Below, in pieces: positions 1 to 64,000 of a stretch of 64,000 nucleotides of DNA. Numbering within the stretch: the stretch's first letter is position 1; each line of letters starts with the position of its first letter. Position numbers and translations under genes: made by a program. Source of the DNA: Candidatus Levyibacteriota bacterium (lineage in GTDB: Bacteria; Patescibacteriota; Microgenomatia; Levybacterales; GWA1-39-11); the NCBI GenBank assembly GCA_036788695.1, contig DAIQMY010000002.1, positions 66,394 to 130,393 on the forward strand, written 5' to 3'. The notes beneath the pieces are model-generated. The model saw nothing but the letters and a program-made list of their open reading frames with translations, did not search any database and was not told the origin of the DNA.

Positions 1-504
1 AGTGTTTGTTACTTTTGTTCTAAAAGTGAATATCTTAATACGCAAGGGTTTGATGATAACCATTTTGCCTATTTTGAGGATGTTGATTGGTTCTGGAGGT
101 TATCTCTTTTGGGGAAAAAATTTAACTATGCTGAAAACGTATATGTTTATCACGAGGGGGCGGGGAGTACAGGTAGAGGGATTAAATACAAAATGTTTTT
201 ATGGAGAAATCAAAATACTTTGCAAACATTAATTAAAAATTATTCTTCAATAAGTTTGCTGGTTATTCTTCCTGTATATTTTATGCAGAACATAGCCGAA
301 ATAGTGCTCTTTTTAGTAATTCTCAGACCTCATATTGCATTCTCATACATTGAGGGATGGTGGTTTAATATAAAAAGCCTTCAATATATACTTAGAAAAA
401 GAAAGTGGATTCAAGAAAGAAGAAAGATTTCTGATCTTGAGATAGTAAAAAAAATGTATTTGGGGCCAGCAAAACTTAAAATGCTTTTATCTTATAAATC
501 ATGA
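1..504 (+). CDS. Glycosyltransferase family 2, C-terminal part (5' end lies outside the window)
   Basis: Frame 1 is open from nt 1. The translation ...FDDNHFAYFEDVDWFWRLSLLGKKFNYAENVYVYHEGAGS... matches the GT2 C-terminal ED-containing motif. The stop overlaps the next start as ATGA. Confidence 0.55.
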   Translation, partial: SVCYFCSKSEYLNTQGFDDNHFAYFEDVDWFWRLSLLGKKFNYAENVYVYHEGAGSTGRGIKYKMFLWRNQNTLQTLIKNYSSISLLVILPVYFMQNIAEIVLFLVILRPHIAFSYIEGWWFNIKSLQYILRKRKWIQERRKISDLEIVKKMYLGPAKLKMLLSYKS

Positions 505-1472
505 AGAAAAATATTTTACTTTCAATAATTACTCCAACATTAAATAACCATAAAGATTTAAGAAATTTTTTAACTTCTATTAAAAAACAAAACTTTCCCA
601 AGTCTCAACTTGAAGTAATCATAGTAGATGGAGGATCCACAGATGATACTCTTTTGATTGCAAAAGAGTTTGGAGTAAAAATCCTACATAATAAGGATAA
701 ATTTGCAGATGCTGGAGTGAACTTAGGGATGAAGCATGCAGTAGGTGAAATATATATGGTTTTGGCTGCTGATAATATCTATAAGAGCTCAAATGCCTTG
801 CAAAAGATTGTAGACGTATTTAAAGATCCCAACATAGTGGGAGCATTTCCACGGCATGCATATATGAAGACAGACACAATTTATACAAAGTACATAAATA
901 CATTTACTGATCCGGCAAATCATTTTGTATATGGATATGCTTGTAATCCAAGAACATTTGAGAGGGTATATACAGTTCTCAAGAAAACACAAGACTATAC
1001 TGTATATGACTATACGTCATCTAAAATAATTCCGCTTATTGCTTTTGCGCAGGGATTTACAGTCAGATCTAGTTTTAAGAGAAATAAAGTAAATTCCTTT
1101 GATGATATTGCGCCGGTGATGGAAATTATTAAAAGCCGTAAAAAAATCGCGTATATGCATTCTGTGGATTTATATCACCATACAGTCAGCGGTTTTTATA
1201 ATTTTGTAAATAAGCAAGCCTGGAAAACAAGAAATTATTTATATAAGAAAAACTTTGGTATTTCTCACAGAATTAAGCTTCTTTCAGAGCAACAGACAAA
1301 AAGAATATACTATTGGCCATATTACTCTCTTACTATAATTCCGCCATTTATATTCGCCCTCTACCATCTAGTCAAAGATAGAGAAAAAATGTGGATACTC
1401 CACCCATTTATGTGTATAATCTCTGGGTACTCAAGCTTTTTTGTGTATATTTCTTATAAAATAAAAAAATGA
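501..1472 (+). CDS. Glycosyltransferase family 2 with C-terminal TM helices
   Basis: N-terminus [14 protein letters not shown]...[13 protein letters not shown] is the GT2 (GT-A) signature with a DxD-type acidic patch. The C-terminus is hydrophobic. Confidence 0.7.
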
Positions 1473-2404
1473 AATTAAACATTCACCCAAGTTCATTTGT
1501 AGCAACAAAAAAAATTGGGGAAAATACAAAAATATGGGCATTTTGCAACATACTGCAAGGTGCAAGAATTGGAGAAGGCTGCAACATCTGTGATCACACA
1601 TTTATAGAAAATGATGTGATAGTAGGGAATAATGTTACGGTTAAGTGTGGAGTTCAGCTTTGGGACGGAATAAGAATTGAGGATAATGTATTCATAGGAC
1701 CAAACGCGACATTTACCAATGATATATTTCCAAGAAGTAAAAAATATCCTAAAAACTTTTTAAATACCATTGTTAAAAAAGGTGCGTCTATTGGTGCGAA
1801 TGCTACAATTCTTCCAGGGCTTGTAATTGGAGAAAACGCTATGGTTGGGGCTGGAGCAGTGGTTACGAAAAATGTGCCTGAAAACGCAGTTGTTGTAGGA
1901 AACCCTGCGTCAATCGTAGGATACACAAATGTAAGGAATACACCAATTACAAAAAAAACAAACCAAGAAATTCAAAACGAGAGAAAAATAAAAACAGAAG
2001 TAAAAGGTGTTGAAATTTACAAAATTCCAAAGGCAAGTGATTTACGTGGAGATTTATCATTCATTGAGTATAAAAAAAATATTCCTTTTTTGGTAAAACG
2101 ATTTTTTATGGTCTATAACGTTCCCAGTAAGGAGATCAGGGGAGAGCATGCTCACAAAAAAAACCATCAATTTTTAATTTGTCTCAAGGGGTCATTGAGT
2201 GTGATTGTTGATGATGGGAGAAAAAGCATAGAGATTCCCCTGAAGGAGGGTGATTCTGGAATTTATATTCGCCCGCTTGTATGGGGGATTCAATATAAAT
2301 ATACACCGGATGCAATCCTTTTAGTTTTTGCATCAGGTGAGTATGACCCTACGGAATATATTCGTGACTATAAAGAGTTCCTACAAATTGTCAAAAAAAA
2401 GTAA
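1469..2404 (+). CDS. Bifunctional WxcM-like protein: N-terminal hexapeptide-repeat N-acetyltransferase (FdtC-like) fused to a C-terminal FdtA-like cupin (dTDP-4-keto-6-deoxyhexose 3,4-isomerase)
   Basis: Residues 1-150 show left-handed beta-helix hexapeptide repeats ([25 protein letters not shown]...[24 protein letters not shown]). Residues 190-311 ([35 protein letters not shown]) resemble the FdtA/WxcM C-terminal cupin. Confidence 0.6.
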
Positions 2405-2407
2405 CAC

Positions 2408-3514
2408 ATGCGCATTCCTTATTTAAACTTAGAACGGTCCTATGAGCTGATTTCTGCTGATTTAGACAGAGCTTTTAAAAAAGTACTTAAAAGCGGATGG
2501 GTTGTCTTGGGTCAAGAATTAGAAAATTTTGAGAATGAGTACGCCTCCTTCAACTCAACGAAATATGCTATTGGGGTTGCAAATGGGTTAGATGCGCTTA
2601 TACTGTCTCTTACTGTCTTAGGTATAAAAAAAGGCGACGAAGTTATAGTTCCTTCAAATACGTATATTGCAACTCTTATTGCTGTGTCCCGTGTTGGTGC
2701 GACACCGATTCTTGTTGAACCACTTGAGAATACATTTAATATAAATCCAAGCTTGATTGAAGAGAAGATTTCAAAAAACACAAAAGCGATAATTCCCGTG
2801 CATTTATACGGGCAAGCCTGTCAAATGAGTGAAATTGTAAAAATTGCGAAAAAACACAAACTATTTATCGTGGAGGACAATGCGCAAGCACATGGAGCGG
2901 AATATAGAGGAAAAAAAACAGGCAGTTTCGGAATTCTTAACGCAACAAGTTTTTATCCAGGGAAAAATTTAGGCGCGTTAGGTGACGGAGGGGCAATAAC
3001 TACTGACAAAAAACACTTAAATACTATTTTAAGAATTTTAAGAAATTATGGAGAGGAAAAACGCTATGTGAACAATGTTATTGGGTATAACTCAAGACTT
3101 GATGAGTTGCAGGCAGCATTTTTAAGAGTAAGGCTCAGGGTAATGAAGGAAATTACAAAAAATAAGATTAAGATTGCCGCGACATATGATAAAGGATTGA
3201 AGAATATAGGTGACATTGAAACACCATATGTAGCAAGATATTCAAGTCATGTATACCATGTATATGCGATTAAAACAAAAAAAAGAAATGCTTTGAGGGA
3301 CTACCTTTTAACTAAAGGCATAACTACTTTAATTCACTATCCGATTCCACCACATCTTCAAAAAGCATATAAGCACTTAGGTTTTAAAAAGGGTGATTTT
3401 CCAATTTCAGAAAAACTTGCGGACGTTGTGTTAAGTCTTCCCATATTTCCAGAGATGAAAATGAAGGAAGTTGAGTATGTAGTTGGCTGTATAAAAGAAT
3501 TCTATAAGACATGA
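2408..3514 (+). CDS. DegT/DnrJ/EryC1-family PLP-dependent sugar aminotransferase (FdtB-like)
   Basis: Typical family motifs are present: VANGLDAL, EVIVPSNTYIAT, a SFYPGKNLGALGDGGAI lysine region, and HYPIPPHLQKAY near the C-terminus. Confidence 0.8.
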   Translation: MRIPYLNLERSYELISADLDRAFKKVLKSGWVVLGQELENFENEYASFNSTKYAIGVANGLDALILSLTVLGIKKGDEVIVPSNTYIATLIAVSRVGATPILVEPLENTFNINPSLIEEKISKNTKAIIPVHLYGQACQMSEIVKIAKKHKLFIVEDNAQAHGAEYRGKKTGSFGILNATSFYPGKNLGALGDGGAITTDKKHLNTILRILRNYGEEKRYVNNVIGYNSRLDELQAAFLRVRLRVMKEITKNKIKIAATYDKGLKNIGDIETPYVARYSSHVYHVYAIKTKKRNALRDYLLTKGITTLIHYPIPPHLQKAYKHLGFKKGDFPISEKLADVVLSLPIFPEMKMKEVEYVVGCIKEFYKT

Positions 3515-4446
3515 AGAAATATCCTCTCGTTTCTATAGTCATTCCTACTCACAATAGAAAAAAATCAGTTGTCCGATTGATTCATAGCATACTACAAAGC
3601 ACTTACAAAGAGCTTGAGATTATTGTGGTTGATGATTTTTCGGTGGATGGGACTGTTGAATATATTCGCTCAAAAATAAGCAATAAAAATATAAAGGTGG
3701 TAAGAAATAATAAAAATCTTTTTACTGCTGGTACGCGAAATGTAGGACAGAAGTTAAGCCACGGTGAATATATATTATTTATTGATGATGATAATGTTAT
3801 TGACCGGAAAATGATTGAGAAAATGGTAGAAATTTTTGTTATAGACAAAAAAATAGGTGAGGTTGGACCTATAAATTATAGTTATAAAAAAAAGAGTAAA
3901 GTGTTTTGGGCAGGAACATATAGGAATATGTTTACGACAAAAACATACCATTTAAATAAGATTCAAAGAAAGAAATACTGGGATACCCCTGACGTGCCGA
4001 ATGCTTTCATGGTAAGGGGAGAGGTTGTGAAAAGACATAAAATATACTTCGATTCGTTATATGGGATTATGTATGAAGAAAGTGACTATGCCTATAGAAT
4101 AAGACAAGAGGGGTATGGAGTAGTTGTTTGTAGGGATGCAAAGATATATCACGATATTGAGTCGTATACAAATAATGGGAAAACAAAGGATTATATGTAT
4201 CATTTTATGAGCGATGTTAGACGACCATATGTATTTGCAAGAAACAGGATAATTTTTCATAAAAGATTTTCAAGGAAAGTAGAGCTTGTTGGTATTTTGA
4301 TGTTTTGGGTATGGTTTTTCAACCTATACTACAATTATAAGTATTTGTTTTACAACGGAGTTGGAACCTTCACTTTTTCACAAAGAGTTAAGCTTGCGCT
4401 CAGTTGTACGAAGGGTACAATTGCTGGTTGCTTTAAGTATCAATAA
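3511..4446 (+). CDS. Glycosyltransferase family 2
   Basis: PLVSIVIPTHNRKKSV...ELEIIVVDDFSVDGT followed by FIDDDN (DxD-like). Confidence 0.7.
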   Translation: MKKYPLVSIVIPTHNRKKSVVRLIHSILQSTYKELEIIVVDDFSVDGTVEYIRSKISNKNIKVVRNNKNLFTAGTRNVGQKLSHGEYILFIDDDNVIDRKMIEKMVEIFVIDKKIGEVGPINYSYKKKSKVFWAGTYRNMFTTKTYHLNKIQRKKYWDTPDVPNAFMVRGEVVKRHKIYFDSLYGIMYEESDYAYRIRQEGYGVVVCRDAKIYHDIESYTNNGKTKDYMYHFMSDVRRPYVFARNRIIFHKRFSRKVELVGILMFWVWFFNLYYNYKYLFYNGVGTFTFSQRVKLALSCTKGTIAGCFKYQ

Positions 4447-4497
4447 ATAAAAATTCCTGTTACTATTGAATTATTTTTATGCTACAATCTTTTATAA

Positions 4498-5751
4498 ATG
4501 AGCGCAAAAGAAGTTATAAAAATAAAAAAATGTAGAATATGCGAATCAACAGACCTTATAGAGGTTATAGATCTAGGAAGTCAGCCAATACCAAACGGCT
4601 TTCTCTCAAAAGAGAATCTTAAAGTTCAGGAAAAAACATATCCCCTCCATGTATCCTTCTGTAATAATTGTTCCCTTATGCAACTTACGTATTTAGTTAC
4701 TCCAAAAATTATGTTTGAGAATTATCTCTATATTCCATCTGCATCCAAAACAAGAATTATGCATTTCAAAGGTTTGGCAGAGCAGGTCATGAAATTGGCT
4801 CCGCTTAATGATAAATCATTGGTAATTGATGTTGGGAGTAATGATGGAAGTCTTCTGACGGCGTTTAAAAATTTAGGAGTAAAAACTTTAGGTATTGATC
4901 CTGCGGAGAACCTGGTAAAGGTAGCAGAACTAAGTGGTATAGAGACGGTGCTTGGATACTTTGATTCAAAGCTTGCCCGAAAAGTCGTAAAAAAATATGG
5001 AAAAGCAAAGGCGATATGTGCAACAAATGTAATTGCGCACATCCCTAATTTACATGAGGTCATTAAAGGTGGGGATATATTACTTGAAAATGAGGGCATT
5101 TTTCTTATGCAATTTCCATACTCACTCGACCTTTTGGAAAAAAATCTTTTTGACACTATTTATCATGAGCATCTTTCTTACTTTTCAGTAAAATCACTTT
5201 TATATCTTTCTGAAAAATCGAACCTTGAGATATTTGATATAGAAAAAAGCGATTTAGATGGGGGTTCGCTGAAGGTATTTTGGAAGAAAAAAGGAAGTAA
5301 GAAGCATAAAATCGAAAAGGAGAAGATCGAGAAAATTCTAAAGAATGAAGAAAAGTATGGACTGCATACAATTGATGCATATATCAAATTCGCTCAGCGT
5401 GTTGAAAAATTAAAAGAGCAAACACTCAAAAAACTTGCGAGCCTTAAGAAATCAAAAAAGCATATTGTCGGATATGGTGCAGCTGCAAAGGCAAATGTAC
5501 TTTTAAATTATTTTGGAATTGACTCTAAAACAATTGACTATATAGTTGACTCAACACCATATAAGCAAGGTCTCTATACACCGGGATCACACATAGCTAT
5601 CTATTCAGAAGACAAAATATATGAAACAAAACCGGACTATGTTTTAATCTTTGCTTGGAATTTTAGCCGGGAAATAATTGAAAAGAACAAGAAGTATAAA
5701 AAAAGCGGTGGGAAATTTATCATACCTGTCCCAAAGCTGCAAGTAATATAG
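4498..5751 (+). CDS. Class I SAM-dependent methyltransferase of the sugar C-methyltransferase type (N-terminal Zn-ribbon, Rossmann core, C-terminal C-methyltransferase domain)
   Basis: CRICES...FCNNC is a cysteine cluster. VIDVGSNDGSL is the SAM motif I. The C-terminal Rossmann-like VGYGAAAKANVLLNYFG matches the three-domain TylCIII-like architecture. Confidence 0.5.
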   Translation: MSAKEVIKIKKCRICESTDLIEVIDLGSQPIPNGFLSKENLKVQEKTYPLHVSFCNNCSLMQLTYLVTPKIMFENYLYIPSASKTRIMHFKGLAEQVMKLAPLNDKSLVIDVGSNDGSLLTAFKNLGVKTLGIDPAENLVKVAELSGIETVLGYFDSKLARKVVKKYGKAKAICATNVIAHIPNLHEVIKGGDILLENEGIFLMQFPYSLDLLEKNLFDTIYHEHLSYFSVKSLLYLSEKSNLEIFDIEKSDLDGGSLKVFWKKKGSKKHKIEKEKIEKILKNEEKYGLHTIDAYIKFAQRVEKLKEQTLKKLASLKKSKKHIVGYGAAAKANVLLNYFGIDSKTIDYIVDSTPYKQGLYTPGSHIAIYSEDKIYETKPDYVLIFAWNFSREIIEKNKKYKKSGGKFIIPVPKLQVI

Positions 5752-5769
5752 ATATGTATCTTCTGGTTA

Positions 5770-8061
5770 ATGAAATTTAAAATCCTTAATCTCCTAACTG
5801 CTGTTTTTCTTATTGCTCTTCCTTATTATATATTTGATGGCAAAATGTATTTGGGAGGGGATGACACAAGAATATTTTATTCATACCCGCTTGATTTTTT
5901 AAAAAACGTTACATATTTTTCTTGGTATAAGATTTCGTCTATGGGCATAAATGGTCCAAGTCAGTATTTAGCGCCATTTTTGCTATTTACTTCCTTTGTA
6001 CATATTTTTATTTCAAGTAAAGTAATTTTAAACTACCTTGCATTTTCTATGCCCTTGGTGCTGGGATTTATATATTTTCAGATGACTGTAAAGGAGTTAT
6101 TTGGATTAGATAAAAAAAATAGGTACGAGTTATATGTCGGAAGCTTATTTTATGTTCTGTCTCCAATATTAATTATAAACCAGTTGTTTGTATTTCTCAT
6201 TTCTATTTGGTTAATAGGTTTAATACCTATTCTGGTATACAATTTCTTGAAATATCTCCGAACGGGAAATTTTAAGTATGTTTTCGTATCTTCACTATGG
6301 TGTTTACTCTTTGCATTTGCGCTTTACGCAGTTCCTTGGATTTTAGGATTTCTGATACCTGTAGTTTTTGGATTATTTACTCTTGCATTCTTTTTTACAA
6401 AAAAAGAAATTGTTTATTTTTTGAGACGACTTTTTATATTTACTTCATTTATTGTTTTATCTCAGGCATTCTGGCTTACCGGATTCATTTCACAGTATTT
6501 AGATTTGGGTCAGGACAGTTTTGCATCTAAATTTTTATCAAAGGGGTTTGTTGACACATTTACTCCAACAGTTTTAACTTCTGCAACGGGCAATATTCTA
6601 TATCCGCTTTTAAATCTGTTTCATAGACAAATTGCATTTGATTTCTCATGGAAGTTAAAAAATGATTATATTTACTATTATGATAAATTTTTTCTGTTAA
6701 ATACTCTATATATAGTAGTGCTAGCATTTGGGATATTGTATTTTAAGAAATATTTAGACAAAAAAAACCAAAGAATATATATATCCCTGCTTGTGTCTTT
6801 TTTTGCAGCATTGTATTTTTTTACAGTAAACATTGGTCCATTGAAAGAGTTGTTTATCTTGCTAGGTCAAGTTCCGGGTTTTACAATGTTTAGAAATTTC
6901 TTTGATAAATTTGCGCCTGGTTATGTCATCATTTATTCAACTATTATCTCAATAAGTCTAGTCATAGTTTCCAATGCGTTTCCTAATAAAAAGTATATTT
7001 TTTTAACAGCGTTTCTTTTAGTTGTTATGATAAATTTTATTCCAGTTAAGTCTACTGTCAATTCTCCACTATGGACTACTGATAATATTTCAAAAACAGT
7101 AATTTTGCCCCAGGAGTATTTGAATTTCATGAATTATATTAAGCATAATATATCTTCAACCAACAATATATTAAGTATTCCATTTGGAACATCAGCATAC
7201 ACGGTTATTGTAGATGAAAATAATCCTAAACACTTGTACTTGGGGGTATCACCAGTCAAAATATTCAGTGGCGTAAGTGATATTTCAGGACATTACTCAT
7301 TTGGTTATACGAGTCTTGCGGATGTAGTGGATGGATATATTATAAATAGGCAGTATGCTGCTTTACGCAAGGTAATGTTTGAGCATAATATGAATTATGT
7401 TTTGTATACAGTAAATGTACCCAAGGAATTAATTCACTCGTACGCATTTAATACTGATTTGTATATTGCACAAGATGCTCGATTTAGAAAGGAAATTTCA
7501 GGGAAAAAAATTGCTCAAAGCTCAAACGGTAATTACATTTTATACGAGGCTAAAAAAATTAATTCAATTTTAAAATCAAAGAATATATATTTTAAGAAAA
7601 TTAGTCAAGTAAAATATAAAATTTACATAAAAGGACTATCTGGTACTCAGGATTTATCTTTTCTTGATTCTTTTCATGCAGGGTGGAAATTGTATCCTGT
7701 AAAAAATCCATCACTAACTTTCTGTACTGATCCGAAAGTAAATAAAGAAACATCTGTTGTAGAGTGTATCCAGGATGATAAATTATTTGAGGTACAAGAT
7801 TTAGGGTACCTTTTTAGTAAAAATATCTTCGCAAACGTTCATACCGTTCAGTACGACTATGCTCATAAGTGGGAAATAAATCCTGAGCATTTTAGAGAAA
7901 GAATGGGAGATGCGTACTATAAAAAAAATAAGGATGACAGTATTGATATTGAAATGGACTTGTACTTTGTTCCTCAAATATATTTTTACTTTGGGGTAGG
8001 TATTTCTGTGATTGTGTATTTGGGGGGATTGATATATTACCTTACGAATAAAGAAAGATAA
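5770..8061 (+). CDS. Large polytopic membrane protein (~13 TM helices N-terminal, ~300-aa extracytoplasmic C-terminal domain); GT-C/YfhO-like glycosyltransferase candidate
   Basis: Hydrophobicity pattern read from the translation. Sits inside the glycan cluster. GDD near the N-terminus. No firm family assignment. Confidence 0.35.
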   Translation: MKFKILNLLTAVFLIALPYYIFDGKMYLGGDDTRIFYSYPLDFLKNVTYFSWYKISSMGINGPSQYLAPFLLFTSFVHIFISSKVILNYLAFSMPLVLGFIYFQMTVKELFGLDKKNRYELYVGSLFYVLSPILIINQLFVFLISIWLIGLIPILVYNFLKYLRTGNFKYVFVSSLWCLLFAFALYAVPWILGFLIPVVFGLFTLAFFFTKKEIVYFLRRLFIFTSFIVLSQAFWLTGFISQYLDLGQDSFASKFLSKGFVDTFTPTVLTSATGNILYPLLNLFHRQIAFDFSWKLKNDYIYYYDKFFLLNTLYIVVLAFGILYFKKYLDKKNQRIYISLLVSFFAALYFFTVNIGPLKELFILLGQVPGFTMFRNFFDKFAPGYVIIYSTIISISLVIVSNAFPNKKYIFLTAFLLVVMINFIPVKSTVNSPLWTTDNISKTVILPQEYLNFMNYIKHNISSTNNILSIPFGTSAYTVIVDENNPKHLYLGVSPVKIFSGVSDISGHYSFGYTSLADVVDGYIINRQYAALRKVMFEHNMNYVLYTVNVPKELIHSYAFNTDLYIAQDARFRKEISGKKIAQSSNGNYILYEAKKINSILKSKNIYFKKISQVKYKIYIKGLSGTQDLSFLDSFHAGWKLYPVKNPSLTFCTDPKVNKETSVVECIQDDKLFEVQDLGYLFSKNIFANVHTVQYDYAHKWEINPEHFRERMGDAYYKKNKDDSIDIEMDLYFVPQIYFYFGVGISVIVYLGGLIYYLTNKER

Positions 8062-8068
8062 AAATTAT

Positions 8069-9085
8069 ATGAATCATTTTATTGTAAGATTTGTGAAATA
8101 TATTGGTATTCCAACTATTTTTCTGCTGTTCTGGATTTTAGGTTCAGTAGTATTTAACTCTAAAATACCTTTTTCAACTCTGCTTTTTAGATATTCTGAA
8201 GTTTCTGTTCGGGGTATTCACCAGGATGGGCTTTTAGCAGGGGAGAAATATGTAGGTGAATTTACTGCACGTGAAAATCATCTTGGAATAATTACTCTCC
8301 AATTTGAGGAATTTGATAGGACAGACTTTAGAAAAGAAGATATTCTCAATTTTAGAATTCGGGAAAAAGGTAAAAAAAATTGGTATTTTGAAAGTACTTA
8401 TCGCTCAGGACTCATACATGATTCGCTGCATTTCCCTTTTGGGTTTCCTCCAATAAATGACTCTAAAAATAAATTATATCAGTTTGAGCTTGTCTCGAGG
8501 AAAGGTAACAGCACTCATGCTGTTAAGTTAGATAGTCACGGATCTGCATTATCATCTTACCATGTGATTCCGCGAAACGAAATCACTTCTGGAAACACTA
8601 AACTGCTCTCATTTTTGGGACGTAAGATTATAAATTCTTATACGGATTTAGATTTCATTTTTTCCTCGTTAATCTTCTCCCTTCCACTATTTTTATATGT
8701 ACTTTTTTTCATGTTCCGTTTGCAAATAAAAACTGTACTTACTAGTACTATTTTCATAAGAATTTTTCTAGTGTTTGTGATGTTAGACATATTTCTTTTA
8801 GGCTCGTTTTACTTAGGAATATTTATTGAAATGGCTATCTTGTGGATACTTATTATTTTTTATGCAAAAGCTGAAGGTTTAGCCTCTTTCTTAACAGGTT
8901 TTTTAATAACGGGGGTATGGGTATTTTTGCTTCTTTTTGGTCAGTCACAATTTACCTATAAATTAAATATGTGGACATATACTTTTTTTGTCATAGGTAC
9001 TGTACAATTTATAATTGAAGAAAAGAATACAGGGGGAAATAGAATTTCCTATAAAAAGTTTTTTAGAAGAATTTATAAAGCATGA
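8069..9085 (+). CDS. Hypothetical membrane protein (N-terminal TM, ~180-aa exported domain, 4-5 C-terminal TM helices)
   Basis: ORF with strong hydrophobic segments. No recognisable catalytic motif. Confidence 0.3.
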   Translation: MNHFIVRFVKYIGIPTIFLLFWILGSVVFNSKIPFSTLLFRYSEVSVRGIHQDGLLAGEKYVGEFTARENHLGIITLQFEEFDRTDFRKEDILNFRIREKGKKNWYFESTYRSGLIHDSLHFPFGFPPINDSKNKLYQFELVSRKGNSTHAVKLDSHGSALSSYHVIPRNEITSGNTKLLSFLGRKIINSYTDLDFIFSSLIFSLPLFLYVLFFMFRLQIKTVLTSTIFIRIFLVFVMLDIFLLGSFYLGIFIEMAILWILIIFYAKAEGLASFLTGFLITGVWVFLLLFGQSQFTYKLNMWTYTFFVIGTVQFIIEEKNTGGNRISYKKFFRRIYKA

Positions 9086-9831
9086 CACGTTTTAATTACG
9101 AAAACCAAGAATATCTAAATAAGTTGGAAAAGTTAAGTGCAAGTTATTACGCTAAGTATATTTCAACAATAAGTAAATTTTTGCCAGACAAAAATGGGTT
9201 ATTTTTAGAGGTAGGATGTGGAAATGGATTAGTACTTTCAATCCTTAAAAAAAAAGGATACACAAAGTGTTATGGGGTAGACATATCTAAGTTATTTATT
9301 CATGAAGCAAAACAGAAGAAGATACCACATGTATATTCATATGATGGTGTAAGCTTGCCGTTTAAAGATGGTTATTTCGACCTCATAAGCTCTTTTAACG
9401 TTCTTGAGCACACTGAAGATCCTTCACGTTATTTAAAAGAACAGATTAAAAAAGTAAAAAAAGAAGGAATAATTATTGTAGGCTGTCCCAATTTTTTATC
9501 AATATTTTCATTTGGTAATCACCCACAGCTAAAAGGCTTTTTCCGAAAAGTTATAAACACAATAACGGTTTTTAAAAAGCTAACAGAAAATAGAAACGGA
9601 ACGTTTCATAAAATGGAACCTATTATTCGTACTCCATTTCAGTATGATGATGATGCTATTGTTGTAACAAATTTAATTGATCTAAAAAGTTTTTTTAAAA
9701 AGAATAAATGTGAAGTGCTGTATGAGACAGGATTTTTACACTATGATGCAAAAATCTATAATCTTATAAACAGTATTCCTTTTTTTAGATACTTAATGCC
9801 TTCCTGTTTTATAATTGTTCAAAAAAAATGA
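9082..9831 (+). CDS. Class I SAM-dependent methyltransferase
   Basis: LEVGCGNGLVLSILKK is motif I (GxGxG). DLISSFNVLEH is motif II/III. The start overlaps the upstream stop as ATGA. Confidence 0.55.
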   Translation: MTRFNYENQEYLNKLEKLSASYYAKYISTISKFLPDKNGLFLEVGCGNGLVLSILKKKGYTKCYGVDISKLFIHEAKQKKIPHVYSYDGVSLPFKDGYFDLISSFNVLEHTEDPSRYLKEQIKKVKKEGIIIVGCPNFLSIFSFGNHPQLKGFFRKVINTITVFKKLTENRNGTFHKMEPIIRTPFQYDDDAIVVTNLIDLKSFFKKNKCEVLYETGFLHYDAKIYNLINSIPFFRYLMPSCFIIVQKK

Positions 9832-11858
9832 AAAATATATATCAGTTACTTGTTTTTTTAGTACTCATTTTCTTAACGTATGGTGCTTGGTTTATTCCTG
9901 GTCTTATCACGTCTGGTGACTTTTGGTATTTTTATCCTTCAATGTATGGGCAATTTGACGTAGCTTTCTTTGCATGGAATTGGGAAAAGGGAAACGGTTT
10001 AGGAATGAATTCTGTCGTGTTTCAGGCGGTACTCTTGGATTTTGGGTTGCCTATTACACTTTTAGGTAGTATTTGTAAGTTTTCCTGGCAAATCATAGAA
10101 CGTTTTGGATTTTTTTATCCGTTTTTAATAATTGGTGGAGTGGGTTCATACATGCTTCATAAAAATATCTTTAAAGATAGTACATTTTGGGTTGTTTCGG
10201 CGGTGGTGCTTCTATTGAATACGTACATACTTACAGTGGTCGGAGGCGGACAAATCTTAATAGGTATCGCATACACTTTTTCAGCAATTGTTTTATCAGA
10301 ATTTATGAAAAGTATTCATGATGATAAAAACTATTCTCGATTGATTTACATAAGAAACAGTATTGTTTTAGGGGTGTTATTTGGGATTGAGGTTTTGTTG
10401 GATTTAAGGATAGCCTATATATTAGCTATTGCCATCTTTTTGTATTTTCTTGTTTACACTACCTTCTCTATCGCAAAAAACAATATTTTTAATTTGATAA
10501 AAAAACTATTTTTCTCATTTGTATTTCCTTTTTTGCTTGCCTTTACACTAAATGGATTTTGGTCTTTGTCTCTTGTTGTAAACAGACGTAATCCCTTGCA
10601 GGCATTGGGGTCGGCATATAGTGATGTCGCGTCAGTGAAATTCTTTAGTTTTGCAACTCTTGAAAACTCAATCTCCCTGTTGCATCCAAATTGGCCAGAG
10701 AATTTATTTGGGAAAGTCTCATTTATGAGGCCAGAATTTATTATTATTCCTCTTATTGCTTTTTTAGGGCTGCTATTACTTGGGAAGGTGCAGAATAAGA
10801 AGTTGGCACAGTTAATTGTTTTTTTCTCTATTCTGGGCTTAGTAGGAGCATTTTTGGCAAAAGGGGCAAATGAGCCGTTTGGGGGAGTGTATCTTTTTCT
10901 TTTTGAGCATGTGCCAGGTATGGTAATGTTTAGAGACCCAACTAAATTCTATATGCTCGTTGCCCTTTCTTTTTCGATACTTATTCCGTTTACGATGTAC
11001 CAAATAAGTGAAATATTTAAAAAAATAAAATATTTGCCCTTGATTTTCCTTACTATCTTCATCTTTTTCTGGTTAGTTACTATACGCGAGGCTATCTTTC
11101 ATCAACTTGGAGGTACTTTTAAACATACAAAAATTCCCAATGAATATGTGCGGCTAGAGGCTTTTTTAAGAAGTGATAAAGAGTTCTCAAGAACATTCTG
11201 GATTCCTCAAGTACAGCGATTTGGCTATTATTCTCCAACCCACCCGCCAATGGTTGCTGAAGATTTTTTACAAGTCTACTCCTATGATAGGCTTGCAAAA
11301 AAGATAATAGATTTGAAGACACAAAAAACACTTGAGAATATGTCTGTTAAATATATAATTATCCCGTATGATTCCGAAGGGGAAATATTTTTAGATGACA
11401 GAAGGTATAGTTCAAAGTTATACGAAAATTTGATACATAAAATAGATACCTACAGTGGGTTAAAGAAAATACAGTCGTTTTCGCAAATACAAATATATGA
11501 ACTATCAAACCCTAAACCTCATTTTTGGAGTAAACGGGGAATAATTAAAAATTATTCGCGTGTTTCAGCAGTAAAATATAGAGTAAATCTTGTGAATGCA
11601 AAAAAAGGAGATCGTATTGTTTTTTCAGAAGGTTATGATCCAGGGTGGAAGGGAAATATTATAGATGAGGAATTAAATCCTGTTTTATTTTCTGTCCCAT
11701 ATGAAAAACATATCAATAGCTTTATGATAAATCGCAATGGTACATATACAGTAGAAGTGTATTATGCAAACCAAATATGGGTAAACATAGGAATCGTAGT
11801 AAGCGTTGTATCGCTTATTTTTTCAGTTGTGTTTATTATAGTTACTTATAAAAAATGA
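9828..11858 (+). CDS. Large polytopic membrane protein with C-terminal exported domain; GT-C/YfhO-like glycosyltransferase candidate
   Basis: About 14 hydrophobic helices followed by a soluble region of ~230 aa. Same architecture as 5770..8061. Confidence 0.35.
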   Translation: MKNIYQLLVFLVLIFLTYGAWFIPGLITSGDFWYFYPSMYGQFDVAFFAWNWEKGNGLGMNSVVFQAVLLDFGLPITLLGSICKFSWQIIERFGFFYPFLIIGGVGSYMLHKNIFKDSTFWVVSAVVLLLNTYILTVVGGGQILIGIAYTFSAIVLSEFMKSIHDDKNYSRLIYIRNSIVLGVLFGIEVLLDLRIAYILAIAIFLYFLVYTTFSIAKNNIFNLIKKLFFSFVFPFLLAFTLNGFWSLSLVVNRRNPLQALGSAYSDVASVKFFSFATLENSISLLHPNWPENLFGKVSFMRPEFIIIPLIAFLGLLLLGKVQNKKLAQLIVFFSILGLVGAFLAKGANEPFGGVYLFLFEHVPGMVMFRDPTKFYMLVALSFSILIPFTMYQISEIFKKIKYLPLIFLTIFIFFWLVTIREAIFHQLGGTFKHTKIPNEYVRLEAFLRSDKEFSRTFWIPQVQRFGYYSPTHPPMVAEDFLQVYSYDRLAKKIIDLKTQKTLENMSVKYIIIPYDSEGEIFLDDRRYSSKLYENLIHKIDTYSGLKKIQSFSQIQIYELSNPKPHFWSKRGIIKNYSRVSAVKYRVNLVNAKKGDRIVFSEGYDPGWKGNIIDEELNPVLFSVPYEKHINSFMINRNGTYTVEVYYANQIWVNIGIVVSVVSLIFSVVFIIVTYKK

Positions 11859-12100
11859 AACCGCAAGACATTCTCTTTATAATTGTTCTTTTAATTTTAT
11901 TATGGAAAAGGAAGCCAGAGTGGTTTATTTTAATGGGACTTTTATCTTTTTTGTGTTCCATGCCTCTTTTCGCATACTGGATTTTTTTTACTGCCCAGCG
12001 GTTTATGTATTATGGTTTTGCATTTTTATTATTTGGTATACTTTTTTCTCTTCCAATTTTAAGAAAGAGGGGATATAATAAACAGAAGAAAAATGAATAA
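11855..12100 (+). CDS. Small two-TM membrane protein
   Basis: 81 aa with two hydrophobic helices. Translationally coupled to its neighbours. Confidence 0.3.
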   Translation: MKPQDILFIIVLLILLWKRKPEWFILMGLLSFLCSMPLFAYWIFFTAQRFMYYGFAFLLFGILFSLPILRKRGYNKQKKNE

Positions 12101-13115
12101 AGTATTAGTTACTGGTGCTGCGGGCTTTATGGGAAGCCATTTAGTGGATGCCTTATTGGATTTAGGTCATGAGGTATATTCTCTGGATGACCTTTCATGG
12201 GGATACAAAGAAAATGTAAATCCAAAAAGTACTTTTATGCAACTCGACTTGCAAGATAAGGCAAAAACAGAAAAGTATATAACTGAAATAAAACCAGAAT
12301 ATGTATTTCACCTGGCAGCGGATGCAACTGAGGGAAGAAGTCAATTCACCCCTATTAATTCAACGCAAAGAAATTATGGAGCATATCTTAATTTGCTTGT
12401 TCCAAGTATAAAAAATGGGATGAAAAAAATGATTTTAACTTCATCTATGAGCGTTTATGGTGCACAAAAGCCCCCTTTCTCCGAGGACATGGAAAGACGG
12501 CCTGAGGATATTTATGCAATCTCTAAATCTGCAATGGAACATGCAACTGAAATATTGTCTAAGGTGTTTAAATTTGAATACACAATAATTCGTCCCCATA
12601 ACGTATATGGTCCTAGGCAAAATTTGGCAGATCCCTATAGAAATGTTATCGCAATTTTTATAAATAGACTTTTACAAAATAAAAACTTTTTTATCTACGG
12701 AGATGGAAATCAGAAGCGGGCATTTTCATATATTGATGATTTTACGCCATACATTATAAAAGCAGGATTTGAGGACCTAGCAAACAGTCAGATATTTAAT
12801 ATTGGTCCGGTTGAGGAATGCACGATTAATGAATTAGGAGAGATAGTCTTGGACGTATTTTTTAATGGGGATGTACCTGAGAATATGCTTCCACAGCACT
12901 TGCCTCCACGCCCCTTAGAAGTATCTGATGCATGGTGTACAGCTGAAAAGGCAGAAAAAATATTAGGGTATAAGACTACGATAAACCTTAAAGATGGAAT
13001 TCATAAGATGGTTGAATGGGCACGATCAGTAGGTCCAATGCCATTTAAGTATTTGGATAACTTGGAGCTTGTTTCTGACACGACACCTACTACCTGGAAA
13101 GACAAACTGCTTTAA
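12093..13115 (+). CDS. NAD-dependent sugar-nucleotide epimerase/dehydratase (SDR; UXS/GalE-like)
   Basis: VLVTGAAGFMGSHLVDALLDLGHEV is the Rossmann motif. YAISKSAME is the YxxxK catalytic motif. Confidence 0.75.
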   Translation: MNKVLVTGAAGFMGSHLVDALLDLGHEVYSLDDLSWGYKENVNPKSTFMQLDLQDKAKTEKYITEIKPEYVFHLAADATEGRSQFTPINSTQRNYGAYLNLLVPSIKNGMKKMILTSSMSVYGAQKPPFSEDMERRPEDIYAISKSAMEHATEILSKVFKFEYTIIRPHNVYGPRQNLADPYRNVIAIFINRLLQNKNFFIYGDGNQKRAFSYIDDFTPYIIKAGFEDLANSQIFNIGPVEECTINELGEIVLDVFFNGDVPENMLPQHLPPRPLEVSDAWCTAEKAEKILGYKTTINLKDGIHKMVEWARSVGPMPFKYLDNLELVSDTTPTTWKDKLL

Positions 13116-13186
13116 CCTCATACTAAAAATTACTTTTTAGACGAATGCATATTTTTTTATCATAAATTGGGGTAGAATATAATTAC

Positions 13187-13726
13187 ATGAAAATTGGAAT
13201 TGATATATCTCAGTTAGCATATAAGGAGACTGGTGTCGCGAATTATCTTGAAAATTTAGTAGCAGAGTTAATTGAAAAAGATAGGGAGAATGAATATATT
13301 CTGTTTTTCTCATCACTACGTGGCAATATGAATCACACAAAACTTACTGTTCCAGGTAATAATTCAAAGGTTACAATAAAAAAGTTTAAATTTCCGCTTT
13401 TTTTTCTTGAGATTATTTGGAATAGGCTGCATATTTTTCCTATAGAGTGGTTTATTGGTGATATAGATTTATATATTACTTCTGATTGGGTTGAGCCTCC
13501 TGTGAGAACGGCTAAAAAAGCTACGATTTTGTATGATCTTGTCGTGTTTCTCTATCCGAAGGAAACAGCGAAAAAAATAATTCAAACACAGAAAAAAAAA
13601 CTGGCTTGGGTAAAAAAGGAGAGCAGTATAATTTTCTGTATTTCAGGCTCCACCGCAAGGGACGCAAAGAAAATTCTTGGAATTGATGAAAACAAATTTC
13701 GGGTGATATACCCGGGAGTGTCATAA
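13187..13726 (+). pseudogene. Truncated GT4 glycosyltransferase: N-terminal domain only, paralogous to the N-half of the downstream GT4
   Basis: The 179-aa ORF aligns by eye with residues ~9-190 of the 13779..14906 product (MKIGIDIS/MKIGINGY ... KFRVIYPGVS/KNVEVIHLGIK). It stops where the C-terminal GT-B domain should begin. Confidence 0.45.
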
Positions 13727-13778
13727 TTTAAAAAAACAGCGGTTATACCTGCCTGTGTGTATCTATAACGAAATATAT

Positions 13779-14906
13779 ATGAAAATAGGAATAAATGGTT
13801 ATGAAGCGGTGGTTCCTCGTTTTGGTTACACAAGTGAAGGATTTCCTAATCGTGTGGGGAGCGCTGAGGTTTGTTTCCAGCTTTTAGGAGAACTATCAAA
13901 ACTTGATAAAAAAAATTCTTACGTTATTTATCTCCCATCCCCTCCAACGAAGGACATGCCTGAAGAATCAGCAAACTGGGAATATAGGGTAGTACTTGCT
14001 AAAAGGTTTTGGACTCTTTTTGCGCTTCCTAGGGCACTGCGTCACGATAGGCCAGACATATTTTTTTCTCCAACGCATTATTCACCCTTTTTTATACCCA
14101 TGAAGACTGTGTTAACTATTTTAGATGTTTCTTATAAATACTTTCCTGAAATGTTTATGAAAAAGGACTTATATAAGTTATCTTGGTGGGGAAAATATTC
14201 TGTCAGAAGATCAAAAAAAATTATAACAATAAGCGAGAGCAGCAAAGATGATATAATAAAAACCTATGGTATTAGCCCCAAAAATGTTGAGGTTATCCAT
14301 CTAGGAATAAAAAATTTACCAATAGTAAGCATGACAAAAGAAGAACTATTTAAGAAATACTCAATTACCACGCCTTATATATTATTTGTCGGTACACTGC
14401 AGCCAAGAAAGAATGTAAAGCGTTTGATACAAGCAGTGTCGCTATTAAAAAATAAAGAAGTAAAACTTATAGTTATAGGTAAAAAAGGGTGGATGTATGA
14501 GGAGATTATTTCAGCTCCTGAAAAATTTGGTATTTCAGACCGGGTCATTTTTTTACATAATGTTGTAAATTCTGAGCTTCCACTATTTTATAAGCATGCG
14601 TCCCTTTTTGTTCTTCCTAGTTTATATGAGGGTTTTGGTTTGCCAATTCTTGAAGCAATGAAGTATAAATGTCCGGTGATAACAAGTAATATAAGTAGTC
14701 TGCCGGAGGCGGGAGGAGATGCAGCTATCTATATTAATCCTGAAGACGTTTCGGAAATTGCAGAAAAAATTGATGAAGTACTTACAAATACAAAGTTACG
14801 CGAGAGAATGATAAGATTAGGTGATGAGCAGGTTAAGAAATTTTCGTGGGAGAAGGCAGCACGAGAGGTTATAAAGGTTTTTGAGGAAACCGTTCAAAAG
14901 TCATAA
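13779..14906 (+). CDS. Glycosyltransferase family 4 (GT-B)
   Basis: C-terminal EGFGLPILEAMKYKCPVITSNISSLPE is the E-x7-E GT4 signature. The ATG at 13779 is preferred over the upstream GTG. Confidence 0.75.
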   Translation: MKIGINGYEAVVPRFGYTSEGFPNRVGSAEVCFQLLGELSKLDKKNSYVIYLPSPPTKDMPEESANWEYRVVLAKRFWTLFALPRALRHDRPDIFFSPTHYSPFFIPMKTVLTILDVSYKYFPEMFMKKDLYKLSWWGKYSVRRSKKIITISESSKDDIIKTYGISPKNVEVIHLGIKNLPIVSMTKEELFKKYSITTPYILFVGTLQPRKNVKRLIQAVSLLKNKEVKLIVIGKKGWMYEEIISAPEKFGISDRVIFLHNVVNSELPLFYKHASLFVLPSLYEGFGLPILEAMKYKCPVITSNISSLPEAGGDAAIYINPEDVSEIAEKIDEVLTNTKLRERMIRLGDEQVKKFSWEKAAREVIKVFEETVQKS

Positions 14907-14957
14907 TGATTTTACGAATGGAATGCTTAAGCTGCAATAGGTAGCAGCTGTGTTTCT

Positions 14958-15509
14958 ATGAAAAGAATTATAAGACGATTAAAAACTATTATATTGGAAG
15001 CGGATAACATGATATTAAAATGGGTAGGGTATGTTCCTTCGCACCATTTTAGAAGATTGTGTTACCGGTTAGAGGGCATAAAGATTGGAAAAGGATCAAC
15101 CATTCATATGGGGGCTGTATTCTATAATACAAAAAATATAAAAATTGGTTCAGATACAATTATTGGGGAAAACGCTATATTAGATGGACGAAATACTCTT
15201 ACAATAGGAAATCATGTAGATATCGCAAGCGAGGTGATGATTTATAATGCTCAACATGATTTATCTGACGCGTATTTTAAAGCAATAAGTGCCCCTGTTG
15301 CTATTGAAGACTATGTCTTTATTGGCCCGCGCGCGATAATTCTTCCTGGTGTACGTTTAGGTAAAGGGTCAGTCGTAGGAGCGGGAGCAGTGGTAACAAA
15401 AGATGTTCCTGAATTCATGATTGTGGGTGGAGTTCCTGCAAAAGTGATAGGAGAGCGAAAATTAAAAAACCCTTCATATAAGCTTGGTCGTGCTGCTTGG
15501 TTTCGATAA
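14958..15509 (+). CDS. Hexapeptide-repeat (LbH) sugar O/N-acetyltransferase
   Basis: [13 protein letters not shown]...IGENAILDG...IGNHVDIA...[25 protein letters not shown] are left-handed beta-helix repeats. Confidence 0.7.
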
Positions 15510-15515
15510 ATCTAC

Positions 15516-16376
15516 ATGAATGTTTCAATAATTATTTTAACGTTTAATTCATCAAAATATATTGATGAACTTCTTCAGAGTTTAATACAAAAATACAAAA
15601 GAGAGATAAAGGGCAGGCAGCTGGAGATAATAGTAGCTGACAACTCATCTACAGACGATACGGTAAAGAAAGCTTTCAACTACAAGGAAGTAAAAGTTTT
15701 AAAAACAGGTGGAAATTTTGGTTATGCAAAAGGTAATAACATAGCGTCAAAGCAAGCTATAGGTGACATACTAGTATTCTTAAATCCTGATACAAAATTT
15801 GTGTCAGGTGACATATTGCAATTGACAAACGAATTTAAGGATGAAAAAGTTGGCGTAGTTGGTGGAGAAATAGTAAATTACCATGGGGGGAGGGAGCTTT
15901 CATGCGGAAAATTCTACAATTCATTTCATACACTCCTTCTTTCAATGGGACTTGAAGAGTTTAGTGGGGTACGCTTTGCGCCCAATAGAAGGCGGGCGGT
16001 ACAGTTTGTGAGTGGGGCTTTTCTTGCTGTGAAGAAAGATTTATTTCGCAAGCTGAATGGATTTGATGAAAACTATTTTATGTACATTGAAGATAGCGAT
16101 TTTTGTTTTAGGGTGAAGCGTGCGGGGTATTTAATAATTTATTCGCCAAGTGCTACGATAAAACATGTTGGACAAGGAAGTTCAAATAGGACATTTGCTG
16201 TCATACATATTTATAAAGGGTTAGTGTATTTTAACAAAAAACATATGAGTAAATTTTCTTATAATTTTGTTAAAATTTTACTTAAAACAAAGGCTGTTGT
16301 ACTTGTAAACTATGGAAAAGTAAGCAATAATCAATATTTAGTCACAACTTATGAAGAAGCTCTTAAAGCGATTTAG
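15516..16376 (+). CDS. Glycosyltransferase family 2
   Basis: VSIIILTFNSSKYI...IIVADNSSTDDT, YAKGNNIA and YFMYIEDSDFCFRVKRAGY motifs. Confidence 0.75.
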   Translation: MNVSIIILTFNSSKYIDELLQSLIQKYKREIKGRQLEIIVADNSSTDDTVKKAFNYKEVKVLKTGGNFGYAKGNNIASKQAIGDILVFLNPDTKFVSGDILQLTNEFKDEKVGVVGGEIVNYHGGRELSCGKFYNSFHTLLLSMGLEEFSGVRFAPNRRRAVQFVSGAFLAVKKDLFRKLNGFDENYFMYIEDSDFCFRVKRAGYLIIYSPSATIKHVGQGSSNRTFAVIHIYKGLVYFNKKHMSKFSYNFVKILLKTKAVVLVNYGKVSNNQYLVTTYEEALKAI

Positions 16377-19300
16377 CAATAAAAATAATTTTTTAGAAGG
16401 TAAGTTACTGTTTTTTTTAGTTGCAGTTCTTATAGTATTTATTCCTTTGTATCCGAAGCTTCCTGCAATCGGAGTAAATAATACATGGGTGTATATACGG
16501 CTTGAAGATTTTTTAATCGCATTTACAACTTTTGTCTTTTTGATACAGTTGTTGAGGAGACGGGTTCATGTAAGTCGCCCCCTTGGGATACCAATAGTTG
16601 CATACTGGATTGCGGGATTTCTATCTCTTTTAATTAGCATAGTATTTCTTGCTCCTCATCTTGCAAATTTTTTCCCTCATGTCGCGATTTTATCTTATTT
16701 GAGGCGCATCGAGTACATGGTGCTTTTCTTTGTAGGGTATGCTGTTATAAAAGAAGAAAAGGATATCAGGCGGTTGTTTTGGGTTTTGGCTGTGACCACG
16801 GGAGTAGCTTTTATATATGGAATTGGTCAAAGATATTATATAAATGTATGGGCAGCTTTTCCTGATTTCTTTGAGAAATACTCATTTTGTTTTCCTTCGT
16901 TTCAAACAACAAATGAAGAGTTCGCAAAAGGTATTCCTCTGTGTTTGCCTTCAGATGGGAGAATAACTTCTTTATTTGGAGGTCATTACGACCTCTCTGC
17001 ATATCTTGTATTGGTAATACCAATTATTTTCTCAGTTGCTTTTGCAATGAGAAAGAGACTGTATCAAATTTTATTACTCCTGTTGGGTACTGGGCTTGTA
17101 TACCTGCTCATTTTAACGGCATCCAGGATTTCGTTTGGTGCGTATATAGTAGGCATTATCTTTGCACTCGTGTTTATTAGAAAAAAAATGATTATTATCC
17201 CTATACTTATTATTTCTTTATTTTTTCTTGTAACATCAAGCTCAAGTGTATTGCAACGTTTTACACAAACCTTCAGATTCACAAATCTAGTAATAAACAG
17301 CCAGGGTCAGGTGGTCGGTGAGGCTGTTAATAAATTGCCTGAGCAGCTAAAGAAAAAAATCTCACATGAGCCAATTATCGTAGAGGCGCCACCCCCAACA
17401 CAGGAGTTGCCTACGGGTTCAAGCTATATAGCACTTCCTGGAAAGACTGAGTCAACATCATCAGCTGTGTTAAAATCGTCACCAAAATTATCAAAAGAGG
17501 AAAAAAGCAAATATAAATTTGGTGCAGTTGAGATCTCAAACGTTCAGGGTAACTTCTTGATCCAGAGAGCACTTGTATATGATATTTCTTTTACAACCAG
17601 ATTTCAGGGAGAATGGCCAAATACATGGAGAGCATTTATGAGGAATCCTATATTTGGAAGTGGATATGCAACTATTACTTTGTCCTCAGATAATAGTTTC
17701 CTAAGAGCCCTGGGAGAGGTTGGGGTATTAGGATTTATCACGTTTTTTTCATTTTTTATTCTTTGGTACATCTATGTTAAAAATAACTATAAAGAGGCAG
17801 ACAGGTTTACAAGAAATTTCGTTCTTGGTCTTTCGGCTGGAGTAATTGGGCTTTTTCTAAACGCTGTGCTTATTGATGTTTTTGAGGCATCAAAAGTTGC
17901 AGAGTCTATGTGGCTTCTTTTAGGTATAGGAGCGGGTGGAATCGCCTTATATGCGAAAAACAAATTTTCATATCTTCATGAGTTAAGAAATATACTTTCC
18001 TCAAGTCTATTTTTAATGATTTACTTATTAATTTTGTTTTTTGTGTTCTTAGGCTCATCATTTAATAATTTTTTTGTTGGAGACGATTTTACATGGCTAA
18101 GATGGGCAGCTCAATCAGACAATACAACATTAGTTAAAAACTTTTACGATGCACAGGGATTTTTCTTGAGACCTATAGATAAGCTGCTCATCTTTGTGCA
18201 ATATACACTTTTTAATTTAAAACCTTTGCCTCATCATTTATTCACTCTTTTTTATAATTTTGGTGTTAGTATTGTGGTATATTTTCTGCTTTTTAGAATA
18301 TTTAAAAAGAAAAGTACTGCGTTTTTGGGAGCATTTATTTTTTCCTTTATCCCTTCACATTCGCAAAATTTGTTTTGGATTGCAACTATTTCAACGACCG
18401 TTTCTACTTTTTTTGTTTTGTTAGGACTTTTCTTTTATTCAATAGCTCGTAAGTCTCAGAAAATACTTTACTATATTTGCGCATTTATATTATTCTTGTT
18501 AGCAATTTTTTCATATGAAAATGCCATCATCTTTATTGGTCTCATGGTTGTTTTTGATATGTTTATTGCAAATCACAGTGGAAAACGTCAGAAGATGCAG
18601 ATATTTTTACCATATCTTTTTGCAGTAGTAATAGTAGGTTTTTACTTACTAGTTCGAATAAACGCGCATGCTGCAGGTTTTTCGGGAGATTATAATTACA
18701 ATTTATTAAAGCTAATTCCAAACACTATTGGTAATTATTTGGGGTACATTGCTTTGTTTTTTGGAAGCGAATCTACTTTATCTTCTTATACTTATCTAAG
18801 AAATATTATGAAGCAATATGTATTAGTACTTAGCTTTATAGGATTTATGTTTATCGCGTTTGTTGCGGGTTTTGTTATTGAGCACAAAGAGAGGTTTTCT
18901 GTTTCAAATCGTAAGAAAATATTTATTTTTGGTTTTATTTTTTCTATTGTTGCCTTACTGCCATATTTGCCTTTAGGTAATATTACCTTGAGATACCTTT
19001 ACCTTCCATCATTTGGCTTTGTTGTGATGGTTATTACTATTTTTGATTTTTTGTTTTCAAAAATCACAGTAAAGAAATGGTTTGCTCTAGTTTACAGCTT
19101 AGTAATTATCATGCTTGGACTCATGTTTTATGTTGGCCTAACGCGGGCAGAGCGTTATTGGGATGAAGCCTCAAAGATCACCTATGACACGTTAGTAAGA
19201 TTTAGATTAGATTATGATCTTAAAAATAATACGAATCTTTATTTCTACAATGTTCCGATTAGAAATGGTGAGGCGTATATATTTCCAGTAGGACTTGCTG

Positions 19301-19473
19301 ATGCAATTTATTTTGTTAACACGGATAAATCTGTAAAGGTATATCAGGTAAAAGACAGGAAGACAGCAGAAAATTTGAAGAATTCTGTTCCTGCAAAAGT
19401 TCTTCACACAGGTATATTTACTTTTGACAAAAATAAGATGTTAGATTTTGTAGAGTATTCAAGTAAAGAATAA
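16351..19473 (+). CDS. Very large (1040 aa) integral membrane protein with O-antigen ligase/Wzy-like N-terminal region, a central exported segment, a second multi-TM block and a C-terminal soluble domain
   Basis: Hydrophobicity plus the Wzy_C-like stretch YLRRIEYMVLFFVGYAV...GIGQRYY. Overlaps the upstream GT2 by 26 nt. Confidence 0.4.
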   Translation: MKKLLKRFSNKNNFLEGKLLFFLVAVLIVFIPLYPKLPAIGVNNTWVYIRLEDFLIAFTTFVFLIQLLRRRVHVSRPLGIPIVAYWIAGFLSLLISIVFLAPHLANFFPHVAILSYLRRIEYMVLFFVGYAVIKEEKDIRRLFWVLAVTTGVAFIYGIGQRYYINVWAAFPDFFEKYSFCFPSFQTTNEEFAKGIPLCLPSDGRITSLFGGHYDLSAYLVLVIPIIFSVAFAMRKRLYQILLLLLGTGLVYLLILTASRISFGAYIVGIIFALVFIRKKMIIIPILIISLFFLVTSSSSVLQRFTQTFRFTNLVINSQGQVVGEAVNKLPEQLKKKISHEPIIVEAPPPTQELPTGSSYIALPGKTESTSSAVLKSSPKLSKEEKSKYKFGAVEISNVQGNFLIQRALVYDISFTTRFQGEWPNTWRAFMRNPIFGSGYATITLSSDNSFLRALGEVGVLGFITFFSFFILWYIYVKNNYKEADRFTRNFVLGLSAGVIGLFLNAVLIDVFEASKVAESMWLLLGIGAGGIALYAKNKFSYLHELRNILSSSLFLMIYLLILFFVFLGSSFNNFFVGDDFTWLRWAAQSDNTTLVKNFYDAQGFFLRPIDKLLIFVQYTLFNLKPLPHHLFTLFYNFGVSIVVYFLLFRIFKKKSTAFLGAFIFSFIPSHSQNLFWIATISTTVSTFFVLLGLFFYSIARKSQKILYYICAFILFLLAIFSYENAIIFIGLMVVFDMFIANHSGKRQKMQIFLPYLFAVVIVGFYLLVRINAHAAGFSGDYNYNLLKLIPNTIGNYLGYIALFFGSESTLSSYTYLRNIMKQYVLVLSFIGFMFIAFVAGFVIEHKERFSVSNRKKIFIFGFIFSIVALLPYLPLGNITLRYLYLPSFGFVVMVITIFDFLFSKITVKKWFALVYSLVIIMLGLMFYVGLTRAERYWDEASKITYDTLVRFRLDYDLKNNTNLYFYNVPIRNGEAYIFPVGLADAIYFVNTDKSVKVYQVKDRKTAENLKNSVPAKVLHTGIFTFDKNKMLDFVEYSSKE

Positions 19474-19474
19474 C

Positions 19475-20929
19475 ATGAAAAAGAAAATAGAAATTGTGAT
19501 TTTTGTATGTATTTTGATCTTTGCATTTGTCCTAAGACTGTACCGTTTTGATAATCCGATAGGAGATTGGCATGCGTTTAGACAGGCCGATACTTCAGCT
19601 GTTGCTAAAGTATATGTTTCAAATGGGATAAATCTTTTGTCGCCAAAATATTTTGATATATCTAATATACAATCTGGAAAAGATAATCCTGAAGGGTACA
19701 GATTTGTTGAGTTTCCCCTCATAAGTGCCATACAGGCAATTACCTTTATGTACATTGGGGTACTGTCTCTTGAGGAGTGGGGAAGACTTATTACTATTTG
19801 TGCGTCTTTGGGGAGTTTAATTTTTATATATCTTATTGTTCGTAGAAATCTTGACCCAGTTTCAGGATTATTCGCAGCATTTTTTTACGCCATTCTTCCA
19901 TATTCAATTTTTTACGGTCGTGTAATACTTCCAGATCCTGCCTGCGCATGTGCAATTCTTGGCGGAATTTATTTCTTTGACCTAGCAATATCATACAAGA
20001 AGCACAAACTGCTTTTGTTAAATATATTTTTTTGGCTTGCCCTTATTTTTACTGCTGCATCATTTTTACTAAAGCCGTTTGCTTTATTTTTTATTCTGCC
20101 AATGCTTCTTCTTGCATGGAAGAGGTATGGTTTTAGAGTCATTCTTCAGTGGCAGCTGTACGTTTTTGCTTTTCTATCTGTTCTCCCACTTATAGCATGG
20201 AGAATATGGATAACTCAATATCCCGAAGGCATACCCGTATCAAATTGGTTATTTAATGAGGGCGGTATACGATTTACCGGTGCATTTTTTCATTGGATAT
20301 TAGCAGAGCGAGTTGCAAAATTAATGCTTGGGTATTTCGGGATTGTTTTGTTATTTTTAGGCTTGTTTAAGAGGTCTGAAAAAAACTATTTGTTTTTCTT
20401 ATCATTCCTTCTCTCATCTATTATATATGTAATTGTCATCGCACGAGGGAACGTTCAGCATGATTACTATCAAATATTAATACTGCCTACCATATGTATA
20501 TTCTTAGGTAGAGGGGCGACTTTTTTACTTTCCCTTCCGGTAAAGATAGGTGAAAACATTACAGTAAATACCTGCGTTTCTTTCCTTACCCTTTTCTCAA
20601 TAATTATCTTTTCATTTATGCTGTCCTGGTACCATGTTCGAGACTATTTCAATATAAATAATAGGGGGTTAATTAACGCGGGAATTATTGCGGATAAAGT
20701 ACTGCCGAAGAATGCAAGAGTGATAGCCGCAAATGACGGGGATACTTCATTTTTGTATTACATAAATAGAAAGGGATGGCCAGCTTATGAGAAAAGCGTA
20801 GAGGGTTTGCGGGAAATGGGTGCAACTCACATAGTAGTTCCGAATCCTACAGAAAATGATATCAATGGCTTAGGTGCAGAATATAAACGTTTGTATACAT
20901 CTAAAGATGTACTTATTTTAAAACTATGA
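19475..20929 (+). CDS. GT-C fold membrane glycosyltransferase (ArnT/PMT/GT39-83-like)
   Basis: N-terminal RLYRFDNPIGDWHAFRQADTSAVAKVY resembles the first-loop acidic motif of ArnT/PMT enzymes. About 11 TM helices and a C-terminal soluble domain. Confidence 0.45.
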   Translation: MKKKIEIVIFVCILIFAFVLRLYRFDNPIGDWHAFRQADTSAVAKVYVSNGINLLSPKYFDISNIQSGKDNPEGYRFVEFPLISAIQAITFMYIGVLSLEEWGRLITICASLGSLIFIYLIVRRNLDPVSGLFAAFFYAILPYSIFYGRVILPDPACACAILGGIYFFDLAISYKKHKLLLLNIFFWLALIFTAASFLLKPFALFFILPMLLLAWKRYGFRVILQWQLYVFAFLSVLPLIAWRIWITQYPEGIPVSNWLFNEGGIRFTGAFFHWILAERVAKLMLGYFGIVLLFLGLFKRSEKNYLFFLSFLLSSIIYVIVIARGNVQHDYYQILILPTICIFLGRGATFLLSLPVKIGENITVNTCVSFLTLFSIIIFSFMLSWYHVRDYFNINNRGLINAGIIADKVLPKNARVIAANDGDTSFLYYINRKGWPAYEKSVEGLREMGATHIVVPNPTENDINGLGAEYKRLYTSKDVLILKL

Positions 20930-22098
20930 AGCTATTAATTCTAACATACGACTTTCCGTATCCTACGACAAGCGGAGGTAAAAGTAGAATATATAATCTT
21001 ATCAAATTTCTAAAGAAAAAAAATATAGAAATATATTTATTATCTTTTGTTCGGGATACGTACAAAAAAAAATATAATGATCCAATTTTGGAGATTGGAG
21101 TATCAGAAATAATTCATTTTAAAAGAAAAAAAGTAAGATCTTTTCCTGTAATGATTAAGGCTTCACTATCATCAGGGTCTGTATTTAAGACTTTATATAG
21201 CGATCAAAAAGTAGAAAAAAAAATAATAGATATGATTCGGGAAAAAAACATAGATACAATACTTTTTGAATCCTTTTATACATCTTTCTATATATCTGAA
21301 AAAATAAAAAAAATGAAGGTAAGACAGATATTTGGTACTGAAAACATTGAACATATGCTTTATCATGACTTTGCGGCAAATAAGTCTAAAATTGTAAAAA
21401 ACGTTTATATGTCTCAGGTGGCAAAAATAAAAAATGAGGAAGAGGAGGCATACAATAAATCAGATCTAATAGTAGCGGTTACAGAAGAAGAAAAAAATTA
21501 TATTCATAAAAAGACAAAGACACATATAGAGATAATTCCTAACGGTGTTGATAGTTCTTCTTTATCTTTTAAATCTCATTTTTCTTATGGGAAGAAGCTT
21601 TTATTTGTTGGTAATTTTTCGTATTTCCCGAATGTTGATGCAATGGATTTTTTCTATAAAAATGTTTTTTTGAATATTCCAGATGCTAGCCTTACTGTTG
21701 TAGGAAAGTATCAGAATAAATTGCCTTTTTTAGTCTCTGACAGCAGAGTTTTAAACATAGAATACGTAGAGGATATTGCAAGTGTATATTATGATTCTGA
21801 TATATTTGTTTTTCCTGTTCGCTTTGGGGGAGGGACTAATTTTAAAGTTTTAGAAGCTGCGAGTTGCGGTACTCCTATCATAGCTATTCCTAGTCGCGTA
21901 AAGGGTTTAGGCTTTGTTCCTGATACTCATTTCATTGAGGCAACATCGCCAGTGGATTTTATGCGTGGAATAAGGAGATTATCTGAGGAAAAAGAATTAC
22001 AAATGAGAATTACAAAAAACGCACGTATTTTGATAGAGGATGAGTATGATTGGAAAAAAATCGGAGAAAAATTTGGAAGAATTCTTCAAGTTGTCTAG
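20926..22098 (+). CDS. Glycosyltransferase family 4
   Basis: FPVRFGGGTNFKVLEAASCGTPIIAIP is the GT4 C-terminal motif. Confidence 0.7.
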   Translation: MKLLILTYDFPYPTTSGGKSRIYNLIKFLKKKNIEIYLLSFVRDTYKKKYNDPILEIGVSEIIHFKRKKVRSFPVMIKASLSSGSVFKTLYSDQKVEKKIIDMIREKNIDTILFESFYTSFYISEKIKKMKVRQIFGTENIEHMLYHDFAANKSKIVKNVYMSQVAKIKNEEEEAYNKSDLIVAVTEEEKNYIHKKTKTHIEIIPNGVDSSSLSFKSHFSYGKKLLFVGNFSYFPNVDAMDFFYKNVFLNIPDASLTVVGKYQNKLPFLVSDSRVLNIEYVEDIASVYYDSDIFVFPVRFGGGTNFKVLEAASCGTPIIAIPSRVKGLGFVPDTHFIEATSPVDFMRGIRRLSEEKELQMRITKNARILIEDEYDWKKIGEKFGRILQVV

Positions 22099-22130
22099 GA
22101 GTATAGTATACATGAGTCAGTAAGCACATA

Positions 22131-23042
22131 ATGAAAACAGTAGATCTTTCAATTATTACAGTTGCGTTTAATTCCCAGAATGAGATTAAAAAATGGGTAG
22201 AATCAATAGAAAAAACCGTCAGTAAATATTCATATGAAATGATAATTTCTGATAATAGTCCGAATAGTGAAACAGAAAAAGTAGTTTTAGAACTTCAAAA
22301 AAAACACCCTGAATTAATTTACATTCACAACCATGGAAATCTTGGCTTTTCAAAAGGAAATAATGTTGCAATAAAAAAAGCTAAAGGAAAATATTTTTTA
22401 TTTTTGAATCCTGATATGGAGGTTGGTGAAGGCACTATTGACGGTGCACTATCATTTCTTGTAGAGCACAATGACGCAGGCTCGGCAACTCCAGCTGTAT
22501 ACCTACCAAATAATAAGCTTGACGACTCGTGTCACAGGGGGTTTCCTACTCCTTGGAATTCTTTTACTTATTTTTCAGGATTGTCAAGAAAATTTCCAAG
22601 AATTAAACTTTTCGCAGGATACAACATGACATATCTGGATCTTACAAAAGTTCATACCATAGATGCACTCGCTGGTTCTTTTCTAATTATCTCACGTGAT
22701 TTAGGTGAAAAATTAAAATGGTGGGATGAGGATTATTTCTTTTACGGAGAAGACATAGATTTTTGTTATCGGATACAGAAGGCAGGATATAAAATTTATT
22801 ATCTTCCCGAATACAAAGCAATACACTATAAAGGAATGTCATCAGGAATTAAAGATGTTTCAAAGGAAGTGTCAAAGGCTACAATTGAAACTAGAATATG
22901 GGCAACAAATCAAAGATTTAAGGCAATGGAAATTTTTTATAAAAAACACTATAAAAAGAAATATCCATGGTTAGTAAACACATTAGTTTCAGTTGCTATA
23001 AAAACAAAACATAAGATGGCTCTTAAAAATCTTCAAAGCTAG
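22131..23042 (+). CDS. Glycosyltransferase family 2
   Basis: LSIITVAFNSQNEI...NLGFSKGNNVAIKKAKGKYFLFLNPDMEV, then DEDYFFYGEDIDFCYR. Confidence 0.7.
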   Translation: MKTVDLSIITVAFNSQNEIKKWVESIEKTVSKYSYEMIISDNSPNSETEKVVLELQKKHPELIYIHNHGNLGFSKGNNVAIKKAKGKYFLFLNPDMEVGEGTIDGALSFLVEHNDAGSATPAVYLPNNKLDDSCHRGFPTPWNSFTYFSGLSRKFPRIKLFAGYNMTYLDLTKVHTIDALAGSFLIISRDLGEKLKWWDEDYFFYGEDIDFCYRIQKAGYKIYYLPEYKAIHYKGMSSGIKDVSKEVSKATIETRIWATNQRFKAMEIFYKKHYKKKYPWLVNTLVSVAIKTKHKMALKNLQS

Positions 23043-23157
23043 AATTTTCTTGAATCCTTGAAACTATCTTCTTACACGTACTTTTGTAGTTTTGATAGTT
23101 GTCTTTGTATAAATGGTAACAGTCTCCTTAAAGTATAATTACCAAGAATGGATTGTG

Positions 23158-23186
23158 TTGATAAATTTAGTTAAATCGGGGATAAT
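23158..23186 (+). promoter_or_regulatory. Candidate sigma70-like promoter (TTGATA-17-GATAAT). Its -10 ends 6 nt before the GT4 start codon, so the transcript may be leaderless.
   Basis: Hexamers and spacing read directly from the sequence. Confidence 0.25.
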
Positions 23187-23192
23187 GATGAC

Positions 23193-24332
23193 ATGACTGA
23201 TGAAGGAACGGCCAAAAAAATTGGCATTGATATAAGACTATGGAATGAGACTGGAATAGGACGTTATATACGAAATTTAATTTTTGAGCTAGCTAAAATT
23301 GAATACAAACATAAATACGTTTTATTCGCAAGACCAGATGACATAGCTGAAATTAAAAGTCTACAACACATAAGTGCCGCAAAAGACAAATTTATTATTA
23401 TTCCGATAGATATGAAGTGGCATTCAATACAAGAACAGCTAGAATTTCCTAGAATACTTATGAAATATAAGTTAAACCTAATGCATTTTCCTTATTTTTC
23501 TGTTCCTGTTTTTTATAGAAAACCATTTGTTGTAACTGTTCACGACCTGATTATTAACCATTTTCCAACCGGGCGCGCAACCACTCTTCCATTGCCTTTA
23601 TATACACTCAAACGTGCAGGGTATGAACTTATTCTAAAGTCTGCAATATCAGGGGCTAAAAAAATTATTGTTCCCTCTGAGGCAACCAGGCGTGAGCTAG
23701 TGGATCATTACAAAGTAAAACAGGAAAAAATTATCATAACTCAGGAAGGAATTGATGAACGGATAAATTCCTTCACTCCTGTAGTATTTAAAGAGAAAGA
23801 CCCATACTTTCTTTATGTGGGGAATGTATATCCGCATAAAAATATTGAAGCTCTACTTGAGGCATTCAAACTATTTTTAGTAGCGCACCCAGATATCGTG
23901 ATCAAGCTCGTAGGAAAAGAGGACTATTTTTATAGGAGATTAAGAGCTTACGTAGCAAAACATAAGATACCTCGCGTGGAATTTATGGGGTATGTAGATG
24001 ACGCTAAGCTTTCCAATCTTTACTCAAATGCTATCGCGACAGTTATTCCGTCTCTTATGGAGGGGTTTGGTTTAACAGCGTTAGAAGCAATGAGTAGGAA
24101 GTCTTTAGTAGTTGCTTCAAAAATTCCGGCGCTGCAGGAAGTGTGCGGTAAGAATGCAATTTATTTTGATCCGAGTGATATTTTAAATATTGTGGAAGCA
24201 ATGAATACTTCAGTAAGTCTTAGTAAGGGCGATAAGGAGAAAAGATTAAATGACGCAAAGAAGCATTCAGAAATTTTTACCTGGGAAAAAATGGCCAGGC
24301 AAACTATCGCGGTTTATGATTCCTGCCTCTGA
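23193..24332 (+). CDS. Glycosyltransferase family 4
   Basis: EGFGLTALEAMSRKSLVVASKIPALQEVCG plus a GT-B N-domain. Confidence 0.75.
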   Translation: MTDEGTAKKIGIDIRLWNETGIGRYIRNLIFELAKIEYKHKYVLFARPDDIAEIKSLQHISAAKDKFIIIPIDMKWHSIQEQLEFPRILMKYKLNLMHFPYFSVPVFYRKPFVVTVHDLIINHFPTGRATTLPLPLYTLKRAGYELILKSAISGAKKIIVPSEATRRELVDHYKVKQEKIIITQEGIDERINSFTPVVFKEKDPYFLYVGNVYPHKNIEALLEAFKLFLVAHPDIVIKLVGKEDYFYRRLRAYVAKHKIPRVEFMGYVDDAKLSNLYSNAIATVIPSLMEGFGLTALEAMSRKSLVVASKIPALQEVCGKNAIYFDPSDILNIVEAMNTSVSLSKGDKEKRLNDAKKHSEIFTWEKMARQTIAVYDSCL

Positions 24333-24431
24333 ATAATAAGACATAAAGTAATTTTAAAATTGAAGCGCAAGTCTGACTGAGATATTGGTTGTTTCAATAA
24401 TTCAAGTTCTCTATTATACTCGAACGATACT

Positions 24432-25532
24432 ATGAAAGTAGCTTTAGTATACGATAGAATAAATAAATGGGGTGGGGCAGAAAGACTATTGCTTCTATTG
24501 CATGAAATGTTTCCTGACGCTCCGGTATTTACTTCTGTATACGATCCGCAAGCTGCACCTTGGGCTAAAGACCTTACCATAAGAACTTCATTTCTAGAAC
24601 ATATCCCATACGCTCGTAGACATCATGAATTTTTTGCCCTTCTGATGCCATTGGCTTTTGAATCATTTAATTTTGATGAATTTGACTTAGTGATATCGCT
24701 CACTTCTGAGGCGGCAAAAGGAATAATTACGCGTCCACACACAAAACACATGTGTATTTGTCTAACTCCAACAAGGTATTTATGGAGTGAGTATAATTTA
24801 TATTTTGCAAATGAGCCTTTGCGAACCTTATCCTTACCACTAGTTTGGTACTTAAGGAAATGGGATTTGGTAGCAGCATCAAGACCTGATTTTTACGTTT
24901 CTATATCACAAACAGTTAGTGAAAGGATACAAAAATATTATGGTAAAAAATCAAATGTAATTTATCCCCCGCTACTTCTTAAAAGCAACAAACATGAAGC
25001 AGGTGTGGCTTCTTTTGACTATTTTCTTGTTGTGTCGAGACTTTCTCGATTTACACCTCAAAAACGGGTAGAGCTTGCGATAAAAGCAGCAAATAAGTTA
25101 AAGGTACCGTTGATCGTAGTTGGAGATGGAGATGTATCTTATTATAAAAAAATTGCTGGCAGAACTGTGTCAATTGTCGGCAAGGTGACAGATTATGAGC
25201 TGGTTAATTATTACAAGAATTGTAAGGCTCTTATATTCCCAGGCGTAGAGGATTTTGGTTTGGTGATGGTTGAAGCTCAGAGTTTTGGTCGCCCAGCCAT
25301 AGCATTCAGGGAGGGTGGGGCATTGGAGATTATTCAAGAAGGCAAGACTGGAGAATTTTTTGATAAACCTACTGTTTCCTCGCTTGTCAATACGTTGAAA
25401 TTGTTTGACAAGAGAATATATAATAGTAAAGATTGTATTATGAATGCAACCAGATTTAAGAAGGACACATTTATGAATCAAATACATATGTCGATTCAAA
25501 AATTAAAAAAAATGGGGGGCAAAGAAAATTGA
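24432..25532 (+). CDS. Glycosyltransferase family 4
   Basis: EDFGLVMVEAQSFGRPAIAFREGGALEII. Confidence 0.75.
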   Translation: MKVALVYDRINKWGGAERLLLLLHEMFPDAPVFTSVYDPQAAPWAKDLTIRTSFLEHIPYARRHHEFFALLMPLAFESFNFDEFDLVISLTSEAAKGIITRPHTKHMCICLTPTRYLWSEYNLYFANEPLRTLSLPLVWYLRKWDLVAASRPDFYVSISQTVSERIQKYYGKKSNVIYPPLLLKSNKHEAGVASFDYFLVVSRLSRFTPQKRVELAIKAANKLKVPLIVVGDGDVSYYKKIAGRTVSIVGKVTDYELVNYYKNCKALIFPGVEDFGLVMVEAQSFGRPAIAFREGGALEIIQEGKTGEFFDKPTVSSLVNTLKLFDKRIYNSKDCIMNATRFKKDTFMNQIHMSIQKLKKMGGKEN

Positions 25533-26611
25533 AAGCAGTCATATTCGCCGGAGGAGTAGGAACAAGATTGTGGCCGTTATCTCGCAAGAATACTCCAAAA
25601 CAATTCGAGAAGATTATAGGTGAGAATTCTACTCTACAAGAGACAGTACAAAGATTACTTCCCGAGATATCACATAAAGATATATTTATTGCGACAGGAA
25701 AGCGCTACGAGGAGATAATAAAGGGACAACTCTCAGATATTCCTCATGAAAATTTTATATTCGAGCCTGAGATGAGAGATGTAGGCCCTGCTATAGGATT
25801 AGTTGCAGCTATGTTAGCAGAAAAATTTCCGGATGAACCTATTGCAATACTGTGGAGTGATCATATGGTGAAGAATGTAGCTGAATTTAAAAATGCACTT
25901 TCTTTTGCCGAACAAGCCATAAAAAAGGATGATTCAAAATTTGTTTTCATAGCACAAAAACCACGATTTCCAAATCAAAATATGGGATGGATTGAGGTTG
26001 GTGAAGAGCTGAGTAATGAGAAAAACCTGAAAGCTTTTGCCTTCAAAGGGTTTAAGTACAGACCTAGCCTTGAAGAAGCATCTCAATTTTTTAAAAGTGA
26101 AAAATTTTATTGGAATCTTGGATATTTTGTTACAACCCCTTCATACCTCATGTCACTTTTCAAGGAGTTTGCTCCAGAAGTTTACACAACTTTATTTACC
26201 ATAAGAGAAGCAAGAAATGATTCAAATTTTGAAGGTGTACTGCAGGAAAACTATAGTAAATTGGAAAAAATCAGCTTTGATGACCTCATACTTATGAAGA
26301 TGCCACCCATAGGACTTTTAGTGGTTGCCTGCGATTTGGGGTGGAGTGATATAGGGGCATGGGAGTCGTTAAAAGAGGCATTAGCAGAACACGTAGATGA
26401 GAATGTGACAAAGGGGAACGTTATATTAAAAGATTCACGTGATTCTTTAGTTTATAATTATACAAATCAAATGGTAGTAGGAATAGACTTGGATGAGTTG
26501 CTTGTTATAAATACGCAAGACGTAGTACTAATTTGTCCAAAGGGATCAGTTCCCAAAATCAAAAAACTTGTTGAAAGCTTATCGAATACAGAACATGAGC
26601 ATTTAACTTAA
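25529..26611 (+). CDS. Sugar-1-phosphate nucleotidyltransferase, mannose-1-phosphate guanylyltransferase-like (ManC N-terminal domain)
   Basis: MKAVIFAGGVGTRLWPLSRKNTPKQF is the canonical GxGTRLxPLS motif. Confidence 0.65.
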   Translation: MKAVIFAGGVGTRLWPLSRKNTPKQFEKIIGENSTLQETVQRLLPEISHKDIFIATGKRYEEIIKGQLSDIPHENFIFEPEMRDVGPAIGLVAAMLAEKFPDEPIAILWSDHMVKNVAEFKNALSFAEQAIKKDDSKFVFIAQKPRFPNQNMGWIEVGEELSNEKNLKAFAFKGFKYRPSLEEASQFFKSEKFYWNLGYFVTTPSYLMSLFKEFAPEVYTTLFTIREARNDSNFEGVLQENYSKLEKISFDDLILMKMPPIGLLVVACDLGWSDIGAWESLKEALAEHVDENVTKGNVILKDSRDSLVYNYTNQMVVGIDLDELLVINTQDVVLICPKGSVPKIKKLVESLSNTEHEHLT

Positions 26612-26617
26612 AACCAT

Positions 26618-27253
26618 ATGTATTATTTTGAAAAAAGAATTCTAGATATAGCATCATCGCTTCTATTACTGCTCGTTTTTTCTCCAATTATTATACTTAC
26701 CGCAATTGCTATAAAAATTGACTCAAGAGGGCCAATTTTTGCTGATACTCCCATGCGCGTCGGAAGACGAGGAAAGCTTTTTAGAATGTACAAATTTAGA
26801 TCTATGGTTCAAAACGCCTATGAAATTCTTTCAACCGATCCAAAGTATAAAGAGCTATATGATGAATATAAAAAGAGTGGATTTAAATTAAAAAATGATC
26901 CGAGAGTAACGAGCGTAGGGCATTTTATCAGAAAATACTCTTTGGATGAGATACCACAATTCATAAACGTGCTAAAGGGCGATATGAGTATGGTTGGACC
27001 TCGAGCGTACTATGCTGATGAGTTGAATTATCAACAAAAAAAATACCCCCTTACCCAGGATGCTGTGAAGGTTGTGCTTTCAGTGAAACCCGGTATAACA
27101 GGGCTCTGGCAGGTTTCCGGGCGAAGTCAGATAAATTTTGATAAACGTATTCAAATGGACGCAAGGTATGCACGGCGACACTCTATATTTTACGATGTAT
27201 ATATAATGGCTAAAACACCCAAGGCAATGCTTTCAGCAAGGGGTGCGATGTGA
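26618..27253 (+). CDS. Small polyprenyl-phosphate phosphoglycosyltransferase (bacterial sugar transferase, PglC/WbaP C-domain type). Initiating enzyme of the glycan pathway.
   Basis: N-terminal [28 protein letters not shown] and [11 protein letters not shown] motifs. Confidence 0.75.
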
Positions 27254-27322
27254 TAGATGAAGTAAAACTTGATTTTGAATTCAGAACTATGTTTTAATAT
27301 ACTATTAGACTTTTTTACTTGA

Positions 27323-29275
27323 ATGGAAGAAACAGGATTTAATAAAATAGATGTAAGTAGTACACCGGTAAGGAAGTCTACCGTTGCAAACCCACAATCA
27401 CAAATGAAAAAGAAACGAATTACCTTTTTTAAAACAAGAAAACAAAAAATTATTGGAGCTATAGTTTTAGCAGTAATTCTTTTAATTGCATATATTGGAG
27501 TAAATACTTTCATTTTTCTAAGTGATGCCAATAAGGCATATGCTCAGGCAAAAATTGCTTATGATGCAATAAAACAACAAAATGTTGTGGTAGCAAAAGA
27601 AGAGTTAGTAAAGACTCAAAAGCAACTTGCCGTTTTACAGCGCGACTTAGTGCCGATTGCTTTTTTGGGCTATATTCCATTTTTTGGCGGGTACTATAAT
27701 GATGTTAAAAATTTAGTCGATGCATCTAGTCATGGAATAAATGCGGGCATAACGGCAACAGATTCTCTTATTCCCTATGCTGACGTTTTGGGATTAAAGG
27801 GAGATAAGAGTTTTGCACAGGGGAGCGCAGAAGATAGAATTCGTCTTGCGATAAAAACAATGGATAAGGTCGTGCCTAAGATTGACACGATTGAAAAAGA
27901 TTTGATTGCAGCAAAGAAAGCAACAGACAAGGTTAACCCAAACAGATATCCCTCAATTGGAAAATTGAAAAAAGTACACGACAGCTTGCAGGATCTAAAA
28001 AATATAGTTGACGGATCTGTTATAGCCGTTGAACAAGGAAAGCCTCTCATTAAGTTATTACCTGATCTGCTAGGCGCAAACGGCGAGAAGAAATATTTAG
28101 TTTTATTCCAAAACGATAAAGAACTAAGACCTACAGGTGGTTTCATGACTTTCTATGCTGTTTTTAGACTTGAGCAAGGAGTAATACATGTCGATAAGGC
28201 AGGAGACATATACACATTGGATGATTCTTTGCCTTCTCACCAACCTGCACCTCCAATTATTGCGAAATATCTTCCTAAGGTAGATACATTTAATATACGA
28301 GACAGTAATCTTTCTCCCGATTTTGTTGAATCCATGAAGACATTCAATAAAATGTATAACACTTCAAGAGATAAAGCTGATATTGATGGAATCATTGCAA
28401 TTGACACTCATTTTCTAGTTTCAATTTTGGATGTTCTGGGGGATGTCCAGGCTGGTGGGCTTACATTTAATTCAAAGAATGATCCTCGATGTGATTGTCC
28501 TCAAGCTGTATTTGTTCTTGAAGATAATACTACAAAGCCGGTTAATTATATAAAGACGAACAGGAAAGGATTATTAGCAGAGCTGTTATTTGCAATTATT
28601 CAAAAGGCTCTTTCTTCATCTCCTAAGGAATATTGGGGAAATTTGATGCAGACTGCAATTAATGATGCACAAGAAAAACACGTTATGTTCTATCTGTTTA
28701 ATCCTGAAGCACAAAAAGGGATAGATGCGCTGGGTTGGTCAGGTGCAATTAAACCATTTGAAGGAGATTATCTTCACATTAATGATTCCAACTTTGGCGG
28801 TGCAAAGTCTAATTTATTTGTGGAGCAAAATGTTAGAGTTGACTTTAAGATTGACGGTAATGGGGAAGTTACAAAAACACTAACTATTTCTTATAAGAAT
28901 CCTAAACCTCACTCTGACTGTAATTTAGAACATGGTGAATTGTGTCTGAACGCAACCTTAAGAGACTTTCAAAGAGTATATGTTCCGAAAGGATCTACGC
29001 TCATTTCATCTAAAGGTTCAGAAGTGAAAACAACCGTTAAAGAAGACTTAGGAAAAACAGATTTTGAGTCGTTCTTAACTGTTAATCCTTTGGGTTCTGC
29101 GAAAATAATATATGAATATAAACTTCCATTCAAGGTTGAAGGGAAAACCCTACCGTTTCTTATACAGAAACAGCCGGGGACAGACGCTGTACCTTACGAA
29201 ATCTATGTAAATGGGAACAAAACAGATGCATTTAATCTATCAACTGATCGTGAGATTCAAATTCCTGTCCGATGA
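27323..29275 (+). CDS. Hypothetical membrane-anchored exported protein (650 aa, single N-terminal TM)
   Basis: ORF with one hydrophobic helix (res ~45-65) and a long soluble domain. Possibly DUF4012-like, but I cannot verify that. Confidence 0.3.
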   Translation: MEETGFNKIDVSSTPVRKSTVANPQSQMKKKRITFFKTRKQKIIGAIVLAVILLIAYIGVNTFIFLSDANKAYAQAKIAYDAIKQQNVVVAKEELVKTQKQLAVLQRDLVPIAFLGYIPFFGGYYNDVKNLVDASSHGINAGITATDSLIPYADVLGLKGDKSFAQGSAEDRIRLAIKTMDKVVPKIDTIEKDLIAAKKATDKVNPNRYPSIGKLKKVHDSLQDLKNIVDGSVIAVEQGKPLIKLLPDLLGANGEKKYLVLFQNDKELRPTGGFMTFYAVFRLEQGVIHVDKAGDIYTLDDSLPSHQPAPPIIAKYLPKVDTFNIRDSNLSPDFVESMKTFNKMYNTSRDKADIDGIIAIDTHFLVSILDVLGDVQAGGLTFNSKNDPRCDCPQAVFVLEDNTTKPVNYIKTNRKGLLAELLFAIIQKALSSSPKEYWGNLMQTAINDAQEKHVMFYLFNPEAQKGIDALGWSGAIKPFEGDYLHINDSNFGGAKSNLFVEQNVRVDFKIDGNGEVTKTLTISYKNPKPHSDCNLEHGELCLNATLRDFQRVYVPKGSTLISSKGSEVKTTVKEDLGKTDFESFLTVNPLGSAKIIYEYKLPFKVEGKTLPFLIQKQPGTDAVPYEIYVNGNKTDAFNLSTDREIQIPVR

Positions 29276-29814
29276 ATTACCTAAAAGATACTGGATACGT
29301 AGTTAAACGCGTTAATTATTCTGAGGCGGATAAGTATATAACTATTTTTACGCAAAATAATGGGAAAATTGAAGTTTTGGCAAAAGGCGTAAGAAAGCTT
29401 ACAAGTCGCCGATCCCCCCAGTTAGAATTACTCAATAAAATTTCCTTTCAAGCAGTTTCGCGCGGGCAGAATTCCCGGTATATACTTGCTGATACAAAAC
29501 TTTTGACAACACATGCGAATTTAAAAGATAATTTAGACTGCGTAAAAACTTTATTTACCATGTGTGAATTAGTATCTACTCTCTGTCCTTCTTATCAAAG
29601 ACAGGATGAGGCATTTTCTCTCTTGGATAAAACGCTTTCATGTATGAATTCTGATACGCATGCGTTTGATCTGCAGGGATTTCAGGTAAAATTACTATCA
29701 ATTTTAGGATTTTGGGATGCTCGACATCCCTTTATTGACGCGTCTGACATAACTCATTTTACAGAACGTGTAATGGAGCGGAAAATAAAAACTGCTGAAT
29801 ACTTCAAGGGTTAA
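29272..29814 (+). CDS. recO: RecO-like recombination mediator (short form)
   Basis: N-terminal OB-fold pattern GYVVKRVNYSEADKYITIFTQNNGKIEVLAKGVRK resembles the RecO N-terminus. 180 aa is short for RecO. Confidence 0.4.
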   Translation: MNYLKDTGYVVKRVNYSEADKYITIFTQNNGKIEVLAKGVRKLTSRRSPQLELLNKISFQAVSRGQNSRYILADTKLLTTHANLKDNLDCVKTLFTMCELVSTLCPSYQRQDEAFSLLDKTLSCMNSDTHAFDLQGFQVKLLSILGFWDARHPFIDASDITHFTERVMERKIKTAEYFKG

Positions 29815-29961
29815 TATAGTACAAATTTTAATAAGGCTACGTTTTTTACCATGAGTGCTTATTCAAATAATTTTTGGTATACTTACTTCAATTGTGAATG
29901 GTTATGAATTATAACGTAGCGCAAGGCCTTCAGGGGAGGTATATTTTTCACAATAAATACT

Positions 29962-31470
29962 ATGGTTGATACAAATAATAAGCAAGAAAAATTTGAAAAA
30001 GTCATTTCTCTTTCAAAAAGAAGAGGGTTTATTTTCCCGGGCTCAGAAATATATGGAGGACTCGCAAATACATACGATTACGGTCCTATGGGTGTTGAGT
30101 TGATGCGGAACATCAGGAATCTTTGGTGGGAGGAATTTGTTCACAGACGAGACGACATAGTGGGGCTTGAGGCTAGTCTTATTTCTCATCAAGAAATATG
30201 GAAGGCTTCAGGGCATGTGGGTGGATTCTCGGATGCACAGGTAGATTGTAAAAAGTGCAAGGCTAGAATGAGAGCAGACCATCTTATAGAAGGATACTAT
30301 GATGAACAACTAAAGATTCAAGATGAAAACGATAGAAAAGGTAATGGGTCATCTGTGCCAATATTTACAGTAGATGAAAATAATTGGATATCAAATATTG
30401 TGGACAAAAAGACAAGGAATAGGCAGGTTGAGGGTCTGACACCGGAACAAATGGATGAGGTCATACAACACTTTCAAATTAAGTGTCCAAACTGCAAGGA
30501 GCACGACTGGACAGATGTCCGAAAATTTAATCTTCTTTTCCCGGTTCATGTAGGAATAATAGAGGGTGATCAGGATTTGGCATACCTGCGTGGGGAAACA
30601 GCTCAGGGAATGTTTGTTGCTTTTAAAAATATCCTTGACTCATCTCGTGTAAAACTTCCATTTGGTGTCGCTCAGGTCGGTAAAAGTTTCAGAAATGAAA
30701 TTACTCCTGGAAATTCAGTTTTTAGAACTCTTGTATTTGAACAAGCGGAGATAGAATATTTCTTTGATCCTGAGGCACAGGATTGGGAAAATCTCTATGA
30801 AGATTGGAAAAGTAAATTGTTTTCATTTGTATCTGAGAAATTAGGTATAAGGAAAGAAAATTTAAGATGGAGAGTGCACACTGATGACGAGCGTTCATTT
30901 TATAGTAAACGGACTGAAGATTTAGAGTATAACTATCCTTTTGGGTTTAAGGAGCTGTGGGGTCTTGCCTACAGAACTGACTACGACCTTTCTCAGCATG
31001 AAAAGTTTTCAGGAAAAGAGTTGCGTGTTGTTGATTCATCAAACGGTCGGAAAATTCTTCCTCATGTAATAGAGCCTGCAGTGGGCGTAGACAGGATGTT
31101 TTTGATGGTTCTTTCCGATGCATATACTGAGGAAGACGCCAGAGTTGTTTTAAAAATAGCACCAAGAGTAGCACCCGTAAAGGTTGCCGTTTTCCCACTA
31201 CTTGCCAATAAAGAAGAGTTGATGAATCGTGCGCGTGAAATTTATTCAAATTTAAAGACGCACATCCAGGGTGTGGTTATGTTTGACGCAAGGGGGAACA
31301 TAGGGAAAAGATATCTTTCACAGGATGAAATAGGAACACCATTTTGTATTACGGTGGATTTTGAATCATTTGAGGATGATACCGTTACTGTAAGAGAGCG
31401 TGATAGCGCAGAACAAGTAAGAGTAAAGATAGATGAATTGGTGTCCTATATCGCAAAAAAAATTGAGTAA
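29962..31470 (+). CDS. glyQS: Glycine--tRNA ligase, dimeric alpha2 type
   Basis: RRGFIFPGSEIYGGLANTYDYGPMGVELMRNIRNLWW and class II aaRS motifs (FRNEITPGNSVFRTLVFEQAEIEYF). Confidence 0.8.
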   Translation: MVDTNNKQEKFEKVISLSKRRGFIFPGSEIYGGLANTYDYGPMGVELMRNIRNLWWEEFVHRRDDIVGLEASLISHQEIWKASGHVGGFSDAQVDCKKCKARMRADHLIEGYYDEQLKIQDENDRKGNGSSVPIFTVDENNWISNIVDKKTRNRQVEGLTPEQMDEVIQHFQIKCPNCKEHDWTDVRKFNLLFPVHVGIIEGDQDLAYLRGETAQGMFVAFKNILDSSRVKLPFGVAQVGKSFRNEITPGNSVFRTLVFEQAEIEYFFDPEAQDWENLYEDWKSKLFSFVSEKLGIRKENLRWRVHTDDERSFYSKRTEDLEYNYPFGFKELWGLAYRTDYDLSQHEKFSGKELRVVDSSNGRKILPHVIEPAVGVDRMFLMVLSDAYTEEDARVVLKIAPRVAPVKVAVFPLLANKEELMNRAREIYSNLKTHIQGVVMFDARGNIGKRYLSQDEIGTPFCITVDFESFEDDTVTVRERDSAEQVRVKIDELVSYIAKKIE

Positions 31471-31512
31471 GCTCTTGACAGATATGCTTTTGGTATGTCA
31501 GGATAATTATGT

Positions 31513-32004
31513 ATGAAATTTAATAAGAAAATTGCCATAGTTGCAGCTATAATCCTTCTCTTTCTAGCAGTTGGTGCCGGAGTAGGTTTCTTTTTGCTAT
31601 CTCAAGATCCTACATCTCCTAAAAATACATTGAATGGTACGCAGGAAGTAAAAAAAATATCAGCTTCAGATATTGGTCTTGAGATTAAGGTAAGGCAGGA
31701 CAAGAAAGGACTTATGATGACGCTAGGCAAACTAAATGGCGTTGATTCAATTGAGTATAGTGTTTCCTATGATGCAGAAGTTGAAGATGAGGGGGAAACT
31801 ATAACAGTTCCCCGTGGAGTTGAGGGAAGTCCAATTGATACTTCAGGTCAGAGCACCATAACAAAGAATCTTGATCTTGGGACATGTTCAAGAAACGTTT
31901 GTAAATATGATAAGGTAGTAAGCGATGTCACAGTTACGATCAGAGTTAACTACAAAGACGGAACTGTGGGCGGTCTTGAGGAAAAAGTCTCCTTAAACAC
32001 ATAG
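31513..32004 (+). CDS. Small exported protein of unknown function (N-terminal TM/signal)
   Basis: 163-aa ORF with an N-terminal hydrophobic helix. Confidence 0.3.
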   Translation: MKFNKKIAIVAAIILLFLAVGAGVGFFLLSQDPTSPKNTLNGTQEVKKISASDIGLEIKVRQDKKGLMMTLGKLNGVDSIEYSVSYDAEVEDEGETITVPRGVEGSPIDTSGQSTITKNLDLGTCSRNVCKYDKVVSDVTVTIRVNYKDGTVGGLEEKVSLNT

Positions 32005-32124
32005 ATAAACCTCTTTCACACTTTATAATTTGGCAAAAGTCTTCTGATAGTTAAAATATTTTCACGATACCACTACATATAGTGTATCTCATCATTTTTG
32101 AACCTAAAAAGCCCAAATAAGGGA

Positions 32125-32153
32125 TTGACATGCTGTGAAAAGTAATTTATAAA
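32125..32153 (+). promoter_or_regulatory. Candidate dcw-operon promoter upstream of mraZ: TTGACA-17-TATAAA
   Basis: Consensus -35 with 17-nt spacer to a near-consensus -10, ~90 nt upstream of the mraZ ATG. Confidence 0.35.
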
Positions 32154-32243
32154 TATAGAGTACATTAAAAAAAGTAGGAATAAGTAGGATAATTGATCTA
32201 AAGAGATATAGATTTATTGAGCACGAAAGCGTATAATTGCACA

Positions 32244-32696
32244 ATGTACTTGGGTTTTTACAATTCATCCGTAACAAAGAAATATCAATTATCTTTTCCC
32301 ATCAAATTTAAGAATTTGACTGGAGAAAAACTTTTAATAACCACTTGGTTTGAAAAATCTTTACTTATTCTTCCATATGACCAGGGAGAGAGAATATTAA
32401 GCAAGGTGATTTCTGAGACATCAAGTCTGCTTCCAGAGGCAAGAGATTTAGAAAGATTTTTTTATGGAAACGCACAAGAAGTGAGAATAGGAGACAGGAA
32501 CAGATTTCATCTTTCTCAAATGCACAGAGAATACGCTCAAATAGAAAAGGAAGCAATATTTATTGGGGTTTCTGAGCGCATTGAATTATGGGACAAAAGC
32601 GTTTATGAAAATTATGGGAAAATACGGGAAGTTCAAATAAGAGAAACAGCTATTTCGCACTACAACCGTATTTTTAGTTTTAAACATGAATCATGA
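32244..32696 (+). CDS. mraZ: Transcriptional regulator MraZ
   Basis: Two MraZ-type repeats: MYLGFYNSSVTKKYQLSFPIKFKN and FFYGNAQEVRIGDRNRFHLSQMHREYAQIEKEAIFIGVSERIELWDK. Lies immediately upstream of rsmH. The internal ATG is preferred over the track's TTG start. Confidence 0.7.
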   Translation: MYLGFYNSSVTKKYQLSFPIKFKNLTGEKLLITTWFEKSLLILPYDQGERILSKVISETSSLLPEARDLERFFYGNAQEVRIGDRNRFHLSQMHREYAQIEKEAIFIGVSERIELWDKSVYENYGKIREVQIRETAISHYNRIFSFKHES

Positions 32697-33583
32697 AGGA
32701 ATTTAATCATATACCGGTTCTTATGCGTCAAGTGCTTGATTGGTTGAGCCCTGTGCCTGATGGAAGATATATAGATGCGACACTTGGAGGGGGAGGACAT
32801 GCAGAGGAGATAGTTAGAAGCGGAGGGAAGGTATTAGGTATTGATCAGGACTTGGATGCAATAGAATTTGTTAAAAAAAGTAAACAAGATTTAATTAAAA
32901 GTAATAAGCTCCTAATTTTCAAAGGAAATTTTAGGGACATAAAACAAATAGCAACGGAAAATAAGTTTGGGGAGGTACAAGGGATACTTTTCGATCTGGG
33001 AGTGTCAAGCCATCAACTAGATGATGGAATTCGAGGGTTCAGCCTTAAGAAAAACGCGGCTTTGGATATGAGAATGGATGCGGGAACACAGATACTTGCA
33101 AAGGATATAGTAAATACGTACAGCAAAGAGGAATTAACAGATATTTTCTTAAGGTATGGGGAAGAGGAAAATGCAAAAAAAATAGCACAGGAAATAGTAG
33201 ATGCAAGGCATAGTTCTAAAATTGAAACTACCCAGGATCTTGCGACAATTGTGAATAGAGTAGTTGTTGGGGGTGGGAAGATACATCCTGCCACTCGGGT
33301 ATTTCAAGCTTTACGAATTGAAGTAAATGGAGAGCTCACATCTCTACAAAAAGGAATACACGATGCATTTGATCTGCTACTTCCTGGAGGGAAAATGGTA
33401 GTTATTTCATTTCATTCACTCGAGGACAGGATTGTTAAGCGGACATTTTCTGAATGGGAGATAAAAGGTTGGGGAAGCATAAAGACAAAAAAGCCAATTA
33501 TGGCTGAGCCAGATGAAGTAATGAAAAATCCGCGCGCAAGAAGCGCAAAATTACGAATATTTGAAAAAACAAAAAACATATGA
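32693..33583 (+). CDS. rsmH: 16S rRNA (cytosine1402-N4)-methyltransferase RsmH/MraW
   Basis: YIDATLGGGGHAEEI, FDLGVSSHQLD and a canonical C-terminal region. dcw position after mraZ. Confidence 0.85.
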   Translation: MKEFNHIPVLMRQVLDWLSPVPDGRYIDATLGGGGHAEEIVRSGGKVLGIDQDLDAIEFVKKSKQDLIKSNKLLIFKGNFRDIKQIATENKFGEVQGILFDLGVSSHQLDDGIRGFSLKKNAALDMRMDAGTQILAKDIVNTYSKEELTDIFLRYGEEENAKKIAQEIVDARHSSKIETTQDLATIVNRVVVGGGKIHPATRVFQALRIEVNGELTSLQKGIHDAFDLLLPGGKMVVISFHSLEDRIVKRTFSEWEIKGWGSIKTKKPIMAEPDEVMKNPRARSAKLRIFEKTKNI

Positions 33584-33867
33584 AATTAAAATTAGCATTT
33601 ACTTTTATGATTGTTATGATAATTCTTCTTCAATGTGTGCAGGTGTATTTATCAAACAGAATTGCAGGAACAAGTATAGAAGTTGCAAAACTAAGACAGG
33701 ACATAGAGGCGCTTGATGAGAAGAATACAAGTCTTAAAACGCAGCTACTGGCACACTCATCATTTACCTCTGTTGCCTCCCGTGCAGCAGAGATTGGGTT
33801 TACTGAAACAAAGAATAATGTTATCCTTTTAAAGGCTCCTCTGCCAGTTGCTGTTTCTGACTTATAA
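33580..33867 (+). CDS. ftsL: FtsL-like small bitopic division protein
   Basis: 95 aa, one TM, then a coiled-coil (AKLRQDIEALDEKNTSLKTQL). Sits between rsmH and ftsI. Confidence 0.5.
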   Translation: MKLKLAFTFMIVMIILLQCVQVYLSNRIAGTSIEVAKLRQDIEALDEKNTSLKTQLLAHSSFTSVASRAAEIGFTETKNNVILLKAPLPVAVSDL

Positions 33868-35552
33868 TGCCAACAAGAAGTACAAAGTTTCGTCTTATAT
33901 TTGTTTTAGGTTTTTTTGCAGGATTATATTTGTTGGTTTTGCTCCGTTTATTTTATTGGCAAGTTGCTCGAGCAGATGAGCTAAAAACCATTGGCGAGAA
34001 TCAAAGTTCTGATAGGATAACCATAAATGCGATGCGGGGTGAAATCCTTGCATCTGACTCATTTCCTCTTGCCACAAATAAAATCTCATATCTTTTATAT
34101 GCAAATCCTAAGGTAGTAACTAATCCAGTTGACTATGCAAGAGCACTGTCACCTATTGTAGCAATTGAAGAGTCATCTATTGCTGCAAAACTAAATCAGA
34201 ATTTGTTTTGGGTTCGCATTGCCCAAAAACTCCCTGATACAAAAAAACAAGAAGTTGAGAATCTAAACCTTTCCGGACTTGGATTTTATGAACAGTCTGA
34301 AAGATACTACCCTGAAGCTTCAATGGCAGCGCAATTAATTGGATTTTTGGGCATTGATAAAAGTGGTGAGAATAGAGGATTTTTTGGGTTAGAGGGTTAT
34401 TATAACGATCAATTAAGAGGGAAAGATGGAAGTTTATATGTAGTAAAAGATGCGTTAGGACATCCTGTTGTAAATGATATACGGGAAGAAAAAAAGATTG
34501 ACGGTAGAAGTATACAGTTAACATTGGATCGTACTATTCAGTTTCTTTCTCAGAAACGGTTACTTGATGGGGTAAATAAGTATGAGGCAGAGGGTGGAAG
34601 CATTATAGTATTAAACACGAAAACAGGAGGAATTTTAGCCGCAGCATCTACTCCAAATTTTGATCCTCAACATTATTATGACTTTGATCCGAAATCATTA
34701 AAAAATCCAATAATTTCTGATCTTTATGAGCCAGGCTCTACCTTTAAGGTTCTTGTAATGGCGGCAGCACTCGACCTTGGAAAAGTAAAGCCTGATACAA
34801 AATGTGATATTTGTTCAGGTCCCGTATCTATAGGTGAATATAATATAAGGACATGGAACAATAAATATTTTCCAAACGCGACTATGACTGATGTTATACA
34901 GCATTCCGATAATACAGGAATGGTATTTGTGGGAAGAAGGTTAGGGGAAGAGAATCTTTTATCATATATTAAGCGATTCGGCATTGGGGACATAACGGGA
35001 GTTGATCTTCAGGGTGAAACGTCAGGTGAGTTAAGAACAGATTGGCACAGTATTGATTATGCTACTACTACTTTTGGACAAGGAATTTCAGTGACTCCAC
35101 TCCAATTAATAACTTCTGTGAATAGCATTGCAAATAGTGGGAAGCTCGTGAAGCCCTACATTGTTTCAAAAATAATAACCGAGGACGGAAAAGTTATTCC
35201 AATGAAACCTAATTCCTATAAGCGTGTTGTGAAGGAGTCTACCGCCAAGGTTGTAACCTGGATGATGGTAAATGCCGTAGAGAAGGGGGAAGCAAAATGG
35301 ACAAAACTTCAACACTATTCAATAGCGGGGAAAACTGGAACAGCTCAAATTCCCGTTGCAGGGCACTATGATCCAAACCAAACTGTAACTTCATTTGTAG
35401 GCTTTTTTCCGGCTGAAGATCCACAAATAACTATGCTAGTTGTTGTCCATAAGCCAAAAACATCAATTTATGGATCAGAAACAGCAGCTCCCATATTTTT
35501 TGCCGCAGCAAAAGACATCATACATTATTTGGGAATTCCGCCATCAAATTAA
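33867..35552 (+). CDS. ftsI: Penicillin-binding protein, class B transpeptidase (FtsI/PBP2-like)
   Basis: N-terminal TM. The SxxK motif is in YEPGSTFKV, SxN in HSDNTG and KTG in IAGKTGTAQ. Confidence 0.85.
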   Translation: MPTRSTKFRLIFVLGFFAGLYLLVLLRLFYWQVARADELKTIGENQSSDRITINAMRGEILASDSFPLATNKISYLLYANPKVVTNPVDYARALSPIVAIEESSIAAKLNQNLFWVRIAQKLPDTKKQEVENLNLSGLGFYEQSERYYPEASMAAQLIGFLGIDKSGENRGFFGLEGYYNDQLRGKDGSLYVVKDALGHPVVNDIREEKKIDGRSIQLTLDRTIQFLSQKRLLDGVNKYEAEGGSIIVLNTKTGGILAAASTPNFDPQHYYDFDPKSLKNPIISDLYEPGSTFKVLVMAAALDLGKVKPDTKCDICSGPVSIGEYNIRTWNNKYFPNATMTDVIQHSDNTGMVFVGRRLGEENLLSYIKRFGIGDITGVDLQGETSGELRTDWHSIDYATTTFGQGISVTPLQLITSVNSIANSGKLVKPYIVSKIITEDGKVIPMKPNSYKRVVKESTAKVVTWMMVNAVEKGEAKWTKLQHYSIAGKTGTAQIPVAGHYDPNQTVTSFVGFFPAEDPQITMLVVVHKPKTSIYGSETAAPIFFAAAKDIIHYLGIPPSN

Positions 35553-36163
35553 AATAGTTCAGGGTATTTTTCGCGAAGAGTAGTTGTATTTTTATCACGG
35601 TCAGATACTACTATGTCCTGCTTTTCTATTGGCCACTGTATGTGAAGTTCAGGATCAAAAAGTGATATAGCAACATCATTTTTAGAATCTCTTGTTCTGT
35701 AGAGTTCATCAACTGCATAAATATAGTCTACTGGTGCATCTACTACACACAGGGAGTTTGCAATCCCCTTTGTTATAAATAAAGAACCTGGCAAGGCATT
35801 GTTTCCAAATCCCAATAAAATGTACTCTGTCTTAGCAAATGTTTGAGATTCTGGTCGTATGTCTGCTAAAACACAGAGGCATACGCCATGCGTTACGGTA
35901 ACAAGCTTATTCCAATCTTCAGCATGAAAACCACGTATAACATTTTTTACAGAACGTGCATGGTTTAGCTGTTTTATTACAAATTTTGATCCAATTACGT
36001 CTTCTAAATCGGGGATTAGTGCTTCCTCACGATAAAAACCTCTTTCGTCAGTATGCAATACCGTATCTATATAATATAAACCAGGAATAGATGTTTTATA
36101 AATTCTCTCAGAAACCTTGTTTTTTTCGTCAACTGTGTAAAGGGGAATGTTCTCAAGCTGCAT
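35549..36163 (-). CDS. RmlC-like cupin (dTDP-4-dehydrorhamnose 3,5-epimerase family)
   Basis: NHARSVKNVIRGFHAE...KLVTVTHGVCLCVLADIR parallels the RmlC RGLHxQ...VxxGxxxDVAVDLR core. Antisense to the dcw cluster and convergent with ftsI. Confidence 0.55.
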   Translation of the reverse strand: MQLENIPLYTVDEKNKVSERIYKTSIPGLYYIDTVLHTDERGFYREEALIPDLEDVIGSKFVIKQLNHARSVKNVIRGFHAEDWNKLVTVTHGVCLCVLADIRPESQTFAKTEYILLGFGNNALPGSLFITKGIANSLCVVDAPVDYIYAVDELYRTRDSKNDVAISLFDPELHIQWPIEKQDIVVSDRDKNTTTLREKYPELF

Positions 36164-36248
36164 ATTTGTATTGTAGCATAAATAGTGATTATAGGAAATT
36201 AGGCATAGGTATTGGGTTTTACGTACATATTCTTGGTATAATACCTAT

Positions 36249-37760
36249 ATGGAAACGGTCAAACGGATATACTTTGTGGGAATAAAAGGAGTTGGAATGA
36301 CGGCTCTTTCCTTAATAGCAAAAGAAGCAGGTCTTGAGGTGCGGGGGTCAGACGTATCGGAAGAATTCATTACTGATTCTGTTCTGAGGCGTGCTGGGAT
36401 ATCTGTTGATGAGGGCTTTGAGCCTGAAAAGGTAACAGATTTCATAAGCGGTGCGTTTTCTGAATCTTTAGTTATAACTACTGCTGCGCATGGAGGCTTG
36501 GAAAATCCGCAATCACAATACGCGAAGGAACAGGGGATAACAGTTTTAACCCATGGGCAAGCACTCGGGTTATTTATGGATGGGAAAATAGTAAAGAAAG
36601 CTTTTAGTGGGATTTCAGTTTTAGGCTGTCATGGGAAAACAACTATTACTGCTATGTGTGCAACTGCATTTTTCAAATTAAAACTTGATCCTACCTATGC
36701 GGTTGGCACGTCCGAGATTTTTCCCTTAGGAAATCCTGGACATTTTGGAAGGGGAAAGTATTTTATTTCTGAAGCTGATGAATTTATTTCAGACATACGC
36801 CATGATAAGACTGTAAAATTTCTTTATCAGCATCCTCAATTTGCGATTGTAAATAATATAGATTTTGATCATCCTGATGTGTACAAAGATTTAGACGAAG
36901 TAAGGCTTACGTTTGAGAAGTTTTGTAGGGAAAACATTATGCGTGGGGGAGTTCTTGTAGCAAACGGAGATGATCACAATGTGAAAAGTATTATACAAAG
37001 TTTTAAAAGTGTTCGACCAGACGTGCGAATAATAACATACGGGCAGGATCAGACAAATACTATTCAAATAGTAAATTTTCATGAAGAAAACTGGGAAAGT
37101 AGTTTTGAGATCATTCAAAATGGCCATAACTTAGGAGAATTTAAGCTGCGCGTTCCAGGGTTTCATAATGCAAAGAACGCGCTCTCAGTAGCGGGGATTT
37201 TGCTTGATTTAGGTTTTAAAACGCATGATGTGCAGGAAGCGCTATGGGAGTATAAGGGAGGCAAACGGAGGCAAGAATATATTGGGGTAACAAAGAATGG
37301 GGCAATTGTGATAGATGATTATGCACACCATCCTGATGAAATAGATAAAACATTGCAGGCAGTAAAAAACGCGTACAAAAAAAGAAAAATAGTTTGCGTT
37401 TTTCAACCCCATACGCTTTCAAGAACTAAATCGCTTTGGCAAGACTTTGCAAGTGCCTTTACATCAGCCAACGAAGTTTTATTTTTACCTATCTTTACAT
37501 CAAAAAGAGAAGGGGAGGCAGATTATAGTGATTTATATAGTTCCATACAAACATTAATGAAGGAAAAAGGGAGTAATGCAGTATTTTTTGAGGATACAAG
37601 AAGTCATGAAGATAAGGATTTTCCACCGTTTTTTTATGAGAAAAACCGTGTTTTTGTGGTAAAATACATACATTCCCATTTTGACTCACCCCAGTGGGTT
37701 GTTGTGACGTTAGGTGCGGGTGATTTGTATAGAATTGCTTACGACCTAGTACAAAAATAA
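36249..37760 (+). CDS. murC: Mur ligase, MurC-like (UDP-N-acetylmuramate--L-alanine ligase family)
   Basis: N-terminal IYFVGIKGVGMTALSLIAKEAGLEVRGSD is MurC/Mpl type. GCHGKTTITAM is the P-loop. A C-terminal Mur ligase domain is present. Confidence 0.6.
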   Translation: METVKRIYFVGIKGVGMTALSLIAKEAGLEVRGSDVSEEFITDSVLRRAGISVDEGFEPEKVTDFISGAFSESLVITTAAHGGLENPQSQYAKEQGITVLTHGQALGLFMDGKIVKKAFSGISVLGCHGKTTITAMCATAFFKLKLDPTYAVGTSEIFPLGNPGHFGRGKYFISEADEFISDIRHDKTVKFLYQHPQFAIVNNIDFDHPDVYKDLDEVRLTFEKFCRENIMRGGVLVANGDDHNVKSIIQSFKSVRPDVRIITYGQDQTNTIQIVNFHEENWESSFEIIQNGHNLGEFKLRVPGFHNAKNALSVAGILLDLGFKTHDVQEALWEYKGGKRRQEYIGVTKNGAIVIDDYAHHPDEIDKTLQAVKNAYKKRKIVCVFQPHTLSRTKSLWQDFASAFTSANEVLFLPIFTSKREGEADYSDLYSSIQTLMKEKGSNAVFFEDTRSHEDKDFPPFFYEKNRVFVVKYIHSHFDSPQWVVVTLGAGDLYRIAYDLVQK

Positions 37761-37764
37761 CAAT

Positions 37765-39090
37765 ATGAAGAAGTACATTATAAATGGAGGAAGAAAATTA
37801 AGTGGTGAAGTTACTATTTCAGGTGCAAAAAATATTGCCCTTAAGGCGATTGTTGCAGCATGTCTAACTCAGGAAAAAGTTGTAATACGAAATATTCCTA
37901 AAATTTCTGATGTGTATAACATGTTGGATCTTGTAAAAAGTATAGGGGGAGTAGTGACTATAGATGATCATACGGTTACAATTGAGGCGGGAAAGTTAAG
38001 TACATTCACAATTCCTCTGGAGGCTGGAGCAAAGACCAGAACATCAACCTTGTTTCTGGCACCCCTTTTAGCAAGAGCAAAAGAAGCAATTATCCCAAAT
38101 CCTGGCGGATGTAGAATAGGCGCGCGTCCTATAGACAGAATTGTTGATGGTCTTGAAAAGATGAATGTTGAGATTCTTTATAATTCGGAAGATGGATATT
38201 TTCATGCAAAAACACAGGGACTGAAAGGAACCATATACCGTTTTTCAAAAAACTCACACACAGGAACTGAGACTATGATTTTAACTGCAGTTTTGGCTGA
38301 TGGGAAAACAGTCATACAAAATGCTGCATTAGAACCTGAAGTGGACAGTCTCATTGAACTATTGAATATGATGGGTGCAAGAGTTACAAGAAAAGAGGGG
38401 AAAGAAATTGAAATCATTGGAGTCAGTGAGCTTCATGGAGCTGAATATACCTTGCCCCAGGACAGGAATGAAGTCGCAACATTTGCCATAGCGAGTATAC
38501 TTACGGGCGGAGATATTTTTATTCAAGATGTAGACTTGAAATCTCTTGACGCATTTATCAATGAGTGTAAAAAGGCCGGGGTAAGCGTTGAAGTACGCGG
38601 GTCTGATATCCGATTTTATAGAACGGGAGATATTCTACCTACAAATATCACAACGAATCCCCATCCTGGATTTATGACTGATTGGCAGGGTGTATGGGCA
38701 CTTTTAATGACCCAGGCAAATGGCACATCATATATCCATGAGACTGTATATGAGAACAGATTTGGATACATGAAAGAACTCAATAAAATGGGTGCGGAAA
38801 TTTCTTTTGTAAATCCGGACATGGGGAATTATGATGAAATATATAATTTTAATTATGATCCGAAACAGGAATATCATCAAAAGATTGAAATAAAAGGACC
38901 TACAGCGCTTCATAATGCTGTCTTATCAATGTCTGATTTACGTGCGGGTGCTACTCTTGTTTTAGCCTCTCTTATTGCAAGTGGTACAAGCGTTATTTAT
39001 GGAATTGAACAGGTTCAAAGAGGATATGAGAAATTTGATGAACGATTGAAGATGTTAGGTGCAGATATAGAGTGTAAGGAGGAAAAATAA
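37765..39090 (+). CDS. murA: UDP-N-acetylglucosamine 1-carboxyvinyltransferase
   Basis: KLSGEVTISGAKNIALKAIVAACL, with the catalytic Cys in NPGGCRIGARPID. Confidence 0.85.
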   Translation: MKKYIINGGRKLSGEVTISGAKNIALKAIVAACLTQEKVVIRNIPKISDVYNMLDLVKSIGGVVTIDDHTVTIEAGKLSTFTIPLEAGAKTRTSTLFLAPLLARAKEAIIPNPGGCRIGARPIDRIVDGLEKMNVEILYNSEDGYFHAKTQGLKGTIYRFSKNSHTGTETMILTAVLADGKTVIQNAALEPEVDSLIELLNMMGARVTRKEGKEIEIIGVSELHGAEYTLPQDRNEVATFAIASILTGGDIFIQDVDLKSLDAFINECKKAGVSVEVRGSDIRFYRTGDILPTNITTNPHPGFMTDWQGVWALLMTQANGTSYIHETVYENRFGYMKELNKMGAEISFVNPDMGNYDEIYNFNYDPKQEYHQKIEIKGPTALHNAVLSMSDLRAGATLVLASLIASGTSVIYGIEQVQRGYEKFDERLKMLGADIECKEEK

Positions 39091-40328
39091 TGTTAGCAGT
39101 ATTGCTTGCAGCAGGGGAATCATCCAGATTTTATCCGTATAATGATTTGGGGCACAAAAGCCTTGTTACTCTTTGTGGGAAAAAACTGATTGTTCACACG
39201 CTGGATTCCTTACGAGAATCAAATATTAAAAATGTGATTATAGTTGAGAATAAAAATAGGTCGGTGTCAAAAAGTCTTTCAGTCTCAGATACAAAGGGTC
39301 TCAGTGTAAAATTTATTGTTCAGGATTCGCCAGCAGGGATGGGGGAGGCTGTGCTTCTTTGTAAGCCGTACATAAAAGAAACTTTTTTTCTTTTAAATGC
39401 GTATCATTTTGAATTTTCTGAAGTAGCAAAAGAACTATTAAAGATCAGCAAGAAAGGTTATCTTGCGCTTTTAACCAAAGAAGAAAAAAACGCGAAAGAA
39501 TTTGGATCAGTTGAATTAAAAAATGGAAAGATGGTTATTTCAGAGAAAAAAAATAGTGAAGCAAAAGATAGAATTGTAGGAATATATTGTCTTCCTGTGG
39601 CGTTTCTTGACGTGCTGGAAAAAGAAAAAAAAGATCATTATAGCTTTGAAAGTGCTCTTACCTCTTTCTCACAAACAAACAGGATAGAGCTTGTGCAAAC
39701 AAAAAAGGAGACGCTTTCATTAAAATATCCTTGGGATATTTTAAGCATAAAAGACTATATGCTTGAGCGATTAAAAAAACATAAAGGGAAGGGTGTTACT
39801 ATTTCAAAACGAGCTGTATTACACGGTGAGGTATATATTGACGATGGTGCAACCATTATGGATGGTGCTGTCATAACTGGGCCATGTTATATTGGGAAAA
39901 ATGCATATATAGGAACAAATTCCATACTAAGAGGGGGAAGTCTTATTGAGGAGAAAGTGGTGGTAGGCGCAGGGTTAGAAGTAAAAAACAGTGTTCTTAT
40001 GAAGGGAGTAAAAACACATTCAGGGTTTATTGGAGATTCTTTAGTTGGGGAAAACACTAAAGTTGCCGCGGGGTATAACAGTGCAAATGTAAGATTGGAT
40101 AAGGAAAATGTGAAAGTGAAGGTAAAAGGTGAATATGTAAGTACTGGTCGTAAGTATTTTGGGGCAATTATAGGTTCAGGAGTATCATTTGGAATACGAG
40201 TCGGCACAATGCCGGGAGTAGTAATTGGGAACAATGATTTAATTGGACCTGGAACAACAGTTATGCAGAATTTGGAAGACAATATTACGTATTACACGGA
40301 AATAAAAGGAGTTATTACAAAGCGTTAG
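39090..40328 (+). CDS. GlmU-like bifunctional protein: N-terminal sugar-1-phosphate nucleotidyltransferase, C-terminal left-handed beta-helix
   Basis: MLAVLLAAGESSRF (LAAGxGxR-type). The C-terminal hexapeptide repeats are VITGPCYIGKNAYIGTNSILRGGSLIEEKVVVGAG... Confidence 0.5.
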   Translation: MLAVLLAAGESSRFYPYNDLGHKSLVTLCGKKLIVHTLDSLRESNIKNVIIVENKNRSVSKSLSVSDTKGLSVKFIVQDSPAGMGEAVLLCKPYIKETFFLLNAYHFEFSEVAKELLKISKKGYLALLTKEEKNAKEFGSVELKNGKMVISEKKNSEAKDRIVGIYCLPVAFLDVLEKEKKDHYSFESALTSFSQTNRIELVQTKKETLSLKYPWDILSIKDYMLERLKKHKGKGVTISKRAVLHGEVYIDDGATIMDGAVITGPCYIGKNAYIGTNSILRGGSLIEEKVVVGAGLEVKNSVLMKGVKTHSGFIGDSLVGENTKVAAGYNSANVRLDKENVKVKVKGEYVSTGRKYFGAIIGSGVSFGIRVGTMPGVVIGNNDLIGPGTTVMQNLEDNITYYTEIKGVITKR

Positions 40329-41332
40329 AGATTTGTAATTTTTTTCCACAAAAATGGGGCATTTTGGGGCAAGTACCACTCAGAATTATGTGCCCCGTAT
40401 TTAAAAAACGCAATATCTGTTTTCCCTCCAAAGTCTTGTACTTGACTAATATCATCATCAAAGTGTTTCATTGAGGGAAAAGTCCATAAAGGGGGTTCAG
40501 ACCATGCACCCAGAGCTATAATAAACTGTATATTTTTATCAATTCTTTCTATTTCTGAAATGGAACGGCTCGCAACTGTTGCAACAAAATCAGGATAATA
40601 ATCTTCTACGTTTGTGTAGGCATTTATCATGACAATATCTGCTACGTTTTTTCCAAATGGATTTCCTTGCCTAAAAAAATCGTTTGTGTAGTCATAAAAA
40701 AACCAACCGTTCATACGAATAAGTATAGGATGGTTAGGGTCGGTATTTTTTACATCTCTATATGAGTTTTGGAGTTGCGAAAGCGTAAGGTAGTACTTCC
40801 TGTCTGCATTTGGTAGCACAGATCCCGCTTCATTTGAGGTGTCCCATGCGTATAATGCAGGATGGTTTTTATACAAGTTTACAAAATGTATTACTTTTTC
40901 TTTTTGCCATTGTGGCATTTGATCTTTGGGATATGTTTCAGTGTTGCACTCATATCCCCATTCAGCTTCTCCTGCGCCTGCAGGAAGAATAACTTTTAAA
41001 TTATGTTGATGCGCTCGATCTAAAAATGAACGCACATCTTCTTCTGATTCGCAAATGTCAAAATTTCCTTCAATAACGTCTATTTTTGCATTTTGTAAAA
41101 CAGCAAAGTCGTTATCTGTTAAGCCAAAATCATCCATGTATGCTTCACCTACATCCTTCAAAATTTTTCTTTGAGTGCGTTCTCCTATTTTCTGAATTGG
41201 GGTTATACTGCTTTTTTGTGTATTGCTCCTTGTCATGCCAGTTGAGATTTTTGAAACAAACTGTAATGGTTGGTTGAGGAAGATAATGATGAATGAAGCC
41301 AAAATTGAAAAAAAGAGTATTGGCTTTATCAT
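40325..41332 (-). CDS. Secreted TIM-barrel glycoside hydrolase (clan GH-A-like; family not assignable by eye)
   Basis: N-terminal signal/TM. YAWDTSNEAG is an NE acid/base-type motif. ALGAWSEPP is a possible nucleophile-Glu motif. Last gene of the minus-strand operon. Confidence 0.4.
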   Translation of the reverse strand: MIKPILFFSILASFIIIFLNQPLQFVSKISTGMTRSNTQKSSITPIQKIGERTQRKILKDVGEAYMDDFGLTDNDFAVLQNAKIDVIEGNFDICESEEDVRSFLDRAHQHNLKVILPAGAGEAEWGYECNTETYPKDQMPQWQKEKVIHFVNLYKNHPALYAWDTSNEAGSVLPNADRKYYLTLSQLQNSYRDVKNTDPNHPILIRMNGWFFYDYTNDFFRQGNPFGKNVADIVMINAYTNVEDYYPDFVATVASRSISEIERIDKNIQFIIALGAWSEPPLWTFPSMKHFDDDISQVQDFGGKTDIAFFKYGAHNSEWYLPQNAPFLWKKITNL

Positions 41333-41345
41333 GTTGTGCGGTACA

Positions 41346-43760
41346 CTACTGCTTGTTAAACGTTACGGAATCTATAAGAACATTTCCTGTAGAGGTTGCT
41401 GTAGTATAGAACTGAACCCTTATTTTTTTAACTGATGTGTTTGTTGGGATATAGCTAAATTGTTTAATTCCTGTGAAGGAAGTATTTATCATGCCTTTCC
41501 ACTGTCCGGAAATCCAATTATCCGCTGCATCGTATTCATCTATGTAAAATCCAAATTCTCCTGTTAGATTAGTTGTTTTAACGTATGATGACCAAACATA
41601 CTGGAACGTAGCATCAATAGGAGTTAGAGCAGAAAAGAAATGCGCTCTTAAGTTATTTATGTTTATGGTAATGCTATTTGCACCGTCATTTCCTTCTGAT
41701 CCAGTATTTACTATCCAAGAGGTCGAATCAGATGTCCACGCTGTTGGCAGGTTTCCTGAAACGCTTTCAAAAGATGAGTTACTAAGAATATTTGCGCCAG
41801 GTGTAGGCGTAACAGTAGGTGTTGCGGTTGGTGTTGCAGTTGGAGTAACTGTAGGTGTAACGCTAGGCGTAATTGTTGGAGCCACAGTAGGAGTAGCTGT
41901 AGGTGTAACAGATGGGCTAATGGTTGGTGTTGCAGTTGGAGTAACTGTAGGTGTAGGCTGCGAATTATCAAGTAATGAAACTGAGTCAAGTGTTGTATCC
42001 CCAGTGCTGTTTGGAACGAGGTAATATTGAAGTCTTATTTTGTTTACAAGTGCACCTGTTGGCGTGTACACAAAAGTCTTTAAGCCATCAAAAATCGTAT
42101 TTATCATGCCTTTCCACTGTCCGGATATCCAATTTCCAGCGGTATCGTATTCATCTATGTAAAATCCAAATTCTCCTGTTAGATTAGCAGTTTTAAGATA
42201 TTGTGACCATGAGTATTGTGTTGTTGTAGATGGTATTGCTATCAAGTCGGAAAATAGATGGCTATAATTTGCGCTTCCTGATACTTTTGCGCTATTTGTT
42301 GCGTCATTTCCCTCCGAAAGTGAATTTATTACCCAATTTGCGGTGTCGTGAGTCCAATTAGATGCGAAAGCACCTGTTGTTTGTTCAAAACTATTATTTG
42401 CCACAAGATTTAGGTTTGGCGTAGGAGTGGGAGTTACGCTTGGGGTTATAGTAGGTGTAACAGTTGGGGTAACGCTTGGCGTCGCGGTAGGTGTAACGGT
42501 AGGTACAAGTGTTGGTGTTGCTGATGGTGTAGCCGCAAGATCATGGAGGGATATGTTATCAACGTATGCATTTCCAGTAGCTCCTGCAGTAAAGTATGTT
42601 TGTATTCCAATCTTTGAGACTAGTGAAGAGGTCGTTTCATAAAACTTTGTAAAGAAGCCGATCGTGTTATTCGCAACCAATCCAAGCCACTGTCCGGAAA
42701 TCCAATTATCCGCTGCATCGTATTCATCTATATAGAATCCAAGCTCACCAGTTGTAACACCTGTTGTTGAGTAAAACGCCTCCAGTAAATAGTCTGCTCC
42801 AGGAATAACGCTTATTAAACCTGAGAATAAATGTGTTGCAGTTGCACCACCTGTAAGTTTTGCTGAATTACTAGAATCTTGAGCTGCGCCATTGTTATTT
42901 GTATCAAGTGTTGTTTGAGTGTTACCCGCTGTCCAATTAGTGAGTCCATTTGAAAAGTCTGAATTGGTGACTATATTTACACCGGGTGCTTTAATCCCGT
43001 CTCTAATACTTACAACTGGAATTTGTTTTTCATTAATATAGTCAGCGATTGCCGTTAAATCTGTTGAAGTAGTTGTATATTCATAGTTTGGGTCTAATTG
43101 TGGCGCAACATGATGGAAAACAAGAATAAGCCATTGTTTATTTGTTATTGCGGAATCAATATATGCCTTAACCTGGGCAATAGTTGTTGCAGAATTTATA
43201 TCTTGAACCTGTAAGATTGCTTTATTTGAAGGCACTGAGTTATATGCAATGTCTGCAAATCCTCTATGCGAATCAAATAATTTAAGAGCTTCTGTTAGTA
43301 CGATATTGTCATATGCTCCAAAGGGTGTTGCAAGATTACTCACTGAAAGTCCATGTGCCTCAAGCTCTTCTTTTGAGGTAGTGAACTCAGAAATAATTTG
43401 AGTTTGAGTTAAGAGGGGTAGCTCAGGATGAGTGGCTGTGTGATTGCCCACTTCCCAGCCATATACATTTTGAAGATTTTGCAACTGTGCCCAGGACATA
43501 GAAGGAAGCCCGTCATCTGTTAGACCACTATTTATATATCCTGAAGTAGCATAAATAACACCTTTTATGTTCCTGGATGAGAGTATTGGCAACGCCTCTG
43601 TATAGGTAGATAGAAATCCGTCATCAAAGGTTAAGGACACCTGTGCCCTTTGGTATACCGCAGGGTCAACTGCAGCGTAGGTATTTCCCACAAACAATAA
43701 TTGAGCAACTATTGTTACAAGCACTAGGTATGTAAGTATTTTTTTTGTTATATTAAACAT
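41346..43760 (-). CDS. Secreted polysaccharide deacetylase (CE4/NodB domain) followed by three tandem CBM4/9-like beta-sandwich modules separated by Thr-Pro linkers
   Basis: Signal peptide. CE4 motifs are TFDDG, GNHTATHP and LILVFHH. Three repeats begin NSDFSNG/NNSFEQ/NSSFES and each contains EFGFYIDEYD(A/T)A(D/G)NWISGQW. Linkers are TPTVTPTATPSVTPT... Confidence 0.7.
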   Translation of the reverse strand: MFNITKKILTYLVLVTIVAQLLFVGNTYAAVDPAVYQRAQVSLTFDDGFLSTYTEALPILSSRNIKGVIYATSGYINSGLTDDGLPSMSWAQLQNLQNVYGWEVGNHTATHPELPLLTQTQIISEFTTSKEELEAHGLSVSNLATPFGAYDNIVLTEALKLFDSHRGFADIAYNSVPSNKAILQVQDINSATTIAQVKAYIDSAITNKQWLILVFHHVAPQLDPNYEYTTTSTDLTAIADYINEKQIPVVSIRDGIKAPGVNIVTNSDFSNGLTNWTAGNTQTTLDTNNNGAAQDSSNSAKLTGGATATHLFSGLISVIPGADYLLEAFYSTTGVTTGELGFYIDEYDAADNWISGQWLGLVANNTIGFFTKFYETTSSLVSKIGIQTYFTAGATGNAYVDNISLHDLAATPSATPTLVPTVTPTATPSVTPTVTPTITPSVTPTPTPNLNLVANNSFEQTTGAFASNWTHDTANWVINSLSEGNDATNSAKVSGSANYSHLFSDLIAIPSTTTQYSWSQYLKTANLTGEFGFYIDEYDTAGNWISGQWKGMINTIFDGLKTFVYTPTGALVNKIRLQYYLVPNSTGDTTLDSVSLLDNSQPTPTVTPTATPTISPSVTPTATPTVAPTITPSVTPTVTPTATPTATPTVTPTPGANILSNSSFESVSGNLPTAWTSDSTSWIVNTGSEGNDGANSITININNLRAHFFSALTPIDATFQYVWSSYVKTTNLTGEFGFYIDEYDAADNWISGQWKGMINTSFTGIKQFSYIPTNTSVKKIRVQFYTTATSTGNVLIDSVTFNKQ
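41795..41980. repeat. Thr-Pro linker-encoding tandem repeat 2 inside the CE4-CBM gene
   Basis: Same 6-nt periodicity. Source of the spurious ORFs 41659..42024(+) and 41711..41989(-). Confidence 0.6.
42427..42550. repeat. Thr-Pro linker-encoding tandem repeat 1 (ACN-CCN periodicity) inside the CE4-CBM gene
   Basis: Produces spurious antisense Gly-Val ORFs (42427..42642). Read directly from the sequence. Confidence 0.6.
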
Positions 43761-44367
43761 TGCATTCTCCTTCTGAAATAGATATAAGTTTTGCTTTTAC
43801 GACAAATCGCTGTTCAGAGAAAGCACCAGCACAAGTAATTAAGGTAAGGGTAGGCTTTTCTGTGGGATAAAATGCTTCAACGTTTGCGGGATCACTCACG
43901 CCAACTGATGTCACCTTATAGACCGCTGTATGTTCTGCTGTTTTTACAACTATCTCCTCTCCTGTTGAGAGTTTTTTAATGTTTGTAAAGCCATTTTCCT
44001 TATCGTGCGCGAATATTCCCACATTTCCTTTAATCCGGGATACTGTATTTGTTTCTTTAGCGTAGTTTGCAACTCCTTCATTTACTTTCCATGTACCATT
44101 TTGAAGCGCAACTGTTGTAACCGGTAAGTTTATTCCTGCTTTTTTTATCAAAATCTGTTGAGGTATATAATCGTCTTTGTTTGTGCATGTTGTAAGTTTT
44201 GCATAGGAGACTGCAGCCGGTTGTGGATGTTCTGGCAATAAATTAGCTGCCGCGATAGAAGTTACTCCAGATAATTGGAGAATACTTGCGGTTATAACCA
44301 CGAATAACCCTATCCCTAAGGGAAGTTTTTCCTGTGTTCGTTTTGTATTAAATTTAAGCTTATTCAT
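43753..44367 (-). CDS. Sortase (cysteine transpeptidase)
   Basis: N-terminal TM anchor. His motif GNVGIFAHDKENGF, catalytic Cys in LTLITCAG (TLxTC), downstream Arg (QRFVVKAKL). Confidence 0.75.
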   Translation of the reverse strand: MNKLKFNTKRTQEKLPLGIGLFVVITASILQLSGVTSIAAANLLPEHPQPAAVSYAKLTTCTNKDDYIPQQILIKKAGINLPVTTVALQNGTWKVNEGVANYAKETNTVSRIKGNVGIFAHDKENGFTNIKKLSTGEEIVVKTAEHTAVYKVTSVGVSDPANVEAFYPTEKPTLTLITCAGAFSEQRFVVKAKLISISEGECNV

Positions 44368-44369
44368 GT

Positions 44370-44562
44370 TTACCTTTGTCTGTTTGAATTTATGAGAAAT
44401 CTAGTTATTGATCCCATTAAAACTATCAAGCTTACAAAACTGACCGTAAAAAGTGCCCCAACTAATATTGGGTCTGCATTATTAGCCAATAATATTCCTC
44501 CTGCTGTTGTTGCAGGTAATGATGTTGCTGCTCCTAATACGCTTCCGCGTCCATAATCTGTC
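44370..44562 (-). CDS. 64-aa peptide that is essentially a cell-wall-sorting-signal-like module (LPATT + hydrophobic helix + basic tail). Either a sortase substrate or an IcaD/PgaD-like synthase accessory subunit.
   Basis: Strong RBS (AAAGGAG, 9 nt) before the ATG at 44562. Translation is MTDYGRGSVLGAATSLPATTAGGILLANNADPILVGALFTVSFVSLIVLMGSITRFLINSNRQR. The longer 118-aa version in the track overlaps the GT2 C-terminus and is unlikely. Confidence 0.4.
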
Positions 44563-44583
44563 ATAATATATAGCTCCTTTCTT

Positions 44584-45849
44584 TTATGCTCTTGTACCCC
44601 ACGATAGTGTGTACCCGATTTTTTGAAATGCTCTGTGTCCTGCTTGTTCTGCTGCGATGAGCTTAGGTGAATATTTGATTGCAAATCTAGACAACGTGTT
44701 GAAAATGAAAAACATATAAGAACCAATTAATATTGCAGATAAGATGTTGGAATATATAAATTCAGGAATGATAAGAGCCTTTACTATCCAATCCCATTTG
44801 TCACGTTCTTTGAAAGAAAGCAAGGAAATTAAGTTAAAAGAGTAGGAAAGTATAAAATGTAAGAGCGCAATTACGAAAATACCAAATACTAATGCCGGCG
44901 GTGTTTCGTGATTTCTTACTACCACAAGAGACAGAAGCACAACTAGTAGTAAAGATAAGAATAGTGTGTGCCCAATAATATCTTGAAGTACGTGAGCATA
45001 GTCTTTCCAGAAATCCTTAACCACAATAATCCCGCCATAGCTCCATCTTACTCTCTGCTTCCATAGTTCAGGTAGAGTTTCAGGAACATTTGTCCATGCA
45101 TGAGCACTAGGTGCAATAGCTGTTTTCCATCCAGCCTTTTTAATTCTTACCGTAATGTCATAATCTTCAATTAGTTTATCAACGTTGTATCCCTTTACGT
45201 CTAAAAGCGCGCTATATCTAAATGCTGAAAGCATCCCCTGCATAACAAGTGGTCCTGAAAGAAATCCAGTATCGCTTATTTTTGTGATATTAAATCCGTG
45301 GTACTCAAGGCTTTGTAGTCTTGTTAATAAATTTTTCTTTCTGTTTTTAACCCACGCATTTGATACGACCGCACCTATTTTTGCATCTTGAAAAAGTACG
45401 TCAACTAATATCTGAATGGTATTGTGATTTATTGTAACGTCGTCATCAAATGTCAGGACAACATCTGGTTTACTTTTCTGTTTTGAAATATGGGTGAGTG
45501 CAAAATTTAACGCTTGCGCTTTTAAATGCGTCTTGTCGGTTCTTAGTAAAACTATTTTTTTGTTTTTTTGCGTAAGTGCTTTTATTTTTTCAAGGATGGT
45601 TGTGCTTTGTAGCGCGTTTTTTGGAGTATTGTCATCAACAACAATTATCTGTATGTTCTTGTCCCATGTAGATATATTATTTATAAGCCTATAAGTTATA
45701 TATTTAGGTTTAAATGTGGGGATAATTACCGTTATACGTTTCTTATGTGAAACATGCGTAAGCATTTTTTTTATACCCTTCTTTGGGACAAAAAATGCAA
45801 AAAACTCTCGTGCAAATTTTCTTGATTTTACAATAATTTCTTGAGACAT
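44584..45849 (-). CDS. Processive family-2 glycosyltransferase (IcaA/PgaC/NodC/chitin-synthase-like polysaccharide synthase) with C-terminal TM helices
   Basis: ITVIIPTFKPKY...IIVVDDNTP, a DDD patch (LTFDDDVT), and WKQRVRWSYGG, which is the QxxRW processivity motif. 4-5 C-terminal TM helices. Confidence 0.75.
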   Translation of the reverse strand: MSQEIIVKSRKFAREFFAFFVPKKGIKKMLTHVSHKKRITVIIPTFKPKYITYRLINNISTWDKNIQIIVVDDNTPKNALQSTTILEKIKALTQKNKKIVLLRTDKTHLKAQALNFALTHISKQKSKPDVVLTFDDDVTINHNTIQILVDVLFQDAKIGAVVSNAWVKNRKKNLLTRLQSLEYHGFNITKISDTGFLSGPLVMQGMLSAFRYSALLDVKGYNVDKLIEDYDITVRIKKAGWKTAIAPSAHAWTNVPETLPELWKQRVRWSYGGIIVVKDFWKDYAHVLQDIIGHTLFLSLLLVVLLSLVVVRNHETPPALVFGIFVIALLHFILSYSFNLISLLSFKERDKWDWIVKALIIPEFIYSNILSAILIGSYMFFIFNTLSRFAIKYSPKLIAAEQAGHRAFQKIGYTLSWGTRA

Positions 45850-45987
45850 AAATCTGGATTTTACACTATGAGATTATAAATGTCTAGTACCAATACCAGA
45901 TAATAAAAGTAAGACCTGAACAGACTAAGGTATTTAATAAAAATTTTCGTAAAAGATGCTAAGCTTCAAAGGAAATTAAAAGATAGG

Positions 45988-46016
45988 TTGAAAGTAAATG
46001 TTAAAAGCCCTATAAT
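45988..46016 (+). promoter_or_regulatory. Candidate promoter for mraY-ftsW-murG: TTGAAA-17-TATAAT
   Basis: Near-consensus hexamers with exact 17-nt spacing, 40 nt upstream of the mraY ATG, in the divergent intergenic region. Confidence 0.4.
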
Positions 46017-46056
46017 TCAATCTATTGAATACATTTGTTATAGTATTTAAATTTTT

Positions 46057-47067
46057 ATGGATAAAATTTTTGGTCTAGCAATTCTTTCTTTTACGATTAC
46101 TGCAATATTACTTGTCCCATTCATAGATTTTCTTTACAAGATAAAGCTCCAGAGAAAACACTTTAAATCAAGGGACATGTTTAATAAGCGGACACCAATC
46201 TTTGATAAATTCTCCCGAGGAAAAGTAGGAACTCCTTTTGGAGGGGGAATATTAATTATCATTGTTGTAACGGTTATATCATTGTGGACCTATGGAATTT
46301 TTTCAGTTGAAGTAAAGTTTTGGGAATTATTTGTATTGTTATTTGCCTTTATAGGATTCGGTGCCCTTGGTTTTTATGATGACTTAAGAAAAATATTAAA
46401 TCGTGGGACTGACGGATTTTTTGGATTGTCTTTTAAATATAAATTCCTATTACAGTGGGTGCTTGCACTTATTATTGGCGCTATATTCTACTATCAGCTA
46501 GGTTACTCGTTTATTTATTTGCATTGGCTAGGTAAAGTATCATTGGGGCTTTTATTTATTCCATTTGCGGCATTTGTTATTGTATCTTTTGTAAATGCTT
46601 TCAACATAACTGATGGGTTAGATGGTCTTGCATCAGGAGTATTTCTTATAGCACTTATTGCATTTCTTACAATTTCACACGCGCTCCTTGATTTATCCCT
46701 AGGTCTTTTTATCTCAATTCTTATAGGTGCAATAGCAGCATTTTTATATTTTAATATTTTCCCTGCACGGTTATGGCTAGGAGATGTGGGATCGCTTTCG
46801 TTGGGTGCTGCCCTTGCTGTTATTGGTTTATTAACCGGGAAAACTGCGGCAATTGGAATTATTGGAGGAGTATTTGTCGTAGAGGTTGCCTCAAGTCTCA
46901 TACAAATATTGGGTAAAAGAATATTGGGAAGAAAATTATTGCCAGTAGCCCCTCTCCATTTATATTTTATGGAAAAAGGGTGGGGTGAGCCAAAGACTGT
47001 AATGCGTGCATGGTTGTTTGCGATCATCTTTGCAGTAATTGGTCTTTATATTGCCTTTATTGCATAA
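46057..47067 (+). CDS. mraY: Phospho-N-acetylmuramoyl-pentapeptide transferase
   Basis: VNAFNITDGLDGLASG motif, ~10 TM helices, dcw context. Confidence 0.85.
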   Translation: MDKIFGLAILSFTITAILLVPFIDFLYKIKLQRKHFKSRDMFNKRTPIFDKFSRGKVGTPFGGGILIIIVVTVISLWTYGIFSVEVKFWELFVLLFAFIGFGALGFYDDLRKILNRGTDGFFGLSFKYKFLLQWVLALIIGAIFYYQLGYSFIYLHWLGKVSLGLLFIPFAAFVIVSFVNAFNITDGLDGLASGVFLIALIAFLTISHALLDLSLGLFISILIGAIAAFLYFNIFPARLWLGDVGSLSLGAALAVIGLLTGKTAAIGIIGGVFVVEVASSLIQILGKRILGRKLLPVAPLHLYFMEKGWGEPKTVMRAWLFAIIFAVIGLYIAFIA

Positions 47068-47113
47068 CACTTCTATTTACAGTCATAACTTTTAAGCGGT
47101 ATACTTTACTTGC

Positions 47114-48217
47114 ATGAAAAATCCACTGGGAATTGCATTATTTTTAGTGACTTTAGTACTTTCTCTCATAGGAATATTTATCTTATATGAAAGCTCATCC
47201 TATACTGCACTGCTTAATATAGGTGATAAATATTACTTTGTAAAAAATCAAAGCATGTGGTTAGTCTTGGGTGTTACATTGTGTTTTGTATTGGCCAAAA
47301 TAAACTACAAACTTTATAAGAATCTAGCTTTGCCATTTTTAATAATTACGTTTGGTTTATTGATTGCGGTTTTTCTTCCAGGAATTGGACTTTCCTTAAA
47401 GGGCGCTCACAGGTGGATAAATTTGGGATTTACTGTTATACAACCGTCAGAACTATTAAAAATTACGCTTACCCTCTATCTTGCGGCATGGTTTTCAGTA
47501 AAGGAGAAAGGACGACTGCTTGCGTTTTTACTGTTATTAGGCGCATGTGTGTTTCTAGTTATCGCTGAACCTGATTTGGGCACTACTACTATTATCACAG
47601 CAACAGCAATACTGGTCTATTTTTTCCAAGGTGCAAAAATAAAAGAGATTGTCGCAATTCTTGTATTATTTTTAGTAGCAGTATTTTTTCTTATAAAATT
47701 TGAGCCGTACCGAGCAGCACGTTTTGCGGAGTACATGAATTTTAACACGAAGGATTTCTCTACAACCTCATACCATGTCAAACAAATACTGATTGCGTTA
47801 GGTTCAGGAGGCGTAAGTGGTGTAGGATTTGGTAAGTCTGTACAGAAATATGCGTATCTTCCGGAAAACACGACAGATTCAATTTTTGCAATTTACTCTG
47901 AGGAGGCAGGATTTATTGGGTCGTTTTTCTTAATCTCACTATTTTTTATACAGCTTGTGATAGGATATGGAATTGCCATACGCACATCAGATGTTTTTGG
48001 AAGAATACTTGCCTTCGGAATTATAACGTTTATGGGTGTGCAGACTATATTAAATCTTGCCTCGCAGGTGGTGTTGTTCCCCTTAACCGGTGTTCCTTTA
48101 CCTTTTATCTCTTATGGTGGATCCTCAATGGTTATAAATTTTATGTCTATAGGCATTATACTAAGTATTGCAAAGTCTGATGCAGGAGTTCTTATAAAAC
48201 GTGGGAAAAAAGTCTAA
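47114..48217 (+). CDS. ftsW: SEDS-family peptidoglycan glycosyltransferase FtsW/RodA
   Basis: 10-TM protein with conserved central loop motifs (PSELLKITL...) and a C-terminal GGSSM. Lies between mraY and murG. Confidence 0.8.
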   Translation: MKNPLGIALFLVTLVLSLIGIFILYESSSYTALLNIGDKYYFVKNQSMWLVLGVTLCFVLAKINYKLYKNLALPFLIITFGLLIAVFLPGIGLSLKGAHRWINLGFTVIQPSELLKITLTLYLAAWFSVKEKGRLLAFLLLLGACVFLVIAEPDLGTTTIITATAILVYFFQGAKIKEIVAILVLFLVAVFFLIKFEPYRAARFAEYMNFNTKDFSTTSYHVKQILIALGSGGVSGVGFGKSVQKYAYLPENTTDSIFAIYSEEAGFIGSFFLISLFFIQLVIGYGIAIRTSDVFGRILAFGIITFMGVQTILNLASQVVLFPLTGVPLPFISYGGSSMVINFMSIGIILSIAKSDAGVLIKRGKKV

Positions 48218-49295
48218 AATTATTTTAACTGGTGGACACTTGGCTCCACTTTTGGCAGTGTATGAGGTGCTTTCAAAGAAAGCTTCGTGTGTTGTAGTGG
48301 GAAGAAGACACACATTTGAAGCTGACAAGACTGAAAGTCTCGAGTACACATTATTTAAAAAAGAAAATATCCCTTTTTATAATTTACCTGCGGCTCGTCT
48401 TCAAAGAAAATTCACTAAGCACACCATACCCTCACTTTTTAGATCTCCAAGTGCATTTATTCGGGCAAGGAGCGTATTAAGTCATGAGAGGCCGGATGTG
48501 ATTTTAACTTTTGGAGGATATATTGGACTTCCGGTTGCGTTGGCAGCGTATGTGAAGGGTATTCCTATTGTTCTTCATGAACAAACATTGCGCGCTGGGC
48601 TTACAAACAGAACAATTGGTAAAATTGCTACTAAAATTTGTATTTCCTACCCCACGTCTGCCCGCTTTTTTCCATCAGAAAAAACTGTTGTAACCGGAAA
48701 TCCAGTGCGTCCAGAAGTTTTCACAATTTATGACTCTCTAAAGCTCCCTGCGGGGTTACCTGTATTGTATGTAACAGGAGGAAGTGCTGGAGCACACGCA
48801 CTCAATACTATTATTGAGTATATTCTTCCCAATCTTTTGCGAAATTTTGTTGTAATCCATCAAACTGGCGATGCCCAGGAGTTTAAAGATTACGAACGGC
48901 TAACAAAATTGAAAGAAAATCTCCCAGAAGATTTAAGGGACAGATACGTGTTAAAGAAGTTTATATTGCCTAAGGAAATAGGATGGGTTTATAAACAGGC
49001 AGACGTGATACTATCCCGGTCAGGAGCAAATACTGTTGCTGAGTTGATCGCGCTTCATAAGAAGGCATTATTAATACCTCTCCCCTTTGGTCAGCAGGAG
49101 GAACAGTTGGAGAACGCAAAATATTACGAGAGTACGAATCTGGGTGAATATATCTTACAAAAAAACGTAAACTTAAACACAATTATTAAAAAACTTCTTT
49201 CAATACGAGAATCAAAAATTCCTCCTATGCCTCCCTTTAAAAACGATGCAGCAGAAAAAATTGCACAGGAAGTGTTTTCAGTACTTGTAAAATGA
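48201..49295 (+). CDS. murG: UDP-N-acetylglucosamine--N-acetylmuramyl-(pentapeptide) pyrophosphoryl-undecaprenol GlcNAc transferase
   Basis: KIILTGGHLAPLLAV (GGT/HxxP-type N-terminus), YVTGGSAGAHALN, and a GT28 C-terminal region. Confidence 0.8.
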   Translation: MGKKSKIILTGGHLAPLLAVYEVLSKKASCVVVGRRHTFEADKTESLEYTLFKKENIPFYNLPAARLQRKFTKHTIPSLFRSPSAFIRARSVLSHERPDVILTFGGYIGLPVALAAYVKGIPIVLHEQTLRAGLTNRTIGKIATKICISYPTSARFFPSEKTVVTGNPVRPEVFTIYDSLKLPAGLPVLYVTGGSAGAHALNTIIEYILPNLLRNFVVIHQTGDAQEFKDYERLTKLKENLPEDLRDRYVLKKFILPKEIGWVYKQADVILSRSGANTVAELIALHKKALLIPLPFGQQEEQLENAKYYESTNLGEYILQKNVNLNTIIKKLLSIRESKIPPMPPFKNDAAEKIAQEVFSVLVK

Positions 49296-49756
49296 AATTA
49301 AAATTAATCAACAGACAGAAAAGAAACCTATCTCAGTCTGCTAGAAAAATAGGAGATAAAAAAAGAAATGATATTCTGTTTCTGTTGTTTTTTATAGGAA
49401 TTACTTTTTTTTCGGCATCAATTCTTTTATATATATTTCAAGACACTATTCCAAAAATTAAGCTGCCTTCAAGTACAACCGTCATGAATCCTCGGCCAGC
49501 TGAGGTAGAAGATTCAATTCCTACAGTGCTTAATTCTGAGGGAGTAGTCTTTGAGAAGGTCTACTATGCGACTGAATCTCCAACAATTGTTGTGCGCCTG
49601 CCGGATAATGTGTATGCATACCTTTTAACGAATGCAGATTCAGTGTCTCAGGTGAGGCTATTGAAAAATATTTTATTAAGACTTCAAATTGAGAATAAGA
49701 ACAAAAAGTTAAAATACGTGGACTTACGGTTTGAAAAACCTATTATCAAGTTTTAA
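49292..49756 (+). CDS. Minimal FtsQ/DivIB-like bitopic protein (assigned by position; weak C-terminal DLRF motif)
   Basis: Basic cytoplasmic N-terminus, one TM, ~100-aa exported beta-rich domain ending KYVDLRFEKPII. Occupies the ftsQ slot between murG and ftsA. Confidence 0.35.
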   Translation: MKLKLINRQKRNLSQSARKIGDKKRNDILFLLFFIGITFFSASILLYIFQDTIPKIKLPSSTTVMNPRPAEVEDSIPTVLNSEGVVFEKVYYATESPTIVVRLPDNVYAYLLTNADSVSQVRLLKNILLRLQIENKNKKLKYVDLRFEKPIIKF

Positions 49757-50042
49757 TTGAAGCATCTAAGGTGCTTGTAAAACCTGTGTATTTGTACTAT
49801 AACAAGTATATATTCATACCTTTCGTATGAACTGAATACAAAATTTATGGCAACCAAATGGATATGTAATTTGGTTTCTACTGTGTATTCATGTATGTAA
49901 TATTGTATACTTAATTGTACCGTTTATTTCGCAAGCGCAGTACTCTATGCGCAAGAAAAAGTAAGATACTCTGCGGCACGAGCCCGGGGAGCTTCAGTTA
50001 CATGTACGGTAAAGTGAGTAGGTGTTTTAAAAATTAAAAAAT

Positions 50043-51320
50043 ATGGCTGATTCACAAATTGTTGTAGGCGTTGATATAGGCTCTTCAAAAATTGCTACAT
50101 TAATTGGAAAAATAGAAGAGGAAACCATAAATATTCTTGGAGTTTCTGAACTTCCCTCTAAAGGAATCAGGAAAGGGCAAATTGTAGATATTGAGGAAGC
50201 TGCTTCTTCAATAAATGCTTCACTGGATGCAGCAGAGCGAATGGCAGGATATTCAGTAGGGCGGGTTTTTGTGTCTGTTTCAGGAATTCACATAGAATCG
50301 CAGAACTCAAAGGGTATTGTGGCTATTGCTTCTCCTCAGGGTGAGATAGCTGATTCTGATGTGGGGCGCGTATTGGAGGCTGCAGGTGCCGTATCGTTAC
50401 CTTCTACTGCTACCATAATTCACGTGTTACCAAAAACCTTTACGGTGGATGGAGAGAGTGGAATAAAAGATCCAATAGGCATGACAGGTGTGCGATTAGA
50501 AGTTGATACCCACATAATAACGGCTAATACTACTTCTGTCAGAAATATTGATCGCGTGTTTGAGCAGGAGGCTGGAGTGGGTATTAACGCGCTTGTTTTT
50601 TCAGGTTTAGCCTCATCATTGGCAGTGTTAACTGAGACTGAAAAGGAGTTAGGGGTAGTACTGGTAGATATTGGGGCAGGAATTACAAATATTTGTGTAT
50701 TTGTGGATGGAGCACTTGCATATTCTTCTGTTATACCAATTGGCGCACGTCACATAACAAACGATTTAGCAATTGGGCTTCGGATTTCACTTGAGTCTGC
50801 TGAGAAAATTAAGCTTTATCTTTCACAAAAATATGGCAAAAAGTCACAGGGTGGGGATGAGGAGACAGGGGATGAGATAGATCTGTCCGAGTTGAGGCTA
50901 TCGGAGGAGCTGAAGAAGGTTTCCAAGAAAACGCTCATAGACGGCATTATCAGACCAAGATTAAATGAATTGTTTACCATGATAGGGATTGAGTTGAAGA
51001 AATCAGGTTTTGCTACACAAACCCCTGCGGGACTTGTTATTACTGGTGGAGGAGCAAGAACAATTGGCGCACAAGAATCAGCTAAAAGAATGCTTTCCAT
51101 GCCTGTGAGAGTTGGAGTTCCTACTCACCTAACAGGACTTATAGATGATGTAGAGAATCCATCATTTTCAACTGCAATTGGGCTATTAACATTTGGACGT
51201 AATTTTACTGTTGCGGAATCTTCTGGTATGTTAGAGGGAATTTTTTCCATGATTCCTGGGAAAAAAACAGCAGACCTATCCGGAAAGTTTAAAAAACTAC
51301 TCAAGAATTTCATTCCTTAG
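50043..51320 (+). CDS. ftsA: Cell division protein FtsA
   Basis: VVGVDIGSSKIATLIG, actin-fold motifs (VLVDIGAGITNI, ITGGGA). Confidence 0.85.
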   Translation: MADSQIVVGVDIGSSKIATLIGKIEEETINILGVSELPSKGIRKGQIVDIEEAASSINASLDAAERMAGYSVGRVFVSVSGIHIESQNSKGIVAIASPQGEIADSDVGRVLEAAGAVSLPSTATIIHVLPKTFTVDGESGIKDPIGMTGVRLEVDTHIITANTTSVRNIDRVFEQEAGVGINALVFSGLASSLAVLTETEKELGVVLVDIGAGITNICVFVDGALAYSSVIPIGARHITNDLAIGLRISLESAEKIKLYLSQKYGKKSQGGDEETGDEIDLSELRLSEELKKVSKKTLIDGIIRPRLNELFTMIGIELKKSGFATQTPAGLVITGGGARTIGAQESAKRMLSMPVRVGVPTHLTGLIDDVENPSFSTAIGLLTFGRNFTVAESSGMLEGIFSMIPGKKTADLSGKFKKLLKNFIP

Positions 51321-51379
51321 CCTCATTTCCCTATATATAAAATTGTCTTAAAATATCGAAATTTACTTGAACTAACTTC

Positions 51380-51408
51380 TTGCAATACCCTATTTCCTGT
51401 GCTAGTAT
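51380..51408 (+). promoter_or_regulatory. Candidate internal ftsZ promoter: TTGCAA-17-TAGTAT
   Basis: Hexamers and spacing read in the ftsA-ftsZ intergenic region. Confidence 0.3.
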
Positions 51409-51525
51409 GAGTATGCTTCATGTACCGGGTAATAGTATGTTTTAGACCAAAAATGTAATCATTTTTTGGGCGCAAGCATAGCTACCTTAGAGTTATAATT
51501 ACATTGTAGATTAAAATAAATAGTT

Positions 51526-52674
51526 ATGTTCATCAGACCACAAACAGCTTCATTTGCAAAAATTAGAGTAATAGGTATAGGTGGAGGTGGCGGAAATGTT
51601 GTCAATTCCATGATTCGTGAATCCCAGATAAAAGGGGTAGACTTTATTGCTATAAATACAGATGGTCAGGCACTTCTTAACTCACAAGCATCAGCAAAAA
51701 TTCAGATAGGGGAGAACTTAACGAAAGGATTAGGGTCAGGAGGAAATCCTGAAATCGGTGAAAAATCTGCTCTTGAGTCCCGCGATAAAGTAAAAGAGTT
51801 ATTGGAGGGAACGGATATGGTGTTTATCACAGCAGGTATGGGAGGCGGAACAGGAACCGGGGCTGCCCCAGTTATTGCTGAAGTTGCAAAAGAGGTAGGA
51901 GCTTTAACTGTTGCGGTAGTGACTAAGCCGTTTACGTTTGAGGGTACCAGGCGAGCTGTTGCAGCAGATGAGGGGATAGAACAGCTAAAGGATAAAGTAG
52001 ACACACTTATTGTAATCCCCAACCAGAGAATCTTAGAAGTAGTAGATAAAAAGCTTTCTCTTTTGGAGGCGTTTAAAATTGCTGATTCCGTTCTGAATCA
52101 TGGCGTGCAGGGAATTTCAGATTTGATAACTATTCCTGGATTGGTGAATGTAGACTTTGCTGATGTGAAGTCTATCATGAGTGATGCAGGATCAGCACTT
52201 ATGGGAATAGGGATAGGAGTTGGAGAGAATAGAGCTCAGCATGCGGCACGTCAGGCTATCTCATCTCCGCTTTTGGAGGTATCCATGGAAGGAGCACGCG
52301 GAGTACTCTTTAACATTATAGGTGGACTTGATATAACCATGTCTGAAGTTGACGAGGCTTCAAAGATCATAACGGCAGCAGCTGATCCGGATGCGAATAT
52401 TATATTTGGTGCTACAATTGATGAAACTATGCATGATCAGATAAAGATTACGGTTATTGCAACAGGATTTGATGAGTCCAGACGAAGGCTTAGAGAGTTT
52501 GCACAATCATCAGGAGTTCCATTTCAAGCACCTTCATATGAGGAAAAAAAGCAGGAGCAGGTAACCGTAACGTCTTCGCAAAGCACACAGCAAGAAGTAG
52601 CTCAAGAGAAGAAGAAAGAGGAAGAAGGAGAGGACTTTTTTGACATCCCCGCCTTCCTAAGACAGAGGAATTAA
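51526..52674 (+). CDS. ftsZ: Cell division GTPase FtsZ
   Basis: [35 protein letters not shown] (tubulin signature), C-terminal tail [10 protein letters not shown]. Confidence 0.9.
52647..52664 (+). repeat. Direct repeat copy 1 (CCCCGCCTTCCTAAGACA), within the ftsZ 3' end that encodes the PAFLRQ tail
   Basis: Exact 18-mer repeated at 53066-53083. A diverged copy lies at 61600-61617. Confidence 0.8.
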
Positions 52675-52676
52675 AA

Positions 52677-53063
52677 ATGAGGAGAGAAAGATTAATATCA
52701 AGTTTGCCTGTAAATCTTGCTACCAGAATTGACGCAGGGTTAACATTGGGTAGAGTTATCAAGGAGTCAAGAAATAACCCAAATGTTAAAGGAGTAGAAA
52801 TACACATAGGAGAAGTTGAAAACCTCGTGCATCTTGCAATAAAAGGACAAGGAAACATGTGTGATGTTTCTAAAGCAGCTCTTGTTCAAAATGAGGGATC
52901 TGACGAAATTACTAATAAATACGGAGAATCGAATCTAATTGTTTCTCATTCCACTGACTTGTCAAGCAGTCGGGAGTTATCTGATATAGGTCCTTACAAA
53001 GACACCTCCGGTAGCGATTTATTTGGTAATCAAATTGTCGGTGTTTGGAAACCTCGTAGATAA
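52677..53063 (+). CDS. Hypothetical 128-aa protein in a ~0.4 kb cassette flanked by perfect 18-bp direct repeats
   Basis: ORF starts 3 nt after the ftsZ stop. No recognisable motif. Confidence 0.4.
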   Translation: MRRERLISSLPVNLATRIDAGLTLGRVIKESRNNPNVKGVEIHIGEVENLVHLAIKGQGNMCDVSKAALVQNEGSDEITNKYGESNLIVSHSTDLSSSRELSDIGPYKDTSGSDLFGNQIVGVWKPRR

Positions 53064-53065
53064 AA

Positions 53066-53083
53066 CCCCGCCTTCCTAAGACA
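53066..53083 (+). repeat. Direct repeat copy 2. In frame it reads N-P-A-F-L-R-Q-R-N-stop, just after the stop of the 128-aa ORF.
   Basis: Identical 18-mer. Regenerates an ftsZ-tail-like coding end. Confidence 0.8.
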
Positions 53084-53089
53084 ACGAAA

Positions 53090-53584
53090 CTAACTTTTGC
53101 CTATCTTTTTTAAAACTTCTCCCATTTTTTTTCCAAAGTCGCTGGAGTTGACGATATAATCATGAAACATTTGTTTGAATTCAGTTAATACTTTATCTCT
53201 GTCATTTGGTTGAGAGTTAGCTATGGTTACAGCTAACTGATATAACAGAATTGGGGAGATATCAAGCCACTTACCGTTAATTCTAAGGAAGATTAAGATG
53301 GTCATTACAGCAATTCTTTTGTTCCCATTTGCGAAAGGGTGATTTTTTATCAATGAATAAAACAAAGCTGCAGTTAGGTCAACTAATGTTGGATTATCTG
53401 TATTATGAAATGTATTTTTAGGAGAAGCCAAGGATGATTCTAGCAAGGGAATATCCCGTGTTGAATAGTCAGGAATTGGCTCGCCGAACGACATAAGTTC
53501 TCTAGCGAGGTTGAAGCAGATAAACTCAAAATCTTCTACGTTTAACCACTTAGGCTGCAGCAAGTCTTCGGAATGTTTCCTCAT
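53090..53584 (-). CDS. doc: Fic/Doc-family toxin (death-on-curing type)
   Basis: HPFANGNKRIAV matches the Fic/Doc motif HPFx[DE]GN[GK]R. Size ~160 aa. Confidence 0.7.
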   Translation of the reverse strand: MRKHSEDLLQPKWLNVEDFEFICFNLARELMSFGEPIPDYSTRDIPLLESSLASPKNTFHNTDNPTLVDLTAALFYSLIKNHPFANGNKRIAVMTILIFLRINGKWLDISPILLYQLAVTIANSQPNDRDKVLTEFKQMFHDYIVNSSDFGKKMGEVLKKIGKS

Positions 53585-53675
53585 ATTGTTTTACACCTTT
53601 GCTTACTGCCTTTTTAATTATTTTAGCTTTCTTAGGGTTATTTTTTTCGTATTTTTTGATTTGAGAATTTGTCAT
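53550..53675 (-). CDS. Possible 41-aa lysine-rich upstream partner ORF overlapping the doc start (antitoxin candidate)
   Basis: ATG at 53675. Translation MTNSQIKKYEKNNPKKAKIIKKAVSKGVKQYEETFRRLAAA. Overlaps doc by ~35 nt as in phd-doc pairs. Too short to assign. Confidence 0.2.
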   Translation of the reverse strand: MTNSQIKKYEKNNPKKAKIIKKAVSKGVKQYEETFRRLAAA

Positions 53676-53736
53676 GAATTTATTATAACACAATAGTTAT
53701 ATTACACAGCAATTATATGTTGCGCGACATGAAGGT

Positions 53737-54099
53737 TTATGGACGCTCATTGAATCTTTGAGTAATGATTGTATGGTCTGCTCTTAAAAGAGATAAAACA
53801 TAGCATTTAGTTTTTTTGTTCTTAGCTGTAAAAGTTATGATTTCTCTTTCAACTTCTTGAAAGAAAGGCCAGTGAAATCCCTTTGCATCAGCTGTAAGTA
53901 TGAGTGAACCAGTTAAAATAGCAGTAGCACAAATAAACTTGTCCCCATGATCTATAGAGTTCACATCTACATTTTCTAATTTCATGATGTTGTCAAGTTG
54001 AGCAGCAGCTACTAAAACTTCTACGGATAAAAAGTAACGAAAGTAAGGGTTTAATAGTTCTAGCATTCTTTTTTCCTTATCTTGTTTGTTGCCCCTCAA
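53737..54099 (-). pseudogene. PIN-domain-like remnant (C-terminal half only)
   Basis: FICATAILTGSLILTADAKGF resembles the last PIN strand/helix (IAATAL..LVTRN..DF). The upstream reading frame is open but has no start codon before a stop at 54172, so the N-terminal part is missing. Confidence 0.3.
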
Positions 54100-54379
54100 G
54101 AGTTCAAGTCCGTGTTGAAAGGGGATGGTGGAAAATACTTTCTCAATTAAAAACTGATACAGGGAAGGGCTTTAAAGAGCTTATAGAGGATGCTTTAGTT
54201 AACACCTATTGCATAGGAAAAAATGGAAAACCTGAAAAAGTTTCAAATCACCAGCGACAAGCGAAAAATACTGTTCTCGCGAGGAACTGAAACATAGAGT
54301 AGCTTGTGGTTTGAGAGTAGGGATTAGGTTTTCTTAATCTCTACAAATTAGGCCTTATAGCTTTGTCATCAAGACGTAT

Positions 54380-55129
54380 TTGAGGTATACTACGGGAGTG
54401 AAAAACGAAGCCTCGACATATTTTTTCATTGGTAGAATTTCTGACTTTTCTGCCGAGTATCAAGTGCAAAATAAATTTATCGATGGCAATTACGTGTTTG
54501 AGTTATTTATGAGTGGTATTTCTATATGGGGGAAATCAGATAAACCCTTTGAAGAAGTCCGCTCTGAAATTATACAAATGCTAGACACAATCTTTGGTTT
54601 ATTTACTCTTTCTACAAATAAACCTCTTATTTATACACTTGAGCACTGGGTGGAGACAAAGGAAAATGTTGCTACGAAAAATATAATTGGTTGGTTCAAG
54701 CCTACTAATAACCCCGTTAGAGTTCGTTCAATGAGAAGCCCTATTAACACAGCTTGGAAAAATTCTGTTAAGTACTGTAGAAAGGTATTGAGCTCTAACC
54801 CAAACTATAGCCTTGCATTACAGGACTATCATAAGTCAATTATAGATACGGGTGATGAGGCTTTCTTTTATGCGTATAGAGCTGTAGAAGATATTTGCAG
54901 GGCTGTATCTGGAATGGACGATACAAAAGAGAGTGCATGGGATAAAATGCATAAGGATTTAGGAACTACTAAGGAGCAGTTAGACTCATTATTGAAGGTT
55001 GCTGAAGAAATAAGGCATGGTAAGAAAAATACGCAAAAAATTAAAGATGCAAGAACAAAAAGAGCAGAGTTATTAGGTGCCTCAAAGCAGATAGTTGAAA
55101 TTGCTTTTAATAAACATATATTTATGTAG
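54380..55129 (+). CDS. Hypothetical protein (249 aa) inside the island
   Basis: Clean ORF, no recognisable motif. Confidence 0.35.
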   Translation: MRYTTGVKNEASTYFFIGRISDFSAEYQVQNKFIDGNYVFELFMSGISIWGKSDKPFEEVRSEIIQMLDTIFGLFTLSTNKPLIYTLEHWVETKENVATKNIIGWFKPTNNPVRVRSMRSPINTAWKNSVKYCRKVLSSNPNYSLALQDYHKSIIDTGDEAFFYAYRAVEDICRAVSGMDDTKESAWDKMHKDLGTTKEQLDSLLKVAEEIRHGKKNTQKIKDARTKRAELLGASKQIVEIAFNKHIFM

Positions 55130-55200
55130 TTTTTAGTACTTCATTTGTTTCAAGGTGATGTTGTCTTTTCAAGAGAGTGGAATAAGAGCTATAAGATTGA

Positions 55201-55896
55201 TTAACTCCACAACGAATAAGATATGTCTCTAAATTTAATCTTTATATCCGGTTTTTCATCCGCCCAGGCTTTAAGATAAACCCTTCTTCTGAAGGATGGG
55301 TCTATTCGTTGTGCAAAAATTACTTCGTTTTGGAGTTTTACTTGCATAAAGTTGTCTTTGTTGATAGTGACATGAAACGTTCTTAATCCAGGGTTATCTG
55401 ACTTAACAGAGCTAAAATCGGGGTTTCCAAGGTCAAAATTGTCATAGTACTTCCATACAGGTAGCAAGTTTCCTTTCTTTTCATATTCGCTTCCAGTGTG
55501 AATTGTTATGCCTTTTTTTGCGTCTACAATTTCATTAGCTCTTAATCTTTCATTTCCGATTACAAATCCTGCTCGTCAAAACTCAGGTTGCCCTTTTAAT
55601 GTGATAGAAAAAGTTAAAGATTTTATATAACGACCCTTCAAGTCTAAAGACAACACGTCTTGTTTCTGTGGCCATTCTTCACGTTCTCTACAATGAGCTA
55701 TCCAGTTTTCAGGAGACATTTTACTCAAATAGCCTTTTATTGTTTCCCATGCCTGATTTAGTAAATCTGATATCTGTTTACCGAAAACAACTTTTATAAA
55801 AAAAACAATTATTAGTAACGAGATTACATGGACATAAATGTTTATTGCTGGAATTTCTATTGACTGAAGTGAGACTTTGATTGTTTGAGTATTCAT
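55201..55896 (-). pseudogene. Membrane-anchored protein gene interrupted by a single in-frame TGA (at 55576-55578)
   Basis: ORFs 55576..55896 and 55201..55467 are in the same frame. The 36 codons between them are open (…KGQPEF*RAGFVIGNERLRANEIVDAKKGITIHTGSEYEKKGN-LPVWKYY…). TGA is clearly a stop elsewhere in this window. Confidence 0.35.
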
Positions 55897-56026
55897 AAAT
55901 CCATCATATTATATCAGTATAGAACAAAAATAAATTACCAGTTATGGTTGAAATGTGCCTACATATAATAATCATGCGACATAAAACTGCTACATATTGT
56001 TGACATTTAAAAGTGAATGATAAATA

Positions 56027-56218
56027 ATGATAAATATGACCAATATGAAAGTTGAAGAGTATTACTCTTTAGATGAGGTCGCAAAATTGCTAAAAGTTGC
56101 ATATCTTACAGTTTATCGTTGGGTACAAACTAAAAAGCTCACTGCTCTTAAGGCTGGTAAGCAATATAGGATTAAAAAGGAAGACTTAGACTCTTTTTTG
56201 AAAAATTATAAAGAATAA
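56027..56218 (+). CDS. Excisionase/MerR-superfamily helix-turn-helix DNA-binding protein
   Basis: YSLDEVAKLLKVAYLTVYRWVQTKKLTALKAGKQYRIKKEDLDSFL matches the HTH_17 excisionase-type pattern. Confidence 0.5.
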   Translation: MINMTNMKVEEYYSLDEVAKLLKVAYLTVYRWVQTKKLTALKAGKQYRIKKEDLDSFLKNYKE

Positions 56219-56223
56219 TTACT

Positions 56224-58077
56224 ATGAAAGACCCAATTGATAAAATAAATAAAAAAGCTACTCCTAACTTAAAGGAACTCCTGAAAAGTGACGCACCTTA
56301 CATCGTAGAAGACGGTAAGGTAAATCTAGAAAAGCTGAAGGGCTTGCTTGCAGGAGAAACGACCGAAAAGGAAGACGATAGGTTTTATTTTAACTGGGCT
56401 GGTAAAGACAAAGTGTTTCAAGCTATCCAAGCCCCTGCCTATTCAACCCTAGTACCTCAAAAAAATAAGTCCATCGGATGGGATGAGACTGAAAATCTAA
56501 TGATAGTTGGAGAAAACTTAGAAACTCTTAAGCTACTCCTAAAACCTTACTTTGGTAAAGTTAAGGTTATATACGTAGACCCACCTTACAATACTGGGAA
56601 TGATTTTATTTATAAAGACAATTTTTCATTACCACTAAAGGAATACTTTGAGAGAACTGGTCAAAAAGATGGAAATGGTAGTCGTATGACAACTAATTCA
56701 GAAGCAAATGGTCGGTTTCATTCTGATTGGTTAAATTTTATGTTCACACGTCTATTTTTAGCACGAAATTTACTAACAGACGATGGTATTATTTACATTT
56801 CTATAGACGATAAGGAAGTACATCATTTAAGGATGTTAATGGATGAGGTATTTGGCGAGGATAATTTTCTAACAATGTTCTTGTGGAAGAGTAGGCAGAC
56901 GACGGATAGCAGGAAAGACACACACACTTCAACAGACCACGAATATATAATTTCATACTGTAAAAATATAAGCAACTTTAGTGCAAAAGGCAGTCCAATA
57001 GATGTTACAAAGTATTCAAATCCCGATAATGACCCCAGAGGGGATTGGGCAAGTATTGACTTGTCTGTTCAGGCTACAAAAGACCAGCGTCCAAACCAAT
57101 TTTACGATATAGTTGACCCTAACACTGGAAACAAATATCCAGCTAACCCCAATAGAGTATGGTCAAAATCTAGGGCAGTTGTAGAGCAAATGATAAAGGA
57201 GAAGAGAATTTTATTTCCTGAAAGTGGTAATGGTCGCCCAAGAGAGAAAAAGTTTATTGCAGACTTAAAATCAGGTATTACTGGTTTTTCCTCATGGTTA
57301 GATAGTACAAAAGTTGGGTATACAACAAATGGAACTAGAGAGCTATCTGAGTTGTTTGAAGGTAGAATTTTTGATTTTCCAAAGCCAACAAGTTTATTAA
57401 AAACCATATTTAATCAGTCTCTAGGTAAAGACGATTTGATTATGGATTTTTTTGCTGGTTCGGGTTCCACGGGTCATGCGGTCGCACAGCTCAATAAAGA
57501 AGATGGAGGGAATAGAAAGTTTATTTTAGTTCAGATACCCGAACCAACAGACGAAATAAGTGAAGCATTTAGAGCCGGTTATAAATCCATTTCAGATGTA
57601 TGTATTGAACGACTTAAACGAGTATCTAAAAAAGTTGAAAATAGTCTAAAATTCAAGGTATTTAGTCTTTCTTCTTCAAATTTTAATCTTAAAGATGAGT
57701 TTGAATTAGCTGAAAATAAAGACCTTGGAGAGCTTAAGAATACCTATCTAAAGGAGCTAGGACTGTATGTAGACCAACCAACCGTAATAGCAGCCAACAC
57801 TTTGGATATCGTCTATGAAATAATTCTAAAAAATGGTTTTTCTCTTAATTCCAAAATTGATGAGCTAAAGCTAGGTTCCAACAATTTCTATAAGGTAACG
57901 GATGCGGAGAATGAACTAGAGATACACGTATCCCTTGACTCCAAAATTGAGGATGTGTCGGTGGAAGTTATACGTACTACAGAGTATAAGGGTAAGACGT
58001 TTGTCTTTTATGATAATGCCCTTACTGATAGCCAAAAGATAAATCTAAATACCTTTGTGAAATTGCAGGTAATTTAA
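56224..58077 (+). CDS. mod: Type III restriction-modification methyltransferase (Mod), N6-adenine, beta class
   Basis: VIYVDPPYNTGNDFIYKDNF (motif IV DPPY) precedes DFFAGSGSTGHAV (motif I FxGxG). The central region is variable, as expected for a target-recognition domain. Confidence 0.8.
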   Translation: MKDPIDKINKKATPNLKELLKSDAPYIVEDGKVNLEKLKGLLAGETTEKEDDRFYFNWAGKDKVFQAIQAPAYSTLVPQKNKSIGWDETENLMIVGENLETLKLLLKPYFGKVKVIYVDPPYNTGNDFIYKDNFSLPLKEYFERTGQKDGNGSRMTTNSEANGRFHSDWLNFMFTRLFLARNLLTDDGIIYISIDDKEVHHLRMLMDEVFGEDNFLTMFLWKSRQTTDSRKDTHTSTDHEYIISYCKNISNFSAKGSPIDVTKYSNPDNDPRGDWASIDLSVQATKDQRPNQFYDIVDPNTGNKYPANPNRVWSKSRAVVEQMIKEKRILFPESGNGRPREKKFIADLKSGITGFSSWLDSTKVGYTTNGTRELSELFEGRIFDFPKPTSLLKTIFNQSLGKDDLIMDFFAGSGSTGHAVAQLNKEDGGNRKFILVQIPEPTDEISEAFRAGYKSISDVCIERLKRVSKKVENSLKFKVFSLSSSNFNLKDEFELAENKDLGELKNTYLKELGLYVDQPTVIAANTLDIVYEIILKNGFSLNSKIDELKLGSNNFYKVTDAENELEIHVSLDSKIEDVSVEVIRTTEYKGKTFVFYDNALTDSQKINLNTFVKLQVI

Positions 58078-58080
58078 CTC

Positions 58081-60684
58081 ATGCTAAAGCTAAAGTTTAA
58101 TCCCAACCTAGACTACCAGCAGGACGCGATAAAAGCGGTAACAGATATTTTTGAAGGGCAGGTAAAGACAGAGAAGAAGCATATTTTCCAAGTTATACCC
58201 AACAAGCTCACTTTAGAAAAAGACATGCTCTTGGCAAACCTCCAGACTGTACAGGAAAACAATAATCTAAAAAAAAGTCAAGATTTTACTACACCTCTTA
58301 ACATAACTCTAGAGATGGAAACGGGTACCGGTAAAACCTATGTCTACCTACGCTCTATTTTAGAGTTATATCAAAAATACGGATTTTCTAAGTATATTAT
58401 CGTCGTTCCAACCGTAGCAATTAAAGAGGGTGTATTGAAGTCGTTGAGTATCACCAAAGACCATTTTAAAGGTCTGTATAACAATCTGTCCTACGAGTAT
58501 TACGAGTACGTATCTACTAAGCTAATAACAGTTCGAATGTTTGCACAATCCTCACATCTACAAATAATGATTATTACCAAGGATGCATTTAATAAAGATA
58601 AAAATATCATCCATAACAGCCACGACCGCATGGGAGATAAGCCAATTTCTCTTATTCAGAAAACCAACCCCATTGTTATCTTGGACGAACCACAAAAGAT
58701 GGGTGGAGAGGCAACTCAGTGGGGCATAAAAGAGCTAAATCCTCTCATTGTGCTTAGATATTCTGCAACACATAGGGATATTGAAAATTTGGTTTACAAG
58801 CTTACTCCATTTGATGCCTATGCGAAAGGTTTAGTTAAAAAAATTGAGCTAGCAACTGTTGTGGAGGAGAGTGACCCAAATACAAAAAAAATAATTCTGG
58901 AAAACATATATTCCTCTGGAGTTAGTCTTAAAGCAAAGTTAAAAGTGTTTATTAAACAAGCAGCATCCGTGCAACTTAAAACCATTACTGTAGGTTCTGG
59001 GGATAATTTAGCAACTAAGTCTAAAAACCCTTACTATGATGGGTTTATCGTCTCCGAAATTAATCTAGGTAATAGCTACATACTCTTTTCAAATGGACTA
59101 AAGGTATTCGTGGGACAGTCGTCCGTAAACGAGGACGAAATAGTACGGATGATGGTGCGAGAAATAGTCTTAGAGCATTTGGAAAAAAAGCGAAAGTTTA
59201 ATCCTTTGGGGATTAAGACCCTTTCCCTTTTCTTTATCCACCGTGTAGATGATTACCTGCCTGTAGATGGGTGGCTACGCAAGATGTTTGAAGAAGAATA
59301 CCTGAAGGCTACAAATTCAAATTACCAAGAGTTTAAGACCACTCGACCAGACAGGGTACACTCTGGGTACTTCTCGGAGATGAAAAAAACCTCCTCAATT
59401 GAAAATGACGAAAAAGCTTATGAACTGATTATGAAAGACAAGGAAAAATTACTATCCTTAGATAATCCCGTGGAGTTTATTTTTTCACATTCTGCCCTGC
59501 GTGAAGGATGGGACAATCCCAATATCTTTAACATCTGTACCTTGGCATATTCAACTTCTGATATTAAAAAAAGACAGGAAATTGGACGAGGTTTACGCCT
59601 GGTGGTAAATCAACAGGGAGACCGCATATACGACCGAGATATAAACATCCTTACAGTCGTTACTAATGAGAGTTATCAGAATTACGTATCAGAATTACAG
59701 ACTGAGTTTAGGGATGATGCAGGAGAAAGTGCTCCGCCGATAGAACACAAGAAAAAACGAGTGAGTTTAGCCTTAAAAGATGATGCAGTAGCTAATAAGA
59801 GCTTTTTGAGCCTTTGGCAGCTGTTAGCAAGGCGAGCTAAGTTTGTCGTTTCCATGCAGGAAGAGGAAATAGTAAGCAAGTGTATAGACGAGATTAACAA
59901 AATTGACGAAAGCAGTATACGTGAGATACGGGTACGCATTACTAAAACTGGAATAGACACCCTTTTACTGGATGACATTAGAGGAAATATAGTTAGTGAC
60001 CGAAGCTATGAAACCGGAAATGCTAAACACTTACCAAACATTATTATGCTTCTCCAGGCTGATACAAAATTAACCAAGAAAACTTTGTTAGCAATACTGC
60101 AAAGAGTAAGTAATTTTGACCTGTTTTTTAAAAACTCTTATCAGTACTCAAGTCTCGTTTCTTCTGCCATAAAAACCGTTACATCAGACTTAGCATCTAA
60201 GGATATTAGTTATTTAGAGATTAACGACGATTATGGATTGTCGCTTTTTAATAAAGAAGTCCAAACTTACGAAAAATACTTAGTAAAGTTGGAGAACGCT
60301 AAAACCCTTTATAAAACTAATAACAACGGACAAATAGACGCAGTGATAATTGACCCTAGTCCATCTGCAGAAGGTGTATCACAACCAGAAAAAAAGTTTG
60401 CTGAGCAGGCAGACCGTAACGATACTGTCAAGTTTTTCTTTAAGCTTCCAGATACCTATTCTATAGAAACTCCTGCAGGGAAATATACGCCAGACTGGGC
60501 GTTAGTTGTAGAAAATAGTGATAAAGCTCAAGTTTATTTTGTTGCGGAAACTAAGGATACTAACAACATTAGTAGCCTCCGCCAAGAAGAGCAGATAAAA
60601 ATTCTTTCTGCACGAGCTATGTTTAAAAAAATTATGCCAGAGGTTATTTTCAAGGCTCCTGTAAGCGAATTTAGTGATTTATAG
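58081..60684 (+). CDS. res: Type III restriction enzyme Res subunit (SF2 helicase plus C-terminal PD-(D/E)xK nuclease)
   Basis: LEMETGTGKTYV is the Walker A. ILDEPQKM is motif II. C-terminal YTPDWALVVEN...FVAETKD is the PD...ExK nuclease motif. Immediately follows mod. Confidence 0.8.
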   Translation: MLKLKFNPNLDYQQDAIKAVTDIFEGQVKTEKKHIFQVIPNKLTLEKDMLLANLQTVQENNNLKKSQDFTTPLNITLEMETGTGKTYVYLRSILELYQKYGFSKYIIVVPTVAIKEGVLKSLSITKDHFKGLYNNLSYEYYEYVSTKLITVRMFAQSSHLQIMIITKDAFNKDKNIIHNSHDRMGDKPISLIQKTNPIVILDEPQKMGGEATQWGIKELNPLIVLRYSATHRDIENLVYKLTPFDAYAKGLVKKIELATVVEESDPNTKKIILENIYSSGVSLKAKLKVFIKQAASVQLKTITVGSGDNLATKSKNPYYDGFIVSEINLGNSYILFSNGLKVFVGQSSVNEDEIVRMMVREIVLEHLEKKRKFNPLGIKTLSLFFIHRVDDYLPVDGWLRKMFEEEYLKATNSNYQEFKTTRPDRVHSGYFSEMKKTSSIENDEKAYELIMKDKEKLLSLDNPVEFIFSHSALREGWDNPNIFNICTLAYSTSDIKKRQEIGRGLRLVVNQQGDRIYDRDINILTVVTNESYQNYVSELQTEFRDDAGESAPPIEHKKKRVSLALKDDAVANKSFLSLWQLLARRAKFVVSMQEEEIVSKCIDEINKIDESSIREIRVRITKTGIDTLLLDDIRGNIVSDRSYETGNAKHLPNIIMLLQADTKLTKKTLLAILQRVSNFDLFFKNSYQYSSLVSSAIKTVTSDLASKDISYLEINDDYGLSLFNKEVQTYEKYLVKLENAKTLYKTNNNGQIDAVIIDPSPSAEGVSQPEKKFAEQADRNDTVKFFFKLPDTYSIETPAGKYTPDWALVVENSDKAQVYFVAETKDTNNISSLRQEEQIKILSARAMFKKIMPEVIFKAPVSEFSDL

Positions 60685-60689
60685 CATTT

Positions 60690-61418
60690 ATGAACAAATT
60701 TAAGACGTCGGCAATAACAATTCTGACTGAGGCAGGCAATCCTTTGCACTATAAGGAAATTACTCGTCTTGCCCTGGACAAAGGTATTTTAGAGACTGAG
60801 GGTGCTACTCCAGATGCTTCTATGAATGCTCAGATAGTAATGGAAATTAAGAACAAAGGGAAACTATCAGATTTTATTAGAACTGCACCTTCTACTTATG
60901 CCCTTAACCCTGACAAGTCAAAGGTAACAACAGAATTAGAAGAGGAAGAGCTATTGGAAGAAAAGTTAGTAGTCGGTAGTGGCTACATCGGTAAAGCTGG
61001 CGAGTTTTTAGTCTGTAGCGAATTACTATTCAGAGGCTATAACGCTAGTATTATGAGTGTGGATACAGGTGTAGACATAGTTGCTACAAAGGAAAATCGC
61101 CTTTATGGTGTACAGGTTAAGACAGCTAGATTAAATGACTATAACACCTACGTATTTGACGTTCGAAGAGTATCTTTTGATAGACATAATAATGGTAATA
61201 CTTTTTATATTTTTGTACTTTACAGTGAGAAAAAAACCAACTTTCTTATTCTTCCTTATTTTGAGATTGAAAAAAAAGTTCATGATGGAGCTGTTTTGGA
61301 AGTTGGACATGGGTTGCGTTACCGAATAAATATAAAGTTAAGAAATAATAATGTGTATCTTGGCACTCTAGACCACGAAATGAATTACTTCTTGAACAAT
61401 TGGTCTGTTCTTAAGTAA
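60690..61418 (+). CDS. HARE-HTH (winged-helix) N-terminal domain fused to a PD-(D/E)xK / Hjc-like nuclease domain. R-M-associated accessory nuclease candidate.
   Basis: N-terminus ITILTEAGNPLHYKEITRLALDKGIL...GATPDASMNAQI resembles the HARE-HTH of RpoE-delta, Mrr and HB1. C-terminus GEFLVCSELLFRGYNA...VDTGVDIVA...LYGVQVKTA carries an E...D...(Q/E)xK pattern. Confidence 0.45.
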   Translation: MNKFKTSAITILTEAGNPLHYKEITRLALDKGILETEGATPDASMNAQIVMEIKNKGKLSDFIRTAPSTYALNPDKSKVTTELEEEELLEEKLVVGSGYIGKAGEFLVCSELLFRGYNASIMSVDTGVDIVATKENRLYGVQVKTARLNDYNTYVFDVRRVSFDRHNNGNTFYIFVLYSEKKTNFLILPYFEIEKKVHDGAVLEVGHGLRYRINIKLRNNNVYLGTLDHEMNYFLNNWSVLK

Positions 61419-61599
61419 CAAAACAACTTTAACATCTGATTCAAATTCTTATTTGTAAAAACTCCAGGGCTAGATAAAGATTCTTCTTGACCCTCTGATT
61501 AAAAAAGTTTATATTCAATGGGAAGACATAGAAATCCCTTTTAATTAACGGTGTTTAGTAAAAGAGATTGAAGCTAAGAGCGGGTTATGTCTATAAAAT

Positions 61600-61617
61600 C
61601 CCCGCCTTCCTTGGGCA
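61600..61617 (+). repeat. Direct repeat copy 3 (CCCCGCCTTCCTtgGgCA, diverged). In frame it reads K-I-P-A-F-L-G-Q-R-N-stop.
   Basis: 12 identical nt plus similar flanks. About 27 of 33 nt match the ftsZ terminal codons. Confidence 0.6.
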
Positions 61618-61742
61618 GAGAAATTAAAGTAACCAGTTTTATTGAGAGAAGAATTTAATCAGCTCACCTGGTTTTTCCTGCAGATTTAGATTTAAATTAT
61701 TTTTGTTGAAATTTAATTTTTTTGAGAGTAAAATTCACCCGT

Positions 61743-62338
61743 ATGCCAAATTGGTTAGAGAGAATGACAGAAAATGCGAGAAATGAAATAGCAGCCCGGA
61801 AAAACGCTGAGACTGCAAAAAGAGAACAAGAAAGAATCGCAAGGCAAAAAGATTTAAAACAGCTAAAAGTTATTGAGGAGCAGGGAAAGGCAATGAGAAA
61901 AGAAAATAATATTTTTTTAGCCTCAGTTGAGAGTGCATATCGTCCAATTATGCTTCTTTCTGACATTAAAAATGGTCCATGGAGAGGGGAGGTAAGATAG
62001 AAGTCTTTCGACAGGAACATACTTCTAGAAGATCTTATATATTGGGTCATACCTATGATGATGTATGGGTTGAGCAGAATAGTTATTATGGAGACACTGC
62101 TCATCCTGTAAAAAAGGGGACTTTTGTTGGACTTTCTTTCGAGGGCGCGAGAGGCAATTTTAAGATGAGTGTTTTCTCTTCATGTACGGATAGAATTGAG
62201 TTATGGAATGCGGACGCGAGTCGTGATGCCCTGCAGCAGGCGTTAGCAGATGAGACGAGTTATAGACTGCTTAATAATTTGCTTCCAGATCAACTTGACC
62301 CAAAAGCGCGGCGACTTTGGCGCTTGTTTAAGCACTAA
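61743..62338 (+). pseudogene. Possible single gene split by a -1 frameshift at a G-run (GAGAGGGGAGG, ~61985-61995). Unknown function.
   Basis: ORFs 61722..62000 and 61979..62338 overlap by 22 nt in adjacent frames. A one-nucleotide slip in GGGG joins ...NGPWRG to GGKIEVFRQEH... Confidence 0.3.
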
Positions 62339-62416
62339 AGGGGAGTTTTTGCATTTTTGAAGCTATAAATTGAATTTAGGTTGTAAAATCAGTATTATTT
62401 AAGTATAATCCCCTGT

Positions 62417-62647
62417 ATGTTGAAAAAAATCATTTATGTTATCTTAATTTTAGTTTTGGCATTTTTTGTTCTTATCCCATCATCTGTAGATGCTGTTACC
62501 CGCGTAAGGGGTTATTACAGAAAAAATGGTACATATGTTGCCCCTTATTTTAGAAGTGATAGGAGCAGCACTAAATTTGATAACTATAGTACTAAAGGAA
62601 ATATAAACCCCTATACTGGTAAAAGAGGCACGGTTAACCTTTATTAA
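62417..62647 (+). CDS. Small secreted protein (signal peptide + 50 aa, Tyr/Arg-rich)
   Basis: 76-aa ORF with an N-terminal hydrophobic signal (IIYVILILVLAFFVLIPSSVDA). Confidence 0.3.
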   Translation: MLKKIIYVILILVLAFFVLIPSSVDAVTRVRGYYRKNGTYVAPYFRSDRSSTKFDNYSTKGNINPYTGKRGTVNLY

Positions 62648-62808
62648 TAGTAAAATGTTTCCAGTCTCAAGCGCAAGTGTTTTACCATAGTTTATTAAAA
62701 TATTTTCATAAATCACTAGACTTTAAATTTTATATCTGTTATAGTTTGCGGTAATAGTAGTACCTTTTCTGCAAAGAATGCACACGCGATATTGATGTTT
62801 ATTACAAA

Positions 62809-64000
62809 ATGGTCGAAAAAGAAGCTAACTATCACTCCTCGGAAGAGTCTTTGAGTCCTCAGTCTAATAGTCAAAGACTATTTAAGAAAGCAGTTGGTCT
62901 TTACCCAGCTCTTGCAGTTAATCCACTTATTGAGCGCGCCAAATTTCAGATTAAATTCCAAGAGCATGATCTTGCCCACCAAACCCTCAAGCTTATACAA
63001 GACCCAAATGAGTCAGTAGGGGATATTTTTATCCAACTATCTAGTTTAAAGATAGGAGAAGGGAATACAGATGAGGCCATTACGTTGCTTGATGAGGCTG
63101 TTGAAAATGTAAAAAAAACGAAGGTAGCAGATCCATACGGTCTAATGTCAGATTTAGTATTATCTGAGGTTGTAGATAATTTTGCGAAAATTGGGAAACT
63201 AGATCGCATCCTGTCCGTGATTAATGTGTATGATGATAGAGATACAGATAGAGATAGTGAAATAGTTCATGCAGCAAATGAGTTAGCAAGAAATGGCTAT
63301 GAAATGCAAGCTATTCAAGCAGCATCATTGTTGGAAGAGAAAAAAAAACCATCTGTTTTGCGTAGGATTGAGAATATTAAATTAGGAAAAGATGACTCTG
63401 AGCTTGTTAAGAATTTTCGCGATCTGGACGGTACGTCTGATGATGCAAAATTGTGTGCTTTGCTTGCGGATTCAGAAATGGCATTTGAATCTGGGAATCT
63501 GGAGCATGCCAGAGAGTTACTTACTCTTTTTACAAAAGAGTATTCCCCTAACAGAAACCACATTGAATTAAAATCAGAAAGAGCATTTTTTGATTTTGCG
63601 GTTGAAAAAATGGGAGAAACAGATTTAGAGTTAACGTTCTTAGATAAATTAAAACCCGATATTGAGATAATAAATGCATATTGCGATGTTGCAAAGGCCC
63701 AATTCCTGTCTGAAAATGCTGATTCTGCAAAAGCAACAGTAAGTCTCTCTAAAGTTAAATTAGGAGAGATGCTAGAAAATAAAGCCTTAGAAACTTATAG
63801 GTTTGATGCTGAGTTGGATATAATTGCAACCCAAATAGCAATTGGGGAGGCAGATAAAGCATTTGATAGACTGGACAAGCTAGCGCCCGAGTTGGCTCGC
63901 GAAGACTTAACTGTTTTGATAGGTGAATTATTTGATCGGGGTAATATTGACCTCATTCCTTTTTTAATTAATTTATCCAAAGAGCCGATGGTTCGCGACA
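62809..64000 (+). CDS. Hypothetical alpha-helical protein, 3' end outside the window
   Basis: Frame opens at the ATG at 62809 and has no stop to nt 64000. Not in the supplied track, which lists only stop-terminated ORFs. The antisense ORFs listed there are probably shadows. Confidence 0.4.
   Translation, partial: MVEKEANYHSSEESLSPQSNSQRLFKKAVGLYPALAVNPLIERAKFQIKFQEHDLAHQTLKLIQDPNESVGDIFIQLSSLKIGEGNTDEAITLLDEAVENVKKTKVADPYGLMSDLVLSEVVDNFAKIGKLDRILSVINVYDDRDTDRDSEIVHAANELARNGYEMQAIQAASLLEEKKKPSVLRRIENIKLGKDDSELVKNFRDLDGTSDDAKLCALLADSEMAFESGNLEHARELLTLFTKEYSPNRNHIELKSERAFFDFAVEKMGETDLELTFLDKLKPDIEIINAYCDVAKAQFLSENADSAKATVSLSKVKLGEMLENKALETYRFDAELDIIATQIAIGEADKAFDRLDKLAPELAREDLTVLIGELFDRGNIDLIPFLINLSKEPMVRD

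Follow-up and report, generated by a model that had tools for sequence, protein, structure and literature searches.

What is a sortase doing inside an operon for polysaccharide synthesis, and does it act on a product of that same operon? The question arises in a window of 64,000 nucleotides (the whole stretch of DNA analysed here) from an uncultured Levybacteria (CPR) genome. Between a GlmU-like gene (39090-40328, plus strand, convergent with the operon) and mraY (46057-47067, plus strand, on the synthase side), the dcw cluster (mraZ-rsmH-PBP-murC-murA ... mraY-ftsW-murG-ftsA-ftsZ) is interrupted by five minus-strand genes. A first-pass annotation had described these as co-directional and tightly spaced, and both the ORF listing and the profile searches bear it out, with the coordinates confirmed and neighbours separated by -8, 2, 13 and 19 nt. 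The genes encode a family-2 glycosyltransferase (GT2), a 64-aa membrane peptide, a sortase, a carbohydrate esterase family 4 (CE4) deacetylase and a glycoside hydrolase (GH). The divergent intergenic region between the GT2 gene and mraY (45850-46056) holds one promoter-like site per strand, TAGACA-17-TAAAAT on the minus strand (45886-45858) and TTGAAA-17-TATAAT on the plus strand (45988-46016), each recognized only by its match to consensus.

Conservation of the module

The annotation had read this block as an insertion in the dcw cluster, which holds only in part. The dcw-embedded arrangement recurs in 23 contigs from different samples, ruling out the assembly chimera that would have refuted the reading, but it is confined to one Levybacteria species group, and elsewhere the module has other surroundings. 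Genes for GT2, peptide, sortase, CE4 and GH occur in the same order in Levybacteria, WWE3, Dojkabacteria and further Patescibacteria loci, and a sortase-free version (GT2-peptide-CE4-GH) is present in Kaiserbacteria and Parcubacteria. CE4 and GH also accompany the GT2-peptide pair in many contexts without neighbouring dcw genes; the possibility that they are not co-conserved with the GT2, likewise named in advance as refuting, thus fails across many Patescibacteria lineages. The GT2 and small peptide form an invariant core in about 100 loci, with the peptide ORF directly downstream of the GT2 gene in nearly all of them. The proposed combination of ica/pga logic with a sortase is supported, with the sortase an accessory in one part of the family and the GT2-peptide pair the universal core. 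The gene identities, the conservation of the unit and the motif/sortase co-variation described below are shown directly; the product and its fate are not.

The synthase, its probable donor and the putative modifying enzymes

The GT2 (421 aa; 44584-45849, minus strand) was identified by Pfam and NCBIfam profiles, motifs and a TM scan, which gives a cytoplasmic GT-A domain followed by three TM segments at the C-terminus, with none at the N-terminus. It matches Glyco_tranf_2_3 at 1.9e-23, and its best matches are PgaC/IcaA, NodC and hyaluronan, chitin and cellulose synthases. The nearest family is PgaC_IcaA (128.1 bits, E 4.1e-37, residues 28-307), ahead of NodC (72 bits, 5.6e-20), with weak matches to XrtG- and XrtP-associated glycosyltransferase families; model positions 1-35 of PgaC_IcaA, where PgaC has its N-terminal TM, are unmatched. 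When the profile was compared with the PDB, hyaluronan synthase (HAS), chitin synthase and BcsA matched over the catalytic and gating region, and the N-terminal GT-A half also resembled ArnC, DPM and GtrB-type enzymes. The motifs DDD135, E228/D229 and QRVRW265-269 are invariant across 33 homologues. The D, DxD, ED and Q(R/Q)xRW motifs with following TM helices that define a processive membrane GT2 are thus all present, upholding the earlier QxxRW assignment and contradicting a non-processive enzyme (Q265, R266, R268 and W269 do not vary); the channel itself is inferred. By homology we place the GT2 among processive membrane synthases. Because it falls far short of the TIGR03937 PgaC/IcaA equivalog cutoff (128 versus 422.3 bits), the exact product could be another beta-glycan.

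Evidence for the donor sugar is indirect. A natural fusion (P0107) joins a GlmU uridyltransferase domain (4.6e-61) to a GT2 of the same family, and GlmU family genes follow CE4 co-directionally in three loci (L032, L033 and L035), both pointing to UDP-GlcNAc. This assignment is well supported and likely, albeit inferred. The GlmU-like gene beside the operon encodes an archaeal-type sugar-1-phosphate nucleotidylyltransferase/acetyltransferase (TIGR03992, 283 bits; cutoff 292) and is a probable supplier of UDP-GlcNAc, an inference from association. A GlcNAc-based polymer is likewise probable. That it is specifically beta-1,6 PNAG is a narrower claim to which we lean slightly against committing, the linkage being unresolved. 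The PNAG/chitin-like product and wall anchoring suggested by the annotation both remain inference.

The predicted secreted CE4 was confirmed. The protein (804 aa; 41346-43760, minus strand) has a signal peptide, a PF01522 match over cutoff (9e-18) and the Asp-Asp and His-His motifs of the family (TFDDG44-48, HTATH107-111 and LVFHH213-217), followed by three CBM-fold repeats (nt 42537-42980, 41964-42413 and 41349-41795, minus strand) joined by Pro/Thr linkers. The repeats are compared with beta-sandwich (jelly-roll) modules of the CBM4/16/22/70 kind, an assignment that rests on fold and is tentative as to sequence family. Its top match is HfsH, a holdfast polysaccharide deacetylase, at only 43.9 bits against a cutoff of 400; PgaB (24.9 bits; cutoff 321.9) and NodB also match, as do the peptidoglycan deacetylases PdaA and PgdA, weakly. 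The TIM-barrel hydrolase held up as well: the 335-aa membrane-tethered or secreted protein (40325-41332, minus strand) has a clan GH-A (beta/alpha)8 fold with a candidate acid/base at N167-E168 after beta4 and a candidate nucleophile, E279, after beta7, both Glu residues being conserved. Dozens of GH-A families matched it equally well, and no CAZy or Pfam family could be assigned.

A probable small synthase partner with a sorting signal

The 64-aa small membrane subunit, a predicted sortase substrate (44370-44564, minus strand), is supported as a gene by its ribosome-binding site (AAAGGAG, 8 nt upstream of the ATG), by conservation and by selection, as synonymous changes exceed nonsynonymous ones among close relatives, indicating purifying selection. 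It consists of a 15-aa N-terminus, LPATT (residues 16-20; 44505-44519, minus strand), a 12-aa spacer, a 21-aa hydrophobic segment (one TM) and the basic tail RFLINSNRQR, and therefore contains the tripartite C-terminal sorting signal of LPXTG-like motif, hydrophobic segment and basic tail; no other ORF of the window resembles a sorting signal. The family consensus, LPAT[S/A/T]A, lies 35-36 residues ahead of a C-terminal R[YF]xxN, a spacing constant in 66 family members, and the P1' residue is Ser, Ala or Thr, unlike the Gly of LPXTG. An aromatic-x-G-G motif near the N-terminus is kept in peptides with and without a sortase. Neither a Sec signal peptide nor a folded passenger domain is present, only 15 residues without a hydrophobic stretch preceding the motif, and in these sequence features the peptide differs from any characterised sortase substrate. 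No Pfam or NCBIfam model matched at E<=0.01, and no IcaD or PgaD homology was detected with either collection, leaving a positional and architectural analogue only. Its N-out topology is inferred from sequence alone, resting on hydropathy and the positive-inside rule.

Two nucleotides beyond the peptide stop codon begins the gene for a membrane-anchored sortase (204 aa; 43753-44367, minus strand). The earlier sortase call is secure: PF04203 matches at 2e-20 (73.2 bits; cutoff 26.6) and TIGR01076 at 40.1 bits, slightly over its cutoff of 39.35. Residues 17-35 form the TM anchor, and His121, Cys179 and Arg187 are intact in the alignment. PDB relatives are of class D, C and E, and none of the class A-F models reached its cutoff (about 160 bits), class E scoring 47.5 and class C 35.9 bits.

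The two genes co-vary. LPxT[S/A/T/G] stands at the fixed position in all 25 non-redundant loci whose adjoining sortase retains His and Cys and in 0 of 54 loci without one. Scattered across the GT2 tree are at least six lineages in which the motif Thr is gone exactly where the sortase is missing or lacks the catalytic His and Cys. With the sortase absent, the motif reads LPVMG (L008/L082), LPAAS (L159) or LPAVS (L162); with the sortase mutated, it is lost (L006/L010; His to Thr, Cys to Thr) or reads LPAAS (L160/L161; His to Asp, Cys to Tyr), and in P0279 LPASG is fused to a sortase with His changed to Asp and Cys to Ala. Part of the association is phylogenetic, and the large sortase-less clade may reflect a single event. 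Together, the 25/25 versus 0/54 contrast and the co-losses make it very likely that the peptide is the dedicated substrate of the adjoining sortase, strongly reinforcing its earlier description as sorting-signal-like; cleavage and transpeptidation are inferred from co-variation only. As a separate observation, catalytically dead sortases are kept in three lineages, suggesting a non-catalytic role that is unexplained.

A working model and its rivals

We propose that the operon serves Patescibacteria as an exopolysaccharide module of the synthase-dependent kind, here with a sortase-processed small subunit, a model that we favour by a modest margin and that stands, on sequence alone, without biochemical evidence. 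By homology, the GT2 and single-pass peptide would form a two-subunit IcaAD/PgaCD-like synthase that builds a beta-linked GlcNAc polymer from UDP-GlcNAc and exports it. The secreted CE4, held to the polymer by its three CBM-fold modules, would partly de-N-acetylate it, and the clan GH-A hydrolase may trim or release it. The small subunit would double as an N-out sorting signal (15-aa ectopeptide, LPATT, spacer, TM and basic tail), with the peptide GAATSLPATTAGG the putative cleavage substrate. After cutting behind the Thr, the sortase would move the short, conserved ectopeptide onto an amine acceptor, physically linking synthase output to the wall built by the surrounding dcw genes. A peptidoglycan precursor is the leading candidate for that acceptor, yet we would put peptidoglycan or lipid II at slightly less than an even chance. 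The biological purpose of the transfer is also inferred, and the benefit of a 19-residue wall peptide is unexplained. A bolder and unlikely reading has the sortase forming a covalent peptide link that tethers the synthase-made GlcNAc/GlcN polymer to the cell. Either the ectopeptide would hold or join the nascent chain before going onto peptidoglycan, or an amine on the CE4-deacetylated polymer would resolve the LPAT-acyl intermediate, giving a peptide-decorated aminoglycan. No lipid carrier is used to build membrane-synthase polysaccharides (PNAG, cellulose, chitin and hyaluronan), and this reading, if true, would reveal an unknown sortase-based anchoring or modification of such a polymer.

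The most serious rival, which remains possible, is that the sortase licenses the synthase without anchoring anything: LPAT cleavage of the small subunit would be an on/off switch, the TM remnant would be the functional IcaD-like partner, and wall-precursor supply would gate polymer synthesis, since a sortase cannot turn over without an amine acceptor (lipid II, for example). In its favour, the subunit works without a sortase in Kaiserbacteria/Parcubacteria-type loci, so that its N-terminal piece is dispensable as cargo there; conservation of the aromatic-x-G-G motif in both locus types suggests that the motif functions at the synthase; retention of dead sortases suggests stable binding to the complex; and the operon lies inside the dcw cluster. 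Against it, direct evidence is lacking, dcw placement is limited to one species group, and known sortases are transpeptidases, not regulatory proteases. It could also be argued that the sortase is a general housekeeping enzyme whose position beside the GT2 and peptide is incidental, since sortases are common in CPR genomes (PMC7143001; PMC5220378) and two of the loci (L006 and L015) hold unrelated additional sortases elsewhere. The near-perfect association with the motif, the repeated co-losses of its Thr with catalytic residues or the whole sortase gene, and the near abutment of the two genes make this very improbable.

Other rivals concern the polymer. CE4 and GH might act on peptidoglycan in a mixed wall-maintenance cluster, as the PdaA and PgdA matches and the dcw setting would allow. 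We consider this unlikely, as both enzymes accompany the GT2-peptide pair in many dcw-free contexts, gene order and tight spacing indicate a single operon, the CE4 best matches HfsH, with PgaB and NodB also matching, and the GH is equally like dozens of GH-A families. Still less plausible is a GT2 that glycosylates a lipid or peptide (polyprenyl phosphate or the operon's own small peptide, for example), with a sortase-anchored glycopeptide as the operon's product. Resemblance of the GT-A half to ArnC, DPM and GtrB-type enzymes and the missing N-terminal TM of PgaC would fit, and glycosylated sortase substrates are known in Actinomyces (GspA). However, the QxxRW, ED and C-terminal multi-TM regions are invariant, and over the catalytic and gating region they align with those of HAS, chitin synthase and BcsA. 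PgaC/IcaA is the family that fits best over the full length, and the presence of a hydrolase, a deacetylase and CBM modules implies that the substrate is a polymer.

Relation to known systems

How synthase-made polymers are retained at the surface is a recurring question, and a sortase wired to the small subunit would, if our model is correct, provide a new answer, or at the minimum a new control point. It would also extend sortase substrates to a protein of about 60 residues without a signal peptide. With the peptide comes a family of small proteins without annotation, found as the universal partner of a GT2 that is widespread in Patescibacteria. For CPR bacteria, which live attached to other cells, almost nothing is known of surface chemistry. 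The compact module is testable in a heterologous host, and repeated co-loss of motif and catalytic residues supplies natural negative controls.

Several characterised systems share parts of this design. Specialised sortase-substrate pairs (SrtB-IsdC; class D SrtD, LPxTA; class E, LAxTG) likewise place a dedicated sortase, with His, Cys and Arg intact, beside the gene for a substrate with a tripartite sorting signal, and the P1' Ala/Ser/Thr here is reminiscent of the class D motifs of LPxTA type. In contrast, this predicted substrate has 64 aa, no signal peptide and a ‘cargo’ of some 15 residues, it is also the conserved partner of a polysaccharide synthase, and its sortase falls outside every NCBIfam class model. 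PEP-CTERM/exosortase (EpsH) systems (Haft et al. 2006, PMC1569441) also tie a protein-sorting transpeptidase genomically to the genes of exopolysaccharide biosynthesis, and the XrtG/XrtP-type glycosyltransferase matches, although weak, fit that parallel. Exosortases, however, are unrelated polytopic membrane enzymes of outer-membrane bacteria with many substrates per genome, whereas here a classical sortase would have one small substrate within the synthase. NodC/NodB pair a GT2 of similar size with a CE4, and NodB exposes a free amine that is later acylated; the Nod enzymes are nevertheless cytoplasmic and make short oligomers, and NodA is an acyltransferase rather than a sortase.

The closest parallels are icaADBC of staphylococci and pgaABCD of E. 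coli, with which the operon shares a GT2 synthase, a small membrane partner encoded directly downstream and a CE4 after it, in the same gene order, and a hydrolase function (in pgaABCD, the PgaB C-terminal domain), as well as PgaC/IcaA as best GT2 family and UDP-GlcNAc as likely donor. Yet the GT2 scores far too low for the equivalog, the small partner spans the membrane once instead of twice and shows no detectable IcaD/PgaD homology, the hydrolase is clan GH-A rather than GH153, the CE4 bears three CBM-fold modules, and the block includes no gene for IcaC (acyltransferase) or PgaA (outer-membrane porin). Above all, a sortase is present, with its sorting signal on the small subunit. We found no description of polysaccharide synthesis coupled to a wall-anchoring sortase in the literature searched, and we infer, at the level of sequence, that the operon represents a previously undescribed variant among synthase-dependent (ica/pga-like) exopolysaccharide systems.

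The small membrane peptide and its sortase

The 64-residue peptide encoded directly 3' of the GT2 synthase gene is probably the dedicated substrate of the adjacent sortase, a conclusion that we draw from co-variation of the two proteins; cleavage itself is inferred. The peptide gave no family match, and its identical database entry, from Candidatus Levybacteria, is named only ‘hypothetical protein’. Because such small ORFs are rarely called, searching proteins by indexed words returned just 2 relatives; an exhaustive profile search found 39 clusters. Among close relatives the first 23 residues are unchanged, and raw counts of synonymous to nonsynonymous changes run at about 2–2.5:1, which shows purifying selection on the peptide.

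The peptide is laid out like a classical sorting signal, with motif (LPATT), 12-residue spacer, about 21 hydrophobic residues and basic tail in that order, and no other ORF within the 64-kb window has this pattern. It lacks a signal peptide, however, and the ‘cargo’ ahead of the motif amounts to 15 residues. Hydropathy indicates one strong transmembrane (TM) segment at about residues 31–52; the region that surrounds the motif is weakly hydrophobic, and the basic residues sit at the C-terminus. Hydropathy and the positive-inside rule together suggest that the short N-terminus faces outward, with LPATT at the outer surface of the membrane. Membrane-anchored sortases act at this surface. By inference alone, GAATSLPATTAGG is the stretch that the sortase would cleave, and MTDYGRGSVLGAATSLPAT would mark the adduct left by the transfer. 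A PgaD-like hairpin with two TM segments is a less likely topology, as the hydropathy of the first segment reaches only 1.0–1.4; it would also place the LPxT motif mid-membrane and leave the co-variation with the sortase unexplained.

Sortase-linked peptides share the consensus Y-G-[K/R]-G-x-V-L-G-A-A-T-x-L-P-A-T-[S/A/T]-A-[A/G]-G-L-L-L ... TM ... R-[Y/F]-x-x-N, with the motif Thr at a fixed 35–36 residues before the C-terminal motif. In sortase-less peptides the homologous position reads ...SGTSxxPLGxYAGYLL... and has no LPxT. Counted over non-redundant loci whose downstream sequence extends for 1.6 kb or more, the LPxT motif is present in 25/25 where the neighbouring sortase retains both His and Cys and in 0/54 that have no sortase (the row for locus L018, a regex artefact, was corrected from a separate reading of that locus). 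This contrast is partly one of clade against clade, and the exceptions are more telling. The motif is lost in L006/L010, where the sortase carries catalytic His→Thr and Cys→Thr changes. It reads LPAAS in L160/L161, with His→Asp and Cys→Tyr in the sortase, and LPASG in the protein representative P0279, in which the peptide is fused to a sortase with His→Asp and Cys→Ala. It has become LPVMG in L008/L082, LPAAS in L159 and LPAVS in L162, all without a sortase; in L159 the CE4 gene comes directly next. A crude neighbour-joining GT2 tree scatters the co-loss lineages between intact ones. The one apparent counter-example, copy 1 in L004, keeps LPATS although its own sortase is dead (His→Asn, Cys→Ser); the module there has a second copy in tandem, whose paralogous sortase, 7 kb away, is intact. 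The motif Thr is thus kept only with an active sortase adjacent, as one would expect for an enzyme–substrate pair.

Several observations accompany this pattern. The module is in tandem duplicate in both L004 (2307-12050) and L005, with the copy 2 sortase intact. The P0279 fusion (293 aa, with no locus available) may be real or a sequencing frameshift. Catalytically dead sortases are retained in at least three lineages (L006/L010, L160/L161 and L004 copy 1), which hints at a possible additional non-catalytic, structural role, perhaps in scaffolding.

The enzymes and the inferred polymer

The GT2 protein (421 aa) matches Glyco_tranf_2_3 (1.9e-23), NodC (5.6e-20) and PgaC_IcaA (4.1e-37), the last at 128 bits, far under the 422-bit equivalog cutoff. 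DDD135, E228-D229 and Q265-R266-x-R268-W269 are invariant among 33 homologues, PDB entries for hyaluronan, chitin and cellulose synthases match the family profile over the catalytic and gating region, and three TM segments lie at the C-terminus and none at the N-terminus. On these grounds we infer that GT2 is very likely a processive-type membrane synthase, as the first-pass annotation had proposed from its QxxRW motif and C-terminal helices.

The donor sugar is indicated by neighbours and a fusion. In P0107, a 690-aa GT2 homologue with 42% identity, a GlmU uridyltransferase domain (TIGR01173, 4.6e-61) is naturally fused to a domain of this GT2 family (PgaC_IcaA, 1.3e-33). An archaeal-type GlmU gene, at 424 bits above cutoff, follows CE4 co-directionally in L032 (14155-15381), L033 and L035; the GlmU-like gene that abuts the operon in the window scores 283 bits, just short of the 292-bit cutoff. 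GlmU fusion and adjacency, the presence of CE4, and similarity to PgaC/IcaA and NodC together support a polymer that is likely GlcNAc-based. This fits the PNAG/chitin-like product that had been proposed, which stays an inference; β-1,6 and β-1,4 linkages cannot be told apart from sequence.

The sortase (204 aa; PF04203, 2e-20) has an N-terminal TM segment and intact His121, Cys179 and Arg187, and reached cutoff with none of the NCBIfam sortase class models. CE4 (804 aa) has a signal peptide followed by TFDDG, HTATH and LVFHH motifs (PF01522, 9e-18) and holds three ~150-aa repeats separated by Pro/Thr linkers. A weak Pfam match of the isolated repeats to ACD was judged spurious, and a three-sequence repeat profile found only VgrG-ACD among PDB sequences (E 0.011). 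Sequence searches assigned the GH protein (335 aa) to no family. Its N167 and E168 are invariant, just after β4, and E279, just after β7, is at least 90% conserved; this placement of the residues is the catalytic geometry of clan GH-A, with activity inferred. At L160 (6289-7461), the hydrolase in the GH position has a precomputed Pfam match to GH10 (PF00331), another clan GH-A family; the window's GH has no GH10 match.

Genomic setting and distribution of the module

The ORF listing places the five co-directional ORFs at exactly 40325-45849 on the minus strand, an island in a region that is almost all plus-strand. A 19-nt gap separates GT2 from the peptide gene, with an AAAGGAG ribosome-binding site 8 nt 5' of the peptide ATG (44564); the peptide and sortase genes are 2 nt apart, sortase and CE4 overlap by 8 nt, and CE4 and GH are 13 nt apart. 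Such distances are typical of an operon. The 207-nt gap to mraY contains one promoter-like site per strand, recognised by match to the consensus alone. By Pfam and NCBIfam assignment, the flanking genes belong to a dcw cluster in the order mraZ, rsmH, PBP, rmlC (minus strand), murC, murA, GlmU-like, block, mraY, ftsW, murG, ftsA, ftsZ.

Could the arrangement be an artefact or a recent arrival? An assembly chimera is excluded, because 23 contigs, drawn from separate samples in ENA, NCBI and Logan, show the same arrangement; the nearest database relatives are annotated Candidatus Levybacteria. We do not call the block a recent horizontal insertion, because its GC content (0.37–0.41, against 0.34–0.39 around it) carries no island signature. 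tRNA and Rfam scans of the window gave no relevant match, and a search for block-free relatives through contigs with identical MraY found only contigs that carry the block.

The surroundings have features of their own. The rmlC-like dTDP-4-dehydrorhamnose 3,5-epimerase gene (35549-36163, minus strand) shares 4 nt with the end of the PBP/ftsI gene and is a second antisense sugar-metabolism gene in the cluster. MraY (46057-47067, plus strand) is 100% identical in protein sequence across the 23 contigs (35 index blocks) from different samples (L001, L002, L163–L170), and its neighbours are only 80–96% identical between these relatives. A Fic-domain gene (53090-53584, minus strand), assigned because its identical counterpart in L163 bears that Pfam mark, lies just 3' of ftsZ alongside small unannotated ORFs, and a 650-aa DUF4012 protein (27323-29275, plus strand) is encoded upstream of the cluster.

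Scanning by pattern and by tblastn, both based on the GT2 alignment, returned 51 loci from Patescibacteria genomes and 80 from metagenomes; ORFs were then called in them and compared with the window proteins. Levybacteria, WWE3, Dojkabacteria and other lineages share the full order GT2-peptide-sortase-CE4-GH, and loci of the Kaiserbacteria and Parcubacteria type carry either GT2-peptide-CE4-GH or just the GT2-peptide pair. The invariant core is GT2 with a small ORF directly 3', found in almost every locus with sequence available. The dcw context is confined to the closest relatives (L001, L002 and the contigs sharing identical MraY), so the module is an old Patescibacteria unit with an incidental dcw placement in this Levybacteria species group. 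In the crude GT2 tree (L001–L162), a large sortase-less Kaiserbacteria/Parcubacteria-type clade nests within sortase-bearing lineages; the sortase may be ancestral and later lost, with rooting and tree method both weak. Many ‘binchicken’ MAG records with the module (L001, L004, L005, L011, L012, L016 and others) are titled ‘uncultured Gammaproteobacteria’ or ‘Pseudomonadales’, a taxonomy that looks wrong for bearers of a Patescibacteria module.

Of the first-pass claims, the antisense five-gene block was confirmed and the sorting-signal-like peptide was supported, and the co-conservation of CE4 and GH with GT2, set there as a test, was observed; embedding in the dcw cluster held for the window and its closest relatives only, not for the module at large. 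That reading is supported to the extent that computation allows, with linkage, acceptor and function open.

A putative mechanism and known systems

We propose that GT2 and the peptide would be the two subunits of one synthase, on the pattern of IcaA/IcaD or PgaC/PgaD, and that CE4 and the GH-A enzyme would process the exported polymer. In the window's lineage, the sortase would cleave after Thr19 of the peptide and pass on the conserved ectopeptide; the amine that receives it would most plausibly belong to a peptidoglycan precursor. This step could serve tethering or synthase licensing, and we cannot decide between them. GlcN C2-amines were set aside as acceptors, because the -CH2-NH2 of 6-aminohexoses is reportedly the only such group that S. 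aureus SrtA accepts (review PMC9060782); they are kept only in a bolder, less likely reading, in which a sortase-made peptide link would tether or decorate the GlcNAc/GlcN polymer.

The literature searched contains no description of a sortase-linked GT2/CE4 module, or of PNAG- or chitin-synthase-like genes in Patescibacteria. The gene logic of the block is that of icaADBC and pgaABCD, yet several features that define those systems are missing: scores stay under the equivalog cutoffs, the peptide lacks IcaD or PgaD homology, neither IcaC nor PgaA is present, and the hydrolase has a different fold. The nearest concept is the PEP-CTERM/exosortase system tied to EPS loci (PMC1569441), whose enzymes are unrelated to those of the block. 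The sortase and peptide resemble dedicated sortase–substrate pairs, but the substrate is unprecedented in its size, its missing signal peptide and its dual role. We infer that this is likely a synthase-dependent GlcNAc-type exopolysaccharide machinery in a form not yet described, distinguished by a sortase for which the small subunit of the synthase itself is the putative dedicated substrate.

Follow-up and report, generated by a model that had tools for sequence, protein, structure and literature searches.

What could be the role of a gene of only 64 codons whose product appears to be little more than a cell-wall sorting signal? The gene lies on the minus strand of a 64-kb window (the whole stretch of DNA analysed, 64,000 nucleotides from a Candidatus Levyibacteriota bacterium), in the gap between a glycosyltransferase and a sortase. 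The first-pass annotation of this DNA had taken its product for nothing more than a sorting signal of the LPxTG type, with hardly any cargo and a link to the neighbouring sortase, and had noted that the gene stands immediately upstream of the sortase gene, from which only 2 nt separate it. This description now has comparative support: L and P of the motif are invariant in the family, T is found in 52/55 sequences and an intact sortase lies downstream.

The small gene and its family

The features of the locus are collected in Table 1. The small protein reads, in order, MTDYGRGSVLGAATS-LPATT-AGGILLANNADP-ILVGALFTVSFVSLIVLMGSI-TRFLINSNRQR. The N-terminus of 15 residues, the LPATT and the basic tail are as originally described, but the single hydrophobic stretch of ~25 residues did not hold up, as this part consists of a weak 7-mer, a polar break (NNADP) and then a TM helix of ~21 residues. 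The strand is corrected to minus, and the span needed a similar small correction: its start at 44370 stands, but its end had been put at 44562, 2 nt short of the true end at 44564. The ribosome-binding site AAAGGAG, 9 nt before the ATG, can be read as reported, and lies at 44580-44574 on the minus strand. Two alternative frames, a longer ORF of 118 aa started at TTG and an antisense ORF of 54 aa from the mechanical ORF list, are not supported, because M-[TN]-D-Y-G is where the relatives start, and in several of them no frame is open further upstream. A terminator-like hairpin within the small ORF (44472-44457) is at or below the shuffled expectation.

Table 1. Features of the small gene and its cassette (window coordinates).
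Feature	Position	Strand	Evidence or remarks
Small ORF, 64-aa membrane protein	44370..44564	minus	ATG 44564-44562, stop 44372-44370; candidate dedicated sortase substrate
Shine-Dalgarno AAAGGAG	44574..44580	minus	9-nt spacer to ATG, read directly in sequence
N-terminal 15 residues MTDYGRGSVLGAATS ('cargo')	44520..44564	minus	family consensus M-[TN]-D-Y-G-[KR]-G
LPATT pentapeptide (TTA CCT GCA ACA ACA)	44505..44519	minus	direct reading and family counts
TM helix, residues 33-53 (ILVGALFTVSFVSLIVLMGSI)	44406..44468	minus	predicted; family mean delta-G -1.3 kcal/mol; AlphaFold helix 32-63, pLDDT 81-90
Cytoplasmic tail TRFLINSNRQR	44373..44405	minus	R-[YF]-x-x-N family motif, then K/R
Sortase, 204 aa, N-terminal TM anchor	43753..44367	minus	PF04203, 73.2 bits against a cutoff of 26.6
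GT2 synthase, 421 aa, PgaC/IcaA- and NodC-like	44584..45849	minus	DDD, ED, QRxRW and C-terminal GYSxxWGT[RK] conserved
Secreted CE4 polysaccharide deacetylase, 804 aa	41346..43760	minus	signal peptide, TFDDG, HxxxH; overlaps sortase gene by 8 nt
Membrane-anchored clan GH-A-like hydrolase, 335 aa	40325..41332	minus	N-terminal anchor, invariant N167-E168
Promoter-like TAGACA-17-TAAAAT	45858..45886	minus	just upstream of GT2 start; consensus match only

Is such a short frame a gene at all? Its conservation, which goes beyond chance, confirms that it is. Judged by the substitution pattern, the small protein is under purifying selection, with pN/pS of 0.11-0.17 against close relatives and 0.26-0.29 against relatives of ~60% identity. 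When 1.84 billion representatives were scanned exhaustively with HMMER, 39 matched at E ≤ 0.001, and 38 were aligned; two proteins, one spurious and one a fusion, were left out of the family alignment. The family from this search comprises 38 clusters at 50% identity, nearly all of 56-66 aa, and its over-length members are mis-called starts or C-terminal extensions. A word-indexed database search with the family profile gave 56 clusters, all unnamed or hypothetical, whose organism names are solely Levybacteria, Microgenomates and Patescibacteria group; the genome records of family loci added the labels Dojkabacteria and 'Saccharibacteria'. As far as these names and records can tell, the family was found only in Patescibacteria/CPR in the databases searched here. 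A Candidatus Levybacteria MAG contains a protein identical to that of the window, labelled hypothetical, and in one assembly (L006) the small ORF is present but was not called. Searched against Pfam and NCBIfam, the window protein and all 38 alignment members gave only scattered noise, without a match to any LPXTG-anchor, PgaD or IcaD model at E ≤ 1.

In the 38-member alignment, where mean column identity is only 32%, no columns other than L16 and P17 are invariant, and T19, R55 and N59 are each at least 90% conserved. Counted over 55 unique sequences, the motif has L and P in all 55, A in 46 and T in 52 (78 of the 81 database members have this T). The fifth residue is S in 24 sequences, T in 13, A in 12, G in five and Y in one, and so it is small in 54/55; it is followed by A (38) or G (9). 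The canonical LPATG is found in the five members with Gly at the fifth position. By these counts the window's LPATT is one of the states of LPAT[S/T/A/G], and no feature of the family is better conserved than LPxT. The N-terminal consensus (Table 1) holds at ~70-75% per position. In the tail, R is present in 46/46 members, followed by [YF], N in 45/46 and then K/R, for a mean net charge of +3, and P32, which sits within the helix break, is widely conserved. Since the R-[YF]-x-x-N tail goes beyond what a generic sorting signal needs, the membrane and cytoplasmic part of the protein probably has a specific partner. Tyr4 and Thr2 were considered as primers for a polymer and rejected, as Y4 is found in only 36/48 members (F, H or absent in several) and T2 in 26/48.

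How closely does the protein match a sorting signal? It has the LPXTG-like pentapeptide (LPATT here, LPxT and a small residue in the family), a membrane segment (delta-G of -1.3 kcal/mol for the C-terminal 19-mer) with a positively charged tail (+3), and a cognate sortase, encoded downstream in 25/25 informative loci. The spacer between LPxT and the TM helix (~12 residues) and the part after the motif (40-45 residues) are both longer than in classical sorting signals. Two usual attributes were not found: the MTDYG[KR]G start, with a charge of ~0 and no strong h-region, does not qualify as an N-terminal Sec signal peptide, and the curated LPXTG-anchor models of Pfam and NCBIfam were matched by 0/38 members at E ≤ 1. 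Export of the short N-tail, we infer, would have to be signal-peptide-independent.

A probable exopolysaccharide cassette with a sortase

On the minus strand the GT2 gene is followed, after 19 nt that hold the ribosome-binding site, by the small ORF, then after 2 nt by the sortase gene, which has an 8-nt overlap with the deacetylase gene, and after another 13 nt by the gene for the 335-aa protein. The sortase keeps H121, C179 (in TLITC) and R187, which are invariant in 14 orthologues. It does not reach the cutoff of any NCBIfam sortase class, with class E coming best (47.5 bits against 160) and the other class models lower. Among solved structures, profile comparison places 4d70 and 2kw8 nearest to it, a class D and a class A sortase, the latter of which we take to be B. 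anthracis SrtA. The closest, 4d70, is C. perfringens SrtD (PMC4498605).

Because DDD, ED and QRxRW are kept, the GT2 is a processive synthase, with the product, PNAG-like or chitin-like, undetermined. Its best NCBIfam match is PgaC_IcaA (TIGR03937), at 128 bits, so the equivalog cutoff of 422 is not met; NodC is also matched, and there are weak matches to the exosortase-associated glycosyltransferase models TIGR03111 and NF053846. The GT2 alone gave no PDB sequence match at 1e-5. The deacetylase contains three internal repeats joined by T/P-rich linkers, and its PDB matches to circumsporozoite protein are an artefact of these low-complexity segments. Its mature N-terminus was considered as a conserved nucleophile, and this idea was abandoned as the residues past the predicted signal peptide vary among orthologues. 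The 335-aa hydrolase shows weak profile matches to GH5 and GH158 around N167-E168, and its positional counterparts in two other genomes match GH26 or GH10, all of clan GH-A. Promoter-like sites are fewer in the region than in shuffled controls, and so the TAGACA-17-TAAAAT upstream of the GT2 gene is weak evidence. GC content gives no sign of a foreign origin for the cassette. From the predicted functions, the cassette looks like a synthase-dependent exopolysaccharide system to which a sortase and a mini-protein have been added.

The arrangement recurs across the family. Our synteny set comprises 29 loci with a family member, representing ~22 distinct sequences in several genomic contexts; a pattern built for a family subset (10 sequences, one pattern) led to six genome loci, and a scan of metagenomes with a degenerate DNA pattern to 13 loci, of which three (L018, L021 and L023) are chance matches. 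The sortase gene starts between -1 and 13 nt downstream of the small gene in all 25 loci that extend far enough, and GT2 is upstream in 27/27. The deacetylase and the hydrolase come next wherever the contig continues. Starting instead from relatives of the sortase, the small ORF was present on 4/4 contigs examined, uncalled in one assembly. It had been suggested initially that homologous small ORFs should be sought next to sortases in related genomes, and they are indeed there, conserved in synteny. In Levybacteria the cassette sits within the dcw/mur cluster, on the strand opposite to its neighbours, and outside Levybacteria the neighbours are unrelated; since the flanking genes vary among genomes, the five genes move as a unit. 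One locus (L031) carries, beside the cassette, a second GT2(-GH26)/deacetylase set without small ORF or sortase, which implies that the small ORF and the sortase are gained and lost together alongside the cassette-type GT2.

Topology and possible roles of the small protein

On which side of the membrane does the motif lie? Hydrophobicity was evaluated for 19-mers of 48 members as a simple sum on the biological scale, the values of which are said to be those of Hessa and colleagues from 2005. The best 19-mer over LPxT has a mean delta-G of +4.0 kcal/mol (range +2.5 to +7.4) and in 0/48 members is it 1.5 or lower, as against a mean of -1.3 kcal/mol for the C-terminal helix, which is at or below zero in 41/48. 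The net charge is ~0 in the N-terminal part and ~+3 in the tail. This distribution of hydrophobicity and charge favours a single-pass N-out/C-in protein with LPxT outside, where it would be reachable by the sortase ectodomain, although it does not amount to proof. Pf3 coat protein is a precedent for this type of single-pass insertion. A helical hairpin is not excluded, because the LPxT segment is still moderately hydrophobic (its mean Kyte-Doolittle value over 19 residues is 1.49, which is borderline) and because AlphaFold draws a low-confidence helix there (residues 6-26, pLDDT 56-64), ahead of a break at 27-31 and a confident helix at 32-63 (pLDDT 81-90).

With a confidence somewhat better than even, we propose that the product is a dedicated, nearly cargo-less sortase substrate within a five-gene, CPR-restricted exopolysaccharide cassette. 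Both cleavage and the acceptor are inferred, and there is no biochemical evidence for either. The small protein would insert without a signal peptide, N-out/C-in in the manner of Pf3 coat protein, and so expose residues 1-31. The sortase would then cleave behind T19 and form a thioacyl intermediate that carries MTDYGRGSVLGAATSLPAT, a peptide of 19 residues, before handing this peptide on to an amine. By default the acceptor would be a peptidoglycan precursor. An alternative would be the GlcN amine of the polymer, created by the deacetylase, and it is attractive because the deacetylase is translationally coupled. The TM helix with its R-[YF]-x-x-N tail would be left behind in the membrane, probably in contact with the synthase, and would correspond to IcaD/PgaD in gene position. 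The net effect would be that polysaccharide output is coupled to the cell wall, or marked, via sortase chemistry.

A more specific version of this proposal is that the cassette serves sortase-dependent attachment of the exopolysaccharide, either with GlcN amines as the nucleophile, giving a peptide-polysaccharide amide bond, or with the 19-residue peptide as an adaptor that moves bound or attached polymer onto peptidoglycan. We consider this possible but rather unlikely. A literature search for amino-sugar nucleophiles of sortases gave nothing citable.

Does the peptide need to be cleaved at all? It could be a ligand or regulatory pseudo-substrate instead, with LPxT occupying the sortase groove and so tethering a sortase-fold protein to the synthase, and with cleavage rare, regulatory (release of a brake or a C-peptide-type signal) or absent. 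An argument for such a role comes from a natural fusion (P0049, locus L030), in which the small protein, its tail, the sortase TM and the sortase domain follow each other in one chain, still flanked by GT2 and deacetylase. In its sortase domain H is changed to D, C to A and R to K, and yet the motif is kept as LPASG. Since the motif is kept here beside a catalytically dead sortase, the role of a non-cleaved ligand stays possible. In one lineage the pair has thus persisted although catalysis is lost, which suggests that there, at least, binding alone can be enough. The fusion also fits a small protein with a cytoplasmic C-terminus that is physically associated with the sortase. A single-chain AlphaFold model of the fusion has pLDDT <50 for residues 1-39, the motif region, and contains no docking information. 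The tail motif and conserved N-terminus, more specific than a generic sorting signal requires, as well as the tight coupling of four genes, which suggests a stoichiometric complex, point in the same direction, and membrane-retained remnants of sorting signals are known to be sensed in S. gordonii (PMC11326707). However, the three catalytic residues do not vary among the other 14 cassette sortases, a sign that catalysis is normally under selection, and the fusion is known from a lone 2.3-kb contig of one sample, possibly a decaying locus. On this evidence such a role as ligand or pseudo-substrate is doubtful, though it deserves to be kept in mind.

The first-pass annotation had also raised the possibility of an IcaD/PgaD-like activator of the adjacent synthase, and of this a positional analogy remains but no homology, in the absence of any Pfam or NCBIfam match to such proteins at E ≤ 1. 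In its full form this reading makes the protein a two-helix hairpin with both termini cytoplasmic, which activates or stabilises GT2, with LPxT as an intramembrane packing or kink motif and with the sortase acting on a substrate encoded elsewhere. As icaD does, the gene follows a PgaC/IcaA-like GT2 and precedes a deacetylase; the AlphaFold model has two helices with a break at 27-31, in which P32 is widely conserved, and the Kyte-Doolittle value at the motif is borderline. On the number of TM helices, two in IcaD and PgaD, the indications diverge: the hydrophobicity scale predicts one, and AlphaFold draws two helices, the first at low confidence. Against the hairpin, the motif segment scores from +2.5 to +7.4 kcal/mol in 48/48 members, the N-terminus lacks a net positive charge, and no alternative substrate is present in any cassette examined. 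It would moreover be a striking coincidence if the sole invariant residues of a protein that is always encoded beside a sortase spelled LPxT, with a small residue after it. We therefore regard the hairpin as improbable.

We give still less weight to a cleavable Sec-type signal peptide formed by residues 1-21, with L-P-A-T-S-A as c-region (Pro at -5, small residues at -3 and -1), from which signal peptidase I would leave a type I peptide of ~43 residues. The small residues after Pro (P-A-T-[STAG]-[AG]) and the mildly hydrophobic residues 8-16 do resemble one, but the n-region has a charge of ~0, the h-region is short and weak, and neither an invariant L-P nor a 95% conserved T is a requirement of signal peptidase I. 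Signal peptides are normally not the most conserved part of a protein family, and the obligatory linkage to a sortase would be left unexplained, which makes this a very poor candidate. Finally, the notion that the 64 codons stand open merely by chance between GT2 and sortase, for which one could cite their shortness, the lack of a Pfam or NCBIfam match and the uncalled copy in L006, is already refuted by the conservation data and merits next to no credence, given pN/pS of 0.11-0.29, 38 clusters with conserved length and motif, 56 word-indexed matches and a consensus ribosome-binding site, and given that L006 does hold the same ORF.

Relation to known systems and other sortase substrates

The proposed substrate and its sortase would, by analogy, work most like the class D operons with one sortase and one substrate. 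Class D sortases use motifs of the LPXTA type. Known pairs are SrtC of B. anthracis with BasH/BasI (LPNTA) and YhcS of B. subtilis with YhcR (LPDTS) and YfkN (LPDTA) (PMC8225981), and the operon of C. perfringens SrtD includes one substrate, an LPQTGS protein (PMC4498605). As in the cassette, a specialised sortase is matched there with one cognate substrate, the fifth residue of which can be Ala or Ser. The initial doubt over LPATT in place of LPxTG is eased accordingly, because class D sortases accept fifth residues other than Gly, LPNTA, LPDTS and LPDTA all being documented (PMC8225981). The class D substrates, however, are secreted, of full size, and have both signal peptides and true cargo domains, in contrast to 15 residues without a signal peptide here; the cassette sortase reaches no NCBIfam class cutoff, and the pair sits in a polysaccharide synthase operon.

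The icaADBC and pgaABCD operons share with the cassette a processive GT2 followed by the gene of a small membrane protein, as well as a CE4 deacetylase. They differ in having no sortase, and the small protein is unrelated to IcaD/PgaD, with one predicted TM helix against two. The GT2 also remains at 128 bits against the 422 of the equivalog cutoff, and a hydrolase of clan GH-A replaces IcaC or PgaA. PEP-CTERM/exosortase systems, which have been connected with exopolysaccharide loci (Haft et al. 2006, PMC1569441), resemble the cassette in tying a sorting transpeptidase and a C-terminal signal to exopolysaccharide genes. Exosortases are nevertheless polytopic enzymes unrelated to C60 sortases; their motif is PEP rather than LPxT, and they have many substrates per genome, as opposed to one mini-substrate per cassette. 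In the Type IX system the 'sortase-like' PorU conjugates cargo C-termini to a sugar amine of A-LPS, and the deacetylase VimE has been proposed to expose that amine (PMC7468200). A cysteine transpeptidase that joins a protein C-terminus to a glycan and is paired with a deacetylase matches in its logic the pairing of sortase and CE4 deacetylase in the cassette, but this is only an analogy: PorU has a gingipain-family fold, operates at a Gram-negative outer membrane on signals of ~80 residues and shares no homology with the cassette. GspA of Actinomyces oris, a cell wall-anchored sortase substrate glycosylated by LcpA (PMC6381275), shows that sortase substrates can carry glycan. Unlike the small protein, it is of normal size, secreted and LCP-glycosylated, and the cassette has no LCP gene; glycosylation of the 15-residue N-terminus is pure conjecture.

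No description of the small family or the cassette was found in a full-text literature search, which leaves out much of the subscription literature. The gene content points to a link between sortase chemistry and exopolysaccharide production that has so far not been described. Current understanding has sortases displaying full-size proteins or building pili, and a tie between a sorting enzyme and exopolysaccharide has been known only for the unrelated exosortases. A family of substrates cut down to 15 residues and a signal, and locked into an operon with a synthase, a deacetylase and a hydrolase, implies that what is useful is either the short peptide or the remnant in the membrane, or else the act of transpeptidation. 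Were the attachment version true, this would be the first C60 sortase acting in the display of polysaccharide rather than protein, with a substrate reduced to the bare signal. For the mostly unculturable CPR/Patescibacteria, whose envelope and attachment biology is largely unknown, a compact cassette of five genes that can be expressed in another host represents a tractable entry, and the sortase may serve as an LPAT[S/T/A]-specific ligation tool. All family members are now annotated as hypothetical, and some assemblies miss the gene entirely.

Are there other substrates for the cassette sortase? The orthologues of GT2, sortase, deacetylase and hydrolase have no C-terminal sorting signal. A permissive scan for [LIV][PA]x[TSA][GSTAN] followed by hydrophobic and basic C-termini picked up only the small ORF in the 64-kb window, which is the only part of this genome examined and contains one sortase gene. 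In ~240 kb of loci the same scan returned family members, two ORFs that are evident noise and one conventional protein (L032), with 311 aa, a signal peptide, LPSTG, a post-motif segment of 43 residues containing a Pro break, and RRRKK at the end. The 43 residues are similar to the 40-45 of the small family, whose long, interrupted hydrophobic region may, on this single example, represent a local style of sorting signal. It had been stated at the outset that an unrelated motif in other sortase substrates would refute the sorting-signal reading. That refutation fails: the L032 contig bears the cassette and also encodes the conventional LPSTG protein, so that on at least one contig with the cassette an ordinary substrate has a related LPxTG motif.

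Features discussed in this part, with their positions in the window or in the loci from other assemblies
Feature	Sequence	Positions	Strand
Five-gene cassette	window	40325-45849	minus
Cassette deacetylase	window	41346-43760	
GT2 C-terminus	window	44587-44613	
P0049, natural fusion of small protein and sortase	L030	379-1260	
Conventional sortase substrate, 311 aa	L032	2865-3800	
Second set: GT2-GH26 fusion, deacetylase paralogue, another GT2	L031	15032-20186	

Genomic setting of the cassette

The cassette is the sole long minus-strand block within the plus-strand mur/dcw cluster of the window, where it is flanked by a GlmU-like gene and mraY, while in other genomes its neighbours are unrelated. 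The GC content of the window cassette shows no anomaly. Within the 1.61-Mb genome that carries L031 the cassette is immediately followed by a second set of genes, which lacks both the small ORF and the sortase; its GT2-GH26 fusion comprises 837 aa and its deacetylase (776 aa) is a close paralogue of the repeat-bearing enzyme.

Tails and sorting signals

At their extreme C-terminus the cassette GT2s conserve the motif GYSxxWGT[RK] (16 orthologues), which could be the partner of the R-[YF]-x-x-N tail of the small protein. A conventional sortase substrate is encoded in L032 about 7 kb away from the cassette, with a signal peptide, LPSTG, an interrupted hydrophobic segment of 43 residues and RRRKK. 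This protein hints that long sorting signals with a proline break may be the general form in these genomes.

In P0049, known from one 2.3-kb contig only, all three catalytic residues of the sortase part are substituted (H to D, C to A and R to K), the motif of the small protein is retained as LPASG, and the neighbouring GT2 and deacetylase are also retained. The fusion is a pseudo-sortase, or else its locus is decaying.

Deacetylase repeats and database labels

The cassette deacetylase contains three internal repeats of ~170 aa, each including GE[FL]GFYIDEYD..NWISGQW and separated by T/P-rich linkers. These repeats may be carbohydrate-binding modules without a Pfam model. A Pfam 'ACD' match of 29 bits and PDB matches to circumsporozoite protein have the appearance of artefacts.

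The locus L012 (CAYMYC010000001.1) was deposited as 'uncultured Gammaproteobacteria'; its small-ORF match has 94% protein identity to the Levybacteria protein and the locus shares dcw context with the Levybacteria locus, so that the taxonomic label is probably wrong. In L006 an intact small ORF (2075-2266) was missed by the gene caller of the source assembly, and members of the small-protein family are likely to be under-annotated.

Follow-up and report, generated by a model that had tools for sequence, protein, structure and literature searches.

The window, by which we mean the whole 64-kb stretch of DNA analysed, comes from a Levybacteria (CPR) genome and contains ftsZ with ftsA as its upstream neighbour. 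Downstream of ftsZ lie three copies of the sequence encoding the FtsZ C-terminal tail (T1, T2 and T3), which bound a 419-bp cassette and an 8.5-kb defence island. The features are as follows.

51526–52674, + strand: ftsZ (382 aa), the target gene (Pfam Tubulin 5.7e-52, FtsZ_C 1.9e-35)
52642–52674, + strand: T1, the functional FtsZ tail, an attL-like junction; core 18-mer at 52647–52664
52677–53063, + strand: 128-aa ORF, an ORFan and the sole gene of the 419-bp cassette
53064–53093, + strand: T2, a displaced tail copy (NPAFLRQRN*) that closes the cassette on the right and opens the island on the left
53090–53584, − strand: Fic/Doc-family toxin at the island left end (Pfam Fic 2e-13; PADLOC PDC-S23 7.5e-14)
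53550–53693, − strand: small ORF overlapping the Fic start (41-aa gene call), a putative antitoxin
53737–55896: cargo, consisting of a 120-aa ORF (−), a 249-aa DUF8168_C protein (+), and 88-aa and 106-aa ORFs (−)
56027–56218, + strand: HTH_17 DNA-binding protein with an excisionase-type fold, directly upstream of mod (Pfam HTH_17 3.4e-14; PADLOC mad1 7.5e-8)
56224–60684, + strand: type III restriction-modification (R-M) system (Mod 56224–58077, Res 58081–60684)
60690–61418, + strand: the island's final gene, for a HARE-HTH plus PD-(D/E)XK nuclease-like protein (Pfam HARE-HTH 1.7e-14, PDDEXK_5 2e-6)
61487–61594, + strand: island right end, with an outward promoter-like site and a degenerate element-end motif (P arm)
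61595–61627, + strand: T3, a decayed displaced tail (KIPAFLGQRN*), the attR-like junction of the island
61743–62338, + strand: resident right flank, a 198-aa gene that is frameshifted in this strain

The 3′ terminus of ftsZ reads GAC ATC CCC GCC TTC CTA AGA CAG AGG AAT TAA. The 18-mer CCCCGCCTTCCTAAGACA is found exactly at 52647 and 53066 (spacing 419 nt) and, with three mismatches, at 61600. Chance alone would give about 0.04 matches, and none of 100 shuffles gave three or more. The copies behave as direct repeats: T1 and T2 have the exact 18-mer in common, while T2 and T3 share 12–13 nt and diverge beyond. T2 is in frame with the 128-aa ORF, immediately 3′ of the single TAA of that ORF, and its own stop codon and that of the convergent Fic gene overlap. 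Each copy ends with an in-frame stop at an unchanged relative position, three different stop codons being used, and the differences between T1, T2 and T3 are mostly synonymous (CAG AGG AAT, CAA CGA AAC and CAG AGA AAT). The tail repeats are confined to the region downstream of ftsZ and are absent elsewhere in the 64-kb window, and there is no fourth copy between the 76-aa and 588-aa genes. The original prediction had described three FtsZ-tail copies bounding two insertions, an identical 18-mer recurring 419 nt downstream as NPAFLRQRN* after the stop of a 128-aa ORF, and a stop at the same relative position in all three; all of this was borne out. The peptide predicted for the third copy (KIPAFLGQRN*) was also correct, but the copy lies ∼ 9 nt further right than the 61586–61618 assigned to it. 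Across CPR loci, extra tail copies on the + strand are enriched downstream of ftsZ (11 downstream, 0 upstream); the minus strand has nine, for double the sequence length.

The cassette gene gave no match in Pfam or PADLOC. Only four homologues were found (81–99% identity), and in the two contigs that were read (L183 and L184) they directly follow ftsZ. The motif AGAGGA, located inside the T1 tail 8 nt upstream of the ATG, resembles a Shine–Dalgarno sequence and may serve translation of the 128-aa gene. The cassette is without a recognisable P arm. Its only empty-site candidate is the diverged strain L003, where a T2-like tail and what remains of Fic come after ftsZ. The predicted junction of a cassette circle is ...CGTAGATAAAACCCCGCCTTCCTAAGACAGAGGAATTAAAAATGAGG.

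The island begins with the Fic/Doc gene, which is kept in strain L176 and of which ∼ 40 nt remain beside ftsZ in the L003 deletion allele. The small ORF that overlaps its start is without a family match in Pfam. The segment 53737–55896 is replaced by other sequence in L176. The HTH_17 protein has 31% identity to an HTH_17 protein preceding a second integrase in L245. Mod and Res (PADLOC MTase_III 2.2e-169 and REase_III 2.2e-217; Pfam N6_N4_Mtase, ResIII and RE_endonuc) are spaced by 3 nt and form one operon, as defined for type III R-M; such a system is common to the islands of the window, L176 and L184. At the right end, the promoter-like site TTGACC-17-TATATT (61487–61515) faces outward from the island. 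A model of the P arm built without this lineage has its sole match in the window at 61539–61593, a weak one (E = 0.08). A flank of ∼ 95 nt at this end is also present in L176 (80% identity), with different cargo. From T3 to the right, the window and the island-free strain L180 are collinear; the intact 198-aa protein of L180 aligns to the window by tblastn in two frames, 61743–61988 and 61991–62335. The predicted attP junction of the island is ...GTTATGTCTATAAAATCCCCGCCTTCCTAAGACAACGAAACTAACTTTTGCC and the predicted island-free attB is TAGATAAAACCCCGCCTTCCTTGGGCAGAGAAATTAAAGTAAC.

The FtsZ protein is identical in at least 11 contigs that differ in downstream content, and what comes right after the tail is arranged in at least six different ways among contigs sharing an identical FtsZ or FtsA. 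Strains L180 and L179 keep the 128-aa cassette and precisely lack the 8.5-kb island. In its place they have a single hybrid tail, composed of the left flank of T2 and the right flank of T3; BLAST breakpoints between these strains and the window have an 18-nt overlap within the tail core, with flanks of 96–97% identity. L180 may equally well have never carried the island or have lost it by excision. The islands of L176 and L184 carry different cargo and are likewise bounded by tails. A second unoccupied site was found in L232, which is the counterpart of an integrase element in L242 (see below). The alleles of L003 and L007 were rejected as a naive empty site: here a deletion has fused the Fic remnant with the end of the 588-aa gene, and the L003 allele is a plain microhomology deletion. 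The genes that come right after tails were also considered as homologues and rejected, the 128-aa, 157-aa and 70-aa proteins being unrelated; among tail-following proteins only a 101-aa protein of L006 and a 102-aa protein of L232 align, and both are a resident gene. A scan of JGI metagenomes with FtsZ turned up nothing closely related (≤ 78% identity); its only additions were L091 and L153.

The right end of elements is marked by a motif of ∼ 50 nt (GGTGTTTTTAG..GAAGCTA..). The arm is conserved: displaced tails follow it in elements whose cargo is unrelated, also in other species, and promoter-like hexamers lie upstream of it. L013 has six arm+tail copies between its genes, in a 9.6-kb array of six cassettes downstream of ftsZ, and L091 has one beside tRNA-Val. 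RNAalifold found no conserved pairs among 11 copies of the motif, and hence no RNA or attC-like structure. Reading the arm as a mini-ORF failed, as its frame is broken by indels between copies. Motif and tail-pattern scans of IMG/VR for phage or plasmid carriers yielded chance matches or nothing, and the motif was absent.

L242 carries a 7.7-kb element sited in a tail copy and encoding a PF00589 tyrosine integrase (3.7e-28). Its attL is AAAAT-TCCCGCATT-CTTGAGACAGAAGAATTAA and its attR is ..TTAGAC-ATTCCCGCATT-TCTAAGACAAAGGAATTAA; judged from these sequences, the attP would encode the FtsZ C-terminal tail peptide. The scaffold of L243 ends at both att repeats, possibly by a simple assembly break. 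No circular or excised form was observed. A family integrase lies just downstream of ftsZ in 6/6 contexts examined (L242, L245, L247, L248, L111 and L019), a sample biased towards ftsZ in that L245 and L247 were chosen by correspondence with FtsZ hits; L248 was chosen blind to ftsZ. In L245, L247, L248, L111 and L019 the distance is ≤ 2.5 kb, and tblastn of 160 ftsZ loci (2.2 Mb) revealed no others. The integrase is located within the related elements of L242, L245, L247, L248 and L111. The family has 321 relatives at E ≤ 1e-10, the best 120 at 66–78% identity, and is < 30% identical to characterised integrases. No conjugation module was seen in the elements.

The integrase-encoding elements of related strains use the same site, and we therefore conclude that the ftsZ 3′ end is an attachment site and a defence-gene hotspot. 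Specifically, we propose that a family of integrative elements, present in Levybacteria and in other Patescibacteria, integrates at the ∼ 30 nt that encode the conserved peptide DIPAFLRQ(R/K)N, and that the window contains two accreted units (probability about 0.8). The empty sites described above and the mosaic ftsZ end described below support this proposal. The original prediction of tandem insertions of 0.4 kb and ∼ 8.5 kb into an attachment site in the ftsZ tail, each bringing a replacement 3′ end, is thus supported. The comparison that it called for uncovered the island-free strains L180 and L179, and the search for an integrase with an att-like sequence led to the L242 element and to the integrases that adjoin ftsZ elsewhere.

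In the proposed mechanism, autonomous members would encode a tyrosine integrase and carry an attP with a full in-frame FtsZ tail and stop codon, preceded by the ∼ 50-nt arm with its outward-facing promoter-like sequence. Strand exchange would occur within CCCGCnTT(y), the P-A-F codons; the integrated FtsZ would therefore end in element-derived codons, and the old tail would be displaced to the far end of the element. Indeed, all FtsZ proteins are identical and the tails are recoded, as expected if element sequence restores the reading frame. Repeated integration into the live or a displaced tail would produce a tandem array, in the window one of two accreted units, the 419-bp ORFan cassette and the 8.5-kb defence island (Fic/Doc, type III R-M, HARE-HTH nuclease). 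We infer that a family integrase inserted both units, and we infer likewise the order of events; the outward promoter and the Shine–Dalgarno-like sequence have only predicted roles.

The units of the window are bounded by att-like sequences and are without int/xis; autonomous relatives occupy the same site in sister strains, and none is present in the window. Pfam searches of all island ORFs, a scan for the R..HxxR..Y motif and tblastn with three family integrases detected no integrase in either unit, and tblastn of the window with 12 other proteins of the L242 element was empty. Neither an integrase gene nor a remnant of one occurs between or near the tail copies or over the following 8 kb, and L176 and L184 have none either. 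Neither unit encodes an integrase, so the two insertions are best understood as a tandem accretion of either decayed elements or cis-mobilisable units that an integrase would mobilise in trans.

The 3′ end of ftsZ is mosaic relative to the gene body. Between L003 and the window, 10/22 differences in ftsZ fall within the last 28 nt (p = 7e-12). Between L006 and the window there are 98 differences in the first 939 nt and two in the last 210 (p = 5e-7). Homologous recombination also shapes the locus. Positions 961–1121 of ftsZ are almost invariant across strains whose gene bodies differ by 7–9%. The islands of the window and L176 share their ends (97.6% identity on the left, 80% on the right) and differ in R-M cargo. 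The near-invariant last ∼ 190 nt of ftsZ and this cargo swap show that homologous exchange takes place here, and the best surviving alternative is that nothing else does: a hotspot, free of site-specific integration, where RecA-type swapping of cargo follows DNA uptake, anchored by ftsZ on the left and by the motif plus T3 or the 588-aa gene on the right, with the tails as passive relics. The lack of an integrase in the islands of the window and the microhomology deletion in L003 fit such a locus as well. However, homologous exchange does not produce a tail duplication, nor does it explain the abrupt switch from identical core to diverged 3′ sequence within ∼ 30 nt, the same arm and tail ending unrelated cargo in other species, or an integrase element with a tail-encoding attP. 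We consider this explanation unlikely.

A conserved downstream gene order with a generic intergenic motif, regulatory or REP-like, that merely resembles the end of ftsZ is very improbable. The arm+tail copies between the L013 genes and beside tRNA-Val, and the hexamers preceding the motif, are what such a motif might look like, but within the 64-kb window it occurs downstream of ftsZ only, the copies keep the FtsZ reading frame and stop, and no RNA consensus structure was found. Near-identical strains are polymorphic for its presence, with breakpoints inside the tail, and strains with identical FtsZ carry different insertions there; neither ancestral synteny nor, within the 64-kb window, a generic motif spread beyond this site, the two outcomes named in advance as refuting an insertion, was encountered. 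We give equally little credence to homing, in which a nuclease would cut the ftsZ tail and repair would copy in the insert along with a synonymously recoded tail that resists cleavage. The recoded tails, the PD-(D/E)XK protein at the island right end and an L006 protein with four NUMOD3 repeats, encoded a short way past ftsZ, are in keeping with this idea; yet the NUMOD3 protein has no recognisable catalytic domain, no duplicated tail was found in L006, and target duplication is not a product of homing, whereas integrase elements explain the duplications directly. Misassembly through repeat-induced chimeric joins is ruled out by the same junctions in four independently assembled data sets (ENA ERZ794922; Logan SRR2107210 and SRR2107211; NCBI GCA_964419005.1), an artefact that the original prediction had wanted excluded: one Logan assembly does break 56 nt past ftsZ, but the two pieces have 27 nt in common and match the window, and the 18-nt repeat is shorter than assembler k-mers.

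Three further classes were rejected. An integron was discarded on the RNAalifold result and because no intI is adjacent, the upstream gene being ftsA. IMEX/Xer-dif integration does not fit a 5-bp inverted repeat that is present in T1 only and not kept in T2, T3 or L003, a GC skew without a sign switch here, or family members that encode their own integrase. A diversity-generating retroelement was dismissed for want of an RT domain, and the differences (G/A, A/C and T/C) are mostly synonymous.

FtsA and other division proteins dock on the FtsZ C-terminal peptide. With the att site inside its codons, the element supplies part of an essential, highly conserved protein, and its broad host range would follow from the fact that the targeted peptide motif cannot drift. 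Comparable elements are known at other genes. In Streptococcus thermophilus, ICESt1, ICESt3 and CIMEs accrete in tandem at the 3′ end of fda by site-specific recombination. As in the present case, a tyrosine-integrase element enters the 3′ end of an essential protein-coding gene, and att-flanked units without int/xis, mobilisable in cis or trans, pile up in tandem. The target here is instead the C-terminal peptide codons of ftsZ, the hosts are CPR bacteria, the integrases are far from characterised ones, no conjugation module accompanies them, and mobilisation of the units in the window is presumed. Composite SCCmec and psi-SCC islands occupy the 3′ end of rlmH (orfX) in staphylococci. They too form multi-unit arrays, some units lacking recombinase genes, bounded by direct repeats that hold the last codons and stop of the target gene; however, SCC elements use large serine recombinases (CcrAB/C) rather than a tyrosine integrase, and the ftsZ repeats are synonymously recoded, not identical. 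Phage 21 and e14 integrate into E. coli icd. They bring an alternative 3′ end that differs mostly at synonymous sites, and with these elements as with those at ftsZ the protein therefore stays intact. At icd the replacement is ∼ 160 nt and comes from a single prophage, whereas at ftsZ it is ∼ 30 nt, accretion is serial and a protein–protein docking peptide is replaced. The mechanism, including the replacement 3′ end supplied by the element, is thus known from fda, rlmH and icd; the target and the lineage are new. A full-text literature search found no report of ftsZ as an integration target.

Tycheposons are tyrosine-recombinase elements at tRNA genes of Prochlorococcus (bioRxiv 10.1101/2020.12.28.424599). 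Together with cargo-only relatives they accumulate at a fixed site in streamlined genomes, with partial target copies marking their boundaries and with adaptive or defensive cargo. The ftsZ elements resemble them in these respects and differ in their target, a protein-coding tail that needs in-frame upkeep instead of a tRNA gene.

The elements define a large, so far uncharacterised family of Patescibacteria integrases with a predictable attB, which explains a defence-island hotspot in these tiny genomes. CPR bacteria are very hard to manipulate, and the conserved integrase/attB pair could serve their genetics. For annotation, stray FtsZ-tail fragments downstream of ftsZ can be taken as markers of island boundaries.

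A bolder view, which we hold only tentatively and think doubtful, is that the ftsZ tail acts as an integron-like capture platform of CPR bacteria, with an integrase in trans, minimal units that require nothing beyond the ∼ 30-nt tail core, expression from the strong ftsZ transcript via AGAGGA, and relocation of housekeeping genes. As in integrons, small, apparently promoterless single-gene cassettes would form an ordered array at a fixed site downstream of a strong transcription unit. Unlike integrons, there is no intI beside the site, the conserved recombination-site sequence lacks attC-like structure, and multi-gene islands are inserted as well. If true, the platform would be a general route of gene gain in reduced genomes and would offer a ready integrase/attB pair for engineering Patescibacteria. 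Candidates for captured units are the 128-aa ORFan of the window, a 157-aa cassette in L247, a zeta toxin in L248 and a CNNM gene in L013; a PyrG/PfkB/SpeD block in L232 is a candidate for relocated housekeeping genes.

The 3' end of ftsZ, GAC ATC CCC GCC TTC CTA AGA CAG AGG AAT TAA, is present three times in the window, as originally predicted: once at the end of the gene (T1) and twice as displaced copies (T2 and T3). The 18-mer CCCCGCCTTCCTAAGACA has perfect matches at 52647 and 53066 and an imperfect one (three mismatches) at 61600, whereas matches in shuffled sequence averaged 0.04 and never reached three. The third copy does read KIPAFLGQRN*, but the coordinates first assigned to it were about 9 nt too low. 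The stop codon has the same relative position in every tail copy, and the differences between copies are mostly synonymous. A cassette of 419 bp (T1–T2) and an island of 8.5 kb (T2–T3) are delimited:

Features of the window around the tail copies
51526-52674: ftsZ (Pfam Tubulin and FtsZ_C), ending in T1
52677-53063: 128-aa ORF, the sole ORF between T1 and T2
53064-53093: T2, reads NPAFLRQRN*
53090-53584, minus strand: Fic/Doc toxin gene, with a small ORF upstream
between T2 and T3: three ORFs of unassigned function; an HTH_17 protein; a type III R-M system (PADLOC MTase_III 2e-169, REase_III 2e-217); a HARE-HTH + PD-(D/E)XK protein
61595-61627: T3, reads KIPAFLGQRN*

Misassembly, raised in the original prediction, is ruled out because the junctions are identical in four independent assemblies. 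No recombinase was found in either unit by Pfam searches of all ORFs, a catalytic-motif scan or tblastn with integrases of the family described below. The reverse complement of T3 (61599-61621, minus strand) resembles a terminator hairpin followed by a T-run, although the regional count of such matches equals chance. The 128-aa ORF has no family match in Pfam or PADLOC and only four homologues were found; in the two homologue contigs that were read, L183 and L184 (same species group), it also lies directly 3' of ftsZ. The ORF and T2 (52677-53093) share a reading frame with one TAA between them, and an unrelated 157-aa cassette gene in contig L247 (9018-9534) is laid out identically (..RYS*IPAFLRQKN*). 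Stop-codon read-through would add an FtsZ-like docking peptide to both proteins; the shared frame of cassette gene and tail may be a coincidence, with odds of about 1 in 9.

Contigs from many samples, gathered by exact-protein look-ups of FtsZ and FtsA, vary 3' of the tail among strains with identical or 99% identical FtsZ. Relatives of its FtsZ place the organism of the window in the Levybacteria (Patescibacteria/CPR).

Layout 3' of ftsZ in the window and in related strains
Window: T1, 128-aa ORF, T2, island, T3, then genes of 198, 76, 588 and 201 aa
L176: ends as in the window; the Mod/Res pair between them differs
L184: 128-aa-like cassette, then an island with a RelA/SpoT-like gene, Mod and Res, also bounded by tails
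L008: two tails enclosing two unknown genes
L006: resident 101-aa gene directly 3' of the tail, without duplication
L232 group: ftsZ tail, 6 kb (rSAM, HD, PyrG, PfkB, SpeD), then arm and tail copy
L180/L179: 128-aa cassette, a single hybrid tail, then the 198-aa gene

The empty-site comparison proposed in the original prediction was positive for the island, L180/L179 being unoccupied. L180 follows the window collinearly as far as 53076 and resumes at 61592, with flanks 96–97% identical (BLAST); the 18-nt overlap of the two BLAST segments falls in the tail core. L180 is compatible with either order of arrival of cassette and island. L003/L007 were rejected as empty sites: a secondary deletion there has brought what is left of a Fic 3' end (∼ 40 nt) up against the final ∼ 60 nt of the 588-aa gene. 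L180 has an intact copy of the 198-aa gene that lies to the right of T3 (61743-62335); in the window strain a frameshift near 61988-61991 splits it into ORFs 61722-62000 and 61979-62338. The unit in L232 (11206-17215; also L233-L241) comprises CTP synthase, PfkB kinase, SpeD, a radical SAM protein and an HD hydrolase, housekeeping-type genes that are absent from the 64-kb window; it may represent core metabolic genes as travelling cargo, or a rearranged locus. Just 3' of ftsZ in L006 (1533-2204, minus strand) is a 223-aa protein with four Pfam-scored repeats of NUMOD3, a DNA-binding motif typical of homing endonucleases, but with no recognized catalytic domain.

The FtsZ proteins compared are identical but the underlying DNA differs. 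Against the window, the final 28 nt hold 10 of the 22 ftsZ differences in L003 (Fisher p = 7e-12); L004/L008 have one difference in nt 961-1121 and eight in the last 28 (p = 7e-7), and L006 has 98 in the first 939 nt and two in the last 210 (p = 5e-7). The tails end in TAA, TAG or TGA. Tail and gene body therefore have different histories, as would be expected were the tail replaced at each integration. The linker-coding nt 961-1121 (window 52485-52645) have one variable site among strains, whereas 7–10% of sites upstream of nt 961 differ, all synonymously, which points to a tract of recombination or hitch-hiking tied to island exchange, or to an unrecognized DNA-level constraint. Homologous recombination clearly acts at the locus too, because cargo is swapped between conserved ends in L176 and nt 961-1121 are near-invariant.

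Approximately 50 nt left of the displaced tails are conserved across species despite unrelated cargo (window, L176, L184, L008, L013, L242, L247, L091). This arm contains a −10-like TATATT, TTAGGTGTTTTTAG, TGAAGCTAnAA and codons resembling (D)AWD, with neither a conserved secondary structure nor a stable reading frame found, and we interpret it as the putative P arm of attP. L013 has six copies, all on the plus strand downstream of ftsZ, separating six cargo blocks within 9.6 kb; its distal tails have decayed. The window arm is degenerate (a model built without the window's lineage matches only 61539-61593, E = 0.08), and no arm was found in the 128-aa cassette. AGAGGA in the tail and a possible outward promoter (61487-61515; promoter-like matches overall are at chance level) are putative functional signals. 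A lone inverted arm and tail abuts the 3' end of tRNA-Val in L091 (18627-18781), in a housekeeping neighbourhood 7.6 kb downstream of ftsZ, and could be a secondary site or an inversion product.

An integrase-bearing element with an att-like sequence, of the kind to be sought according to the original prediction, is present in L242. In L232, from the sister lineage with 99% identical FtsZ, the arm and tail copy reads AAAAT-TCCCGCATTTCTAAGACAGAGGAACTAA, and a 102-aa gene begins directly after it (T-ATG). A 7.7-kb element occupies exactly this position in L242, between attL (AAAAT-TCCCGCATT-CTTGAGACAGAAGAATTAA-AGTTTTAGC) and attR (...TTAGGTGTTTTTAGCAAGAAACGAAGCTAGAAACAGGAGATGTCTTAGAC-ATTCCCGCATT-TCTAAGACAAAGGAATTAA-T-ATG), with the crossover inside ATTCCCGCATT; its target in L242 was a displaced tail copy, not the live ftsZ tail. 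Within the element lie a gene for a 360-aa tyrosine integrase (PF00589, 3.7e-28), small ORFs, and genes for an HTH_3 protein, Vsr, a C5 methylase, an NgoFVII-like endonuclease and a DUF3800 protein. Since the reconstructed attP (GAC ATT CCC GCA TTC TTG AGA CAG AAG AAT TAA) encodes a full tail, the element carries a complete replacement FtsZ tail. This attP and the mosaic last 28 nt support the earlier proposal that integration brings a replacement ftsZ 3' end.

Relatives of the L242 integrase number 321 at E ≤ 1e-10, the best 120 of them 66–78% identical, in Levy-, Gottesman- and other Patescibacteria; it shares < 30% identity with phage integrases, and its relationship to Xer proteins is only distant. 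Family members lie 130–175 nt 3' of the ftsZ stop in L245 and L247, contigs chosen because they agreed in length with those of FtsZ matches and hence biased toward ftsZ. L247 (ftsZ-T, 4.6-kb integrase element, arm and T, 157-aa single-gene cassette, T) mirrors the window. In L248, selected through protein P0165 blind to ftsZ, the order is ftsZ, a second tail that is degenerate, a cassette with a zeta toxin, a further tail and finally the integrase. Among 160 ftsZ-anchored loci (2.2 Mb, tblastn) the family was found only twice: 0.2 kb 3' of ftsZ in L111, and as a remnant beside a second tail (EIPASLRKK*) in L019.

The best-supported reading of these comparisons is serial site-specific integration at an FtsZ-tail att site, after which integrase modules would have been lost or integrase-less units mobilized in trans; a family integrase presumably moved both units of the window, and T1–T3 may still be able to recombine. 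The same logic is known from ICESt1 and CIMEs (3' end of fda), SCC elements (rlmH), phage 21 and e14 (icd) and tycheposons (tRNA genes); the target, host lineage and integrase family are new. Full-text literature searches returned nothing on ftsZ serving as an attachment site; their coverage was incomplete and an earlier description is possible.

All three integrase-less islands carry a type III R-M system, each different (window 56027-61418, L176 13736-17692, L184 1197-5737), and a type II Dcm/Vsr/NgoFVII-like system is present in the L242 element. The favoured cargo at the ftsZ site seems to be R-M modules, which may stabilize the islands.

When the tail core of each species was searched against that species' own locus, 11 additional copies turned up downstream on the plus strand (0.90 Mb) but none upstream (1.14 Mb); the minus strand (2.05 Mb) had nine. 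Extra tails, clear in L013, L019, L061, L011 and L153, recur across several CPR lineages, yet are uncommon. The distant CPR species L153 has an 87-nt second ftsZ end (the two copies are at 1247-1333 and 5883-5969) with an ATG start, reading MVTQKNKELEDEDDELEIPAFIRRKMGK*; of its 11 differences from the ftsZ end, 10 are synonymous. This second copy, 4.6 kb downstream, is preceded by an alpha/beta-hydrolase gene, MurF-like and Ddl genes and a gene pair of 93 and 210 aa, and may be an independent gene for an FtsZ-tail peptide or else a displaced tail. Tandem tails with spacers of only 19–30 nt occur in L061 (11128-11290), L011 (11104-11150) and L248 (6704-6758), and might be footprints of excision, or units that are minimal or have been emptied; the spacers of L061 and L011 are alike (GAAGTT..CGGCGnGGCAnG) in the distant CPR lineages Buchananbacteria and Levybacteria.

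Follow-up and report, generated by a model that had tools for sequence, protein, structure and literature searches.

A HARE-HTH nuclease gene closes a type III restriction-modification operon in Candidatus Levyibacteriota and is probably a general add-on to restriction systems

The window analysed here is a stretch of 64,000 nt from a Candidatus Levyibacteriota bacterium (GCA_036788695.1 DAIQMY010000002.1:66394-130393). At positions 56027-61418 it carries four genes, all on the plus strand, in the order HTH_17, mod, res and HARE nuclease, separated by gaps of 5, 3 and 5 nt. The locus is a single tightly packed operon with an intact type III restriction-modification (R-M) system. A first-pass annotation had described mod and res as adjacent and intact, and the two ORFs indeed lie, 3 nt apart, exactly where it had placed them; its domain calls for all four ORFs were borne out by Pfam, PADLOC, NCBIfam, Foldseek and motif positions. 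Since the domain matches are strong and the ORFs long, chance resemblance is dismissed. The features of the operon are as follows.

56000..56028, plus strand: promoter-like site TTGACA-17-AATAAT (consensus match only, 11/12, the best of the region)
56027-56218, plus strand: HTH_17/excisionase-type leader, 63 aa (ORF with Pfam, NCBIfam and PHROG matches)
56224-58077, plus strand: beta-class Mod, full length, 617 aa (Pfam, PADLOC, motifs)
58081-60684, plus strand: type III Res, 867 aa (Pfam, PADLOC, motifs)
60690-61418, plus strand: HARE-HTH + PD-(D/E)xK protein, whole gene, 242 aa (Pfam, AlphaFold2, Foldseek)
60699..60905, plus strand: HARE-HTH winged helix, aa 4-72 (Pfam PF05066)
60921..60986, plus strand: acidic linker predicted to be disordered, aa 78-99, containing TELEEEELLEEK (AlphaFold2 pLDDT)
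60987..61415, plus strand: PD-(D/E)xK nuclease domain, aa 100-242 (Pfam PDDEXK_5, Foldseek)

Mod matches Pfam N6_N4_Mtase (E 2.3e-32) and the PADLOC profile MTase_III (2.2e-169, profile positions 18-611 of 621 covered), and belongs to the beta class since DPPY (aa 119-122) stands ahead of FAGSG (aa 410-414); a Pfam search detected no EcoP15I C-terminal domain. Res, which PADLOC recognises as REase_III (2.2e-217), combines an SF2 helicase (Pfam ResIII, E 3.4e-12; motifs GTGKT at 82-86, DEPQ at 202-205, REGWD and QEIGR) with a C-terminal endonuclease (Pfam RE_endonuc, E 1.9e-28, aa 767-861) carrying the PD..ExK motifs PDW (804-806) and ETK (823-825). Its match to NCBIfam PRK15483 (3e-97, 326.7 bits) falls below the equivalog cutoff of 564, so that Res is a divergent type III member and no EcoP15I/StyLTI equivalog. 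The system nevertheless resembles the EcoP15I/EcoP1I type in having mod before res in one operon, a beta-class N6_N4 Mod and a Res built of an SF2 helicase and a C-terminal PD..ExK domain. Unlike that type, it comprises two more co-operonic genes, the HTH_17 leader and the HARE nuclease.

The leader had been called an excisionase-like HTH protein, in agreement with its matches to Pfam HTH_17 (E 3.4e-14), the NCBIfam “excise” domain TIGR01764 (1.6e-16) and the PHROG “excisionase and transcriptional regulator” (5.6e-10). By profile it is a MerR-like DNA-binding protein, whereas the controller (C) proteins of R-M systems are Xre-type (HTH_3) HTH proteins acting with C-box operators. MAD1, the leader of MADS, was considered and rejected, as the score of 52.6 bits lies under the NCBIfam MAD1 equivalog cutoff of 80; the similarity is mad1-like only and PADLOC found no other MADS component. 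Because the promoter-like site overlaps the first listed ATG, the real start of the leader may be an internal Met, the candidates being M4 at 56036 and M7 at 56045. In total, promoter-like sites show no excess over the shuffled expectation. Transcription of the operon would most likely be under the control of the HTH_17 protein.

The last gene encodes, as initially proposed, a HARE winged helix fused to an Hjc-like nuclease. The HARE-HTH match is solid (E 1.7e-14, 54.4 bits against a gathering score of 25.9), and the AlphaFold2 model (pLDDT 80 for the whole protein) shows this domain as three helices and a two-strand wing (H3-15, H21-30, H41-59, E62-66, E69-72) at a pLDDT of about 80-90. Residues 78-99, the most variable part of the family alignment, have a pLDDT below 50. 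The C-terminal domain has a PD-(D/E)xK fold, seen both as a PDDEXK_5 match above the gathering score (E 2e-6, residues 100-192) and with AlphaFold2/Foldseek at E values of 1e-4 to 1e-3. The PDDEXK_5 match is marginal: 28.3 bits is only just above the threshold of 26.1, which would count against the reading preferred below. The best structural matches of the nuclease domain are I-Ssp6803I (1.4e-4), the SPARDA nuclease domain (1.9e-4) and Hjc (6e-4 to 1e-3), and in a sequence search of the PDB a non-significant match to an Hje resolvase (E 0.7) aligns the E, D and (E/Q)xK positions. While the expected fold is thus present, the expected ExK motif is not: the active site reads E..D..QxK, with an Mrr-like Q, the candidate catalytic residues being E105, D125/D129 and Q142-V-K144 within GKAGE (101-105), VDTGVD (124-129) and QVK (142-144). 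Across 91 distinct homologues of 27-88 % identity, K102, G104, E105, N118, D125, G127, D129, A132, Q142, V143 and K144 are identical in all 91. No model in PADLOC or NCBIfam matches the 242-aa protein, and its want of a PADLOC model counts against the preferred reading; among PHROGs the nuclease half matches only a family of unknown function. Some family members are labelled “Holliday junction resolvase” by JGI.

Relatives of the HARE nuclease occur in CPR bacteria, Bacteroidota, Omnitrophota and others, in a sporadic, non-housekeeping pattern. At least 116 were confirmed with one genome per species in 185,579 species, a lower bound because the scan was pattern-limited; 80 loci were kept. The protein is about 50-90 % identical across CPR bacteria and Bacteroidota while its partners change. 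Since homologues are 63-91 % identical across CPR phyla, a housekeeping gene was suspected at first. A housekeeping gene beside which R-M genes had landed was rejected for the sporadic distribution, the variable downstream neighbours and the tight upstream coupling, and a housekeeping Hjc resolvase for the absence, within the pattern-limited scan, of lineage-wide presence and for the lack of a stable context, the contexts being defence or mobile. A phage or plasmid gene was also rejected, there being no tblastn match in INPHARED or PLSDB; in IMG/VR, close relatives number 2 in 2.9 million contigs. Nor is it a homing endonuclease in an intron: there is no Rfam match in 50000-64000 and no tRNA match, and the neighbours on both sides are variable.

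What recurs is the association with R-M genes, found in an upstream co-directional operon with the HARE gene at its 3' end in 54 of 71 non-redundant homologous loci (~76 %). The gene is thus strongly linked to R-M systems elsewhere too, yet the link is not particular to type III: the 54 loci comprise 23 type I, 14 IIG/IIL or partial, 8 type II, 4 type III and 5 other systems, so that the association extends to amino-methyltransferase R-M of all types. In these co-directional operons the HARE gene is almost always last or late. A co-directional gene lies within 300 nt upstream in 69 loci, the gap being 5 nt in the median; 13 of these pairs overlap, frequently by 4 nt. Among the -1 genes are members of ResIII (16), N6_Mtase/Eco57I (8), HsdS (7), D12 methyltransferases (3) and AlwI (2), and the -2/-3 genes belong mostly to the N6_Mtase/Eco57I, HsdS, HsdR, N6_N4 and D12 families. 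In the top family lists of these upstream genes, all identified partner methyltransferases are of amino-methyltransferase families and no C5 methyltransferase family appears. Among 145 pairs of HARE proteins at 80 % identity or more, only 22 share a homologous -1 gene; compared with the nuclease gene itself, its upstream partners are exchanged much more rapidly. The genes 3' of it are highly variable. Other loci have different neighbours: SMODS (L076), reverse transcriptases (L029, L074, L078, L094), KilA-N (L059) or housekeeping genes (L042).

The closest relatives have differing R-M cargo enclosed by homologues of the HTH_17 and HARE genes, with a large serine recombinase after them. The frame X-HTH_17-(cargo)-HARE-recombinase is found in L106, L007, L015, L017 and, devoid of cargo, in L104, where the HARE gene stands between HTH_17 and recombinase with no intervening R-M gene. 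The recombinase lies beside the HARE gene in L007, L015, L049, L104, L105 and L106, and in the closest relatives its start overlaps the HARE stop by 4 nt. This overlap and the layout of L104 count against the preferred reading and fit a mobile-element role. The HTH_17 genes heading these operons (55-62 aa) are 71-78 % identical in nucleotide sequence to our leader in L104, L106, L007, L015 and L017, and the homology ends precisely where the ORFs do. The cargo junctions showed no conserved recombination site. Around the recombinase-bearing relatives no convincing att-like repeats were found, except in L007, where 31 nt of the recombinase 5' end are duplicated so as to flank the HARE gene. Among 109 loci a serine recombinase was detected in only 21 and HTH_17 in only 14, and outside the clade of at least 79 % identity most loci have R-M genes and neither of the two.

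In the window, the operon lies within a putative island delimited by repeats of the ftsZ 3' end, a 31-nt unit present in three copies.

51526-52674, plus strand: ftsZ, whose last codons and stop form repeat copy 1
52645..52675, plus strand: direct repeat copy 1 at the ftsZ 3' end, proposed left boundary of the island
52676..61628, no strand: putative integrated island of ~8.9 kb, ftsZ repeats at its bounds
53064..53094, plus strand: direct repeat copy 2, 81 % identical to copy 1
53090-53584, minus strand: Fic/DOC gene inside the island (ORF and Pfam)
61598..61628, plus strand: direct repeat copy 3, 87 % identical, proposed right boundary; would encode IPAFLGQRN*

Copy 3 begins 180 nt past the HARE gene. 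Besides the HTH-mod-res-HARE operon and the Fic/DOC gene, the island contains a 128-aa ORF and four small or unknown ORFs. No recombinase is encoded within 52676-61628, and neither blastn nor tblastx similarity revealed a recombinase remnant between the HARE stop and copy 3. The loci of ftsZ relatives could be used only to control for the repeat, and the control was negative: a second copy of the locus's own ftsZ 3' end is absent from all 54 other ftsZ loci. None of 80 related loci has homologues of the island-flanking ORFs near ftsZ. In the metagenome collection even the closest FtsZ relatives reach only ~70 % identity and have none of the flanking ORFs, so that an empty site could not be demonstrated. 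The repeats suggest that a mobile island, with the whole set as its cargo, integrated at the 3' end of ftsZ. SCC-type islands offer a parallel: large serine recombinases integrate them at the 3' end of a conserved gene, they have flanking direct repeats and R-M cargo, and they include pseudo-elements lacking a recombinase. Likewise, the window carries direct repeats that copy, in tandem, the 3' end of ftsZ, a conserved gene; R-M genes are the cargo, and our copy is devoid of the recombinase that its relatives possess. This likeness covers the repeats, the cargo and the presence or absence of a recombinase.

To our knowledge, HARE-HTH/REase proteins are known from computational prediction alone. 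Such fusions were described by comparative genomics (Aravind & Iyer 2012, as cited in PMC4738411) and proposed to act beside N6A R-M, Dnd and BREX systems as effectors that discriminate modification or serve as a backup (PMC4738411, PMC10853773, PMC12839542), the Dnd- and BREX-associated ones as “backup” effectors (PMC10853773, PMC12839542). The kind is therefore already known computationally and the present family is a further member, with an N-terminal HARE-HTH, a C-terminal PD-(D/E)xK domain, a place immediately 3' of DNA-modification genes and an association with N6A-type methyltransferases. It is set apart by its PDDEXK_5/Hjc-like core with QxK, its unusual conservation (50-90 %) across CPR bacteria and Bacteroidota, its trailing of all R-M types and, in one clade, its framing by HTH_17 and a large serine recombinase; we did not find these four features stated in the literature examined, Aravind & Iyer 2012 aside. 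The combination of a winged-helix reader and a small nuclease with no NTPase recalls DpnI and HhiV4I, although the domain order is reversed relative to DpnI, and the QxK motif recalls Mrr (PD-QxK). However, winged-helix fusion type IV enzymes lack a methyltransferase within three genes in 87 % of cases (PMC11037411), whereas the HARE family shares an operon with a methyltransferase in ~76 % of loci; with R-M genes, methyltransferases among them, in the upstream operon of 54 of 71 loci, these genes do not stand alone. This contrast counts against the reading preferred below. With I-Ssp6803I the protein shares the PDDEXK_5 family, but the HARE gene has no intron, intein, fixed target gene or conserved flanks. 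It further differs from both I-Ssp6803I and Hjc by the additional winged helix, and from archaeal Hjc by its sporadic distribution.

Accessory effectors of R-M loci include PrrC in the EcoprrI type I locus, mrr/mcrBC beside hsdRMS in E. coli K-12 and BrxU with BREX. Like these, the HARE nuclease would be a second effector encoded with or beside R-M genes, as a second defence layer. Unlike PrrC, an anticodon RNase tied to one particular R-M partner, it is indifferent to the partner type. As its gene is found in other bacteria at the 3' end of every type of restriction system, the HARE nuclease is probably, judging from gene context, a general add-on rather than a part of one R-M type. With moderate confidence, we consider it a second-layer nuclease that is portable and specificity-independent and is expressed, on mobile islands, together with amino-methyltransferase R-M systems. 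It would act as a DNA endonuclease whose gene shares a transcript, and in many cases translational coupling, with the R-M genes. The HARE domain would bind DNA and discriminate a DNA state independent of the recognition sequence of the partner, most likely a base modification that lets foreign DNA escape classical restriction, which would make the protein a type IV-like backup; the Hjc/I-Ssp6803I-like domain would then cut, probably as an oligomer. The substrate, which might be modified, unmodified or branched DNA, is inferred, as is any joint action of Res and the nuclease. In the ~76 % of loci where the family adjoins a methyltransferase, a general m6A-dependent cutter would be toxic to its own cell.

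The locus had also been proposed to be a composite defence module. Co-inheritance of HTH_17 and HARE genes around R-M cargo in the closest relatives agrees with this, but part of the composite may be mobile backbone and not defence, since the bracket genes accompany a large serine recombinase and an island setting. HTH_17 (an excisionase-type directionality factor or regulator), HARE nuclease and serine recombinase could frame small integrative elements in which R-M genes are exchangeable cargo and the nuclease serves the element itself, as a recombination accessory, in homing-type cleavage or in cargo exchange. The constant frame around varied or absent cargo, the 4-nt overlap, the HTH_17 homology ending at ORF borders, the ftsZ repeats, the flanking repeat in L007 and a homing endonuclease as closest solved structure all speak for this. 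We still think it unlikely, given that the recombinase (21/109) and HTH_17 (14/109) are rare and that loci beyond the clade of at least 79 % identity mostly have R-M genes and neither; the downstream genes vary, the cargo junctions share no recombination site and our island has no recombinase. A related proposal joins HTH_17, HARE nuclease, overlapping recombinase and an uncharacterised ~380-aa protein into a conserved exchange platform on small CPR integrative elements, with a slot for complete R-M systems of any type and HARE as universal R-M partner or cargo-exchange enzyme. This we hold to be improbable; if true, a universal HARE partner would turn any amino-methyltransferase R-M system into a two-layer one.

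A stand-alone nuclease, for instance a classical type IV enzyme, might also accumulate in defence islands uncoupled from the adjacent R-M genes. The family does occur with no recognisable R-M genes or with other defence genes (L076, L029, L074, L078, L094, L059) and with housekeeping genes (L042), and the HARE sequence does not co-vary with partner type. Nevertheless, such independence is likewise unlikely in view of the shared strand, the median 5-nt gap and frequent 4-nt overlaps in 69 loci and the consistent position at the R-M operon 3' end; coupling is favoured since defence-island clustering alone would not yield such operonic precision. Alternatively, HARE could recognise N6-methyladenine or its absence regardless of context, the nuclease being a generic extra R subunit held off marked self DNA. 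While all identified partner methyltransferases are amino-type, no C5 family is in the top lists and a 6mA-linked reading role has been suggested for HARE-HTH (PMC4738411; discussed in PMC11037411), R-M sites are thinly spread (roughly 1 per kb or fewer, estimated from site length), the 242-aa protein has no ATPase and thus no obvious means of sensing site absence, and type I, III and IIG partners already own a nuclease. Moreover, the summary of PMC11037411, where the HARE winged helix is noted to have an extra helix, considers HARE-HTH more likely a cytosine-modification sensor, and such host-mark reading appears very improbable. Hardly credible, finally, is a non-catalytic regulator analogous to controller proteins or a housekeeping Holliday-junction resolvase: the winged helix could serve as a repressor, the fold resembles Hjc and the JGI label points the same way, but a motif unchanged throughout the 91 homologues speaks against a non-catalytic role, and the sporadic distribution and variable synteny against a housekeeping resolvase.

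The HARE nuclease gene is a candidate R-M accessory gene absent from PADLOC and, if it works with any R-M type, would provide a general second restriction layer. The exchange of defence systems among CPR bacteria, whose genomes are reduced, is another matter on which the conserved brackets around swapped R-M cargo and the island at the 3' end of ftsZ have a bearing. HARE-HTH also serves for DNA binding in human ASXL proteins and in the delta subunit of Gram-positive RNA polymerase, and what it reads in DNA is still disputed. Here it occurs in a compact, highly conserved bacterial nuclease family whose genetic context points to self/non-self discrimination. The question of what it reads is directly testable, since the HARE nuclease is carried by cultured Bacteroidota, among them Aquimarina litoralis, Tenacibaculum halocynthiae, Deminuibacter soli, Maribacter and Chitinophaga dinghuensis.

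The operon HTH_17-mod-res-HARE lies on one strand throughout, with intergenic gaps of 5, 3 and 5 nt between the ORFs called, and its four genes fall exactly at the positions assigned by the first-pass annotation:

56027-56218, +, HTH_17 leader, 63 aa (Pfam HTH_17, 3.4e-14; NCBIfam TIGR01764 excisionase-family domain, 1.6e-16)
56224-58077, +, Mod, 617 aa (Pfam N6_N4_Mtase, 2.3e-32; PADLOC type III, 2.2e-169)
58081-60684, +, Res, 867 aa (Pfam ResIII, 3.4e-12, and RE_endonuc, 1.9e-28, aa 767-861; PADLOC type III, 2.2e-217)
60690-61418, +, HARE nuclease, 242 aa (Pfam HARE-HTH, 1.7e-14, aa 4-72, and PDDEXK_5, 2e-6, aa 100-192)

Read from the sequence, this arrangement shows a single tight operon with intact type III Mod and Res, and we infer that the HARE nuclease and the R-M genes are expressed together. 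The adjacent beta-class mod and SF2/PD..ExK res described previously are upheld by Pfam, by PADLOC type III and by their motifs: DPPY (119-122) precedes FAGSG (410-414) in Mod, which is the order of the beta class, and Res contains GTGKT, DEPQ, REGWD, QEIGR and PDW...ETK. Res scores under the PRK15483 equivalog cutoff of NCBIfam, and mod and res together make up a type III system of the ordinary sort, though a divergent one. The leader, aptly called an excisionase-like HTH in view of its Pfam HTH_17 and NCBIfam TIGR01764 matches, resembles MAD1 only at a sub-cutoff NCBIfam score. Since the top promoter-like site (TTGACA-17-AATAAT, in the stretch 56000-56045 of the window) runs into the HTH ORF at its first ATG and homologues measure 55-62 aa, the start is probably an internal Met at 56036 or 56045, possibly with a very short leader.

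That the 242-aa protein fuses a HARE-type domain to a nuclease also holds, as Pfam HARE-HTH and PDDEXK_5 both match, the latter with 28.3 bits barely over its gathering score of 26.1; a PADLOC scan of the protein gives no match. Its motifs are GKAGE(105), VDTGVD(129) and Q142-V-K144. The PD-(D/E)xK fold that had been proposed is found by both Foldseek and Pfam, but the ExK motif is not: the actual signature is E..D..QxK, with Q in place of E as in the Mrr catalytic domain. An AlphaFold2 model computed from 25 homologues (mean pLDDT 80) predicts a winged helix of three helices and two strands, joined by an acidic disordered linker (aa 78-99) to a nuclease core of alpha/beta type. Foldseek comparison of this model with the PDB picks out I-Ssp6803I, a homing endonuclease, at 1.4e-4; the SPARDA nuclease domain follows at 1.9e-4, and several Hjc resolvases from archaea at 6e-4 to 1e-3. 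When PDB sequences are searched with a profile, only the resolvase Hje comes up, at a non-significant score, in an alignment that pairs E, D and (E/Q)xK. Across 91 distinct homologues (27-88% identity), K102, G104, E105, N118, D125, G127, D129, A132, Q142, V143 and K144 are invariant, and the catalytic site is under strong purifying selection.

An identical 242-aa protein is recorded in a Candidatus Levybacteria assembly. The query matches 927 proteins, the best 120 of which are about 240-250 aa long and 63-91% identical to it, and mean column identity in the 25-member alignment is 77%. An exhaustive search of 50%-identity representatives yields 540 clusters at E<=1e-10, including nuclease-only forms of about 155 aa (e.g., the homologues P0135, P0142 and P0143) and proteins with many HARE repeats; in the distant relatives P0134 (748 aa), P0162 (974 aa) and P0163 (1127 aa), 6-9 tandem HARE-HTH-like stretches occur per polypeptide. 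At least 116 genomes encode a relative when one genome is taken for each of 185,579 species, a lower bound, since scanning relied on two strict peptide patterns. Most carriers belong to CPR (Patescibacteria) lineages. Bacteroidota in culture are represented too, namely Chitinophaga dinghuensis, Deminuibacter soli, Aquimarina litoralis, Tenacibaculum halocynthiae and a Maribacter, as are further phyla. Phage and plasmid reference collections contain no match, and IMG/VR just two close relatives. A housekeeping function, suggested by the high conservation, is ruled out by the sporadic distribution and the genomic contexts.

When ORFs were called in every fetched locus and the adjacent genes examined, the upstream gene was on the same strand and within 300 nt of the HARE gene in 69 non-redundant loci, at a median distance of 5 nt (13 overlaps; 46 at <=10 nt). 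According to Pfam, these 69 immediate neighbours include 16 ResIII proteins (12-13 type I HsdR and 3 type III Res), 8 N6_Mtase/Eco57I, 7 HsdS, 3 D12 methyltransferases and 2 AlwI, and the leading families among 95 proteins at the -2 and -3 positions are Eco57I/N6_Mtase, HsdS, HsdR, MmeI, N6_N4 and D12. Examples of such contexts are hsdM-hsdS-hsdR-HARE, N6_Mtase/Eco57I plus an S-like protein overlapping HARE by 4 nt, a PLD-SNF2 helicase and an MmeI-like methyltransferase followed by HARE, and EcoRI-methylase, GmrSD/HNH and Trypsin_2 followed by HARE. Linkage to R-M genes in homologous contexts, as anticipated by the first-pass annotation, is clear: of 71 loci in which 1 kb or more lies upstream, 54 have recognisable R-M genes in a co-directional operon ending at the HARE gene. 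It is not peculiar to type III but spans R-M systems generally (23 type I, 14 IIG/IIL or partial, 8 type II, 4 type III, 5 others). Every methyltransferase seen belongs to an amino-methyltransferase family, and the top lists of neighbour families contain no C5 family. These data show that the HARE nuclease is linked, across its family, to R-M operons of all types that carry amino-methyltransferases. They also show rapid turnover of its partner genes: only 22 of 145 pairs of HARE proteins that are at least 80% identical have a homologous upstream gene in common.

In the closest relatives (79-88% identical), a recurrent gene order comprises a protein of about 380 aa, HTH_17, a variable cargo, HARE and a large serine recombinase. 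The recombinase start and the HARE stop share 4 nt. In the window the cargo is the type III mod-res pair. Among the fetched loci (L-numbers, with coordinates counted within each locus), it consists of two D12 methyltransferases and a 490-aa protein in L106, a 379-aa protein and a Dam-family methyltransferase in L007, a 1086-aa type IIG enzyme in L015, and an Eco57I-type methyltransferase with an S-like protein in L017; L104 has none, HTH_17 and HARE being 2 nt apart. The window HTH_17 gene shares 71-78% nucleotide identity with the leaders of these frames; homology ends precisely at the HTH stop codon and at the HARE start codon, and no conserved sequence was found at the cargo junctions. The recurring frame and the HTH_17 similarity together indicate that leader and HARE trailer are co-inherited around exchangeable R-M cargo. 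The protein of about 380 aa, which has no match in Pfam or PHROG, lies directly 5' of HTH_17 in L104 (3-1007), L015 (5388-6551), L106 (3158-4288) and L080 (13813-14994), and is absent from the window. In L007, a 31-nt repeat that equals the serine recombinase gene's 5' end (MKAII.ARV) is present on both sides of HARE (7959-7989 and 8719-8749), with a third copy at 16509-16539; it looks as if HARE had inserted at the start of the recombinase gene, or as if recombination had left a scar.

The operon itself lies between repeats derived from the end of ftsZ:

52645-52675, direct repeat copy 1 (31 nt), final codons of ftsZ with its stop
53064-53094, direct repeat copy 2 (31 nt)
53090-53584, -, Fic/DOC protein (Pfam, 2e-13; weak PADLOC matches to the candidate systems PDC-S23/S05)
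61598-61628, direct repeat copy 3 (31 nt), 180 nt 3' of the HARE gene, still encoding IPAFLGQRN*

Similarity between copies 1 and 3 extends partly for about 40 nt beyond the repeat. No additional copy of the repeat core occurs in the window at <=3 mismatches, nor did any arise in 100 shuffles, and in each of 54 other ftsZ loci the 3' end of the local ftsZ occurs just once within 10 kb. The outer repeats enclose about 8.9 kb with the Fic/DOC gene, several small ORFs of unknown function and the four-gene operon; a 120-aa ORF (53737-54099, -) and a 249-aa ORF (54380-55129) near Fic/DOC matched no family. Neither a recombinase gene nor a detectable remnant of one is present, and the island has the look of a site-specific insertion, or of two in tandem, at the 3' end of ftsZ, the recombinase having since been lost or never present. 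An empty ftsZ site was not found among the nearest FtsZ relatives compared, which are only about 70% identical.

Because its sequence does not track partner specificity, the HARE nuclease would recognise something independent of the target site of its partner. The most economical reading, to which we give about even weight, is a modification-discriminating backup nuclease that would attack DNA escaping classical restriction. Published predictions for HARE-HTH/REase fusions adjoining N6A R-M, Dnd and BREX systems agree with it (PMC4738411, PMC10853773, PMC12839542). Its main difficulty is the co-occurrence with methyltransferases. Those winged-helix type IV enzymes that have been characterised are usually encoded away from methyltransferase genes (PMC11037411), and a methyltransferase-free neighbourhood is typical of classical type IV enzymes, whereas the HARE family is co-operonic with them; the HARE nuclease therefore cannot be a general m6A-dependent cutter. 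That it is a context-free reader of host m6A, serving as a generic extra R subunit, we consider very unlikely.

Alternatively, the nuclease might belong to the backbone of the serine-recombinase element and act in recombination or cargo exchange, which seems unlikely; outside the 79-88% clade the frame genes are uncommon, with HTH_17 in 14 and the recombinase in 21 of 109 loci. It is rather unlikely that HARE is simply an independent neighbour in defence islands; in favour of this reading, a minority of its loci contain other defence genes (SMODS, reverse transcriptases), KilA-N or unknown genes, and one contains housekeeping genes. That integrative elements of CPR bacteria carry a slot dedicated to R-M cargo would be more novel than a backup nuclease but is judged less likely, and on present evidence doubtful. 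A regulator or a resolvase is highly improbable, and purifying selection on the catalytic site makes a purely regulatory role unlikely.

A HARE-HTH + REase fusion beside modification systems is established as a concept of comparative genomics alone. The accessible literature yielded no report of the very high cross-phylum conservation of this PDDEXK_5-type subfamily, no figures on its indifference to R-M type, and neither the HTH_17/HARE/recombinase frame with swapped cargo nor the ftsZ-end island.

Reverse-transcriptase (RVT_1) genes directly adjoin HARE genes in L078 (10735-12993), L074 (6769-9030), L029 (6801-8303) and L094 (8108-9418); two of these loci pair them with a Cas4-like PDDEXK_1 protein and one has an RT-HSDR_N fusion. 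DUF2779 proteins (about 470-540 aa) recur a few genes from HARE, often immediately 3' (L050, L071, L031, L057, L072), and one is also found upstream in the context of the homologue P0016 (L016). At least six tandem 21-nt repeats lie about 500 nt 3' of the serine recombinase gene in L015 (12679-12846). L105 has repeats resembling tRNA 3' halves (3285-3339, 9123-9177 and 10327-10381), one of them about 700 nt 3' of the HARE-recombinase pair, which could mark an attachment site. In L049, from Magasanikbacteria (278-2781 and 9694-10941), an HsdS-like fragment is followed by HTH_17, HARE and a serine recombinase, the slot between HTH_17 and HARE being empty, and ftsZ lies about 7 kb away with its 3' end directed at this element.
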